DNA of 64,000 nucleotides from Auanema rhodensis (lineage: Eukaryota > Animalia > Nematoda), in assembly GCA_964057225.1 (NCBI GenBank), contig OZ059899.1, forward strand, positions 4,216,001-4,280,000, given 5' to 3'. Shown here in pieces: positions 1 through 64,000 of this stretch. Below the pieces are notes generated by a model. It did no database searches. It had not been told where the DNA came from and saw only the letters and a program-made list of their open reading frames with translations. Position 1 is the stretch's first letter. Each line of letters begins with the position of its first letter. A program made the translations under genes and the position numbers.

Positions 1-104
1 GAATATTAATCTCCTAATCTAATTTTTGTTTCAATCATTTTGTAAATCTCTTGAAAAAAATATAGAAAAGTAAAGAACTTGAAGAATAAAACCAAAACTA
101 CTGT

Positions 105-176
105 TGGTGATATGGGGAATCGAACCCCAGACTTCTCGCATGCAAAGCGAGCGCTCTACCCCTGAGCTATATCCCC
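105..176 (-). tRNA. tRNA-Ala(TGC) variant U70A (G3:U70 identity pair lost)
   Basis: The plus strand reads tggtgata instead of tggagata. The rest matches the consensus. Confidence 0.85.
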
Positions 177-334
177 ACATTCGACAGAATATATGACTGT
201 GAGTTTGTTCAAACTTGAAGAACCTCTTGATCAAAAATTTTAGTTGTGAATATTAATCTCCTAATCTAATTTTTGTTTCAATCATTTTGTAAATCTCTTG
301 AAAAAAATATAGAAAAGTAAAGAACTTGAAGAAT

Positions 335-344
335 AAAACCAAAA
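335..344 (-). terminator. Pol III oligo-T terminator (TTTTGGTTTT), present in each unit
   Basis: It starts 7 nt after the discriminator on the minus strand. A longer T7-T8 run follows about 35 nt further on. Confidence 0.75.
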
Positions 345-351
345 CTACTGT

Positions 352-423
352 TGGAGATATGGGGAATCGAACCCCAGACTTCTCGCATGCAAAGCGAGCG
401 CTCTACCCCTGAGCTATATCCCC
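352..423 (-). tRNA. tRNA-Ala(TGC), consensus copy representing about 190 copies spaced every 248 bp
   Basis: The minus strand reads GGGGATATAGCTCAGGGGTAGAGCGCTCGCTTTGCATGCGAGAAGTCTGGGGTTCGATTCCCCATATCTCCA. It has a 7-bp acceptor stem with the G3:U70 Ala identity pair, A box TAGCTCAGGGG, anticodon stem CTCGC/GCGAG with loop TT-TGC-AT, B box GGTTCGATTCC and discriminator A. CCA is not encoded, as expected in eukaryotes. Confidence 0.97.
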
Positions 424-599
424 ACATTCGACAAAGTCAATGACTGTGAGTTTGTTCAAACTTGAAGAACTTCTTGATCAGAAATTTTAGTTGTGAATAT
501 TAATTACCTAATCTAATTTTTCTTTCAATCATTTTGTAAATCTCCTGAAAAAAAATATATAAAAGTAAAGAACTTGAAGAATAAAACCAAAACTACTGT

Positions 600-671
600 T
601 GGAGATATGGGGAATCGAACCCCAGACTTCTCGCATGCAAAGCGAGCGCTCTACCCCTGAGCTATATCCCC
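600..671 (-). tRNA. tRNA-Ala(TGC)
   Basis: Consensus copy. Confidence 0.95.
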
Positions 672-2828
672 ACATTCGACAAAGTCAATGACTGTGAGTT
701 TGTTCAAACTAGAAGAACCTCTTGATCAGAAATTTTAGTTGTGAATATTAATTTCCTAATCTAATTTTTCTTTCAGTCATTTTGTAAATCTCCTGAAAAA
801 AAATATATAAAAGTAAAGAACTTGAAGAATAAAACCAAAACTACTGTTTGAGATATGGGGAATCGAACCCCAGACCTCTCGCATGCAAAGCGAGCGCTCT
901 ACCCCTGAGCTATATCCCCACATTCGACAGAATATATGACTGTGAGTTTGTTCAAACTTGAAGAACCTCTTGATCAGAAATTTTAGTTGTGAATATTAAT
1001 TTCCTAATCTAATTTTTCTTTCAATCATTTTGTAAATCTCCTGAAAAAAAATATATAAAAGTAAAGAACTTGAAGAATAAAACCAAAACTACTGTTGGAG
1101 ATATGGGGAATCGAACCCCAGACTTCTCGCATGCAAAGCGAGCGCTCTACCCCTGAGCTATATCCCCACATTCGACAGAATATATGACTGTGAGTTTGTT
1201 CAAACTTGAAGAACCTCTTGATCAAAAATTTTAGTTGTGAATATTAATCTCGTAATCTAATTTTTGTTTCAATCATTTTGTAAATCTCTCGAAAAAAATA
1301 TAGAAAAGTAAAGAACTTGAAGAATAAAACCAAAACTACTGTTGGAGATATGGGGAATCGAACCCCAGACTTCTCGCATGCAAAGCGAGCGCTCTACCCC
1401 TGAGCTATATCCCCACATTCGACAGAATATATGACTGTGAGTTTGTTCAAACTTGAAGAACCTCTTGATCAAAAATTTTAGTTGTGAATATTAATCTCCT
1501 AATCTAATTTTTGTTTCAATCATTTTGTAAATCTCCTGAAAAAAAATATAGAAAAGTAAAGAACTTGAAGAATAAAACCAAAACTACTGTTGGAGATATG
1601 GGGAATCGAACCCCAGACTTCTCGCATGCAAAGCGAGCGCTCTACCCCTGAGCTATATCCGCACATTCGACAGAGTTAATGACTGTGAGTTTGTTCAAAC
1701 TTGAAGAACCTCTTGATCAAAAATTTTAGTTGTGAATATTAATTTCCTAATCTAATTTTTTTTTCAATCATTTTGTAAATCTCCTGAAAAAAAATATAGA
1801 AAAGTAAAGAACTTGAAGAATAAAACCAAAACTACTGTTGGAGATATGGGGAATCGAACCCCAGACTTCTCGCATGCAAAGCGAGCGCTCTACCCCTGAG
1901 CTATATCCCCACATTCGACAGAATATATGACTGTGAGTTTGTTCAAACTTGAAGAACCTCTTGATCAAAAATTTTAGTTGTGAATATTAATCTCCTAATC
2001 TAATTTTTGTTTCAATCATTTTGTAAATCTCTCGAAAAAAATATAGAAAAGTAAAGAACTTGAAGAATAAAACCAAAACTACTGTTGGAGATATGGGGAA
2101 TCGAACCCCAGACTTCTCGCATGCAAAGCGAGCGCTCTACCCCTGAGCTATATCCCCACATTCGACAAAGTCAATGACTGTGAGTTTGTTCAAACTTGAA
2201 GAACCTCTTGATCAGAAATTTTAGTTGTGATTATTAATTTCCTAATCTAATTTTTCTTTCAATCATTTTGTGAATCTCCTGAAAAAAAAATATAAAAGTA
2301 AAGAACTTGAAGAATAAAACCAAAACTACTGTTGGAGATATGGGGAATCGAACCCCAGACTTCTCGCATGCAAAGCGAGCGCTCTACCCCTGAGCTATAT
2401 CCCCACATTCGACAGAATATATGACTGTGAGTTTGTTCAAACTTGAAGAACCTCTTGATCAGAAATTTTAGTTGTGAATATTAATTTCCTAATCTAATTT
2501 TTCTTTCAATCATTTTGTAAATCTCCTGAAAAAAAATATATAAAAGTAAAGAACTTGAAGAATAAAACCAAAACTACTGTTGGAGATATGGGGAATCGAA
2601 CCCCAGACTTCTCGCATGCAAAGCGAGCGCTCTACCCCTGAGCTATATCCCCACATTCGACAGAATATATGACTGTGAGTTTGTTCAAACTTGAAGAACC
2701 TCTTGATCAAAAATTTTAGTTGTGAATATTAATCTCCTAATCTAATTTTTGTTTCAATCATTTTGTAAATCTCCTGAAAAAAAAAATAGAAAAGTAAAGA
2801 ACTTGAAGAATAAAACCAAAACTACTGT

Positions 2829-2900
2829 TGGAGATATGGGGAATCGAACCCCAGACTTCTCGCATGCAAAGCGAGCGCTCTACCCCTGAGCTATATCCCC
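2829..2900 (-). tRNA. tRNA-Ala(TGC) with an insertion 15-18 bp upstream
   Basis: Consensus copy whose 5' flank is interrupted at 2919. Confidence 0.95.
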
Positions 2901-2918
2901 ACATTCGACAGAATATAT

Positions 2919-3299
2919 TGTCACATCTGCAAGCACATGGTAAACATGTGCGCGCTATTCAAATAGCGGGAGCCTGAACAAGCCCCGCCTACAACATGGG
3001 ACACACATGGCACTCTTGCTTCTGGCCTAACCCAGATAGGTTGTCTTATAGTCATGTGAGTCTCATCTCTATATCATCTATATATATACTCTATTTAATA
3101 CTTTATTATATCTCTTTATATTCTTTCTTAATGTAATTCATATATTGTATTTTCTTGTTATCTGATAATGAATCCTTTTCTCTTTAAGTATTTGTCTTAA
3201 TAAGGAAATCGGGGCGTTCGGGTCTGCCTACCTAAGGAACAAGGTAGAAGTACATATATCTTCCGACCATGAAAAGACGGGAAGAAACGATATGTAACG
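2919..3299. mobile_element. 381-bp solo-LTR-like insertion of a third family
   Basis: Unique sequence flanked by an ATAT duplication (2915-2918 and 3300-3303). The termini are imperfect inverted repeats, TGTCACAT...ATGTAACG. There is no ORF and no poly-A tail. Confidence 0.7.
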
Positions 3300-4618
3300 A
3301 TATGACTGTGAGTTTGTTCAAACTTGAAGAACCTCTTGATCAAAAATTTTAGTTGTGAATATTAATCTCCTAATCTAATTTTTGTTTCAATCATTTTGTA
3401 AATCTCCTGAAAAAAAATATAGAAAAGTTAAGAACTCGAAGAATAAAACCAAAACTACTGTTGAAGATATGGGGAATTGAACCCCAGACTTCTCGCATGC
3501 AAAGCGAGCGCTCTACCCCTGAGCTATATCCCCACATTCGACAGAGTTAATGACTGTGAGTTTGTTCAAACTTGAAGAACCTCTTGATCAAAAATTTTAG
3601 TTGTGAATATTAATTTCCTAATCTAATTTTTCTTCCAATCATTTTGTAAATTTCCTGAAAAAAAATATAGAAAAGTAAAGAACTTGAAGAATAAAACCAA
3701 AACTACTGTTGGAGATATGAGGAATCGAACCCCAGACTTCTCGCATGCAAAGCGAGCGCTCTACCCCTGAGCTATATCCCCACATTTGACAGAATATATG
3801 ACTGTGAGTTTGTTCAAACTTGAAGAACCTCTTGATCAAAAATTTTAGTTGTGAATATTAATCTCCTAATCTAATTTTTGTTTCAATCATTTTGTAAATC
3901 TCTTAAAAAAAATATATAGAAAAGTAAAGAACTTGAAGAATGAAACCAAAACTACTGTTGGAGATATGGGGAATCGAACCCCAGACTTCTCGCATGCAAA
4001 GCGAGCGCTCTACCCCTGAGCTATATCCCCACATTTGACAGAATATATGACTGTGAGTTTGTTCAAACTTGAAGAACCTCTTGATCAAAAATTTTAGTTG
4101 TGAATATTAATTTCCTAATCTAATTTTTCTTTCAATCATTTTGTAAATCTCCTGAAAAAAAATATAGAAAAGTAAAGAACTTGAAGAATAAAACCAAAAC
4201 TACTGTTGGAGATATGAGGAATCGAACCCCAGACTTCTCGCATGCAAAGCGAGCGCTCGACCCCTGAGCTATATCCCCACATTTGACAGAATATATGACT
4301 GTGAGTTTGTTCAAACTTGAAAAACCTCTTGATCAAAAATTTTAGTTGTGAATATTAATTTCCTAATCTAATTTTTGTTTCAATCATTTTGTAAATCTCT
4401 TGAAAAAAAATATAGAAAAGTTAAGAACTCGAAGAATAAAACCAAAACTACTGTTGGAGATATGGGGAATCGAACCCCAGACTTCTCGCATGCAAAGCGA
4501 GCGCTCTACCCCTGAGCTATATCCCCACATTCGACAGAATATATGACTGTGAGTTTGTTCAAACTTGAAGAACCGCTTGATCAAAAATTTTAGTTGTGAA
4601 TATTAATTTCCTAATCTA

Positions 4619-4955
4619 CGTTCCGTTATGCTCTCACGTCGATCCTATAGACCAATAAAGCCTACAAGATGAGTGTGATAGTATTCCAGATGAAGCGGTA
4701 GTTAAAGAGCATAGTGGATAAACATAAGACTCGAGAAAGAAAGGTTTATTATGTCTACATGATTACAATAAGTTATATAAGTCTACATAAAGATATAAAG
4801 TGAAAGAGACCTAAGAAAGGAAGACCAACCATCCATAGTCATTCCATAAGGCAAAGCTGAAGTCTGTGTTCCATATGAAGGGCGTGTCGTCCTCTCTCAG
4901 CCTCATGTCGTCTGATTCTAACCCGCCTGCTACGTATTGATTTCCGAATGGAACG
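4619..4955 (-). mobile_element. Solo LTR (337 bp) of the provirus-2 subfamily
   Basis: It differs from 46250-46586 and 51198-51534 by only about 5 substitutions. Termini are CGTTCC...GGAACG and the TSD is TCTA (4615-4618 and 4956-4959). Confidence 0.95.
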
Positions 4956-5154
4956 TCTAATTTTTCTTTCAATCATTTTGTAAATTTCCTGAAAAAAAAA
5001 GTGAGTTTGTTCAAACTTGAAGAACCTCTTGATCAAAAATTTTAGTTGTGAATATTAATCTCCTAATCTAATTTTTGTTTCAATCATTTTGTAAATCTCC
5101 TGAAAAAAAATATAGAAAAGTAAAGAACTTGAAGAATAAAACCAAAACTACTGT

Positions 5155-5226
5155 TGGAGATATGGGGAATCGAACCCCAGACTTCTCGCATGCGAAGCGA
5201 GCGCTCTACCCCTGAGCTATATCCCC
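5155..5226 (-). tRNA. tRNA-Ala(CGC) anticodon variant
   Basis: The plus strand has atgcgaa at 5190-5196, giving the loop TT-CGC-AT. The rest matches the consensus. Confidence 0.85.
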
Positions 5227-8200
5227 ACATTTGACAGAATATATGACTGTGAGTTTGTTCAAACTTGAAAAACCTCTTGATCAAAAATTTTAGTTGTGAA
5301 TATTAATTTCCTAATCTAAGTTTTCTTTCAATCATTTTGTAAATTTCCTGAAAAAAAATTTATAAAAGTAAAGAACTTGAAGAATAAAACCAAAACTACT
5401 GTTGGAGATATGGGGAATCGAACCCCAGACTTCTCGCATGCAAAGCGAGCGCTCTACCCCTGAGCTATATCCCCACATTCGACAGAATATATGACTGTGA
5501 GTTTGTTCAAACTTGAAGAACCTCTTGATCAAAAATTTTAGTTGTGAATATTAATTTCCTAATCTAATTTTTCTTTCAATCATTTTGTAAATTTCCTGAA
5601 AAAAAATTTATAAAAGTAAAGAACTTGAAGAATAAAAGCAAAACTACTGTTGGAGATATGGGGAATCGAACCCCAGACTTCTCGCATGCAAAGCGAGCGC
5701 TCTACCCCTGAGCTATATCCCCACATTTGACAGAATATATGACTGTGAGTTTGTTCAAACTTGAAAAACCTCTTGATCAAAAATTTTAGTTGTGAATATT
5801 AATTTTCTAATCTAATTTTTGTTTCAATCATTTTGTAAATCTCCTGAAAAAAAATATAGAAAAGTAAAGAACTTGAAGAATAAAACCAAAACTACTGTTG
5901 GAGATATGGGGAATCGAACCCCAGACTTCTCGCATGCAAAGCGAGCGCTCTACCCCTGAGCTATATCCCCACATTCGACAGAATATATGACTGTGAGTTT
6001 GTTCAAACTTGAAGAACCTCTTGATCAAAAATTTTAGTTGTGAATATTAATTTCCTAATCTAATTTTTCTTTCAATCATTTTGTAAATTTCCTGAAAAAA
6101 AATTTATAAAAGTAAAGAACTTGAAGAATAAAACCAAAACTACTGTTGGAGATATGGGGAATCGAACCCCAGACTTCTCGCATGCAAAGCGAGCGCTCTA
6201 CCCCTGAGCTATATCCCCACATTTGACAGAATATATGACTGTGAGTTTGTTCAAACTTGAAAAACCTCTTGATCAAAAATTTTAGTTGTGAATATTAATT
6301 TTCTAATCTAATTTTTCTTTCAATCATTTTGTAAATCTCCTGAAAAAAAATATAGAAAAGTAAAGAACTTGAAGAATAAAACCAAAACTACTGTTGGAGA
6401 TATGGGGAATCGAACCCCAGACTTCTCGCATGCAAAGCGAGCGCTCTACCCCTGAGCTATATCCCCACATTTGACAGAATATATGACTGTGAGTTTGTTC
6501 AAACTTGAAAAACCTCTTGATCAAAAATTTTAGTTGTGAATATTAATTTCCTAATCTAAGTTTTCTTTCAATCATTTTGTAAATTTCCTGGAAAAAAATT
6601 TATAAAAGTAAAGAACTTGAAGAATAAAACCAAAACTACTGTTGGAGATATGGGGAATCGAACCCCAGACTTCTCGCATGCAAAGCGAGCGCTCTACCCC
6701 TGAGCTATATCCCCACATTCGACAGAATATATGACTGTGAGTTTGTTCAAACTTGAAGAACCTCTTGATCAAAAATTTTAGTTGTGAATATTAATTTCCT
6801 AATCTAATTTTTCTTTCAATCATTTTGTAAATTTCCTGAAAAAAAATTTATAAAAGTAAAGAACTTGAAGAATAAAACCAAAACTACTGTTGGAGATATG
6901 GGGAATCGAACCCCAGACTTCTCGCATGCAAAGCGAGCGCTCTACCCCTGAGCTATATCCCCACATTTGACAGAATATATGACTGTGAGTTTGTTCAAAC
7001 TTGAAAAACCTCTTGATCAAAAATTTTAGTTGTGAATATTAATTTTCTAATCTAATTTTTCTTTCAATCATTTTGTAAATCTCATGAAAAAAAATATAGA
7101 AAAGTAACGAACTTGAAGAATAAAACCAAAACTACTGTTGGAGATATGGGGAATCGAACCCCAGACTTCTCGCATGCAAAGCGAGCGCTCTACCCCTGAG
7201 CTATATCCCCACATTCGACAGAATATATGACTGTGAGTTTGTTCAAACTTGAAGAACCTCTTGATCAGAAATTTTAGTTGTGAATATTAATTACCTAATC
7301 TAATTTTTGTTTCAATCATTTTGTAAATTTCCTGAAAAAAAATATATAAAAGTAAAGAACTTGAAGAATAAAACCAAAACTACTGTTGGAGATATGGGGA
7401 ATCGAACCCCAGACTTCTCGCATGCAAAGCGAGCGCTCTACCCCTGAGCTATATCCCCACATTCGACAAAGTCAATGACTGTGAGTTTGTTCAAACTTGA
7501 AGAACCTCTTGATCAAAAATTTTAGTTGTGAATATTAATTTCCTAATCTAATTTTTCTTTCAATCATTTTGTAAATTTCCTGAAAAAAAATTTATAAAAG
7601 TAAAGAACTTGAAGAATAAAACCAAAACTACTGTTGGAGATATGGGGAATCGAACCCCAGACTTCTCGCATGCAAAGCGAGCGCTCTACCCCTGAGCTAT
7701 ATCCCCACATTCGACAGAATATATGACTGTGAGTTTGTTCAAACTTGAAGAACCTCTTGATCAAAAATTTTAGTTGTGAATATTAATCTCCTAATCTAAT
7801 TTTTGTTTCAATCATTTTGTAAATCTCCTGAAAAAAAATATAGAAAAGTAAAGAACTTGAAGAATAAAACCAAAACTACTGTTGGAGATATGGGGAATCG
7901 AACCCCAGACTTCTCGCATGCAAAGCGAGCGCTCTACCCCTGAGCTATATCCCCACATTTGACAGAATATATGACTGTGAGTTTGTTCAAACTTGAAGAA
8001 CCTCTTGATCAAAAATTTTAGTTGTGAATATTAATTTCCTAATCTAATTTTTCTTTCAATCATTTTGTAAATTTCCTGAAAAAAAATTTATAAAAGTAAA
8101 GAACTTGAAGAATAAAACCAAAACTACTGTTGGAGATATGGGGAATCGAACCCCAGACTTCTCGCATGCAAAGCGAGCGCTCTACCCCTGAGCTATATAT

Positions 8201-9865
8201 CCACATTTGACAGAATATATGACTGTGAGTTTGTTCAAACTTGAAAAACCTCTTGATCAAAAATTTTAGTTGTGAATATTAATTTCCTAATCTAATTTTT
8301 GTTTCAATCATTTTGTAAATCTCTTGAAAAAAAATATAGAAAAGTTAAGAACTCGAAGAATAAAACCAAAACTACTGTTGGAGATATGGGGAATCGAACC
8401 CCAGACTTCTCGCATGCAAAGCTAGCGCTCTACCCCTGAGCTATATCCCCACATTTGACAGAATATATGACTGTGAGTTTGTTCAAACTTGAAGAACCTC
8501 TTGATCAAAAATTTTAGTTGTGAATATTAATTTCCTAATCTAATTTTTCTTTCAATCATTTTGTAAATTTCCTGAAAAAAAATTTATAAAAGTAAAGAAC
8601 TTGAAGAATAAAACCAAAACTACTGTTGGAGATATGGGGAATCGAACCCCAGACTTCTCGCATGCAAAGCGAGCGCTCTACCCCTGAGCTATATCCCCAC
8701 ATTTGACAGAATATATGACTGTGAGTTTGTTCAAACTTGAAAAACCTCTTGATCAAAAATTTTAGTTGTGAATATTAATTTCCTAATGTAATTTTTGTTT
8801 CAATCATTTTGTAAATCTCTTGAAAAAAAATATAGAAAAGTTAAGAACTCGAAGAATAAAACCAAAACTACTGTTGGAGATATGGGGAATCGAACCCCAG
8901 ACTTCTCGCATGCAAAGCGAGCGCTCCACCCCTGAGCTATATCCCCACATTCGACAGAATATATGACTGTGAGTTTGTTCAAACTTGAAGAACCTCTTGA
9001 TCAGAAATTTTAGTTGTGAATATTAATTACCTAATCTAATTTTTGTTTCAATCATTTTGTAAATCTCCTGAAAAAAAATATATAAAAGTAACGAACTTGA
9101 AGAATAAAACCAAAACTACTGTTGGGATATGGGGAATCGAACCCCAGACTTCTCGCATGCAAAGCGAGCGCTCTACCCCTGAGCTATATCCCCACATTCG
9201 ACAAAGTCAATGACTGTGAGTTTGTTCAAACTTGAAGAACCTCTTGATCAAAAATTTTAGTTGTGAATATTAATTTCCTAATCTAATTTTTCTTTCAATC
9301 ATTTTGTAAATTTCCTGAAAAAAATTTTATAAAAGTAAAGAACTTGAAGAATAAAACCAAAACTACTGTTGGAGATATGGGGAATCGAACCCCAGACTTC
9401 TCGCATGCAAAGCGAGCGCTCTACCCCTGAGCTATATCCCCACATTCGACAGAATATATGACTGTGAGTTTGTTCAAACTTGAAGAACCTCTTGATCAAA
9501 AATTTTAGTTGTGAATATTAATCTCCTAATCTAATTTTTGTTTCAATCATTTTGTAAATCTCCTGAAAAAAAATATAGAAAAGTAAAGAACTTGAAGAAT
9601 AAAACCAAAACTACTGTTGGAGATATGGGGAATCGAACCCCAGACTTCTCGCATGCAAAGCGAGCGCTCTACCCCTGAGCCATATCCCCACATTTGACAG
9701 AATATATGACTGTGAGTTTGTTCAAACTTGAAGAACCTCTTGATCAAAAATTTTAGTTGTGAATATTAATTTCCTAATCTAATTTTTCTCACAATCATTT
9801 TGTAAATCTCCTGAAAAAAAATATAGAAAAGTAAAGAACTTGAAGAATAAAACCAAAACTACTGT

Positions 9866-9937
9866 TGGAGATATGAGGAATCGAACCCCAGACTTCTCGC
9901 ATGCAAAGCGAGCGCTCGACCCCTGAGCTATATCCCC
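9866..9937 (-). tRNA. tRNA-Ala(TGC) variant adjacent to provirus 1
   Basis: It carries the linked variants T-stem CCCCA>CCTCA and D-loop GGTAG>GGTCG. Confidence 0.85.
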
Positions 9938-10005
9938 ACATTTGACAGAATATATGACTGTGAGTTTGTTCAAACTTGAAGAACCTCTTGATCAAAAATT
10001 TTAGT

Positions 10006-10354
10006 CGTTCCGTTATGCTCCCGCGTCGATCTTACAGACCAATAGAGTCTACAAGATGAGCGTGGTAGTATTCCAGATGTAGCGGTTAAACATGGAGCAT
10101 AAGGATAAACATAAGACTCGAGAAAGATTGGTTTATTATATCTACGTGATTACAATAAGATACATATAACTAAGTAAAGGTTAAACTAATAGAGAACAGA
10201 GAGAGAACGACCAACCATCCATGATCGTCCCTGAGGCAAAGCTGAAGTGTTGTAATATGGAAAAGGGCGGGTCGTCTTCTCTCAGTCTCGCATTCTCTGA
10301 CTCTAACCCGCCTGCTACAGCTTCGTCATATGAATGTAATGCATTGATCATCCG
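10006..10354 (-). repeat. Extra outer 3' LTR (349 bp, lacking 9 bp at the U3 end)
   Basis: A direct copy of 10355-10712 missing the terminal aatggaacg, with one SNP (A at 10044). Confidence 0.95.
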
Positions 10355-10712
10355 CGTTCCGTTATGCTCCCGCGTCGATCTTACAGACCAATGGAGTCTA
10401 CAAGATGAGCGTGGTAGTATTCCAGATGTAGCGGTTAAACATGGAGCATAAGGATAAACATAAGACTCGAGAAAGATTGGTTTATTATATCTACGTGATT
10501 ACAATAAGATACATATAACTAAGTAAAGGTTAAACTAATAGAGAACAGAGAGAGAACGACCAACCATCCATGATCGTCCCTGAGGCAAAGCTGAAGTGTT
10601 GTAATATGGAAAAGGGCGGGTCGTCTTCTCTCAGTCTCGCATTCTCTGACTCTAACCCGCCTGCTACAGCTTCGTCATATGAATGTAATGCATTGATCAT
10701 CCGAATGGAACG
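10355..10712 (-). repeat. 3' LTR of provirus 1 (358 bp)
   Basis: Apparently identical to 19987-20344. It has a minus-strand AATAAA at 10481-10486 with a TATA-like motif about 30 nt upstream. Confidence 0.96.
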
Positions 10713-10723
10713 TGCCCTTTTTC
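10713..10723 (-). promoter_or_regulatory. Polypurine tract of provirus 1
   Basis: Minus-strand GAAAAAGGGCA abuts the 3' LTR. The equivalent in provirus 2 is GAAAAAATGGCA. Confidence 0.75.
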
Positions 10724-11409
10724 AAGTTTATGTCGCGTCCTCGCGACAATCAAAAGTTTTGACTTGATTAACTGTAGCAGAAGGGTTAATGTGTGTATTA
10801 AAGTACATGTTACAATACAATATTTTACGTAAAATTCTTATAATATGAACATAATACAATATAAAACATCAGTATCTGAAAAGAATTAAAAAAAATTTTT
10901 TAACCAAATTATGAAAGTTTTAACCCTCTTTAACGAATACTAGACTATGTTTTATTGGCGAACGTGCTTATAAAATAATAAAAAAAAAAAAAGTTTTTAA
11001 GCATAACGCTCCAACAAGTGTAGATAAAAAGTTAACTATTTTTTTGCTAGAGCTCGGTTGTTTGTTTCAATTTGTGTGAGTTTAGAAAAAAAAAGAAAAG
11101 TTTTGCGTAATACCAAATAACTTCCAAATTGAGTCATTGATTACTCAAGTGAAGACTGTTGCTCAGATATTGTTGCAAACTATGTCTTTCATTTTTCATC
11201 TCATCTAGTATGGGGAAGTTAGTTGAAATTAGGAAGGTTCGAACTATATGATAAAAGAATTATCTTCTCACATTTCCCGTGTTCATTATGCTCTAGTTTA
11301 CTTTTTGACTTAAGAGTGACTTGTTTTAGAGGAGTCGTTACAAAATTTGTGTTCTAGTATTACTTTAAAGAAAGTTATTACAAAACAATTTACAATAAAA
11401 TCTCATGAG

Positions 11410-14400
11410 TTAATGGTTTTTTCTTGATGGTAGCCAATTTGTATCCGAAAGGTCTTCTGGTTCGTCATAAGAGTCTTCCTCGTTGTTGTTTCCGTTGATA
11501 ACCTCTATGATTTCAATATCGCTGTCATCGTCTGAGCTGTCTGTACGTGTACTGGGCTTATGTGCGATTCCGTCATCTGTTTCTCGATTAAATAATTTGA
11601 GATTGTCCTTGTGAACGTCTTGAATCTTTCCGAAAAGGTTTTTGATTTGAACCATGTTTCCCTTCACATTTATAACTTCAAATGGTCCATCATAAGCTTT
11701 CCGAAGCTTTTGTCCTGGCTTGTGCATTTTCACAGCTAACATAACGCAGTCTCCTTCTTGTATATCTCTTTCGTGAGTGCGTAATCGAGCATCATGTTTC
11801 TTTTTTGCTAATTCTTGATGCTTTTCCAAATTTTCTTGAATGATTGTTTTCTGTTTGCTTCGGATTTTCTCAATATTTTCAATCTCCTTTGAAATTTCCT
11901 TTGGTTCAGTTGTTTCGGGGTATAAATCTTTATCCAATCTCAAACGGCTTTCTTTCCCGAATAGTACAACGTATGGTGATATTCCTGTGGTTGCATGCGT
12001 TGTGGTGTTCAATGCAAAGGTAATTTTTGGCAAAAACATGTCCCAATCAGTGACATCTTCGTTGAGATAATGTGTGAGTCCTTCTTCTAACGTTCTATGA
12101 AGTCTTTCTACTTGTCCATTGGAATTCTTCTGATGTGGGAGTGTTGATTCATGTTTGATACCGAGTTTTTCGCACATGTCTTCAAATTTCCTTGATAGGA
12201 AGTTGGAACCGCGGTCTGTTATTAAGCGATTCGGTGGTCCATAGACATATACAAAGTTTCTGAGGAATCTATCAATGACAACTTCACTAACAATTGTTGG
12301 TATGGCGATAGTTGTAGCCCATTTGGAGAAAGAGTCTTGTATTGTGAGGACATAGCTGTTGTTCCTTTTTGATGTTGGGAATGGTCCCATGATATCCATA
12401 TGTATTCTCTCAAATGGTTTTGATGGTATGTTAAATTGACCCATCGGTTGTACGGTCATAGCATGAGGATCTTTCTTTCGTTGTGCACATTTGATGCACT
12501 GTTTTACGTATTTTGCTATGTCGTTCTGCATGTTAGTCCAGGAAAATCTTCGTACTATGGCTTCTTTTGTTTTGTTGATTCCTTGATGCGCCCCGATTGT
12601 TGGGTCTTCATGAAATTCTTCAATGATTTTGTTAATTATATCACTATCCGATGGCAATATTAACGCTGGATGAGGTCTTTTGACGCTTGGTTTTGTGTAG
12701 AGTAAGTTGTTTATAACACAATAACGATCATTTTGAATCATATTTTTCTTCGTTCTGTATTCAATCTCAGCTATTGTTCTCTTGATCCAAGGAGTATTTT
12801 GTTGGATTGAGCTGAATTCTGGTAACTTCACAACATTTACTTGTTGTGTCTCAATTTTCTCTTTCGAATTCGTCTTTTGTTTCTTGTTCGACGTCTTTGG
12901 ATCGTTAGCTTCATCTCCAATGTATCTAGAGAGTGCGTCACAGACTTTGTTTAATCTGCCTTCTCGATATTTGATCTCAATATCGTATTCCTGTATGACC
13001 AATTGGAACTTTGCTAGTCTTCCAAATAGGTCTCTTCTAGTTAGTAAGCTTGTCAATGGGCGATGATCGGTGATGCAAATTGAATGTGATCCAAGTATGT
13101 ATGTTCGAAACTGTGCTAGAGCGTAAACTAAGCCTAAGGCTTCTATCTCTATGGGAGCATAGTTACGTTCTGCTTTTACTAATTTCCTACTTGCGAAAGC
13201 AATTGGATGTAAGTTCTTGAATGGTTCGTTTGGATCTTCGCGCTGCAGTAATACTGCGCCTATGGCGATGTTGCTGCCATCACTTTCAATGATGAAAGTT
13301 CGGTCTGATCGTGGTGGTTTCAGTACCGGTGCTTCGATTAGTCGTTCCTTTAGCTTATCTAGTGAACGTTGACATTCGCTAGTCCAATTGAAGTCTGCGT
13401 CTAGCTTAGTAAGGTCATACAGCGGACTTGCTATATGTGCAAAATCTTTAATAAATTTTCTAAAGAATCCGACCATTCCTAAGAATGCTCTTACTCCTGT
13501 GGGTGTTTGAGGAGCAGGGTAATCGCGGATGGCGGAAACTTTCTGTTGATCGGGCTTAACTCCGTCTCTTCCGACAATGAGTCCGAGAAATTTCACTTCT
13601 GGTCTTGCAAATGAACATTTCTTGAGTTTAATCTTAAATCCTAGTCTTTCTACAGCGAGTAATACTTCTTTGATGTCTTCGAGGTGTTGTTCTGCGCTGT
13701 CTGATATGACTAGTAAATCGTCCAAATAGACAAATAGTCGGCATTTACATTTACTTTGGAGATATCTCACGGCTGTTTGAAAGGTATGTGGCGCACCACA
13801 TAATCCCATAGGCATTCTCCTGTATTGATAAGTCCCACTATTGGTGGTAAAGGATGTGAGTGGTCTATCCTTCTTCAATAATGGTATTTGGAAAAAGCCA
13901 GAAACAAGATCAAAATTAGAAAAGTATTGTGATCCAGCCGCTAAGTCAATGATATCAGAGATGTTAGGAATCACATATGTTTGTTTTCTTGTAACGTTAT
14001 TTAAGGCTCGGAAATCCGTAACGAAACGGAATGTTTCGTCTTTTTTCTTAACGAGAACGACAGGGCTGTTGAACAAAGATGTCGATCGTTCTATTATCCC
14101 TTGCTCGAGCATTTCTTGGACTTGTCTTTCTACCTCTTCTTGTTTCCCGAGAGGTATACGTGAAATTCGTGGCTTTGGCATATCCATATCCGTTCGTAGT
14201 GGTATCTTGTGTTCTACTGGTCCTTTGAACAATCCTATCTTTTTATCTTCATTGAGGAATGCCTTCTTACGCTGACGAATGATGTTTCGTAGTTCGTCTT
14301 TTTGTCGTTGCGTAAGATCAGCCTCTTTTAGGTCAAGTTCTTTCATGAAATCACCAGGGAAGTGAGGTAATTTGCCTTCCCAGTCTGCTTCTGGTGGAAT

Positions 14401-17400
14401 ATAGTCGTACTGTTGTTCTGTTGAGAAGATTTCATAGTCCGGTATAGATCCTATTTCGGCTTCTGCAATCACAGTGCCGGCCAGTATTTCTATGAATTCT
14501 TTAGAATTGTTCCGGAATTGGATATTGATGGAGTTAACATCGCGAAATGCTGTGTCGTATCGAGGTGAGAGAGGAGTATTGTCGTTTGGTTTAATCATAG
14601 CGATTAAGTCTTCTCCGATTGGGTTCTCTAATTGGACTTGGAAATTAAAAACTTGTCGAGGAAGTAGACTCCGCGGCTCCAAGGTTATCAAATTAACAGT
14701 TTTTGATATCCTGTTAATATCCCCGTTAATTCCGCTAGCCAAAGGTACTACATGATTTCCAATTTCCAGTGTTCTTTTGTATGGTCTTAGTTTCATGCCA
14801 ATGTTTTGACAGTCAAGTGTTTTCATGAAATCTAATCCAATCAACGCTGGCGATGGACAGTCTTTGTCGTCTGATATGAAGAATGTATGGTCGATTTCGT
14901 AACCGGCTATTTCGACGGTTAAGTCGATAGTACCAATGAATACAAATTCTGATCCGTTCGCTGTTGTTGCTCTTAATGTATTCTTCTTAACAAAGTCATT
15001 CAAAGCTAAGTAGTGTAGTGTCGATATTCTTATGTAACTGACTAAAAATATTTCCAATAATAATTTCTTTGAAAGATTGCTGGGCTTGATCAGCTTAGGG
15101 TGTGGACCGATCGGTATTCCATAATTATTCTTCCTGTCATAAAATAGTTTATCTGTATTTGGCATGAATTGTCGTGATGCTGGCAATTTTATAAATTTTC
15201 TGTCATCAATAAATGCTGCAGTTTTATTCCATCGTACTGTTGTGAGGGTTTTTAGTTCTCTTAGTAAATTGATCGTTGCCTTAATGAATTCGCTTTTCTT
15301 CTCTTCCTCGTCAGTTAGTATACGTTTCCTTATTGGTGGCATTTGTATGAACGTTTGTAGGACTTCTTGTCGTGATGGAACTGTCAATCCTTCTTCAATT
15401 ATAACTGGTGTATTGGTTAAATTGAGAGCTATGCTTTCAATTCGTTCGCGATATGAACCTTCTTTCTTCCTTATGATTTCATCGAATTCGATTACTGTCA
15501 AACGATCTGATATTTGTTCGAGAAGCTGTTCAGATGTTAAGTATGATATTGCTGCCTTTGTAGTAATGGCTAATTCTCTTTGTGCTATATAATATAGCAG
15601 AGCTTCTTCTTTATCACTGAAATCGTATTGCTTGAGAAAATGTCGAACAGAATGTTCATTTATTTGAATTCTGAAGAAAAATTCGAATTTTTCTTTATGT
15701 GATGTTATCCATGCCTTTAGAGAGTATGTTGGATCTACTAAACGTCTTCCTTTGATTATAGGAATAATTGAAGTAATACCGGGATTACTCATTAATGGTC
15801 TTAGGAAAGAATATGGACAGACGTGAAGCAATACTGTTTCATAATCACAGACGTGAAGCAATACTGTTTCATAATCTTCAACTTCGTTGATCCGATCTTG
15901 ATCCAGTGGGAAAGAACATCCTTCGGTGACTGCACGTTTTGGTCTTTTAAACGGCAGCTTTTTGAACTCTCTTTCAATAAGGGTGGTTATATTGTTGTCG
16001 TTTGGAAATTTAGGAAGAATGATATAATTTCCTGATGTCGTATGGAACGCTGGCTGCCTGAAGCAAGAAGAAATAGGTTTCGGAGTTGGTTTGCTCGAAA
16101 GAATAAGTGCCGATTGTGTACTAGGGATTAAAATAGTATCTTGACTAATGATAGCGTCATATGTATGCATATCTATGTAATTACAACGTGAAGCAGTGGT
16201 TTGTGGGTCCCATATTATTATTGATGTACTTGATTCACAATTACCATGATGTGCATTGCATCCTTCCGTGTTTAATATTAAGTTTGACAATATTGTATCG
16301 TCAGGCATACGGGTCATGACTCCGCGCTCTAATATTAGACGTGACCGCTCCTCGCATGCGTCGCGGTTGAACGCGCGCGCTGGGTCATAGGAGGGCTCCG
16401 GAGTTGCTTGGGTGATACTATCAATGCGTTGCAGTTCTATGTTATTCCACTTGCGATCGCGGATCGCCTGTCTGCATTCGCGCTCTCCTATAGGCTGTAT
16501 TCTATTTATTGTTCTGTTCGTATCGCGGAGGAATAGCAGGTCTCGTACGCATAACTTGTGTACTTCCTCTGAACAACGCCACGCATCCCATTCGTGTGCT
16601 GTGTGATTTCTTGTGTACAGATGAACTTCTGTACGTAGCACATGGTTTTTTTCTGTTAATCTGCATTTTCTGATTGTTGGTGGCATAAGTAATGCGCCTC
16701 CTGTTGCTCTTGTACAGATTTGATATGTAGATGCACAGGGCAAGAATATTGCTGCTGTTATTGCCATGATAACTGTGAGCGTCAAAGGCGAAAGGGTGAC
16801 AGAGTTTATTCTTGTTGAGCTTCTATCTCTTCCTCTTGAGTTGTCTCTTGGATTTTTGAATTGAACTCTTCTTTGTCCGTTGTTGTTATTGAATCTACCT
16901 CGTTGGTTGTTATGACGAAAATTATAATTTCTTTGATGCCAATCAGAACTCGATTGCCTATTATCTTGTTCGTTATAATTTGTACGGCGATTATTATTAG
17001 CGAAAGAACCGTAACGGTTTCGATTATTATTGAAATTAGAAAAGTTTTTATTTTTTTGATAATTTTGATAATTTTGATTATTTTGATAATTTTGATTATT
17101 TCTTATCATTTGGTTATCGCGTTGATAATTGCGATTAAATGTTTGGCTATCTCGTCTCTCATCATTACGCGCAAAGGGTGCTAGTGCTTTGTTCACAGCG
17201 TTGACCAACATCGATTGCGTGTCTGTTGTTTGGTTCACTATCGATTCCTCCCAGCGAGCTGCTTCAATCGCTTCTGTGAAGGATTTTGGCTTTGCTCGGA
17301 TCACAGCTGGTTTTAGAGAATTTTTAAGTCTTCTGAGGAATGTTGATCTCAGTATTTGATCTTTATGTGGGTCATCAGATGCAAATGCACTCAATGCCAT

Positions 17401-18477
17401 TGTTCTTAATGCTTGGGCGTATGCATCAATTGTCAATTCCCCTTGCGTGGTGTTTTGAAGGTTAATAAGTGCAGGGTCTTGGTTATATTCAGGGCAGAGC
17501 TTCGATGTTAGTGCTCTAATCAGATCATTCCACGAACCAGTTGTTTTAAGTTGTTCAGGAACTTGTCTGTAAGCTTCTTCTGCTGCTTCTTTTTTGAGAA
17601 GCAAAGGAAGAAGTGCTAACCTTTCAGGGATAACAAGGCCAATGGCATTAGCAAACAAGTTGAATTTACCCGTAAAATCACGGAAGTTACGACTGCCGTC
17701 GTAAGTTGGACAGTAAGGCGAAAGTAAGGCTTGCGCGATTGTTGTTTTCCCTGCCCCAGGTAGTGAGGAAACAGCTTCCGTCATGATGTTATTCGTACGG
17801 GTAGATGGTATTTTGATCGTTCTACCTGTTATTGGTGGGGTCTCCAAAATAGGGGTTGTTTGCGTGGATGGAATAGGTCTATTGGGTGCCTTAGGAAGTG
17901 AGTCTGTTGTTGTTAAGATGGGAGTAGAAGTTTGATGAATACTGGTATTTGGTGCAGGTGGTTGAATTGGTGAGATATTAATGTTAGGGACTGACGAATA
18001 TCTGCTTTTGCGCTTGGTGTTGAAAGTTTTATCTTTAGGCGAAAGGTTAAAAAGATCAGTAACAATGTTTCTAAGAGAACTAAGCCCACCCGCGCTAGAA
18101 GTTTTTGAAAGTAAAGGGGAATCGGTTGGTTCGGTTAGTGAGAGAGAGAGAGAAGCGTCGCTGATGTTTTGATTTTTCTTATTTTTATTAGAATTAGAGG
18201 AGCGTACCTTTTTAGGAGTGATCGGTGTTTGTTCCTCCACAATGATTGATAGTTCTTCTTCTATAGTAGGTACGTAGTCCGGGTCGCCTAGTTGTTCAGT
18301 AGGTGAGACAGAATCAGTAGTAGGAATAAGGAAATTATCCGGCTTCTTGTCGACTTTCTGCTCCTCTTCTAATATAGCGACGTCTTGAGCTCGAGCTCGA
18401 CTTCTGGTAAAGGGAGCTGAGTCTTGGGAATCGAAATGCGTACTTATAGGTACGGCTGAATGGAATCTCTTAGCCAC
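11410..18477 (-). CDS. Single gag-env-like-(pro)-pol polyprotein, up to 2355 aa (first in-frame ATG at 17784)
   Basis: The Gag capsid-like core lies at about 17710-17245 (YDG..F..F, QG..TIDAY, PKSFTEAIEAA). An N/R/Q-rich region follows, then a signal peptide and Cys-rich ectodomain (about 16795-15934). Next come the C-terminal half of the protease (TANG, IGLDF; about 15040-14815), RT (SPVVLVKKK, DFRALN, MPMGL, YLDD at 13717-13728) and RNase H (ESDGS, EALG, TDH, DALSR). The integrase shows H..H..CIKC, MDIMG, TDRG, GQVER and GPF. The annotated start is a GTG. Confidence 0.93.
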   Translation of the reverse strand: MAKRFHSAVPISTHFDSQDSAPFTRSRARAQDVAILEEEQKVDKKPDNFLIPTTDSVSPTEQLGDPDYVPTIEEELSIIVEEQTPITPKKVRSSNSNKNKKNQNISDASLSLSLTEPTDSPLLSKTSSAGGLSSLRNIVTDLFNLSPKDKTFNTKRKSRYSSVPNINISPIQPPAPNTSIHQTSTPILTTTDSLPKAPNRPIPSTQTTPILETPPITGRTIKIPSTRTNNIMTEAVSSLPGAGKTTIAQALLSPYCPTYDGSRNFRDFTGKFNLFANAIGLVIPERLALLPLLLKKEAAEEAYRQVPEQLKTTGSWNDLIRALTSKLCPEYNQDPALINLQNTTQGELTIDAYAQALRTMALSAFASDDPHKDQILRSTFLRRLKNSLKPAVIRAKPKSFTEAIEAARWEESIVNQTTDTQSMLVNAVNKALAPFARNDERRDSQTFNRNYQRDNQMIRNNQNYQNNQNYQNYQKNKNFSNFNNNRNRYGSFANNNRRTNYNEQDNRQSSSDWHQRNYNFRHNNQRGRFNNNNGQRRVQFKNPRDNSRGRDRSSTRINSVTLSPLTLTVIMAITAAIFLPCASTYQICTRATGGALLMPPTIRKCRLTEKNHVLRTEVHLYTRNHTAHEWDAWRCSEEVHKLCVRDLLFLRDTNRTINRIQPIGERECRQAIRDRKWNNIELQRIDSITQATPEPSYDPARAFNRDACEERSRLILERGVMTRMPDDTILSNLILNTEGCNAHHGNCESSTSIIIWDPQTTASRCNYIDMHTYDAIISQDTILIPSTQSALILSSKPTPKPISSCFRQPAFHTTSGNYIILPKFPNDNNITTLIEREFKKLPFKRPKRAVTEGCSFPLDQDRINEVEDYETVLLHVCDYETVLLHVCPYSFLRPLMSNPGITSIIPIIKGRRLVDPTYSLKAWITSHKEKFEFFFRIQINEHSVRHFLKQYDFSDKEEALLYYIAQRELAITTKAAISYLTSEQLLEQISDRLTVIEFDEIIRKKEGSYRERIESIALNLTNTPVIIEEGLTVPSRQEVLQTFIQMPPIRKRILTDEEEKKSEFIKATINLLRELKTLTTVRWNKTAAFIDDRKFIKLPASRQFMPNTDKLFYDRKNNYGIPIGPHPKLIKPSNLSKKLLLEIFLVSYIRISTLHYLALNDFVKKNTLRATTANGSEFVFIGTIDLTVEIAGYEIDHTFFISDDKDCPSPALIGLDFMKTLDCQNIGMKLRPYKRTLEIGNHVVPLASGINGDINRISKTVNLITLEPRSLLPRQVFNFQVQLENPIGEDLIAMIKPNDNTPLSPRYDTAFRDVNSINIQFRNNSKEFIEILAGTVIAEAEIGSIPDYEIFSTEQQYDYIPPEADWEGKLPHFPGDFMKELDLKEADLTQRQKDELRNIIRQRKKAFLNEDKKIGLFKGPVEHKIPLRTDMDMPKPRISRIPLGKQEEVERQVQEMLEQGIIERSTSLFNSPVVLVKKKDETFRFVTDFRALNNVTRKQTYVIPNISDIIDLAAGSQYFSNFDLVSGFFQIPLLKKDRPLTSFTTNSGTYQYRRMPMGLCGAPHTFQTAVRYLQSKCKCRLFVYLDDLLVISDSAEQHLEDIKEVLLAVERLGFKIKLKKCSFARPEVKFLGLIVGRDGVKPDQQKVSAIRDYPAPQTPTGVRAFLGMVGFFRKFIKDFAHIASPLYDLTKLDADFNWTSECQRSLDKLKERLIEAPVLKPPRSDRTFIIESDGSNIAIGAVLLQREDPNEPFKNLHPIAFASRKLVKAERNYAPIEIEALGLVYALAQFRTYILGSHSICITDHRPLTSLLTRRDLFGRLAKFQLVIQEYDIEIKYREGRLNKVCDALSRYIGDEANDPKTSNKKQKTNSKEKIETQQVNVVKLPEFSSIQQNTPWIKRTIAEIEYRTKKNMIQNDRYCVINNLLYTKPSVKRPHPALILPSDSDIINKIIEEFHEDPTIGAHQGINKTKEAIVRRFSWTNMQNDIAKYVKQCIKCAQRKKDPHAMTVQPMGQFNIPSKPFERIHMDIMGPFPTSKRNNSYVLTIQDSFSKWATTIAIPTIVSEVVIDRFLRNFVYVYGPPNRLITDRGSNFLSRKFEDMCEKLGIKHESTLPHQKNSNGQVERLHRTLEEGLTHYLNEDVTDWDMFLPKITFALNTTTHATTGISPYVVLFGKESRLRLDKDLYPETTEPKEISKEIENIEKIRSKQKTIIQENLEKHQELAKKKHDARLRTHERDIQEGDCVMLAVKMHKPGQKLRKAYDGPFEVINVKGNMVQIKNLFGKIQDVHKDNLKLFNRETDDGIAHKPSTRTDSSDDDSDIEIIEVINGNNNEEDSYDEPEDLSDTNWLPSRKNH
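15817..15876. repeat. Perfect 30-bp in-frame tandem duplication (DYETVLLHVC x2)
   Basis: acagacgtgaagcaatactgtttcataatc occurs twice. Provirus 2 has a single homologous copy. Confidence 0.95.
15934..16797 (-). other. Env-like glycoprotein domain within the polyprotein
   Basis: A hydrophobic signal-like segment LTLTVIMAITAAIFLPCAST precedes about 264 aa with 10 Cys and the sequons NHT, NRT and NIT. It ends in the furin-type motif KRPKR. All of these are conserved in provirus 2. Confidence 0.72.
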
Positions 18478-19973
18478 CTTGCTAGAACTCTTGGTTTGAA
18501 AAAACCTTGAGTGCTTGGTAACGTGTGGGATGTTGAGACGTTAAAGAATGCGGTGAATAAAGATGAGGATGTAGGCAAAATGAGAAAGGCTTTGGAGAGC
18601 GACCGGTGTCGTATCGACAACTTGTGAGAATGAGGTCGATGCCTTGGCCAATGGCGATGGATCCGCCTTCTACTGTGTGATATCGGGACTCTGGTGCTCT
18701 CCGTATTTTCTCTGTAGTTGAAAATCTGATTCACAAAACATCTGGGGTGACCAAGCTGTTATTTTACAAAACGTTTAGTGTAATTCGTAATATTCGTTCA
18801 ATTACAGCACATTTTACTGATTTGTATGCAACCATTTTCCTCATGCTGACTAAACTTATGTTTTGTTACACTAGTTTCTCGACCATGTGGTGTGTCATCT
18901 TGCAACAAAACTTATGATGTAATTCGTAACATGCTTTTGATAAAAGAGCAGTTTAACAATAAATGTGCACCAATTTCTCTTTTGTGACCAAAAATAATTT
19001 TTGTTTCTTTACAATCTGGTTTTCAAATACATTTGGTGTAGCTCGCATGTTTCGTTGTAACAAAAGTCATGGGATTCGTAATATTAGTTTTACAAAAGAG
19101 CGTTTCGCAATGATGAATGTAGGTATTTCGTGATCAGAAATCGAATTTTGAAATAAAAGCAGAGTTAAATGGCTAAATATTACAAGAACTAGTATTAAAG
19201 TTGGAATAAGGTTCAATGCGTGAGTCTTATGCTTCTGAACAACAATAACGGTATGAGGAAGGTGACATTCAGTAAGGGGAGAAAATCCAAACCGATATGC
19301 TTTAGCCAACACGACCTGTGTTAATCATGATTCAAATTCGAGATAACATTTTTCAACAGGATTTTTCGGACTATAGCGATCTATAAATTAACAATCCTCC
19401 CTTTTTGGTGAGGTTTCCCGTGTAATTTTTTTCATGCGTACTGATTATAAATTTAGGATGTTAGAAGCAAAATTTGTCTGAACGAAATCGTAACGCAAAA
19501 TAAAATAGTCCTGATCGCAAAACAAACTTCATCCACGAAATATAAAGATATAACCGAAGTTATTCTTTCCTTGAAGCCAAAATTAATCCTTAAAAAGGAG
19601 AAAGCGTGGGAAATACAAAATAACAATTACTTTAGGTGAATTTGTTCACTAATTCAGCCTAAAGCCCTCATCAAGCTTCAAGGTTGGGTAACAGAGCATT
19701 TCAGATGTTATAAGCAAGGATACGAAATTTAAAGGTTCAGACGAAAGAATTTTTGTGAACAAACGGGAAAATAATAATCTCGAAACGTATAATCCTTCTT
19801 TAAAAAAAAAAAAGGATTCGTTGCCTCTGTTCCCATTTAACGTTGTTGGCCCCTCCGTATTGTGTTAAGACATAGAGTAGATGGTATGAGAAAAAGAGAG
19901 ATGAAAGAAATTTTAAAAGGAATTAACAACACGAACATTATAGAGAAGGAAAAAAAAATTGTGATAAGTTCGA

Positions 19974-19986
19974 GGTGGAACCTCCA
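19974..19986 (-). promoter_or_regulatory. Primer-binding site complementary to tRNA-Gln
   Basis: Minus-strand TGGAGGTTCCACC lies directly after the 5' LTR. It is complementary to the conserved animal tRNA-Gln 3' end GGTGGAACCT-CCA. Confidence 0.88.
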
Positions 19987-20344
19987 CGTTCCGTTATGCT
20001 CCCGCGTCGATCTTACAGACCAATGGAGTCTACAAGATGAGCGTGGTAGTATTCCAGATGTAGCGGTTAAACATGGAGCATAAGGATAAACATAAGACTC
20101 GAGAAAGATTGGTTTATTATATCTACGTGATTACAATAAGATACATATAACTAAGTAAAGGTTAAACTAATAGAGAACAGAGAGAGAACGACCAACCATC
20201 CATGATCGTCCCTGAGGCAAAGCTGAAGTGTTGTAATATGGAAAAGGGCGGGTCGTCTTCTCTCAGTCTCGCATTCTCTGACTCTAACCCGCCTGCTACA
20301 GCTTCGTCATATGAATGTAATGCATTGATCATCCGAATGGAACG
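19987..20344 (-). repeat. 5' LTR of provirus 1 (358 bp)
   Basis: Direct repeat of 10355-10712, bounded by the PBS and the TSD. Confidence 0.96.
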
Positions 20345-23300
20345 TAGTTGTGAATATTAATCTCCTAATCTAATTTTTGTTTCAATCATTTTGTAAATCT
20401 CTTGAAAAAAAATATAGAAAAGTTAAGAACTCGAAGAATAAAACCAAAACTACTGTTGGAGATATGGGGAATCGAACCCCAGACTTCTCGCATGCAAAGC
20501 TAGCGCTCTACCCCTGAGCTATATCCCCACATTTGACAGAATATATGACTGTGAGTTTGTTCAAACTTGAAGAACCTCTTGATCAAAAATTTTAGTTGTG
20601 AATATTAATTTCCTAATCTAATTTTTCTTTCAATCATTTTGTAAATTTCCTGAAAAAAAATTTATAAAAGTAAAGAACTTGAAGAATAAAACCAAAACTA
20701 CTGTTGGAGATATGGGGAATCGAACACCAGACTTCTCGCATGCAAAGCGAGCGCTCTACCCCTGAGCTATATCCCCACATTTGACAGAATATATGACTGT
20801 GAGTTTGTTCAAACTTGAAGAACCTCTTGATCAAAAATTTTAGTTGTGAATATTAATTTCCTAATCTAATTTTTCTTTCAATCATTTTGTAAATTTCCTG
20901 AAAAAAAATTTATAAAAGTAAAGAACTTGAAGAATAAAACCAAAACTACTGTTGGAGATATGGGGAATCGAACACCAGACTTCTCGCATGCAAAGCGAGG
21001 GCTCTACCCCTGAGCTATATCCCCACATTCGACAGAATATATGACTGTGAGTTTGTTCAAACTTGAAGAACCTCTTGATCAAAAATTTTAGTTGTGAATA
21101 TTAATCTCCTAATCTAATTTTTATTTCAATCATTTTGTAAATTTCCTGAAAAAAAATTTATAAAAGTAAAGAACTTGAAGAATAAAACCAAAACTACTGT
21201 TGGAGATATGGGGAATCGAACCCCAGACTTCTCGCATGCAAAGCGAGCGCTCTACCCCTGAGCTATATCCTCACATTTGACAGAATATATGACTGTGAGT
21301 TTGTTCAAACTTGAAGAACCTCTTGATCAAAAATTTTAGTTGTGAATATTAATCTCCTAATCTAATTTTTGTTTCAATCATTTTGTAAATCTCCTGAAAA
21401 AAAAATATAGAAAAGTAAAGAACTTGAAGAATAAAAGCAAAACTACTGTTGGAGATATGGGGAATCGAACCCCAGACTTCTCGCATGCAAAGCGAGCGCT
21501 CTACCCCTGAGCTATATCCCCACATTCGACAGAATATATGACTGTGAGTTTGTTCAAACTTGAAGAACCTCTTGATCAAAAATTTTAGTTGTGAATATTA
21601 ATCTCCTAATCTAATTTTTGTTTCAATCATTTTGTAAATCTCTTGAAAAAAATATAGAAAAGCAAAGAACTTGAAGAATAAAACCAAAACTACTGTTGGA
21701 GATATGGGGAATCGAACCCCAGACTTCTCGCATGCAAAGCGAGCGCTCTACCCCTGAGCTATATCCCCACATTCGACAGAATATATGACTGTGAGTTTGT
21801 TCAAACTTGAAGAACCTCTTGATCAGAAATTTTAGTTGTGAATATTAATTTTCTAATCTAATTTTTCTTTCAATCATTTTGTAAATCTCCTGAAAAAAAA
21901 TATATAAAAGTAAAGAACTTGAAGAATAAAACCAAAACTACTGTTGGAGATATGGGGAATCGAACCCCAGACTTCTGGCATGCAAAGCGAGCGCTCTACC
22001 CCTGAGCTATATCCCCACATTCGACAAAGTCAATGACTGTGAGTTTGTTCAAACTTGAAGAACCTCTTGATCAAAAATTTTAGTTGTGAATATTAATTTC
22101 CTAATCTAATTTTTCTTTCAATCATTTTGTAAATTTCCTGAAAAAAAATATAGAAAAGTAAAGAACTTGAAAAATAAAACCAAAACTACTGTTGGAGATA
22201 TGGGGAATCGAACCCCAGACTTCTCGCATGCAAAGCTAGCGCTCTACCCCTGAGCTATATCCCCACATTTGACAGAATATATGACTGTGAGTTTGTTCAA
22301 ACTTGAAGAACCTCTTGATCAAAAATTTTAGTTGTGAATATTAATTTCCTAATCTAATTTTTCTTTCAATCATTTTGTAAATTTCCTGAAAAAAAATTTA
22401 TAAAAGTAAAGAACTTGAAGAATAAAACCAAAACTACTGTTGGAGATATGGGGAATCGAACCCCAGACTTCTCGCATGCAAAGCGAGCGCTCTACCCCTG
22501 AGCTATATCCCCACATTCGACAGAATATATGACTGTGAGTTTGTTCAAACTTGAAGAACCTCTTGATCAAAAATTTTAGTTGTGAATATTAATCTCCTAA
22601 TCTAATTTTTGTTTCAATCATTTTGTAAATCTCCTGAAAAAAAATATAGTAAAGTAAAGAACTTGAAGAATAAAACCAAAACTACTGTTGGAGATATGGG
22701 GAATCGAACCCCAGACTTCTCGCATGCAAAGCGAGCGCTCTACCCCTGAGCTATATCCTCACATTTGACAGAATATATGACTGTGAGTTTGTTCAAACTT
22801 GAAAAACCTCTTGATCAAAAATTTTAGTTGTGAATATTAATTTCCTAATCTAATTTTTCTTTCAATCATTTTGTAAATTTCCTGAAAAAAAATTTATAAA
22901 AGTAAAGAACTTGAAGAATAAAACCAAAACTACTGTTGGAGATATGGGGAATCGAACCCCAGACTTCTCGCATGCAAAGCGAGCGCTCTACCCCTGAGCT
23001 ATATCCCCACATTTGACAGAATATATGACTGTGAGTTTGTTCAAACTTGAAGAACCTCTTGATCAAAAATTTTAGTTGTGAATATTAATTTCCTAATCTA
23101 ATTTTTGTTTCAATCATTTTGTAAATCTCCTGAAAAAAAATATAGAAAAGTAAAGAACTTGAAGAATAAAACCAAAACTACTGTTGGAGATATGGGGAAT
23201 CGAACCCCAGACTTCTCGCATGCAAAGCTAGCGCTCTACCCCTGAGCTATATCCCCACATTTGACAGAATATATGACTGTGAGTTTGTTCAAACTTGAAG

Positions 23301-26300
23301 AACCTCTTGATCAAAAATTTTAGTTGTGAATATTAATTTCCTAATCTAATTTTTCTTTCAATCATTTTGTAAATTTCCTGAAAAAAAATTTATAAAAGTA
23401 AAGAACTTGAAGAATAAAACCAAAACTACTGTTGGAGATATGGGGAATCGAACCCCAGACTTCTCGCATGCAAAGCGAGCGCTCTACCCCTGAGCTATAT
23501 CCCCACATTCGACAGAATATATGACTGTGAGTTTGTTCAAACTTGAAGAACCTCTTGATCAAAAATTTTAGTTGTGAATATTAATCTCCTAATCTAATTT
23601 TTGTTTCAATCATTTTGTAAATCTCCTGAAAAAAAATATAGAAAAGTAAAGAACTTGAAGAATAAAACCAAAACTACTGTTGGAGATATGGGGAATCGAA
23701 CCCCAGACTTCTCGCATGCAAAGCGAGCGCTCTACCCCTGAGCTATATCCTCACATTTGACAGAATATATGACTGTGAGTTTGTTCAAACTTGAAAAACC
23801 TCTTGATCAAAAATTTTAGTTGTGAATATTAATTTCCTAATCTAATTTTTCTTTCAATCATTTTGTAAATTTCCTGAAAAAAAATTTATAAAAGTAAAGA
23901 ACTTGAAGAATAAAACCAAAACTACTGTTGGAGATATGGGGAATCGAACCCCAGACTTCTCGCATGCAAAGCGAGCGCTCTACCCCTGAGCTATATCCCC
24001 ACATTTGACAGAATATATGACTGTGAGTTTGTTCAAACTTGAAGAACCTCTTGATCAAAAATTTTAGTTGTGAATATTAATTTCCTAATCTAATTTTTGT
24101 TTCAATCATTTTGTAAATCTCCTGAAAAAAAATATAGAAAAGTAAAGAACTTGAAGAATAAAACCAAAACTACTGTTGGAGATATGGGGAATCGAACCCC
24201 AGACTTCTCGCATGCAAAGCGAGCGCTCTACCCCTGAGCTATATCCCCACATTTGACAGAATATATGACTGTGAGTTTGTTCAAACTTGAAGAACCTCTT
24301 GATCAAAAATTTTAGTTGTGAATATTAATCTCCTAATCTAATTTTTGTTTCAATCATTTTGTAAATCTCTTGAAAAAAATATAGAAAAGTTAAGAACTCG
24401 AAGAATAAAACCAAAACTACTGTTGGAGATATGGGGAATCGAACCCCAGACTTCTCGCATGCAAAGCGAGCGCTCTACCCCTGAGCTATATCCCCACATT
24501 CGACAGAATATATGACTGTGAGTTTGTTCAAACTTGAAGAACCTCTTGATCAAAAATTTTAGTTGTGAATATTAATTTCCTAATCTAATTTTTCTTTCAA
24601 TCATTTTGTAAATTTCCTGAAAAAAAATATAGAAAAGTAAAGAACTTGAAAAATAAAACCAAAACTACTGTTGGAGATATGGGGAATCGAACCCCAGACT
24701 TCTCGCATGCAAAGCTAGCGCTCTACCCCTGAGCTATATCCCCACATTTGACAGAATATATGACTGTGAGTTTGTTCAAACTTGAAGAACCTCTTGATCA
24801 AAAATTTTAGTTGTGAATATTAATTTCCTAATCTAATTTTTCTTTCAATCATTTTGTAAATTTCCTGAAAAAAAATTTATAAAAGTAAAGAACTTGAAGA
24901 ATAAAACCAAAACTACTGTTGGAGATATGGGGAATCGAACCCCAGACTTCTCGCATGCAAAGCGAGCGCTCTACCCCTGAGCTATATCCCCACATTCGAC
25001 AGAATATATGACTGTGAGTTTGTTCAAACTTGAAGAACCTCTTGATCAAAAATTTTAGTTGTGAATATTAATCTCCTAATCTAATTTTTGTTTCAATCAT
25101 TTTGTAAATCTCCTGAAAAAAAATATAGAAAAGTAAAGAACTTGAAGAATAAAACCAAAACTACTGTTGGAGATATGGGGAATCGAACCCCAGACTTCTC
25201 GCATGCAAAGCGAGCGCTCTACCCCTGAGCTATATCCTCACATTTGACAGAATATATGACTGTGAGTTTGTTCAAACTTGAAAAACCTCTTGATCAAAAA
25301 TTTTAGTTGTGAATATTAATTTCCTAATCTAATTTTTCTTTCAATCATTTTGTAAATTTCCTGAAAAAAAATTTATAAAAGTAAAGAACTTGAAGAATAA
25401 AACCAAAACTACTGTTGGAGATATGGGGAATCGAACCCCAGACTTCTCGCATGCAAAGCGAGCGCTCTACCCCTGAGCTATATCCCCACATTTGACAGAA
25501 TATATGACTGTGAGTTTGTTCAAACTTGAAGAACCTCTTGATCAAAAATTTTAGTTGTGAATATTAATTTCCTAATCTAATTTTTGTTTCAATCATTTTG
25601 TAAATCTCCTGAAAAAAAATATAGAAAAGTAAAGAACTTGAAGAATAAAACCAAAACTACTGTTGGAGATATGGGGGAATCGAACCCCAGACTTCTCGCA
25701 TGCAAAGCGAGCGCTCTACCCCTGAGCTATATCCCCACATTTGACAGAATATATGACTGTGAGTTTGTTCAAACTTGAAGAACCTCTTGATCAAAAATTT
25801 TAGTTGTGAATATTAATCTCCTAATCTAATTTTTGTTTCAATCATTTTGTAAATCTCTTGAAAAAAATATAGAAAAGTTAAGAACTCGAAGAATAAAACC
25901 AAAACTACTGTTGGAGATATGGGGAATCGAACCCCAGACTTCTCGCATGCAAAGCGAGCGCTCTACCCCTGAGCTATATCCCCACATTCGACAGAATATA
26001 TGACTGTGAGTTTGTTCAAACTTGAAGAACCTCTTGATCAAAAATTTTAGTTGTGAATATTAATTTCCTAATCTAATTTTTCTTTCAATCATTTTGTAAA
26101 TTTCCTGAAAAAAAATATAGAAAAGTAAAGAACTTGAAAAATAAAACCAAAACTACTGTTGGAGATATGGGGAATCGAACCCCAGACTTCTCGCATGCAA
26201 AGCTAGCGCTCTACCCCTGAGCTATATCCCCACATTTGACAGAATATATGACTGTGAGTTTGTTCAAACTTGAAGAACCTCTTGATCAAAAATTTTAGTT

Positions 26301-29300
26301 GTGAATATTAATTTCCTAATCTAATTTTTCTTTCAATCATTTTGTAAATTTCCTGAAAAAAAATTTATAAAAGTAAAGAACTTGAAGAATAGAACCAAAA
26401 CTACTGTTGGAGACATGGGGAATCGAACACCAGACTTCTCGCATGCAAAGCGAGCGCTCTACCCCTGAGCTATATCCCCACATTCGACAGAATATATGAC
26501 TGTGAGTTTGTTCAAACTTGAAGAACCTCTTGATCAAAAATTTTAGTTGTGAATATTAATCTCCTAATCTAATTTTTGTTTCAATCATTTTGTAAATCTC
26601 CTGAAAAAAAATATAGAAAAGTAAAGAACTTGAAGAATAATACCAAAACTACTGTTGGAGATATGGGGAATCGAACCCCAGACTTCTCGCATGCAAAGCG
26701 AGCGCTCTACCCCTGAGCTATATCCCCACATTCAACAGAATATATGACTGTGAGTTTGTTCAAACTTGAAGAACCTCTTGATCAGAAATTTTAGTTGTGA
26801 ATATTAATTTCTTAATCTAATTTTTCTTTCAATCATTTTGTAAATCTCCTGAAAAAAAATATATAAAAGTAAAGAACTTGAAGAATAAAACCAAAACTAC
26901 TGTTGGAGATATGGGGAATCGAACCCCAGACTTCTCGCATGCAAAGCGAGCGCTCTACCCCTGAGCTATATCCCCACATTTGACAGAGTATATGACTGTG
27001 AGTTTGTTCAAACTTGAAGAACCTCTTGATCAAAAATTTTAGTTGTGAATATTAATCTCCTAATCTAATTTTTGTTTCAATCATTTTGTAAATCTCTTTA
27101 AAAAAAATATAGAAAAGTTAAGAACTCGAAGAATAAAACCAAAACTACTGTTGGAGATATGGGGAATCGAACCCCAGACTTCTCGCATGCAAAGCGAGCG
27201 CTCTACCCCTGAGCTATATCCCCACATTCGACAGAATATATGACTGTGAGTTTGTTCAAACTTGAAGAACCTCTTGATCAAAAATTTTAGTTGTGAATAT
27301 TAATTTCCTAATCTAATTTTTCTTTCAATCATTTTGTAAATTTCCTGAAAAAAATTTTATAAAAGTAAAGAACTTGAAGAATAAAACCAAAACTACTGTT
27401 GGAGATATGGGGAATCGAACCCCAGACTTCTCGCATGCAAAGCGAGCGCTCTACCCCTGAGCTATATCCCCACATTCGACAAAGTCAATGACTGTGAGTT
27501 TGTTCAAACTTGAAGAACCTCTTGATCAAAAATTTTAGTTGTGAATATTAATTTCCTAATCTAATTTTTCTCTCAATCATTTTGTAAATCTCCTGAAAAA
27601 AAATATAGAAAAGTAAAGAACTTGAAGAATAAAACCGAAACTACTGTTGGAGATATGAGGGATCGAACCCCAGACTTCTCGCATGCAAAGCGAGCGCTCT
27701 ACCCCTGAGCTATATCCCCACATTCGACAAAGTCAATGACTGTGAGTTTGTTCAAACTTGAAAAACCTCTTGATCAAAAATTTTAGTTGTGAATGTTAAT
27801 TTCCTAATCTAATTTTCCTTTCAATCATTTTGTAAATTTCCTGAAAAAAAATTTATAAAAGTAAAGAACTTGAAGAATAAAACCAAAACTACTGTTGGAG
27901 ATATGGGGAATCGAACCCCAGACTTCTCGCATGCAAAGCGAGCGCTCTACCCCTGAGCTATATCCCCACATTTGACAGAATATATGACTGTGAGTTTGTT
28001 CAAACTTGAAGAACCTCTTGATCAAAAATTTTAGTTGTGAATATTAATTTCCTAATCTAATTTTTGTTTCAATCATTTTGTAAATCTCCTGAAAAAAAAT
28101 ATAGAAAAGTAAAGAACTTGAAGAATAAAACCAAAACTACTGTTGGAGATATGGGGAATCGAACCCCAGACTTCTCGCATGCAAAGCGAGCGCTCTACCC
28201 CTGAGCTATATCCCCACATTTGACAGAATATATGACTGTGAGTTTGTTCAAACTTGAAGAACCTCTTGATCAAAAATTTTAGTTGTGAATATTAATCTCC
28301 TAATCTAATTTTTGTTTCAATCATTTTGTAAATCTCTTGAAAAAAATATAGAAAAGTTAAGAACTCGAAGAATAAAACCAAAACTACTGTTGGAGATATG
28401 GGGAATCGAACCCCAGACTTCTCGCATGCAAAGCGAGCGCTCTACCCCTGAGCTATATCCCCACATTCGCCAGAATATATGACTGTGAGTTTGTTCAAAC
28501 TTGAAGAACCTCTTGATCAAAAATTTTAGTTGTGAATATTAATTTCCTAATCTAATTTTTCTTTCAATCATTTTGTAAATTTCCTGAAAAAAAATATAGA
28601 AAAGTAAAGAACTTGAAAAATAAAACCAAAACTACTGTTGGAGATATGGGGAATCGAACCCCAGACTTCTCGCATGCAAAGCTAGCGCTCTACCCCTGAG
28701 CTATATCCCCACATTTGACAGAATATATGACTGTGAGTTTGTTCAAACTTGAAGAACCTCTTGATCAAAAATTTTAGTTGTGAATATTAATTTCCTAATC
28801 TAATTTTTCTTTCAATCATTTTGTAAATTTCCTGAAAAAAAATTTATAAAAGTAAAGAACTTGAAGAATAGAACCAAAACTACTGTTGGAGACATGGGGA
28901 ATCGAACACCAGACTTCTCGCATGCAAAGCGAGCGCTCTACCCCTGAGCTATATCCCCACATTCGACAGAATATATGACTGTGAGTTTGTTCAAACTTGA
29001 AGAACCTCTTGATCAAAAATTTTAGTTGTGAATATTAATCTCCTAATCTAATTTTTGTTTCAATCATTTTGTAAATCTCCTGAAAAAAAATATAGAAAAG
29101 TAAAGAACTTGAAGAATAATACCAAAACTACTGTTGGAGATATGGGGAATCGAACCCCAGACTTCTCGCATGCAAAGCGAGCGCTCTACCCCTGAGCTAT
29201 ATCCCCACATTTGACAGAATATATGACTGTGAGTTTGTTCAAACCTGAAAAACCTCTTGATCAAAAATTTTAGTTGTGAATATTAATTTCCTAATCTAAT

Positions 29301-32300
29301 TTTTCTTTCAATCATTTTGTAAATTTCCTGAAAAAAAATTTATAAAAGTAAAGAACTTGAAGAATAAAACCAAAACTACTGTTGGAGATATGGGGAATCG
29401 AACCCCAGACTTCTCGCATGCAAAGCGAGCGCTCTACCCCTGAGCTATATCCCCACATTCAACAGAATATATGACTGTGAGTTTGTTCAAACTTGAAGAA
29501 CCTCTTGATCAGAAATTTTAGTTGTGAATATTAATTTCTTAATCTAATTTTTCTTTCAATCATTTTGTAAATCTCCTGAAAAAAAATATATAAAAGTAAA
29601 AAACTTGAAGAATAAAACCAAAACTACTGTTGGAGATATGGGGAATCGAACCCCAGACTTCTCGCATGCAAAGCGAGCGCTCTACCCCTGAGCTATATCC
29701 CCACATTTGACAGAGTATATGACTGTGAGTTTGTTCAAACTTGAAGAACCTCTTGATCAAAAATTTTAGTTGTGAATATTAATCTCCTAATCTAATTTTT
29801 GTTTCAATCATTTTGTAAATCTCTTGAAAAAAAATATAGAAAAGTTAAGAACTCGAAGAATAAAACCAAAACTACTGTTGGAGATATGGGGAATCGAACC
29901 CCAGACTTCTCGCATGCAAAGCGAGCGCTCTACCCCTGAGCTATATCCCCACATTCGACAGAATATATGACTGTGAGTTTGTTCAAACTTGAAGAACCTC
30001 TTGATCAAAAATTTTAGTTGTGAATATTAATTTCCTAATCTAATTTTTCTTTCAATCATTTTGTAAATTTCCTGAAAAAAAATTTATAAAAGTAAAGAAC
30101 TTGAAGAATAAAACCAAAACTACTGTTGGAGATATGGGGAATCGAACCCCAGACTTCTCGCATGCAAAGCGAGCGCTCTACCCCTGAGCTATATCCCCAC
30201 ATTCAACAGAATATATGACTGTGAGTTTGTTCAAACTTGAAGAACCTCTTGATCAGAAATTTTAGTTGTGAATATTAATTTCTTAATCTAATTTTTCTTT
30301 CAATCATTTTGTAAATCTCCTGAAAAAAAATATATAAAAGTAAAGAACTTGAAGAATAAAACCAAAACTACTGTTGGAGATATGGGGAATCGAACCCCAG
30401 ACTTCTCGCATGCAAAGCGAGCGCTCTACCCCTGAGCTATATCCCCACATTTGACAGAGTATATGACTGTGAGTTTGTTCAAACTTGAAGAACCTCTTGA
30501 TCAAAAATTTTAGTTGTGAATATTAATCTCCTAATCTAATTTTTGTTTCAATCATTTTGTAAATCTCTTTAAAAAAAATATAGAAAAGTTAAGAACTCGA
30601 AGAATAAAACCAAAACTACTGTTGGAGATATGGGGAATCGAACCCCAGACTTCTCGCATGCAAAGCGAGCGCTCTACCCCTGAGCTATATCCCCACATTC
30701 GACAGAATATATGACTGTGAGTTTGTTCAAACTTGAAGAACCTCTTGATCAAAAATTTTAGTTGTGAATATTAATTTCCTAATCTAATTTTTCTTTCAAT
30801 CATTTTGTAAATTTCCTGAAAAAAATTTTATAAAAGTAAAGAACTTGAAGAATAAAACCAAAACTACTGTTGGAGATATGGGGAATCGAACCCCAGACTT
30901 CTCGCATGCAAAGCGAGCGCTCTACCCCTGAGCTATATCCCCACATTCGACAAAGTCAATGACTGTGAGTTTGTTCAAACTTGAAGAACCTCTTGATCAA
31001 AAATTTTAGTTGTGAATATTAATTTCCTAATCTAATTTTTCTCTCAATCATTTTGTAAATCTCCTGAAAAAAAATATAGAAAAGTAAAGAACTTGAAGAA
31101 TAAAACCGAAACTACTGTTGGAGATATGAGGGATCGAACCCCAGACTTCTCGCATGCAAAGCGAGCGCTCTACCCCTGAGCTATATCCCCACATTCGACA
31201 AAGTCAATGACTGTGAGTTTGTTCAAACTTGAAGAACCTCTTGATCAAAAATTTTAGTTGTGAATATTAATTTCCTAATCTAATTTTTCTCTCAATCATT
31301 TTGTAAATCTCCTGAAAAAAAATATAGAAAAGTAAAGAACTTGAAGAATAAAACCAAAACTACTGTTGGAGATATGAGGGATCGAACCCCAGACTTCTCG
31401 CATGCAAAGCGAGCGCTCTACCCCTGAGCTATATCCCCACATTCGACAGAATATATGACTGTGAGTTTGTTCAAACTTGAAGAACCTCTTGATCAAAAAT
31501 TTTAGTTGTGAATATTAATCTCCTAATCTAATTTTTGTTTCAATCATTTTGTAAATCTCCTGAAAAAAAATATAGAAAAGTAAAGAACTTGAAGAATAAA
31601 ACCAAAACTACTGTTGGAGATATGGGGAATCGAACCCCAGACTTCTCGCATGCAAAGCGAGCGCTCTACCCCTGAGCTATATCCTCACATTTGACAGAAT
31701 ATATGACTGTGAGTTTGTTCAAACTTGAAAAACCTCTTGATCAAAAATTTTAGTTGTGAATATTAATTTCCTAATCTAATTTTTCTTTCAATCATTTTGT
31801 AAATTTCCTGAAAAAAAATTTATAAAAGTAAAGAACTTGAAGAATAAAACCAAAACTACTGTTGGAGATATGGGGAATCGAACCCCAGACTTCTCGCATG
31901 CAAAGCGAGCGCTCTACCCCTGAGCTATATCCCCACATTTGACAGAATATATGACTGTGAGTTTGTTCAAACTTGAAGAACCTCTTGATCAAAAATTTTA
32001 GTTGTGAATATTAATTTCCTAATCTAATTTTTGTTTCAATCATTTTGTAAATCTCCTGAAAAAAAATATAGAAAAGTAAAGAACTTGAAGAATAAAACCA
32101 AAACTACTGTTGGAGATATGGGGAATCGAACCCCAGACTTCTCGCATGCAAAGCGAGCGCTCTACCCCTGAGCTATATCCCCACATTTGACAGAATATAT
32201 GACTGTGAGTTTGTTCAAACTTGAAGAACCTCTTGATCAAAAATTTTAGTTGTGAATATTAATCTCCTAATCTAATTTTTGTTTCAATCATTTTGTAAAT

Positions 32301-35300
32301 CTCTTGAAAAAAATATAGAAAAGTTAAGAACTCGAAGAATAAAACCAAAACTACTGTTGGAGATATGGGGAATCGAACCCCAGACTTCTCGCATGCAAAG
32401 CGAGCGCTCTACCCCTGAGCTATATCCCCACATTCGACAGAATATATGACTGTGAGTTTGTTCAAACTTGAAGAACCTCTTGATCAAAAATTTTAGTTGT
32501 GAATATTAATTTCCTAATCTAATTTTTCTTTCAATCATTTTGTAAATTTCCTGAAAAAAAATATAGAAAAGTAAAGAACTTGAAAAATAAAACCAAAACT
32601 ACTGTTGGAGATATGGGGAATCGAACCCCAGACTTCTCGCATGCAAAGCTAGCGCTCTACCCCTGAGCTATATCCCCACATTTGACAGAATATATGACTG
32701 TGAGTTTGTTCAAACTTGAAGAACCTCTTGATCAAAAATTTTAGTTGTGAATATTAATTTCCTAATCTAATTTTTCTTTCAATCATTTTGTAAATTTCCT
32801 GAAAAAAAATTTATAAAAGTAAAGAACTTGAAGAATAGAACCAAAACTACTGTTGGAGACATGGGGAATCGAACACCAGACTTCTCGCATGCAAAGCGAG
32901 CGCTCTACCCCTGAGCTATATCCCCACATTCGACAGAATATATGACTGTGAGTTTGTTCAAACTTGAAGAACCTCTTGATCAAAAATTTTAGTTGTGAAT
33001 ATTAATCTCCTAATCTAATTTTTGTTTCAATCATTTTGTAAATCTCTTGAAAAAAAATATAGAAAAGTTAAGAACTCGAAGAATAAAACCAAAACTACTG
33101 TTGGAGATATGGGGAATCGAACCCCAGACTTCTCGCATGCAAAGCGAGCGCTCTACCCCTGAGCTATATCCCCACATTCGACAGAATATATGACTGTGAG
33201 TTTGTTCAAACTTGAAGAACCTCTTGATCAAAAATTTTAGTTGTGAATATTAATTTCCTAATTTAATTTTTCTTTCAATCATTTTGTAAATTTCCTGAAA
33301 AAAATTTTATAAAAGTAAAGAACTTGAAGAATAAAACCAAAACTACTGTTGGAGATATGGGGAATCGAACCCCAGACTTCTCGCATGCAAAGCGAGCGCT
33401 CTACCCCTGAGCTATATCCCCACATTCGACAAAGTCAATGACTGTGAGTTTGTTCAAACTTGAAGAACCTCTTGATCAAAAATTTTAGTTGTGAATATTA
33501 ATTTCCTAATCTAATTTTTCTCTCAATCATTTTGTAAATCTCCTGAAAAAAAATATAGAAAAGTAAAGAACTTGAAGAATAAAACCGAAACTACTGTTGG
33601 AGATATGAGGGATCGAACCCCAGACTTCTCGCATGCAAAGCGAGCGCTCGACCCCTGAGCTATATCCCCACATTTGACAGAATATATGACTGTGAGTTTG
33701 TTCAAACTTGAAGAACCTCTTGATCAAAAATTTTAGTTGTGAATATTAATTTCCTAATCTAATTTTTCTTTCAATCATTTTGTAAATTTCCTGAAAAAAA
33801 ATTTATAAAAGTAAAGAACTTGAAGAATAAAACCAAAACTACTGTTGGAGATATGGGGAATCGAACACCAGACTTCTCGCATGCAAAGCGAGCGCTCTAC
33901 CCCTGAGCTATATCCCCACATTTGACAGAATATATGACTGTGAGTTTGTTCAAACTTGAAGAACCTCTTGATCAAAAATTTTAGTTGTGAATATTAATTT
34001 CCTAATCTAATTTTTCTTTCAATCATTTTGTAAATTTCCTGAAAAAAAATTTATAAAAGTAAAGAACTTGAAGAATAAAACCAAAACTACTGTTGGAGAT
34101 ATGGGGAATCGAACACCAGACTTCTCGCATGCAAAGCGAGCGCTCTACCCCTGAGCTATATCCCCACATTCGACAGAATATATGACTGTGAGTTTGTTCA
34201 AACTTGAAGAACCTCTTGATCAAAAATTTTAGTTGTGAATATTAATCTCCTAATCTAATTTTTGTTTCAATCATTTTGTAAATTTCCTGAAAAAAAATTT
34301 ATAAAAGTAAAGACCTTGAAGAATAGAACCAAAACTACTGTTGGAGACATGGGGAATCGAACACCAGACTTCTCGCATGCAAAGCGAGCGCTCTACCCCT
34401 GAGCTATATCCCCACATTTGACAGAATATATGACTGTGAGTTTGTTCAAACCTGAAAAACCTCTTGATCAAAAATTTTAGTTGTGAATATTAATTTCCTA
34501 ATCTAATTTTTCTTTCAATCATTTTGTAAATTTCCTGAAAAAAAAATTATAAAAGTAAAGAACTTGAAGAATAAAACCAAAACTACTGTTGGAGATATGG
34601 GGAATCGAACCCCAGACTTCTCGCATGCAAAGCGAGCGCTCTACCCCTGAGCTATATCCCCACATTCAACAGAATATATGACTGTGAGTTTGTTCAAACT
34701 TGAAGAACCTCTTGATCAGAAATTTTAGTTGTGAATATTAATTTCTTAATCTAATTTTTCTTTCAATCATTTTGTAAATCTCCTGAAAAAAAATATATAA
34801 AAGTAAAGAACTTGAAGAATAAAACCAAAACTACTGTTGGAGATATGGGGAATCGAACCCCAGACTTCTCGCATGCAAAGCGAGCGCTCTACCCCTGAGC
34901 TATATCCCCACATTTGACAGAGTATATGACTGTGAGTTTGTTCAAACTTGAAGAACCTCTTGATCAAAAATTTTAGTTGTGAATATTAATCTCCTAATCT
35001 AATTTTTGTTTCAATCATTTTGTAAATCTCTTGAAAAAAAATATAGAAAAGTTAAGAACTCGAAGAATAAAACCAAAACTACTGTTGGAGATATGGGGAA
35101 TCGAACCCCAGACTTCTCGCATGCAAAGCGAGCGCTCTACCCCTGAGCTATATCCCCACATTCGACAGAATATATGACTGTGAGTTTGTTCAAACTTGAA
35201 GAACCTCTTGATCAAAAATTTTAGTTGTGAATATTAATTTCCTAATTTAATTTTTCTTTCAATCATTTTGTAAATTTCCTGAAAAAAATTTTATAAAAGT

Positions 35301-38300
35301 AAAGAACTTGAAGAATAAAACCAAAACTACTGTTGGAGATATGGGGAATCGAACCCCAGACTTCTCGCATGCAAAGCGAGCGCTCTACCCCTGAGCTATA
35401 TCCCCACATTCGACAAAGTCAATGACTGTGAGTTTGTTCAAACTTGAAGAACCTCTTGATCAAAAATTTTAGTTGTGAATATTAATTTCCTAATCTAATT
35501 TTTCTCTCAATCATTTTGTAAATCTCCTGAAAAAAAATATAGAAAAGTAAAGAACTTGAAGAATAAAACCGAAACTACTGTTGGAGATATGAGGGATCGA
35601 ACCCCAGACTTCTCGCATGCAAAGCGAGCGCTCGACCCCTGAGCTATATCCCCACATTTGACAGAATATATGACTGTGAGTTTGTTCAAACTTGAAGAAC
35701 CTCTTGATCAAAAATTTTAGTTGTGAATATTAATTTCCTAATCTAATTTTTCTTTCAATCATTTTGTAAATTTCCTGAAAAAAAATTTATAAAAGTAAAG
35801 AACTTGAAGAATAAAACCAAAACTACTGTTGGAGATATGGGGAATCGAACACCAGACTTCTCGCATGCAAAGCGAGCGCTCTACCCCTGAGCTATATCCC
35901 CACATTTGACAGAATATATGACTGTGAGTTTGTTCAAACTTGAAGAACCTCTTGATCAAAAATTTTAGTTGTGAATATTAATTTCCTAATCTAATTTTTC
36001 TTTCAATCATTTTGTAAATTTCCTGAAAAAAAATTTATAAAAGTAAAGAACTTGAAGAATAAAACCAAAACTACTGTTGGAGATATGGGGAATCGAACAC
36101 CAGACTTCTCGCATGCAAAGCGAGCGCTCTACCCCTGAGCTATATCCCCACATTCGACAGAATATATGACTGTGAGTTTGTTCAAACTTGAAGAACCTCT
36201 TGATCAAAAATTTTAGTTGTGAATATTAATCTCCTAATCTAATTTTTGTTTCAATCATTTTGTAAATTTCCTGAAAAAAAATTTATAAAAGTAAAGAACT
36301 TGAAGAATAAAACCAAAACTACTGTTGGAGATATGGGGAATCGAACCCCAGACTTCTCGCATGCAAAGCGAGCGCTCTACCCCTGAGCTATATCCTCACA
36401 TTTGACAGAATATATGACTGTGAGTTTGTTCAAACTTGAAGAACCTCTTGATCAAAAATTTTAGTTGTGAATTTTAATTTCCTAATCTAATTTTTCTCTC
36501 AATCATTTTGTAAATCTCCTGAAAAAAAATATAGAAAAGTAAAGAACTTGAAGAATAAAACCAAAACTACTGTTGGAGATATGGGGAATCGAACCCCAGA
36601 CTTCTCGCATGCAAAGCGAGCGCTCTACCCCTGAGCTATATCCCCACATTCGACAGAATATATGACTGTGAGTTTGTTCAAACTTGAAGAACCTCTTGAT
36701 CAAAAATTTTAGTTGTGAATATTAATCTCCTAATCTAATTTTTGTTTCAATCATTTTGTAAATCTCCTGAAAAAAAATATAGAAAAGTAAAGAACTTGAA
36801 GAATAAAACCGAAACTACTGTTGGAGATATGAGGGATCGAACCCCAGACTTCTCGCATGCAAAGCGAGCGCTCTACCCCTGAGCTATATCCCCACATTCG
36901 ACAAAGTCAATGACTGTGAGTTTGTTCAAACTTGAAGAACCTCTTGATCAAAAATTTTAGTTGTGAATATTAATTTCCTAATCTAATTTTTCTTTCAATC
37001 ATTTTGTAAATTTCCTGAAAAAAAATATAGAAAAGTAAAGAACTTGAAAAATAAAACCAAAACTACTGTTGGAGATATGGGGAATCGAACCCCAGACTTC
37101 TCGCATGCAAAGCGAGCGCTCTACCCCTGAGCTATATCCTCACATTTGACAGAATATATGACTGTGAGTTTGTTCAAACTTGAAGAACCTCTTGATCAAA
37201 AATTTTAGTTGTGAATATTAATTTCCTAATCTAATTTTTCTCTCAATCATTTTGTAAATCTCCTGAAAAAAAATATAGAAAAGTAAAGAACTTGAAGAAT
37301 AAAACCGAAACTACTGTTGGAGATATGAGGGATCGAACCCCAGACTTCTCGCATGCAAAGCGAGCGCTCGACCCCTGAGCTATATCCCCACATTTGACAG
37401 AATATATGACTGTGAGTTTGTTCAAACTTGAAGAACCTCTTGATCAAAAATTTTAGTTGTGAATATTAATTTCCTAATCTAATTTTTCTTTCAATCATTT
37501 TGTAAATTTCCTGAAAAAAAATTTATAAAAGTAAAGAACTTGAAGAATAAAACCAAAACTACTGTTGGAGATATGGGGAATCGAACACCAGACTTCTCGC
37601 ATGCAAAGCGAGCGCTCTACCCCTGAGCTATATCCTCACATTTGACAGAATATATGACTGTGAGTTTGTTCAAACTTGAAGAACCTCTTGATCAAAAATT
37701 TTAGTTGTGAATATTAATTTCCTAATCTAATTTTTCTCTCAATCATTTTGTAAATCTCCTGAAAAAAAATATAGAAAAGTAAAGAACTTGAAGAATAAAA
37801 CCAAAACTACTGTTGGAGATATGGGGAATCGAACCCCAGACTTCTCGCATGCAAAGCGAGCGCTCTACCCCTGAGCTATATCCCCACATTCGACAGAATA
37901 TATGACTGTGAGTTTGTTCAAACTTGAAGAACCTCTTGATCAAAAATTTTAGTTGTGAATATTAATCTCCTAATCTAATTTTTGTTTCAATCATTTTGTA
38001 AATCTCCTGAAAAAAAATATAGAAAAGTAAAGAACTTGAAGAATAAAACCAAAACTACTGTTGGAGATATGGGGAATCGAACCCCAGACTTCTCGCATGC
38101 AAAGCGAGCGCTCTACCCCTGAGCTATATCCCCACATTCGACAGAATATATGACTGTGAGTTTGTTCAAACTTGAAGAACCTCTTGATCAAAAATTTTAG
38201 TTGTGAATATTAATCTCCTAATCTAATTTTTGTTTCAATCATTTTGTAAATCTCTTGAAAAAAATATAGAAAAGCAAAGAACTTGAAGAATAAAACCAAA

Positions 38301-41300
38301 ACTACTGTTGGAGATATGGGGAATCGAACCCCAGACTTCTCGCATGCAAAGCGAGCGCTCTACCCCTGAGCTATATCCCCACATTCGACAGAATATATGA
38401 CTGTGAGTTTGTTCAAACTTGAAGAACCTCTTGATCAGAAATTTTAGTTGTGAATATTAATTTTCTAATCTAATTTTTCTTTCAATCATTTTGTAAATCT
38501 CCTGAAAAAAAATATATAAAAGTAAAGAACTTGAAGAATAAAACCAAAACTACTGTTGGAGATATGGGGAATCGAACCCCAGACTTCTCGCATGCAAAGC
38601 GAGCGCTCTACCCCTGAGCTATATCCCCACATTCGACAAAGTCAATGACTGTGAGTTTGTTCAAACTTGAAGAACCTCTTGATCAAAAATTTTAGTTGTG
38701 AATATTAATTTCCTAATCTAATTTTTCTTTCAATCATTTTGTAAATTTCCTGAAAAAAAATATAGAAAAGTAAAGAACTTGAAAAATAAAACCAAAACTA
38801 CTGTTGGAGATATGGGGAATCGAACCCCAGACTTCTCGCATGCAAAGCTAGCGCTCTACCCCTGAGCTATATCCCCACATTTGACAGAATATATGACTGT
38901 GAGTTTGTTCAAACTTGAAGAACCTCTTGATCAAAAATTTTAGTTGTGAATATTAATTTCCTAATCTAATTTTTCTTTCAATCATTTTGTAAATTTCCTG
39001 AAAAAAAATTTATAAAAGTAAAGAACTTGAAGAATAAAACCAAAACTACTGTTGGAGATATGGGGAATCGAACCCCAGACTTCTCGCATGCAAAGCGAGC
39101 GCTCTACCCCTGAGCTATATCCCCACATTCGACAGAATATATGACTGTGAGTTTGTTCAAACTTGAAGAACCTCTTGATCAAAAATTTTAGTTGTGAATA
39201 TTAATCTCCTAATCTAATTTTTGTTTCAATCATTTTGTAAATCTCCTGAAAAAAAATATAGAAAAGTAAAGAACTTGAAGAATAAAACCAAAACTACTGT
39301 TGGAGATATGGGGAATCGAACCCCAGACTTCTCGCATGCAAAGCGAGCGCTCTACCCCTGAGCTATATCCTCACATTTGACAGAATATATGACTGTGAGT
39401 TTGTTCAAACTTGAAAAACCTCTTGATCAAAAATTTTAGTTGTGAATATTAATTTCCTAATCTAATTTTTCTTTCAATCATTTTGTAAATTTCCTGAAAA
39501 AAAATTTATAAAAGTAAAGAACTTGAAGAATAAAACCAAAACTACTGTTGGAGATATGGGGAATCGAACCCCAGACTTCTCGCATGCAAAGCGAGCGCTC
39601 TACCCCTGAGCTATATCCCCACATTTGACAGAATATATGACTGTGAGTTTGTTCAAACTTGAAGAACCTCTTGATCAAAAATTTTAGTTGTGAATATTAA
39701 TTTCCTAATCTAATTTTTGTTTCAATCATTTTGTAAATCTCCTGAAAAAAAATATAGAAAAGTAAAGAACTTGAAGAATAAAACCAAAACTACTGTTGGA
39801 GATATGGGGAATCGAACCCCAGACTTCTCGCATGCAAAGCGAGCGCTCTACCCCTGAGCTATATCCCCACATTTGACAGAATATATGACTGTGAGTTTGT
39901 TCAAACTTGAAGAACCTCTTGATCAAAAATTTTAGTTGTGAATATTAATTTCCTAATCTAATTTTTCTTTCAATCATTTTGTAAATTTCCTGAAAAAAAA
40001 TATAGAAAAGTAAAGAACTTGAAAAATAAAACCAAAACTACTGTTGGAGATATGGGGAATCGAACCCCAGACTTCTCGCATGCAAAGCTAGCGCTCTACC
40101 CCTGAGCTATATTCCCACATTTGACAGAATATATGACTGTGAGTTTGTTCAAACTTGAAGAACCTCTTGATCAAAAATTTTAGTTGTGAATATTAATTTC
40201 CTAATCTAATTTTTCTTTCAATCATTTTGTAAATTTCCTGGAAAAAAATTTATAAAAGTAAAGAACTTGAAGAATAAAACCAAAACTACTGTTGGAGACA
40301 TGGGGAATCGAACACCAGACTTCTCGCATGCAAAGCGAGCGCTCTACCCCTGAGCTATATCCCCACATTCGACAGAATATATGACTGTGAGTTTGTTCAA
40401 ACTTGAAGAACCTCTTGATCAAAAATTTTAGTTGTGAATATTAATCTCCTAATCTAATTTTTGTTTCAATCATTTTGTAAATCTCCTGAAAAAAAATATA
40501 GAAAAGTAAAGAACTTGAAGAATAATACCAAAACTACTGTTGGAGATATGGGGAATCGAACCCCAGACTTCTCGCATGCAAAGCGAGCGCTCTACCCCTG
40601 AGCTATATCCCCACATTTGACAGAATATATGACTGTGAGTTTGTTCAAACCTGAAAAACCTCTTGATCAAAAATTTTAGTTGTGAATATTAATTTCCTAA
40701 TCTAATTTTTCTTTCAATCATTTTGTAAATTTCCTGAAAAAAAATTTATAAAAGTAAAGAACTTGAAGAATAAAACCAAAACTACTGTTGGAGATATGGG
40801 GAATCGAACCCCAGACTTCTCGCATGCAAAGCGAGCGCTCTACCCCTGAGCTATATCCCCACATTCGACAGAATATATGACTGTGAGTTTGTTCAAACTT
40901 GAAGAACCTCTTGATCAGAAATTTTAGTTGTGAATATTAATTTCTTAATCTAATTTTTCTTTCAATCATTTTGTAAATCTCCTGAAAAAAAATATATAAA
41001 AGTAAAGAACTTGAAGAATAAAACCAAAACTACTGTTGGAGATATGGGGAATCGAACCCCAGACTTCTCGCATGCAAAGCGAGCGCTCTACCCCTGAGCT
41101 ATATCCCCACATTTGACAGAATATATGACTGTGAGTTTGTTCAAACTTGAAGAACCTCTTGATCAAAAATTTTAGTTGTGAATATTAATCTCCTAATCTA
41201 ATTTTTGTTTCAATCATTTTGTAAATCTCTTGAAAAAAAATATAGAAAAGTTAAGAACTCGAAGAATAAAACCAAAACTACTGTTGGAGATATGGGGAAT

Positions 41301-44300
41301 CGAACCCCAGACTTCTCGCATGCAAAGCGAGCGCTCTACCCCTGAGCTATATCCCCACATTCGACAGAATATATGACTGTGAGTTTGTTCAAACTTGAAG
41401 AACCTCTTGATCAAAAATTTTAGTTGTGAATATTAATTTCCTAATCTAATTTTTCTTTCAATCATTTTGTAAATTTCCTGAAAAAAATTTTATAAAAGTA
41501 AAGAACTTGAAGAATAAAACCAAAACTACTGTTGGAGATATGGGGAATCGAACCCCAGACTTCTCGCATGCAAAGCGAGCGCTCTACCCCTGAGCTATAT
41601 CCCCACATTCGACAAAGTCAATGACTGTGAGTTTGTTCAAACTTGAAGAACCTCTTGATCAAAAATTTTAGTTGTGAATATTAATTTCCTAATCTAATTT
41701 TTCTCTCAATCATTTTGTAAATCTCCTGAAAAAAAATATAGAAAAGTTAAGAACTCGAAGAATAAAACCAAAACTACTGTTGGAGATATGAGGAATCGAA
41801 CCCCAGACTTCTCGCATGCAAAGCGAGCGCTCGACCCCTGAGCTATATCCCCACATTTGACAGAATATATGACTGTGAGTTTGTTCAAACTTGAAGAACC
41901 TCTTGATCAAAAATTTTAGTTGTGAATATTATTCTCCTAATCTAATTTTTGTTTCAATCATTTTGTAAATCTCTTGAAAAAAAATATAGAAAAGTTAAGA
42001 ACTCGAAGAATAAAACCAAAACTACTGTTGGAGATATGGGGAATCGAACCCCAGACTTCTCGCATGCAAAGCGAGCGCTCTACCCCTGAGCTATATCCCC
42101 ACATTTGACAGAATATATGACTGTGAGTTTGTTCAAACTTGAAGAACCTCTTGATCAAAAATTTTAGTTGTGAATATTAATTTCCTAATCTAATTTTTCT
42201 TTCAATCATTTTGTAAATTTCCTGAAAAAAAATTTATAAAAGTAAAGAACTTGAAGAATAAAACCAAAACTACTGTTGGAGATATGGGAAATCGAACACC
42301 AGACTTCTCGCATGCAAAGCGAGCGCTCTACCCCTGAGCTATATCCCCACATTCGACAGAATATATGACTGTGAGTTTGTTCAAACTTGAAGAACCTCTT
42401 GATCAAAAATTTTAGTTGTGAATATTAATTTCCTAATCTAATTTTTCTCTCAATCATTTTGTAAATCTCCTGAAAAAAAATATAGAAAAGTAAAGAACTT
42501 GAAGAATAAAACCAAAACTACTGTTGGAGATATGGGGAATCGAACCCCAGACTTCTCGCATGCAAAGCGAGCGCTCTACCCCTGAGCTATATCCCCACAT
42601 TCGACAGAATATATGACTGTGAGTTTGTTCAAACTTGAAGAACCTCTTGATCAAAAATTTTAGTTGTGAATATTAATCTCCTAATCTAATTTTTGTTTCA
42701 ATCATTTTGTAAATCTCCTGAAAAAAAATATAGAAAAGTAAAGAACTTGAAGAATAAAACCAAAACTACTGTTGGAGATATGGGGAATCGAACCCCAGAC
42801 TTCTCGCATGCAAAGCGAGCGCTCTACCCCTGAGCTATATCCCCACATTCGACAGAATATATGACTGTGAGTTTGTTCAAACTTGAAGAACCTCTTGATC
42901 AAAAATTTTAGTTGTGAATATTAATTTCCTAATCTAATTTTTCTCTCAATCATTTTGTAAATCTCCTGAAAAAAAATATAGAAAAGTTAAGAACTCGAAG
43001 AATAAAACCAAAACTACTGTTGGAGATATGAGGAATCGAACCCCAGACTTCTCGCATGCAAAGCGAGCGCTCGACCCCTGAGCTATATCCCCACATTTGA
43101 CAGAATATATGACTGTGAGTTTGTTCAAACTTGAAGAACCTCTTGATCAAAAATTTTAGTTGTGAATATTATTCTCCTAATCTAATTTTTGTTTCAATCA
43201 TTTTGTAAATCTCTTGAAAAAAAATATAGAAAAGTTAAGAACTCGAAGAATAAAACCAAAACTACTGTTGGAGATATGGGGAATCGAACCCCAGACTTCT
43301 CGCATGCAAAGCGAGCGCTCTACCCCTGAGCTATATCCCCACATTTGACAGAATATATGACTGTGAGTTTGTTCAAACTTGAAGAACCTCTTGATCAAAA
43401 ATTTTAGTTGTGAATATTAATTTCCTAATCTAATTTTTCTTTCAATCATTTTGTAAATTTCCTGAAAAAAAATTTATAAAAGTAAAGAACTTGAAGAATA
43501 AAACCAAAACTACTGTTGGAGATATGGGAAATCGAACACCAGACTTCTCGCATGCAAAGCGAGCGCTCTACCCCTGAGCTATATCCCCACATTCGACAGA
43601 ATATATGACTGTGAGTTTGTTCAAACTTGAAGAACCTCTTGATCAAAAATTTTAGTTGTGAATATTAATTTCCTAATCTAATTTTTCTCTCAATCATTTT
43701 GTAAATCTCCTGAAAAAAAATATAGAAAAGTAAAGAACTTGAAGAATAAAACCAAAACTACTGTTGGAGATATGGGGAATCGAACCCCAGACTTCTCGCA
43801 TGCAAAGCGAGCGCTCTACCCCTGAGCTATATCCCCACATTCGACAGAATATATGACTGTGAGTTTGTTCAAACTTGAAGAACCTCTTGATCAAAAATTT
43901 TAGTTGTGAATATTAATCTCCTAATCTAATTTTTGTTTCAATCATTTTGTAAATCTCCTGAAAAAAAATATAGAAAAGTAAAGAACTTGAAGAATAAAAC
44001 CAAAACTACTGTTGGAGATATGGGGAATCGAACCCCAGACTTCTCGCATGCAAAGCGAGCGCTCTACCCCTGAGCTATATCCCCACATTCGACAGAATAT
44101 ATGACTGTGAGTTTGTTCAAACTTGAAGAACCTCTTGATCAAAAATTTTAGTTGTGAATATTAATCTCCTAATCTAATTTTTCTTTCAATCATTTTGTAA
44201 ATTTCCTGAAAAAAATTTTATAAAAGTAAAGAACTTGAAGAATAAAACCAAAACTACTGTTGGAGATATGGGGAATCGAACCCCAGACTTCTCGCATGCA

Positions 44301-46249
44301 AAGCGAGCGCTCTACCCCTGAGCTATATCCCCACATTCGACAGAATATATGACTGTGAGTTTGTTCAAACTTGAAGAACCTCTTGATCAGAAATTTTAGT
44401 TGTGAATATTAATTTTCTAATCTAATTTTTCTTTCAATCATTTTGTAAATCTCTTGAAAAAAAATATATAAAAGTAAAGAACTTGAAGAATAAAACCAAA
44501 ACTACTGTTGGAGATATGGAGAATCGAACCCCAGACTTCTCGCATGCAAAGCGAGCGCTCTACCCCTGAGCTATATCTCCACATTTGACAGAATATATGA
44601 CTGTGAGTTTGTTCAAACTTGAAGAACCTCTTGATCAAAAATTTTAGTTGTGAATATTAATCTCCTAATCTAATTTTGGTTTCAATCATTTCGTAAATCT
44701 CTTGAAAAAAAATATAGAAAAGTTAAGAACTTGAAGAATAAAACCAAAACTACTGTTGGAGATATGGGGAATCAAACCCCAGACTTCTCGCATGCAAAGC
44801 GAGCGCTCTACCCCTGAGCTATATCCCCACATTCGACAGAATATATGACTGTGAGTTTGTTCAAACTTGAAGAACCTCTTGATCAGAAATTTTAGTTGTG
44901 AATATTAATTTTCTAATCTAATTTTTCTTTCAATCATTTTGTAAATCTCCTGAAAAAAAATATATAAAAGTAAAGAACTTGAAGAATAAAACCAAAACTA
45001 CTGTTGGAGATATGGGGAATCGAACCCCAGACTTCTCGCATGCAAAGCGAGCGCTCTACCCCTGAGCTATATCCCCACATTCGACAAAGTCAATGACTGT
45101 GAGTTTGTTCAAACTTGAAGAACCTCTTGATCAAAAATTTTAGTTGTGAATATTAATTTCCTAATCTAATTTTTCTTTCAATCATTTTGTAAATTTCCTG
45201 AAAAAAATTTTATAAAAGTAAAGAACTTGAAGAATAAAACCAAAACTACTGTTGGAGATATGAGGAATCGAACCCCAGACTTCTCGCATGCAAAGCGAGC
45301 GCTCGACCCCTGAGCTATATCTCCACATTTGACAGAATATATGACTGTGAGTTTGTTCAAACTTGAAGAACCTCTTGATCAAAAATTTTAGTTGTGAATA
45401 TTAATCTCCTAATCTAATTTTTGTTTCAATCATTTTGTAAATCTCTTGAAAAAAAATATAGAAAAGTTAAGAACTCGAAGAATAAAACCAAAACTACTGT
45501 TGGAGATATGGGGAATCGAACCCCAGACTTCTCGCATGCAAAGCGAGCGCTCTACCCCTGAGCTATATCCCCACATTTGACAGAATATATGACTGTGAGT
45601 TTGTTCAAACTTGAAGAACCTCTTGATCAAAAATTTTAGTTGTGAATATTAATTTCCTAATCTAATTTTTCTTTCAATCATTTTGTAAATTTCCTGAAAA
45701 AAAATTTATAAAAGTAAAGAACTTGAAGAATAAAACCAAAACTACTGTTGGAGATATGGGAAATCGAACACCAGACTTCTCGCATGCAAAGCGAGCGCTC
45801 TACCCCTGAGCTATATCCCCACATTCGACAGAATATATGACTGTGAGTTTGTTCAAACTTGAAGAACCTCTTGATCAAAAATTTTAGTTGTGAATATTAA
45901 TTTCCTAATCTAATTTTTCTCTCAATCATTTTGTAAATCTCCTGAAAAAAAATATAGAAAAGTAAAGAACTTGAAGAATAAAACCAAAACTACTGTTGGA
46001 GATATGGGGAATCGAACCCCAGACTTCTCGCATGCAAAGCGAGCGCTCTACCCCTGAGCTATATCCCCACATTCGACAGAATATATGACTGTGAGTTTGT
46101 TCAAACTTGAAGAACCTCTTGATCAAAAATTTTAGTTGTGAATATTAATCTCCTAATCTAATTTTTGTTTCAATCATTTTGTAAATCTCCTGAAAAAAAA
46201 TATAGAAAAGTAAAGAACTTGAAGAATAAAACCAAAACTACTGTTGGAG
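20345..46249 (-). repeat. Tandem tRNA-Ala gene array, segment 2 (about 104 units)
   Basis: The same 248-bp unit runs uninterrupted between the two proviruses. The count is length divided by 248. Confidence 0.98.
20457..20528 (-). tRNA. tRNA-Ala(TGC) variant with an anticodon-stem mismatch
   Basis: The plus strand has gctagcg, so the stem is CTAGC/GCGAG. Confidence 0.85.
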
Positions 46250-46586
46250 CGTTCCGTTATGCTCTCACGTCGATCCTATAGACCAATAAAGCCTACAAGA
46301 TGAGTGTGATAGTATTCCAGATGTAGCGGTAGATAAAGAGCATAATGGATAAACATAAGACTCGAGAAAGAAAGGTTTATTATGTCTACATGATTACAAT
46401 AAGTTATATAAGTCTACATAAAGATATAAAGTGAAAGAGAGCTAAGAAAGGAAGACCAACCATCCATAGTCATTCCATAAGGCAAAGCTGAAGTCTGTGT
46501 TCCATATGAAGGGCGTGTCGTCCTCTCTCAGCCTCATGTCGTCTGATTCTAACCCGTCTGCTACGTATTGATTTCCGAATGGAACG
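46250..46586 (-). repeat. 3' LTR of provirus 2 (337 bp)
   Basis: Direct repeat of 51198-51534 with CGTTCC...GGAACG termini. Confidence 0.96.
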
Positions 46587-47282
46587 TGCCATTTTTTCGA
46601 GTTTTTGTCGCGTCCTCGCGAATAGCAAAATATGTGGCTTGTTTCAATCGTAGCAGAAGGTTTAGTTTTAAAAAATAAAAATTACAATGTTAACATAAAA
46701 ATAGTAAAGATAAATTACAATATAATGTTAAACAATATTATCTGAAAAGAATTTAATAACAATTATTTGAAAATACATGAATATTAAGGAATAAAACAAT
46801 CTTTTAGAATACCAGGGCTATATTTTGTCAGCGAGAGTGCGCAAAATAGCTTTTTAGGCACGACGCTGCATGTCTAACTTGTTTGAGTATAGAGAAACGA
46901 GAGTCATGCTATATTATCGATGGAGCTAGCATGTTTCTTCAGCGTATTCAAAGCGAATTGTAATAATAAAAAAAATTAAACTAAATCCCATATAATTTCC
47001 GGAATTGAATCATTAACTACTTGATAAGGACTGTTGCTCAGATGAATATGCAATATAATGTCTCTTATCTTTCATTTCTTCATTATTTACGGGAAATTAT
47101 TTGAAATTGATGAAGTTTTATAATCATATATGCTTTGAAACTGAAATGCTTTTTGATTATTAGCTTACATCTCGTCTTACTCAAGTTTTTCAATGATATA
47201 ATAATATTAATAGCTCTGGTTTTTTAAAAGAGAGTTGATACAAAGTTTTACAATAATTTTATCAATCTCGAAATTATTTCTT

Positions 47283-50200
47283 TCATCGTCTTCTTCTTGG
47301 TGGTAGCCAATTTTGGTCCGATGGGTCTTCTGGTTCTGTTTCTTCAGTAGAGTCATAATTATCGTTACCATTTATGACTTTTATGATCTCAATATCGCTG
47401 TCGTCGTCCGTGTCATAAGTCGTTGTATTGGATCGCGTGTTTTGAGCGATTGTATGGTCCATTTTGCGTTCAAAAAGTTTAAGATTGTCTTTGTGTACGT
47501 CTTGAATTTTTCCAAATGGATTCTTGAGTTGTACCATGTTTCCTTGAACGTTGATGACTTCAAATGGTCCATCATATGATTTGCGAAGCTTTTGACCTGG
47601 TTTATGCGCTTTAATTGCTTACATAACTTGGTCTCCTTTTCGGATATCTCTTTCTTCTATTCGTTGTCGTCCATCATGTTTTCTCTTCGCGGTTTCTTGA
47701 TGTTTTGCAAGATTTTCTTGAATGATGGTTCTTCTTTCTCCTCTGATATATTCGGTATTCTCAATTTCTTCCAAGATCGCTGGTTGTAATGTCTCGGGGA
47801 ATAATTCTTTGTCTAATCTCATACGACTTTCTTTTCCGAATAATGCTATGTATGGAGAGATTCCTGTGGTTGCGTGTGTTATTGTATTTAACGCAAAAGT
47901 AACTTTTGGTAAATACATGTCCCAATCAGTTACGTCTTCGTTGAGATAGTGTGTTAATCCTTCTTCTAGCGTTCTGTGTAGTCTTTCGACTTGTCCATTA
48001 GAGTTTTTCTGATGAGGGAGTGTTGGCTCGTGTTTAATGCCAAGTTTTTCACACATTTCTTCAAATTTCTTTGATACAAAATTAGATCCACGATCGGTTA
48101 TTAAACGATTTGGTGGTCCAAAAATATATACGAAATTCCTGAGGAATCTATCAATGATGACATCGGTGACAATTGTTGGTATAGCGATGGTTGTCGCCCA
48201 TTTGGAGAATGAATCTTGTATTGTTAGGACATAATTGTTGTTTCTTTTTGAAGTAGGGAATGGTCCCATAATATCCATATGTATTCTCTCAAATGGTTTT
48301 GATGGTATTTCAAATTGACCCATAGGCTGAACGGTCATAGCGTAAGGATCTTTCTTCCTTTGTCCGCATTTAACGCATTGTTTCCTTATTGGTGGCATTT
48401 TTACGAATGCTTTTAATATTTCTTGTCTTGATGGAACTGTTAATTTTTCTTCAATTATAACTGGTGTATTGGCTAAATCAAGAGCAATAGTTTCAGCACG
48501 CTCTCGATAAGTGCCTTCTTTTGTACGAATTAACCGATCAAATTCAATAACGGTCAAACGATCTGATATTTGTTGAAGAAGTTGCCTGGATGTTAAATAA
48601 GATATTCCAGCTTTAGTAGCTAAAGCTAATTCTCTTTGAGCAACATATTGTAAAATGGCTTCGTCTTTATCACGGAAATCATATTGTTTGAGAAAATGTC
48701 TTAAAGATTTCTCATAAATTTGAGTTTTAAAGAAAAATTCAAAATTTTCACGATGGGCTATTATCCATTCTTTCAAGGAATATGTAGGGTCTACCATACG
48801 TCTTCCTTTAATTAGAGGAATAATTTGTGTAATTCCTGGATTACTCATAAGTGGTCTTAAAAATGGATATGGGCAAATTCGAAGCGTGTACGTTTCAAAA
48901 TCTTCAACATCATTTATTCTATCCTGATCGAATGGGAATGAGCATTTTGTAGAAGTTGCGCGTTTAGGTCTTTTGAACGGCAATTTCTTAAATTCTCGTT
49001 CAATTAGGAGTGTGATATTGTTATCATTAGGATATTTGGGGAATGTTATATAATTTCCTGATGTTGTATGGAATGCTGGTTGTCTAAAGCAGGATGCAAT
49101 TGGTTTTGGAGTTATTTTACTCGAAAGGATAAGCGCTGATTGTGTACTTGGAATCAAAATAGTTTCTTTGCTTATTATAGCATCGTAGTAATGCATATCG
49201 ATATAATTACAACGGGAATCCGATGTTTGGGGATCCCATATAATTATTGATGTATTTGATTTGCAATTACCATGATGAGCACTACAACCTTCAGTGTTTA
49301 GTATTAAATTGGATAATATTGTATCATCGGGCATGCGGGTTATGACTCCGCGCTCTAGTACTAAACGCGGCCGCTCCTCGCACTCGTCGCGGCTAAACGC
49401 GCGCGCCGGATCATAGGAGGGCTCTGGGGTTGCTTGTGCTATACTATCGATTCTCTCCAGCTCCATGTTATTCCATTTGCGATCGCGAATCGCCTGCCTG
49501 CACTCGTGCGCCGCTATAGGCTGCACCCTATCGATTGTTCTGTTTGTGTCGCGGAGGAATAACAAATCGCGTACACACAGCTTGTGTACTTCCTTCGAGC
49601 AGCGCCTCGCGTCCCACTCGTGTGCCGTGTGGTTTCGCGTGTATAGATGGATTTGTGTACGTAGCACATGATTTGTTTCTGTTAATTTACATTTCTTTAC
49701 TACTGGTGGAACTAATAAGGCTCCTCCAGTTGCTTTTGTGCAAATTTGATATGAAGTTACACATGGCAGGAAAATTGCTACTGTGATTGCCATTACAACC
49801 GTTAGTGATAACGGTGAAAGGGTCACAGAGTTAATTCGTGGTGTGCTTCTATCTCGTCCTCTTGATTGATCTTTTTGATTGTTAAAATGGACTCTTCTTT
49901 GTCCGTTATGTTCATTAGTCCTTCCTCTTCTACCATTGTTTGAAGGATTAAAATTGTTTGAATGCCAGTTGTTATTAAATCGTCCCGAATTTCGTTCATA
50001 ATTATTGTTACGGCGATAATTAGCAAAAGAGCCGTTACGATTTTGGTTGTTATTATATTTTGAAAAGTTTTTATTTTTCTGATAATTTTGATAATTATGA
50101 TAATTTTTATTGTTTTGGTTATCACGTGGATAATTACGGTCGAAATTTCGGTTATCTCGTCTCTCGTTTGTGCGCGCGAAAGGAGCTAGTGCTTTGTTTA

Positions 50201-50666
50201 CAGCATTGACTAGCATGGACTGCGTGTCTGTTGTCTGGTTCATTATCGATTCTTCCCAGCGAGCGGCCTCAATCGCATCCGTGAAGGATTTTGGCTTCGC
50301 TCGAATCACAGCTGGTTTCAGAGTATTTTTTAGTCCTCTGAGGAAAGTTGATCTTAATATGTGATCTTTGTGAGGGTCATCCGTGGCAAAAGCGCTTAGT
50401 GCAATCGTTCTCAGTGATTGAGCGTAAGCGTCAATTGTCAGATCCCCTTGGGTTGTATTTTGGAGATTGATCAGCGCGGGGTCCTGATTATATTCAGGAC
50501 ACAGCTTAGATGTTAAAGCTCTTAACAGGTCATTCCATGAACCGGTGGTTTTTAATTGTTCAGGTACTTGCCTGTACGCTTCTTCCGCTGCTTCGTTTTT
50601 AAGAAGCAAAGGTAGAAGGGCTAATCTCTCCGGGATTACCAGACCTACAGCGTTGGCAAATAGGTT
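47283..50666 (-). pseudogene. Deleted polyprotein: truncated gag, env-like domain and integrase core fused in frame, with a nonsense codon at 47619-47621
   Basis: ORF 47619-50738 matches provirus 1 from NLFANA onward and jumps at MPPIRK|QCVKC. After the TAA (TTA in provirus 1) the same frame continues through YDGPF to 47283. Confidence 0.9.
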
Positions 50667-51184
50667 GGTAACGCAAAATAAAATAGTCCGCAAAATATGA
50701 AATAATCTCAATTTGGTGCGCAAAATTGTTTCATCCACAAAAATAAAGAAATAACCGTGGCTATTCTTTCCTCGAAGCCAAAATCAATCCTTAAAAGGAG
50801 AAAGTGTGGGCATAAATCTCAATAAAAATTATCCTTCGGTGAATTTGTTCACTAATTCATCCTAGGGTCCTCAAAAATGCTTCGAGTTCGGGTAACAGAG
50901 TATTCGATGTTAACAGCAAGGATATAAAAATTGTTGGGTTCAGACAGACAGAAAATTGTGAACAAACGGGAAAATATAACTTCAGTTTCAAAAAATATAA
51001 AATATTCATCTCCAAAAGGAGTGGTCCTTGCATCTGTTCCCTTTTAAACGTTGTTGGCCCCACCGTATTGTGTTAAGACATGGAGTAGATGGTTTAGAGA
51101 TATAAGAGAACTCAGATTCAATGAAATATTGAAAATAACGAAATATAAGAGCAAATAGTCAAGAAATCAAGATAAAATGTTCGA

Positions 51185-51197
51185 GGTGGAACCTCCA
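51185..51197 (-). promoter_or_regulatory. Primer-binding site (tRNA-Gln) of provirus 2
   Basis: The identical TGGAGGTTCCACC abuts the 5' LTR. Confidence 0.88.
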
Positions 51198-51534
51198 CGT
51201 TCCGTTATGCTCTCACGTCGATCCTATAGACCAGTAAAGCCTACAAGATGAGTGTGATAGTATTCCAGATGTAGCGGTAGATAAAGAGCATAATGGATAA
51301 ACATAAGACTCGAGAAAGAAAGGTTTATTATGTCTACATGATTACAATAAGTTATATAAGTCTACATAAAGATATAAAGTGAAAGAGAGCTAAGAAAGGA
51401 AGACCAACCATCCATAGTCATTCCATAAGGCAAAGCTGAAGTCTGTGTTCCATATGAAGGGCGTGTCGTCCTCTCTCAGCCTCATGTCGTCTGATTCTAA
51501 CCCGCCTGCTACGTATTGATTTCCGAATGGAACG
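51198..51534 (-). repeat. 5' LTR of provirus 2 (337 bp)
   Basis: Direct repeat of 46250-46586. Confidence 0.96.
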
Positions 51535-51605
51535 GGAGATATGGGGAATCGAACCCCAGACTTCTCGCATGCAAAGCGAGCGCTCTACCCCTGAGCTATA
51601 TTCTC
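51535..51605 (-). pseudogene. tRNA-Ala disrupted by provirus 2
   Basis: The TSD GGAG is the 3' strand of the acceptor stem. The discriminator and terminator are displaced to 46245 and below. The 5' end is also mutated (GAGAATA). Confidence 0.85.
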
Positions 51606-54600
51606 ACATTTGACAGAATATATGACTGTGAGTTTGTTCAAACTTGAAAAACCTCTTGATCAAAAATTTTAGTTGTGAATATTAATTTCCTAATCTAATT
51701 TTTCTTTCAATCATTTTGTAAATTTCCTGAAAAAAAATTTATAAAAGTAAAGAACTTGAAGAATAAAACCAAAACTACTGTTGGAGATATGGGGAATCGA
51801 ACCCCAGACTTCTCGCATGCAAAGCGAGCGCTCTACCCCTGAGCTATATCCCCACATTCGACAGAATATATGACTGTGAGTTTGTTCAAACTTGAAGAAC
51901 CTCTTGATCAAAAATTTTAGTTGTGAATATTAATCTCCTAATCTAATTTTTGTTTCAATCATTTTGTAAATCTCTTGAAAAAAAATATAGAAAAGTTAAG
52001 AACTCGAAGAATAAAACCAAAACTACTGTTGGAGATATGGGGAATCGAACCCCAGACTTCTCGCATGCAAAGCGAGCGCTCTACCCCTGAGCTATATCCC
52101 CACATTCGACAGAATATATGACTGTGAGTTTGTTCAAACTTGAAGAACCTCTTGATCAAAAATTTTAGTTGTGAATATTAATTTCCTAATCTAATTTTTC
52201 TTTCAATCATTTTGTAAATTTCCTGAAAAAAAATTTATAAAAGTAAAGAACTTGAAGAATAAAACCAAAACTACTGTTGGAGATATGGGGAATCGAACAC
52301 CAGACTTCTCGCATGCAAAGCGAGCGCTCTACCCCTGAGCTATATCCCCACATTCGACAGAATATATGACTGTGAGTTTGTTCAAACTTGAAGAACCTCT
52401 TGATCAAAAATTTTAGTTGTGAATATTAATCTCCTAATCTAATTTTTGTTTCAATCATTTTGTAAATCTCCTGAAAAAAAATATAGAAAAGTAAAGAACT
52501 TGAAGAATAATACCAAAACTACTGTTGGAGATATGGGGAATCGAACCCCAGACTTCTCGCATGCAAAGCGAGCGCTCTACCCCTGAGCTATATCCCCACA
52601 TTTGACAGAATATATGACTGTGAGTTTGTTCAAACCTGAAAAACCTCTTGATCAAAAATTTTAGTTGTGAATATTAATTTCCTAATCTAATTTTTCTTTC
52701 AATCATTTTGTAAATTTCCTGAAAAAAAATTTATAAAAGTAAAGAACTTGAAGAATAAAACCAAAACTACTGTTGGAGATACGGGGAATCGAACCCCAGA
52801 CTTCTCGCATGCAAAGCGAGCGCTCTACCCCTGAGCTATATCCCCACATTCGACAAAGTTAATAACTGTGAGTTTGTTCAAACTTGAAGAACCTCTTGAT
52901 CAGAAATTTTAGTTGTGAATATTAATTTCCTAATCTAATTTTTCTTTCAATCATTTTGTAAATCTCCTGAAAAAAAATATAGAAAAGTAAAGAACTTGAA
53001 GAATAAAACCAAAACTACTGTTGGAGATATGAGGAATCGAACCCCAGACTTCTCGCATGCAAAGCGAGCGCTCGACCCCTGAGCTATATCCCCACATTTG
53101 ACAGAATATATGACTGTGAGTTTGTTCAAACTTGAAGAACCTCTTGATCAAAAATTTTAGTTGTGAATATTAATCTCCTAATCTAATTTTTGTTTCAATC
53201 ATTTTGTAAATCTCTTGAAAAAAAATATAGAAAAGTTAAGAACTCGAAGAATAAAACCAAAACTACTGTTAGAGATATGGGGAATCGAACCCCAGACTTC
53301 TCGCATGCAAAGCGAGCGCTCTACCCCTGAGCTATATCCCCACATTCGACAGAATATATGACTGTGAGTTTGTTCAAACTTGAAGAACCTCTTGATCAAA
53401 AATTTTAGTTGTGAATATTAATTTCCTAATCTAATTTTTCTTTCAATCATTTTGTAAATTTCCTGAAAAAAAATATAGAAAAGTAAAGAACTTGAAGAAT
53501 AATACCAAAACTACTGTTGGAGATATGGGGAATCGAACCCCAGACTTCTCGCATGCAAAGCGAGCGCTCTACCCCTGAGCTATATCCCCACATTTGACAG
53601 AATATATGACTGTGAGTTTGTTCAAACTTGAAGAACCTCTTGATCAAAAATTTTAGTTGTGAATATTAATCTCCTAATCTAATTTTTGTTTCAATCATTT
53701 TGTAAATCTCTTGAAAAAAATATAGAAAAGCAAAGAACTTGAAGAATAAAACCAAAACTACTGTTGGAGATATGGGGAATCGAACCCCAGACTTCTCGCA
53801 TGCAAAGCTAGCGCTCTACCCCTGAGCTATATCCCCACATTTGACAGAATATATGACTGTGAGTTTGTTCAAACTTGAAGAACCTCTTGATCAAAAATTT
53901 TAGTTGTGAATATTAATCTCCTAATCTAATTTTTGTTTCAATCATTTTGTAAATCTCTTGAAAAAAAATATAGAAAAGTTAAGAACTCGAAGAATAAAAC
54001 CAAAACTACTGTTAGAGATATGGGGAATCGAACCCCAGACTTCTCGCATGCAAAGCGAGCGCTCTACCCCTGAGCTATATCCCCACATTCGACAGAATAT
54101 ATGACTGTGAGTTTGTTCAAACTTGAAGAACCTCTTGATCAAAAATTTTAGTTGTGAATATTAATTTCCTAATCTAATTTTTCTTTCAATCATTTTGTAA
54201 ATTTCCTGAAAAAAAATATAGAAAAGTAAAGAACTTGAAGAATAATACCAAAACTACTGTTGGAGATATGGGGAATCGAACCCCAGACTTCTCGCATGCA
54301 AAGCGAGCGCTCTACCCCTGAGCTATATCCCCACATTTGACAGAATATATGACTGTGAGTTTGTTCAAACTTGAAGAACCTCTTGATCAAAAATTTTAGT
54401 TGTGAATATTAATCTCCTAATCTAATTTTTGTTTCAATCATTTTGTAAATCTCTTGAAAAAAATATAGAAAAGCAAAGAACTTGAAGAATAAAACCAAAA
54501 CTACTGTTGGAGATATGGGGAATCGAACCCCAGACTTCTCGCATGCAAAGCTAGCGCTCTACCCCTGAGCTATATCCCCACATTTGACAGAATATATGAC

Positions 54601-57600
54601 TGTGAGTTTGTTCAAACTTGAAGAACCTCTTGATCAAAAATTTTAGTTGTGAATATTAATTTCCTAATCTAATTTTTCTTTCAATCATTTTGTAAATTTC
54701 CTGAAAAAAAATTTATAAAAGTAAAGAACTTGAAGAATAAAACCAAAACTACTGTTGGAGATATGGGGAATCGAACACCAGACTTCTCGCATGCAAAGCG
54801 AGCGCTCTACCCCTGAGCTATATCCCCACATTCGACAGAATATATGACTGTGAGTTTGTTCAAACTTGAAGAACCTCTTGATCAAAAATTTTAGTTGTGA
54901 ATATTAATCTCCTAATCTAATTTTTGTTTCAATCATTTTGTAAATCTCCTGAAAAAAAATATAGAAAAGTAAAGAACTTGAAGAATAATACCAAAACTAC
55001 TGTTGGAGATATGGGGAATCGAACCCCAGACTTCTCGCATGCAAAGCGAGCGCTCTACCCCTGAGCTATATCCCCACATTTGACAGAATATATGACTGTG
55101 AGTTTGTTCAAACCTGAAAAACCTCTTGATCAAAAATTTTAGTTGTGAATATTAATTTCCTAATCTAATTTTTCTTTCAATCATTTTGTAAATCTCCTGA
55201 AAAAAAATATAGAAAAGTAAAGAACTTGAAGAATAAAACCAAAACTACTGTTGGAGATATGGGGAATCGAACCCCAGACTTCTCGCATGCAAAGCGAGCG
55301 CTCTACCCCTGAGCTATATCCGCACATTCGACAGAGTTAATGACTGTGAGTTTGTTCAAACTTGAAGAACCTCTTGATCAAAAATTTTAGTTGTGAATAT
55401 TAATTTTCTAATCTAATTTTTCTTTCAATCATTTTGTGAATTTCCTGAAAAAAAATATATAAAAGTAAAGAACTTGAAGAATAAAACCAAAACTACTGTT
55501 GGAGATATGGGGAATCGAACCCCAGACTTCTCGCATGCAAAGCGAGCGCTCTACCCCTGAGCTATATCCCCACATTCGACAGAATATATGACTGTGAGTT
55601 TGTTCAAACTTGAAGAACCTCTTGATCAGAAATTTTAGTTGTGAATATTAATTACCTAATCTAATTTTTGTTTCAATCATTTTGTAAATCTCCTGAAAAA
55701 AATATATAAAAGTAAAGAACTTGAAGAATGAAACCAAAACTACTGTTGGAGATATGGGGAATCGAACACCAGACTTCTCGCATGCAAAGCGAGCGCTCTA
55801 CCCCTGAGCTATATCCCCACATTCGACAGAATATATGACTGTGAGTTTGTTCAAACTTGAAGAACCTCTTGATCAAAAATTTTAGTTGTGAATATTAATT
55901 TCCTAATCTAATTTTTCTTTCAATCATTTTGTAAATTTCCTGAAAAAAAATTTATAAAAGAAAAGAACTTGAAGAATAAAACCAAAACTACTGTTGGAGA
56001 TATGGGGAATCGAACACCAGACTTCTCGCATGCAAAGCGAGCGCTCTACCCCTGAGCTATATCCCCACATTCGACAGAATGTATGACTGTGAGTTTGTTC
56101 AAACTTGAAGAACCTCTTGATCAAAAATTTTAGTTGTGAATATTAATCTCCTAATCTAATTTTTGTTTCAATCATTTTGTAAATCTCCTGAAAAAAAATA
56201 TAGAAAAGTAAAGAACTTGAAGAATAAAACCAAAACTACTGTTGGAGATATGGGGAATCGAACACCAGACTTCTCGCATGCAAAGCGAGCGCTCTACCCC
56301 TGAGCTATATCCCCACATTTGACAGAATATATGACTGTGAGTTTGTTCAAACCTGAAAAACCTCTTGATCAAAAATTTTAGTTGTGAATATTAATTTCCT
56401 AATCTAATTTTTCTTTCAATCATTTTGTAAATTTCCTGAAAAAAAATTTATAAAAGTAAAGAACTTGAAGAATAAAACCAAAACTACTGTTGGAGATATG
56501 GGGAATCGAACCCCAGACTTCTCGCATGCAAAGCGAGCGCTCTACCCCTGAGCTATATCCCCACATTCGACAAAGTTAATAACTGTGAGTTTGTTCAAAC
56601 TTGAAGAACCTCTTGATCAGAAATTTTAGTTGTGAATATTAATTTCCTAATCTAATTTTTCTTTCAATTATTTTGTAAATCTCCTGAAAAAAAATATAGA
56701 AAAGTAAAGAACTTGAAGAATAAAACCAAAACTACTGTTGGAGATATGAGGAATCGAACCCCAGACTTCTCGCATGCAAAGCGAGCGCTCGACCCCTGAG
56801 CTATATCCCCACATTTGACAGAATATATGACTGTGAGTTTGTTCAAACTTGAAGAACCTCTTGATCAAAAATTTTAGTTGTGAATATTAATCTCCTAATC
56901 TAATTTTTGTTTCAATCATTTTGTAAATCTCTTGAAAAAAAATATAGAAAAGTTAAGAACTCGAAGAATAAAACCAAAACTACTGTTGGAGATATGGGGA
57001 ATCGAACCCCAGACTTCTCGCATGCAAAGCGAGCGCTCTACCCCTGAGCTATATCCCCACATTCGACAGAATATATGACTGTGAGTTTGTTCAAACTTGA
57101 AGAACCTCTTGATCAAAAATTTTAGTTGTGAATATTAATTTCCTAATCTAATTTTTCGTTCAATCATTTTGTAAATTTCCTGAAAAAAAATATAGAAAAG
57201 TAAAGAACTTGAAAAATAAAACCAAAACTACTGTTGGAGATATGGGGAATCGAACCCCAGATTTCTCGCATGCAAAGCTAGCGCTCTACCCCTGAGCTAT
57301 ATCCCCACATTTGACAGAATATATGACTGTGAGTTTGTTCAAACTTGAAGAACCTCTTGATCAAAAATTTTAGTTGTGAATATTAATCTCCTAATCTAAT
57401 TTTTGTTTCAATCATTTTGTAAATCTCTTGAAAAAAATATAGAAAAGCAAAGAACTTGAAGAATAAAACCAAAACTACTGTTGGAGATATGGGGAATCGA
57501 ACCCCAGACTTCTCGCATGCAAAGCTAGCGCTCTACCCCTGAGCTATATCCCCACATTTGACAGAATATATGACTGTGAGTTTGTTCAAACTTGAAGAAC

Positions 57601-60600
57601 CTCTTGATCAGAAATTTTAGTTGTGAATATTAATTTCCTAATCTAATTTTTCTTTCAATTATTTTGTAAATCTCCTGAAAAAAAATATAGAAAAGTAAAG
57701 AACTTGAAGAATAAAACCAAAACTACTGTTGGAGATATGAGGAATCGAACCCCAGACTTCTCGCATGCAAAGCGAGCGCTCGACCCCTGAGCTATATCCC
57801 CACATTTGACAGAATATATGACTGTGAGTTTGTTCAAACTTGAAGAACCTCTTGATCAAAAATTTTAGTTGTGAATATTAATCTCCTAATCTAATTTTTG
57901 TTTCAATCATTTTGTAAATCTCTTGAAAAAAAATATAGAAAAGTTAAGAACTCGAAGAATAAAACCAAAACTACTGTTGGAGATATGGGGAATCGAACCC
58001 CAGACTTCTCGCATGCAAAGCGAGCGCTCTACCCCTGAGCTATATCCCCACATTCGACAGAATATATGACTGTGAGTTTGTTCAAACTTGAAGAACCTCT
58101 TGATCAAAAATTTTAGTTGTGAATATTAATTTCCTAATCTAATTTTTCGTTCAATCATTTTGTAAATTTCCTGAAAAAAAATATAGAAAAGTAAAGAACT
58201 TGAAAAATAAAACCAAAACTACTGTTGGAGATATGGGGAATCGAACCCCAGATTTCTCGCATGCAAAGCTAGCGCTCTACCCCTGAGCTATATCCCCACA
58301 TTTGACAGAATATATGACTGTGAGTTTGTTCAAACTTGAAGAACCTCTTGATCAAAAATTTTAGTTGTGAATATTAATCTCCTAATCTAATTTTTGTTTC
58401 AATCATTTTGTAAATCTCTTGAAAAAAATATAGAAAAGCAAAGAACTTGAAGAATAAAACCAAAACTACTGTTGGAGATATGGGGAATCGAACCCCAGAC
58501 TTCTCGCATGCAAAGCTAGCGCTCTACCCCTGAGCTATATCCCCACATTTGACAGAATATATGACTGTGAGTTTGTTCAAACTTGAAGAACCTCTTGATC
58601 AAAAATTTTAGTTGTGAATATTAATTTCCTAATCTAATTTTTCTTTCAATCATTTTGTAAATTTCCTGAAAAAAAATTTATAAAAGTAAAGAACTTGAAG
58701 AATAAAACCAAAACTACTGTTGGAGATATGGGGAATCGAACACCAGACTTCTCGCATGCAAAGCGAGCGCTCTACCCCTGAGCTATATCCCCACATTCGA
58801 CAGAATATATGACTGTGAGTTTGTTCAAACTTGAAGAACCTCTTGATCAAAAATTTTAGTTGTGAATATTAATCTCCTAATCTAATTTTTGTTTCAATCA
58901 TTTTGTAAATCTCCTGAAAAAAAATATAGAAAAGTAAAGAACTTGAAGAATAATACCAAAACTACTGTTGGAGATATGGGGAATCGAACCCCAGACTTCT
59001 CGCATGCAAAGCGAGCGCTCTACCCCTGAGCTATATCCCCACATTTGACAGAATATATGACTGTGAGTTTGTTCAAACCTGAAAAACCTCTTGATCAAAA
59101 ATTTTAGTTGTGAATATTAATTTCCTAATCTAATTTTTCTTTCAATCATTTTGTAAATCTCCTGAAAAAAAATATAGAAAAGTAAAGAACTTGAAGAATA
59201 AAACCAAAACTACTGTTGGAGATATGGGGAATCGAACCCCAGACTTCTCGCATGCAAAGCGAGCGCTCTACCCCTGAGCTATATCCGCACATTCGACAGA
59301 GTTAATGACTGTGAGTTTGTTCAAACTTGAAGAACCTCTTGATCAAAAATTTTAGTTGTGAATATTAATTTTCTAATCTAATTTTTCTTTCAATCATTTT
59401 GTAAATTTCCTGAAAAAAAATATATAAAAGTAAAGAACTTGAAGAATAAAACCAAAACTACTGTTGGAGATATGGGGAATCGAACCCCAGACTTCTCGCA
59501 TGCAAAGCGAGCGCTCTACCCCTGAGCTATATCCCCACATTCGACAGAATATATGACTGTGAGTTTGTTCAAACTTGAAGAACCTCTTGATCAGAAATTT
59601 TAGTTGTGAATATTAATTACCTAATCTAATTTTTGTTTCAATCATTTTGTAAATCTCCTGAAAAAAAATATAGAAAAGTAAAGAACTTGAAGAATAAAAC
59701 CAAAACTACTGTTGGAGATATGAGGAATCGAACCCCAGACTTCTCGCATGCAAAGCGAGCGCTCGACCCCTGAGCTATATCCCCACATTTGACAGAATAT
59801 ATGACTGTGAGTTTGTTCAAACTTGAAGAACCTCTTGATCAAAAATTTTAGTTGTGAATATTAATCTCCTAATCTAATTTTTGTTTCAATCATTTTGTAA
59901 ATCTCTTGAAAAAAAATATAGAAAAGTTAAGAACTCGAAGAATAAAACCAAAACTACTGTTGGAGATATGGGGAATCGAACCCCAGACTTCTCGCATGCA
60001 AAGCGAGCGCTCTACCCCTGAGCTATATCCCCACATTCGACAGAATATATGACTGTGAGTTTGTTCAAACTTGAAGAACCTCTTGATCAAAAATTTTAGT
60101 TGTGAATATTAATTTCCTAATCTAATTTTTCGTTCAATCATTTTGTAAATTTCCTGAAAAAAAATATAGAAAAGTAAAGAACTTGAAAAATAAAACCAAA
60201 ACTACTGTTGGAGATATGGGGAATCGAACCCCAGATTTCTCGCATGCAAAGCTAGCGCTCTACCCCTGAGCTATATCCCCACATTTGACAGAATATATGA
60301 CTGTGAGTTTGTTCAAACTTGAAGAACCTCTTGATCAAAAATTTTAGTTGTGAATATTAATCTCCTAATCTAATTTTTGTTTCAATCATTTTGTAAATCT
60401 CTTGAAAAAAATATAGAAAAGCAAAGAACTTGAAGAATAAAACCAAAACTACTGTTGGAGATATGGGGAATCGAACCCCAGACTTCTCGCATGCAAAGCT
60501 AGCGCTCTACCCCTGAGCTATATCCCCACATTTGACAGAATATATGACTGTGAGTTTGTTCAAACTTGAAGAACCTCTTGATCAAAAATTTTAGTTGTGA

Positions 60601-63600
60601 ATATTAATTTCCTAATCTAATTTTTCTTTCAATCATTTTGTAAATTTCCTGAAAAAAAATTTATAAAAGTAAAGAACTTGAAGAATAAAACCAAAACTAC
60701 TGTTGGAGATATGGGGAATCGAACACCAGACTTCTCGCATGCAAAGCGAGCGCTCTACCCCTGAGCTATATCCCCACATTCGACAGAATATATGACTGTG
60801 AGTTTGTTCAAACTTGAAGAACCTCTTGATCAAAAATTTTAGTTGTGAATATTAATCTCCTAATCTAATTTTTGTTTCAATCATTTTGTAAATCTCCTGA
60901 AAAAAAATATAGAAAAGTAAAGAACTTGAAGAATAATACCAAAACTACTGTTGGAGATATGGGGAATCGAACACCAGACTTCTCGCATGCAAAGCGAGCG
61001 CTCTACCCCTGAGCTATATCCCCACATTCGACAGAATATATGACTGTGAGTTTGTTCAAACTTGAAGAACCTCTTGATCAAAAATTTTAGTTGTGAATAT
61101 TAATTTCCTAATCTAATTTTTCTTTCAATCATTTTGTAAATCTCCTGAAAAAAAATATAGAAAAGTAAAGAACTTGAAGAATAAAACCAAAACTACTGTT
61201 GGAGATATGGGGAATCGAACCCCAAACTTCTCGCATGCAAAGCGAGCGCTCTACCCCTGAGCTATATCCGCTTATTCGACAGAGTTAATGACTGTGAGTT
61301 TGTTCAAACTTGAAGAACCTCTTGATCAAAAATTTTAGTTGTGAATATTAATTTTCTAATCCAATTTTTCTTTCAATCATTTTGTAAATTTCCTGAAAAA
61401 AAATATATAAAAGTAAAGAACTTGAAGAATAAAACCAAAACTACTGTTGGAGATATGGGGAATCGAACCCCAGACTTCTCGCATGCAAAGCGAGCGCTCT
61501 ACCCCTGAGCTATATCCCCACATTCGACAGAATATATGACTGTGAGTTTGTTCAAACTTGAAGAACCTCTTGATCAGAAATTTTAGTTGTGAATATTAAT
61601 TTCCTAATCTAATTTTTCTTTCAATCATTTTGTAAATCTCCTGAAAAAAATATATAAAAGTAAAGAACTTGAAGAATAAAACCAAAACTACTGTTGGAGA
61701 TATGGGGAATCGAACCCCAGACTTCTCGCATGCAAAGCGAGCGCTCTACCCCTGAGCTATATCCCCACATTCGACAGAATATATGACTGTGAGTTTGTTC
61801 AAACTTGAAGAACCTCTTGATCAAAAATTTTAGTTGTGAATATTAATTTCCTAATCTAATTTTTCTTTCAATCATTTTGTAAATTTCCTGAAAAAAAATT
61901 TATAAAAGTAAAGAACTTGAAGAATAAAACCAAAACTACTGTTGGAGATATGGGGAATCGAACACCAGACTTCTCGCATGCAAAGCGAGCGCTCTACCCC
62001 TGAGCTATATCCCCACATTCGACAGAATATATGACTGTGAGTTTGTTCAAACTTGAAGAACCTCTTGATCAAAAATTTTAGTTGTGAATATTAATCTCCT
62101 AATCTAATTTTTGTTTCAATCATTTTGTAAATCTCCTGAAAAAAAATATAGAAAAGTAAAGAACTTGAAGAATAATACCAAAACTACTGTTGGAGATATG
62201 GGGAATCGAACCCCAGACTTCTCGCATGCAAAGCGAGCGCTCTACCCCTGAGCTATATCCCCACATTTGACAGAATATATGACTGTGAGTTTGTTCAAAC
62301 CTGAAAAACCTCTTGATCAAAAATTTTAGTTGTGAATATTAATTTCCTAATCTAATTTTTCTTTCAATCATTTTGTAAATTTCCTGAAAAAAAATTTATA
62401 AAAGTAAAGAACTTGAAGAATAAAACCAAAACTACTGTTGGAGATATGGAGAATCGAACCCCAGACTTCTCGCATGCAAAGCGAGCGCTCTACCCCTGAG
62501 CTATATCCCCACATTCGACAAAGTTAATAACTGTGAGTTTGTTCAAACTTGAAGAACCTCTTGATCAGAAATTTTAGTTGTGAATATTAATTTCCTAATC
62601 TAATTTTTCTTTCAATCATTTTGTAAATCTCCTGAAAAAAAATATAGAAAAGTAAAGAACTTGAAGAATAAAACCAAAACTACTGTTGGAGATATGAGGA
62701 ATCGAACCCCAGACTTCTCGCATGCAAAGCGAGCGCTCGACCCCTGAGCTATATCCCCACATTTGACAGAATATATGACTGTGAGTTTGTTCAAACTTGA
62801 AGAACCTCTTGATCAAAAATTTTAGTTGTGAATATTAATCTCCTAATCTAATTTTTGTTTCAATCATTTTGTAAATCTCTTGAAAAAAAATATAGAAAAG
62901 TTAAGAACTCGAAGAATAAAACCAAAACTACTGTTGGAGATATGGGGAATCGAACCCCAGACTTCTCGCATGCAAAGCGAGCGCTCTACCCCTGAGCTAT
63001 ATCCCCACATTCGACAGAATATATGACTGTGAGTTTGTTCAAACTTGAAGAACCTCTTGATCAAAAATTTTAGTTGTGAATATTAATTTCCTAATCTAAT
63101 TTTTCGTTCAATCATTTTGTAAATTTCCTGAAAAAAAATATAGAAAAGTAAAGAACTTGAAAAATAAAACCAAAACTACTGTTGGAGATATGGGGAATCG
63201 AACCCCAGATTTCTCGCATGCAAAGCTAGCGCTCTACCCCTGAGCTATATCCCCACATTTGACAGAATATATGACTGTGAGTTTGTTCAAACTTGAAGAA
63301 CCTCTTGATCAAAAATTTTAGTTGTGAATATTAATCTCCTAATCTAATTTTTGTTTCAATCATTTTGTAAATCTCTTGAAAAAAATATAGAAAAGCAAAG
63401 AACTTGAAGAATAAAACCAAAACTACTGTTGGAGATATGGGGAATCGAACCCCAGACTTCTCGCATGCAAAGCTAGCGCTCTACCCCTGAGCTATATCCC
63501 CACATTTGACAGAATATATGACTGTGAGTTTGTTCAAACTTGAAGAACCTCTTGATCAAAAATTTTAGTTGTGAATATTAATTTCCTAATCTAATTTTTC

Positions 63601-63925
63601 TTTCAATCATTTTGTAAATTTCCTGAAAAAAAATTTATAAAAGTAAAGAACTTGAAGAATAAAACCAAAACTACTGTTGGAGATATGGGGAATCGAACAC
63701 CAGACTTCTCGCATGCAAAGCGAGCGCTCTACCCCTGAGCTATATCCCCACATTCGACAGAATATATGACTGTGAGTTTGTTCAAACTTGAAGAACCTCT
63801 TGATCAAAAATTTTAGTTGTGAATATTAATCTCCTAATCTAATTTTTGTTTCAATCATTTTGTAAATCTCCTGAAAAAAAATATAGAAAAGTAAAGAACT
63901 TGAAGAATAATACCAAAACTACTGT

Positions 63926-63997
63926 TGGAGATATGGGGAATCGAACCCCAGACTTCTCGCATGCAAAGCGAGCGCTCTACCCCTGAGCTATATCTCC
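63926..63997 (-). tRNA. tRNA-Ala(TGC) variant G3A
   Basis: The plus strand ends tatctcc, so the 5' end is GGAGATA. Confidence 0.85.
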
Positions 63998-64000
63998 ACA

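What the first reader, a model, noticed from the sequence alone, without database searches (positions are those of the whole stretch)
14815..17784. Env-like glycoprotein embedded between Gag and protease in one continuous ORF (gag-env-pro-pol)
Seen: after Gag come an internal signal-peptide-like stretch, a 10-Cys ectodomain with 3 N-glycosylation sequons and a furin-type site KRPKR (15934-15948). About 300 further aa precede the protease remnant. The Cys residues, sequons and furin site are all conserved in the diverged provirus 2, which suggests selection. Known: retroviruses and errantiviruses place env after pol. From memory, a nematode Metaviridae clade (NERV) has been described with a gag-env-pro-pol ORF and an RNA-virus-derived glycoprotein. 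Inference: these are two new subfamilies of such potentially infectious endogenous retroviruses.
Basis: partly seen in the sequence, partly recalled or inferred. Interest (0 to 1): 0.85.

Follow-up and report, generated by a model that had tools for sequence, protein, structure and literature searches.

The report
Broken envelope-carrying nematode retrotransposon copy
This is a recently inserted copy of an already described kind of worm retrotransposon that carries a virus-type membrane-fusion gene between its capsid and enzyme genes, but this copy has lost half of that gene and its protease active site, so it likely cannot spread on its own.

Summary
One 2124-codon ORF (17784-11410, minus strand) reads gag, internal hydrophobic signal-like stretch, 10-Cys ectodomain, KRPKR, about 300 aa, protease remnant, RT, RNase H, integrase. 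The ectodomain folds confidently (pLDDT 92) as domains I-II of a class III fusogen (herpes gB, mononegavirus G), and it evolved under purifying selection between the two families in the window (dN/dS 0.06). This gag-env-pol layout is already published for nematodes (Sacco 2022; eLife 2026, 36 elements), with the same tRNA-Gln primer site. The second half of env, its membrane anchor and the protease catalytic motif are absent. A contig of a run holding this family has 1668 more bases at 15042/15043. The neighbouring provirus has two larger deletions. Neither is a candidate infectious provirus. What may be new: a conserved, roughly 270-aa helical domain after the furin-type site with no fold match, seen in full only in Auanema elements and one unnamed record; LTRs ending CG...CG; insertion into a 192-copy tRNA-Ala array; a hint of a spliced accessory transcript. 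Verdict: new, defective member of a known kind.

The parts
19987..20344 (-). 5' LTR of provirus 1 (358 bp; ends CGTTCC...GGAACG), identical to the 3' LTR; 4-bp target-site duplication ACTA
   Evidence: 0 differences in 359 positions compared
19974..19986 (-). Primer-binding site; its 12-mer is the tRNA-Gln 12-mer listed for two published Caenorhabditis gag-env-pol elements
17785..18540 (-). 252-codon open frame without ATG upstream of and in frame with gag, with a splice-donor-like site after 18208; possible exon of an accessory transcript (inferred)
16810..17784 (-). gag (residues 1-325): capsid domain, then an R/N/Q-rich basic region; no Cys between residues 98 and 349, so no zinc knuckle
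16729..16785 (-). Internal signal-peptide-like hydrophobic stretch (residues 334-352)
   Evidence: SignalP not available
15934..16728 (-). Env N-terminal half (residues 353-617): predicted class III fusogen domains I (fusion) and II (PH-like), 10 Cys, 3 sequons, ending in KRPKR
15043..15933 (-). About 270-aa predicted helical domain of unknown fold plus start of linker (residues 618-914); holds a 30-bp tandem duplication absent from the contigs of three runs
15042..15043 (.). In-frame break: env C-terminal half, membrane anchor and protease catalytic motif are missing here
14785..15042 (-). Protease remnant (residues 915 to about 1000) without the D[TS]G motif
11410..14784 (-). Rest of pol: RT (YLDD at 1353), RNase H, integrase (zinc finger, core, weak SH3-like hit)
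10355..10712 (-). 3' LTR of provirus 1
10006..10354 (-). Extra tandem LTR copy lacking the first 9 bases; 1 difference in 349
46250..51534 (-). Provirus 2 (second family; LTRs 2 differences in 337; TSD CTCC) with two internal deletions, at about 50667/50668 and about 48380
1..64000 (-). Host context: tandem array of 192 tRNA-Ala genes in a 248-bp unit, interrupted by four LTR insertions

Best explanation
This is a recently inserted, internally deleted copy of a nematode Ty3/gypsy element of the published gag-env-pol type, whose envelope is predicted to be a class III (gB/mononegavirus G-like) fusogen and which likely cannot replicate or infect unaided. How the complete family would work (inferred from anatomy and from general knowledge of polyprotein topology): one polyprotein is made. 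Gag stays in the cytosol. The internal signal sends Env into the ER, where it is cut free, glycosylated and disulphide-bonded. A membrane anchor at the end of Env stops transfer, so protease, RT and integrase stay in the cytosol and are released by the protease. A furin-type cut follows domain II. This gives equal amounts of Gag, Env and Pol without splicing or frameshift. In this copy the anchor, the trimer-forming half of Env and the catalytic Asp are absent (shown). It is therefore predicted to make no fusogen and no active protease, and without a stop-transfer segment its RT and integrase would follow the ectodomain into the ER. It could move only as cargo of complete relatives. The selection signal on env reflects the active lineages, not this copy.
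For: Fold: model pLDDT 92.3, pTM 0.75. Foldseek top hits are herpes gB in PDB (E 2e-10) and Keturi virus, Beihai rhabdo-like virus 3 and Nyavirus glycoproteins in BFVD (E 1.6e-13 to 7.8e-12). In the VIA-align search the top six and nine of the top ten rows are class III fusogens or their domains; best Z 11.3, and HCMV gB Z 10.8, rmsd 4.2 over 216 residues. A profile of 75 relatives matches rabies G 53-183 (E 0.0065) in its N-half and gB (E 5e-13) further on. Architecture: all 20 relatives with both an env hit and a gypsy-type RT hit have env before RT; named ones are from Auanema, Caenorhabditis, Acrobeloides and Aphelenchus. RT tree: sister to a C. japonica element, 99/98. Break: the closest relative P0001 (58% identical in the env N-half) has about 560 aa more, with Monjiviricetes_fusion and Glycoprotein_B hits, a hydrophobic anchor and WDSG. 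Five queries for that half give no tblastn hit under E 4.9 in the window, while the control gives 1e-121. 16 of 17 relatives have an anchor-strength segment and 12 of 17 match a protease motif pattern; this copy has neither. One contig of run X3 has 1668 other letters between 15042 and 15043, and listed contigs of X1 and X2 stop matching at exactly that place; X9 shows nothing listed there. dN/dS between the families: env N-half 0.061, insert 0.166, capsid 0.027, integrase 0.083. Identical LTRs.
Against: No listed contig of the four runs spans the break as the window has it, so the deletion could be an assembly error of the window; the runs are short-read contigs that drop rare copies, so this is not decisive. 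Signal peptide, topology, furin cleavage and protease inactivity are inferred, not run through predictors or tested. Pfam finds nothing on the env N-half alone, and the Atlas score was 0.89 with low recognition, a lead only. Foldseek TM-scores are moderate (0.5-0.6). Synonymous distances are near saturation (dS 1.0-1.4), so the ratios are rough. The RT tree has 14 rows, no outgroup and no sequence taken from the NERV paper.
Confidence: 0.88

Rival explanations
1. The break is an assembly artefact and the real locus is a complete, possibly active envelope-carrying element.
For: LTRs are identical and the 2124-codon frame has no stop. The contigs of three runs at this place agree with a longer form, and none listed shows the window's junction. 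The copy sits in a repeat array that is hard to assemble.
Against: The window also holds a second element with two deletions, a tandem LTR and a 30-bp duplication. Another deleted form of this family (joint 12045-17425) shows in all four runs, so deleted copies are common in this family. No repeat at the junction that would mislead an assembler was seen (only the window's side could be looked at).
Confidence: 0.07
2. The shortened form is a maintained non-autonomous or interfering variant: it keeps the frame open and would secrete a soluble Env fragment (domains I-II plus the helical domain) that blocks entry by complete elements, like env-derived restriction factors of vertebrates (recalled).
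For: Both copies in the window keep gag capsid, signal, env N-half and most of the helical domain in frame and lose what follows. The deletion in provirus 1 is a multiple of three.
Against: The two break points differ. One in three random deletions keeps frame. Provirus 2 has lost its gag start. No contig shows either junction at depth. A copy with identical LTRs is too young for an open frame to show selection.
Confidence: 0.04
3. The Cys-rich region is a captured host domain and not an envelope protein.
For: No Pfam hit on the region itself; cellular PH domains appear in the structure list at Z 4-5.
Against: Class III fusogens rank far above cellular PH domains. Relatives continue into gB/Monjiviricetes fusion domains and an anchor.
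Confidence: 0.01

Closest known systems
[quoted passage not shown] Clat_errantivirus_4, Ctro_errantivirus_1, Cbre_errantivirus_2)
   Same: Order gag-env-pol; gB-type fold; signal before the ectodomain; the same tRNA-Gln 12-mer as Clat_4 and Ctro_1; by eye the same eight-Cys spacing in domains I-II. My second-best env hit P0003 (34% to this env) is by eye close to Clat_4.
   Different: That list holds elements with uninterrupted ORFs and env with an anchor; this copy is deleted. No Auanema element is in the list, though the screen table shows ENV-POL hits in two Auanema assemblies. The sections and passages I read do not mention a helical domain after the furin site, CG...CG ends or insertion in tRNA arrays.
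Non-canonical nematode endogenous retroviruses
   Same: By its title and the eLife citation: a metavirus that captured an RNA-virus glycoprotein, with env before pol. Best viral structural matches here are negative-strand RNA virus glycoproteins.
   Different: The paper is not held, so its defining clade and hosts could not be compared. This copy is defective.
BEL/Pao elements with chuvirus-like or gB-like env (Dezordi 2020, as cited in PMC13524379) and Atlas virus (listing only)
   Same: Invertebrate LTR elements with a captured viral fusogen; P0042, a Pao element among my hits, carries a homologous env.
   Different: BEL/Pao pol, env after pol; Atlas has a phlebovirus-like envelope.
C. elegans Cer1 and its spliced accessory protein CERV (PMC10309623)
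   Same: Nematode Ty3/gypsy element with a spliced mRNA that joins 5' exons to a 3' region; a similar splice is hinted here.
   Different: Cer1's extra ORF lies after pol and does not resemble env; sequence likeness to CERV was not tested.

Membership tests
Ty3/gypsy (Metaviridae) LTR element | LTRs, primer-binding site, target-site duplication, pol order PR-RT-RH-IN | tested here: met
Nematode GAG-ENV-POL gB-type elements (PMC13524379; Sacco 2022) | env placed between gag and pol | tested here: met
Nematode GAG-ENV-POL gB-type elements (PMC13524379; Sacco 2022) | Class III (HSV/gB-type) fold of ENV | tested here: met
   Domains I-II only. Domains III-V are absent from this copy and present in relatives.
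Nematode GAG-ENV-POL gB-type elements (PMC13524379; Sacco 2022) | Nematoda C1 cysteine pattern | tested here: inconclusive
   Matches by eye to the 18 C1 rows seen in the supplement; not aligned by program, and sub-type a or d not determined.
Nematode GAG-ENV-POL gB-type elements (PMC13524379; Sacco 2022) | tRNA-Gln primer site as in the Caenorhabditis members | tested here: met
   12-mer identical to that listed for Clat_4 and Ctro_1
Nematode GAG-ENV-POL gB-type elements (PMC13524379; Sacco 2022) | RT groups with the published members | tested here: inconclusive
   Groups with Caenorhabditis env-before-RT elements, one of them probably Cbre_2; no outgroup and no sequences from the papers in the tree.
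Intact env-carrying element (potentially infectious) | Complete ectodomain followed by a transmembrane anchor | tested here: not met
Intact env-carrying element (potentially infectious) | Protease with catalytic D[TS]G | tested here: not met
   alignment
Intact env-carrying element (potentially infectious) | Enveloped particles that enter cells | not testable with these tools
   no experimental data

The most novel reading that the evidence does not exclude
The Auanema branch of these nematode retroviruses has built a new, independently folded helical domain of about 270 aa into its class III fusogen, behind a furin-type site and in front of the trimer-forming helix, where it works as a receptor-binding or shielding subunit that no known class III fusogen has. 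The same elements integrate with CG...CG ends into tandem tRNA arrays that, in Auanema rhodense, are reported among germline-restricted DNA, which would make them envelope-carrying viruses hidden from the soma.
Probability: 0.2. Interest if true: 0.6.

Novelty: new member of a known kind. Interest (0 to 1): 0.3.

Why it matters
As an architecture it adds little: gag-env-pol elements with gB-type envelopes are published for nematodes, and this copy is broken. It does show that a family with this layout transposed very recently in a worm probably related to Auanema (identical LTRs), so whether such envelopes make infectious particles could be asked in a small free-living nematode. The conserved helical domain inside the envelope has no structural match; if it proves part of the fusogen it would extend what class III fusion proteins can carry. 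The clustering in a tRNA array raises the question of tRNA-gene targeting in an animal LTR element.

Tried and rejected
Pfam on the env N-half alone: no family. Helical domain: no BFVD match under E 0.35; best VIA-align Z 5.5 over 64 residues to death domains, within the range of common helical arrangements and rejected as an assignment; Atlas best 0.77 (DUF8422), below use. None of this shows the fold is new. Searches for shorter homologues and longer ones with the insert alignment (which only looked at proteins of 2917 aa or more) found nothing; both are weak. The insert profile was built from an alignment that held full-length proteins; its hits on its own members, and on P0002 and P0003 in gag, were not counted. 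Only P0009 (E 3e-5) and P0007 (E 3e-4) are independent hits at the right place. No whole genome is held for this window, so copy number and genome-wide insertion sites could not be counted. No RNA holder was listed for provirus 1; this is no evidence on expression. Fixed-distance tRNA targeting as in yeast Ty3 (recalled) was rejected: the four insertions lie 17, 67, 91 and 180 bases before the next tRNA gene, one of them at a tRNA 3' end. Sacco et al. 2022 could not be read; the phrase gag-env-pro-pol was in none of the 10 listed papers. Earlier findings of the scan: three look-ups, nothing shown.

Full report
Observation. The window is a tandem array of 192 tRNA-Ala genes in a 248-bp unit with four non-array stretches. 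The largest, 10006-20344 on the minus strand, is an LTR element with identical 358-bp LTRs, an extra tandem LTR at its 3' end, a 4-bp target-site duplication and a primer site. Its single ORF of 2124 codons reads capsid, a basic R/N-rich region, about 590 residues with no informative Pfam hit (two chance-level hits at E 0.2 or worse), then protease remnant, RT, RNase H and integrase.

What the middle part is. A search of 1.84 billion cluster representatives gave 120 hits. Twenty were looked up: 15 carry a nematode name (Auanema, Caenorhabditis, Acrobeloides, Aphelenchus), one is named without a host and four are unnamed. The closest relative, P0001, is from Auanema sp. JU1783, 58% identical over residues 335-620. 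With 75 aligned sequences, residues 353-617 fold at pLDDT 92.3. The model matches herpes gB (E 2e-10), glycoproteins of negative-strand RNA viruses (E 1.6e-13), and in a Foldseek-independent search gB, Chandipura G, thogotovirus glycoproteins and rabies G, the best six well above cellular PH domains. It is domains I and II of a class III fusogen. A hydrophobic stretch precedes the ectodomain in 72 of 80 relatives (control 0 of 80), and a furin-type motif follows domain II in 43 of 82 (background 74 of 1300). All 20 relatives with both an env hit and a gypsy-type RT hit have env before RT. Between the two families in the window dN/dS is 0.061 for the env N-half, similar to integrase (0.083), with dS near saturation.

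What is missing. P0001 continues for about 560 residues that this copy lacks: the part that matches Monjiviricetes_fusion and Glycoprotein_B, a hydrophobic anchor, and the protease start with WDSG. Five queries for that half find nothing in the window, against a positive control at 1e-121. The ORF has no D[TS]G and no anchor-strength segment after the signal, whereas 16 of 17 relatives have such a segment and 12 of 17 match the protease pattern; three of the five misses are proteins that end before the protease. Public DNA runs hold the family (11 of 14 listed rows, 3 studies). In run X3 one contig has 1668 other letters between 15042 and 15043, and listed contigs of X1 and X2 stop matching at that same place; X9 lists nothing there. 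So the family's common form is longer and this copy has an in-frame break that removes half of env and the protease active site at once. No listed contig shows the window's junction, which leaves a small chance of assembly error. Provirus 2 lacks the gag start and everything from mid-env to the start of integrase, and contigs of its family run on unlike the window at both places. Another deleted form of family 1 shows in all four runs.

The 300 residues after KRPKR. These are not the rest of the fusogen. They are predicted to form a helical domain (pLDDT 74, pTM 0.74 from 10 sequences) with dN/dS 0.166. No structural match was found. Direct sequence hits to it came from Auanema proteins (P0001, P0005, P0010, P0018, P0019) and two short proteins not looked up. 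An unnamed record, P0002, looks similar by eye, and the first 75 or so residues match two Caenorhabditis elements weakly. Among 58 proteins with both env halves, the spacer between domain II and the C-terminal half ranges from about none to about 465 residues, so inserts at this place are common and vary. Its role is unexplained.

Mechanism. Shown: layout, predicted fold of domains I-II, selection in the lineage, the break. Inferred: in the complete family an internal signal and a downstream anchor thread Env through the ER membrane while Gag and Pol stay cytosolic; signal peptidase, a furin-type protease and the element's own protease separate the parts. This copy would make no fusogen and no active protease, and its Pol would likely be mis-sorted, so it is a passenger.

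Comparison with what is known. The eLife 2026 paper PMC13524379 (passages, section 6 in full, parts of four to five supplement files seen) reports that nematode, bryozoan and flatworm elements carry only gB-type ENV in the order GAG-ENV-POL. It lists 36 nematode elements (30 rows seen) and cites Sacco et al. 2022 for the flipped order; that paper I saw only as a citation. The primer-site 12-mer here is the tRNA-Gln 12-mer listed for two Caenorhabditis elements. The RT is sister to a C. japonica element (99/98) in a 14-row tree without outgroup; relatives whose RT match was shorter than 300 residues were left out. The paper's master table has no Auanema element, but its screen table records ENV-POL hits in two Auanema assemblies. 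Six paper searches turned up no description of the helical domain, the CG...CG ends or tRNA-array insertion for these elements; subscription papers and the unread supplement parts may hold it.

Host context. The host is not given; the nearest relatives point to an Auanema-like nematode (inference). A 2026 preprint on A. rhodense (10.64898/2026.08.27.747507; passages seen, supplements closed) reports 19,554 tRNA loci, tandem tRNA arrays among the germline-restricted repeats, and transposon genes enriched in eliminated DNA. Whether this array is one of them was not tested.

Verdict. A real envelope gene in a published arrangement, in a young but broken copy. New member of a known kind; interest 0.3, carried mainly by the unexplained helical domain and the tRNA-array setting.

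Noticed in passing
window 1-64000: Tandem array of 192 tRNA-Ala genes (191 TGC, 1 CGC) in a 248-bp unit, all on the minus strand in the part listed; possibly one of the germline-restricted tRNA arrays reported for Auanema rhodense.
   Followed up: partly
window 19987-20344, 46250-51534, 4619-4955: LTRs of both families end 5'-CGTTCC...GGAACG-3' rather than TG...CA (usual ends recalled), each with a 4-bp target-site duplication.
   Followed up: partly
window 2919-3299: Unrelated 381-bp solo-LTR-like insertion with ends CG...CA on the minus strand (TG...CG on the plus) and a 4-bp duplication ATAT, 17 bases before a tRNA gene.
   Followed up: no
window 51534: Provirus 2 is inserted at the 3' end of a tRNA-Ala gene; the duplicated target CTCC is part of the gene's last bases.
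   Followed up: partly
window 17785-18540 and 47561: Contigs of two possibly-RNA runs leave provirus 2 at 47561 next to an AG and continue in sequence that by eye resembles the provirus 1 leader just before a GT donor-like site at 18207. This hints at a spliced transcript joining a leader exon to the 3' end of pol, reminiscent of Cer1 CERV. The runs' RNA label is a guess.
   Followed up: partly
window 10006-10354: Second, nearly complete LTR in tandem behind the 3' LTR of provirus 1, with the target-site duplication outside it.
   Followed up: no
window about 15817-15846: 30-bp tandem duplication (10 codons) in the helical domain, absent from contigs of runs X1, X2 and X3.
   Followed up: no
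window 12045-17425: A joint skipping 5379 bases (gag start to late integrase) appears in all four DNA runs laid, with short sides of 25-26 letters: probably another deleted derivative of family 1.
   Followed up: no
P0042 (residues 1988-2467): A BEL/Pao polyprotein carries a homologous class III env after pol, so the same envelope type sits in two LTR superfamilies in different positions.
   Followed up: no
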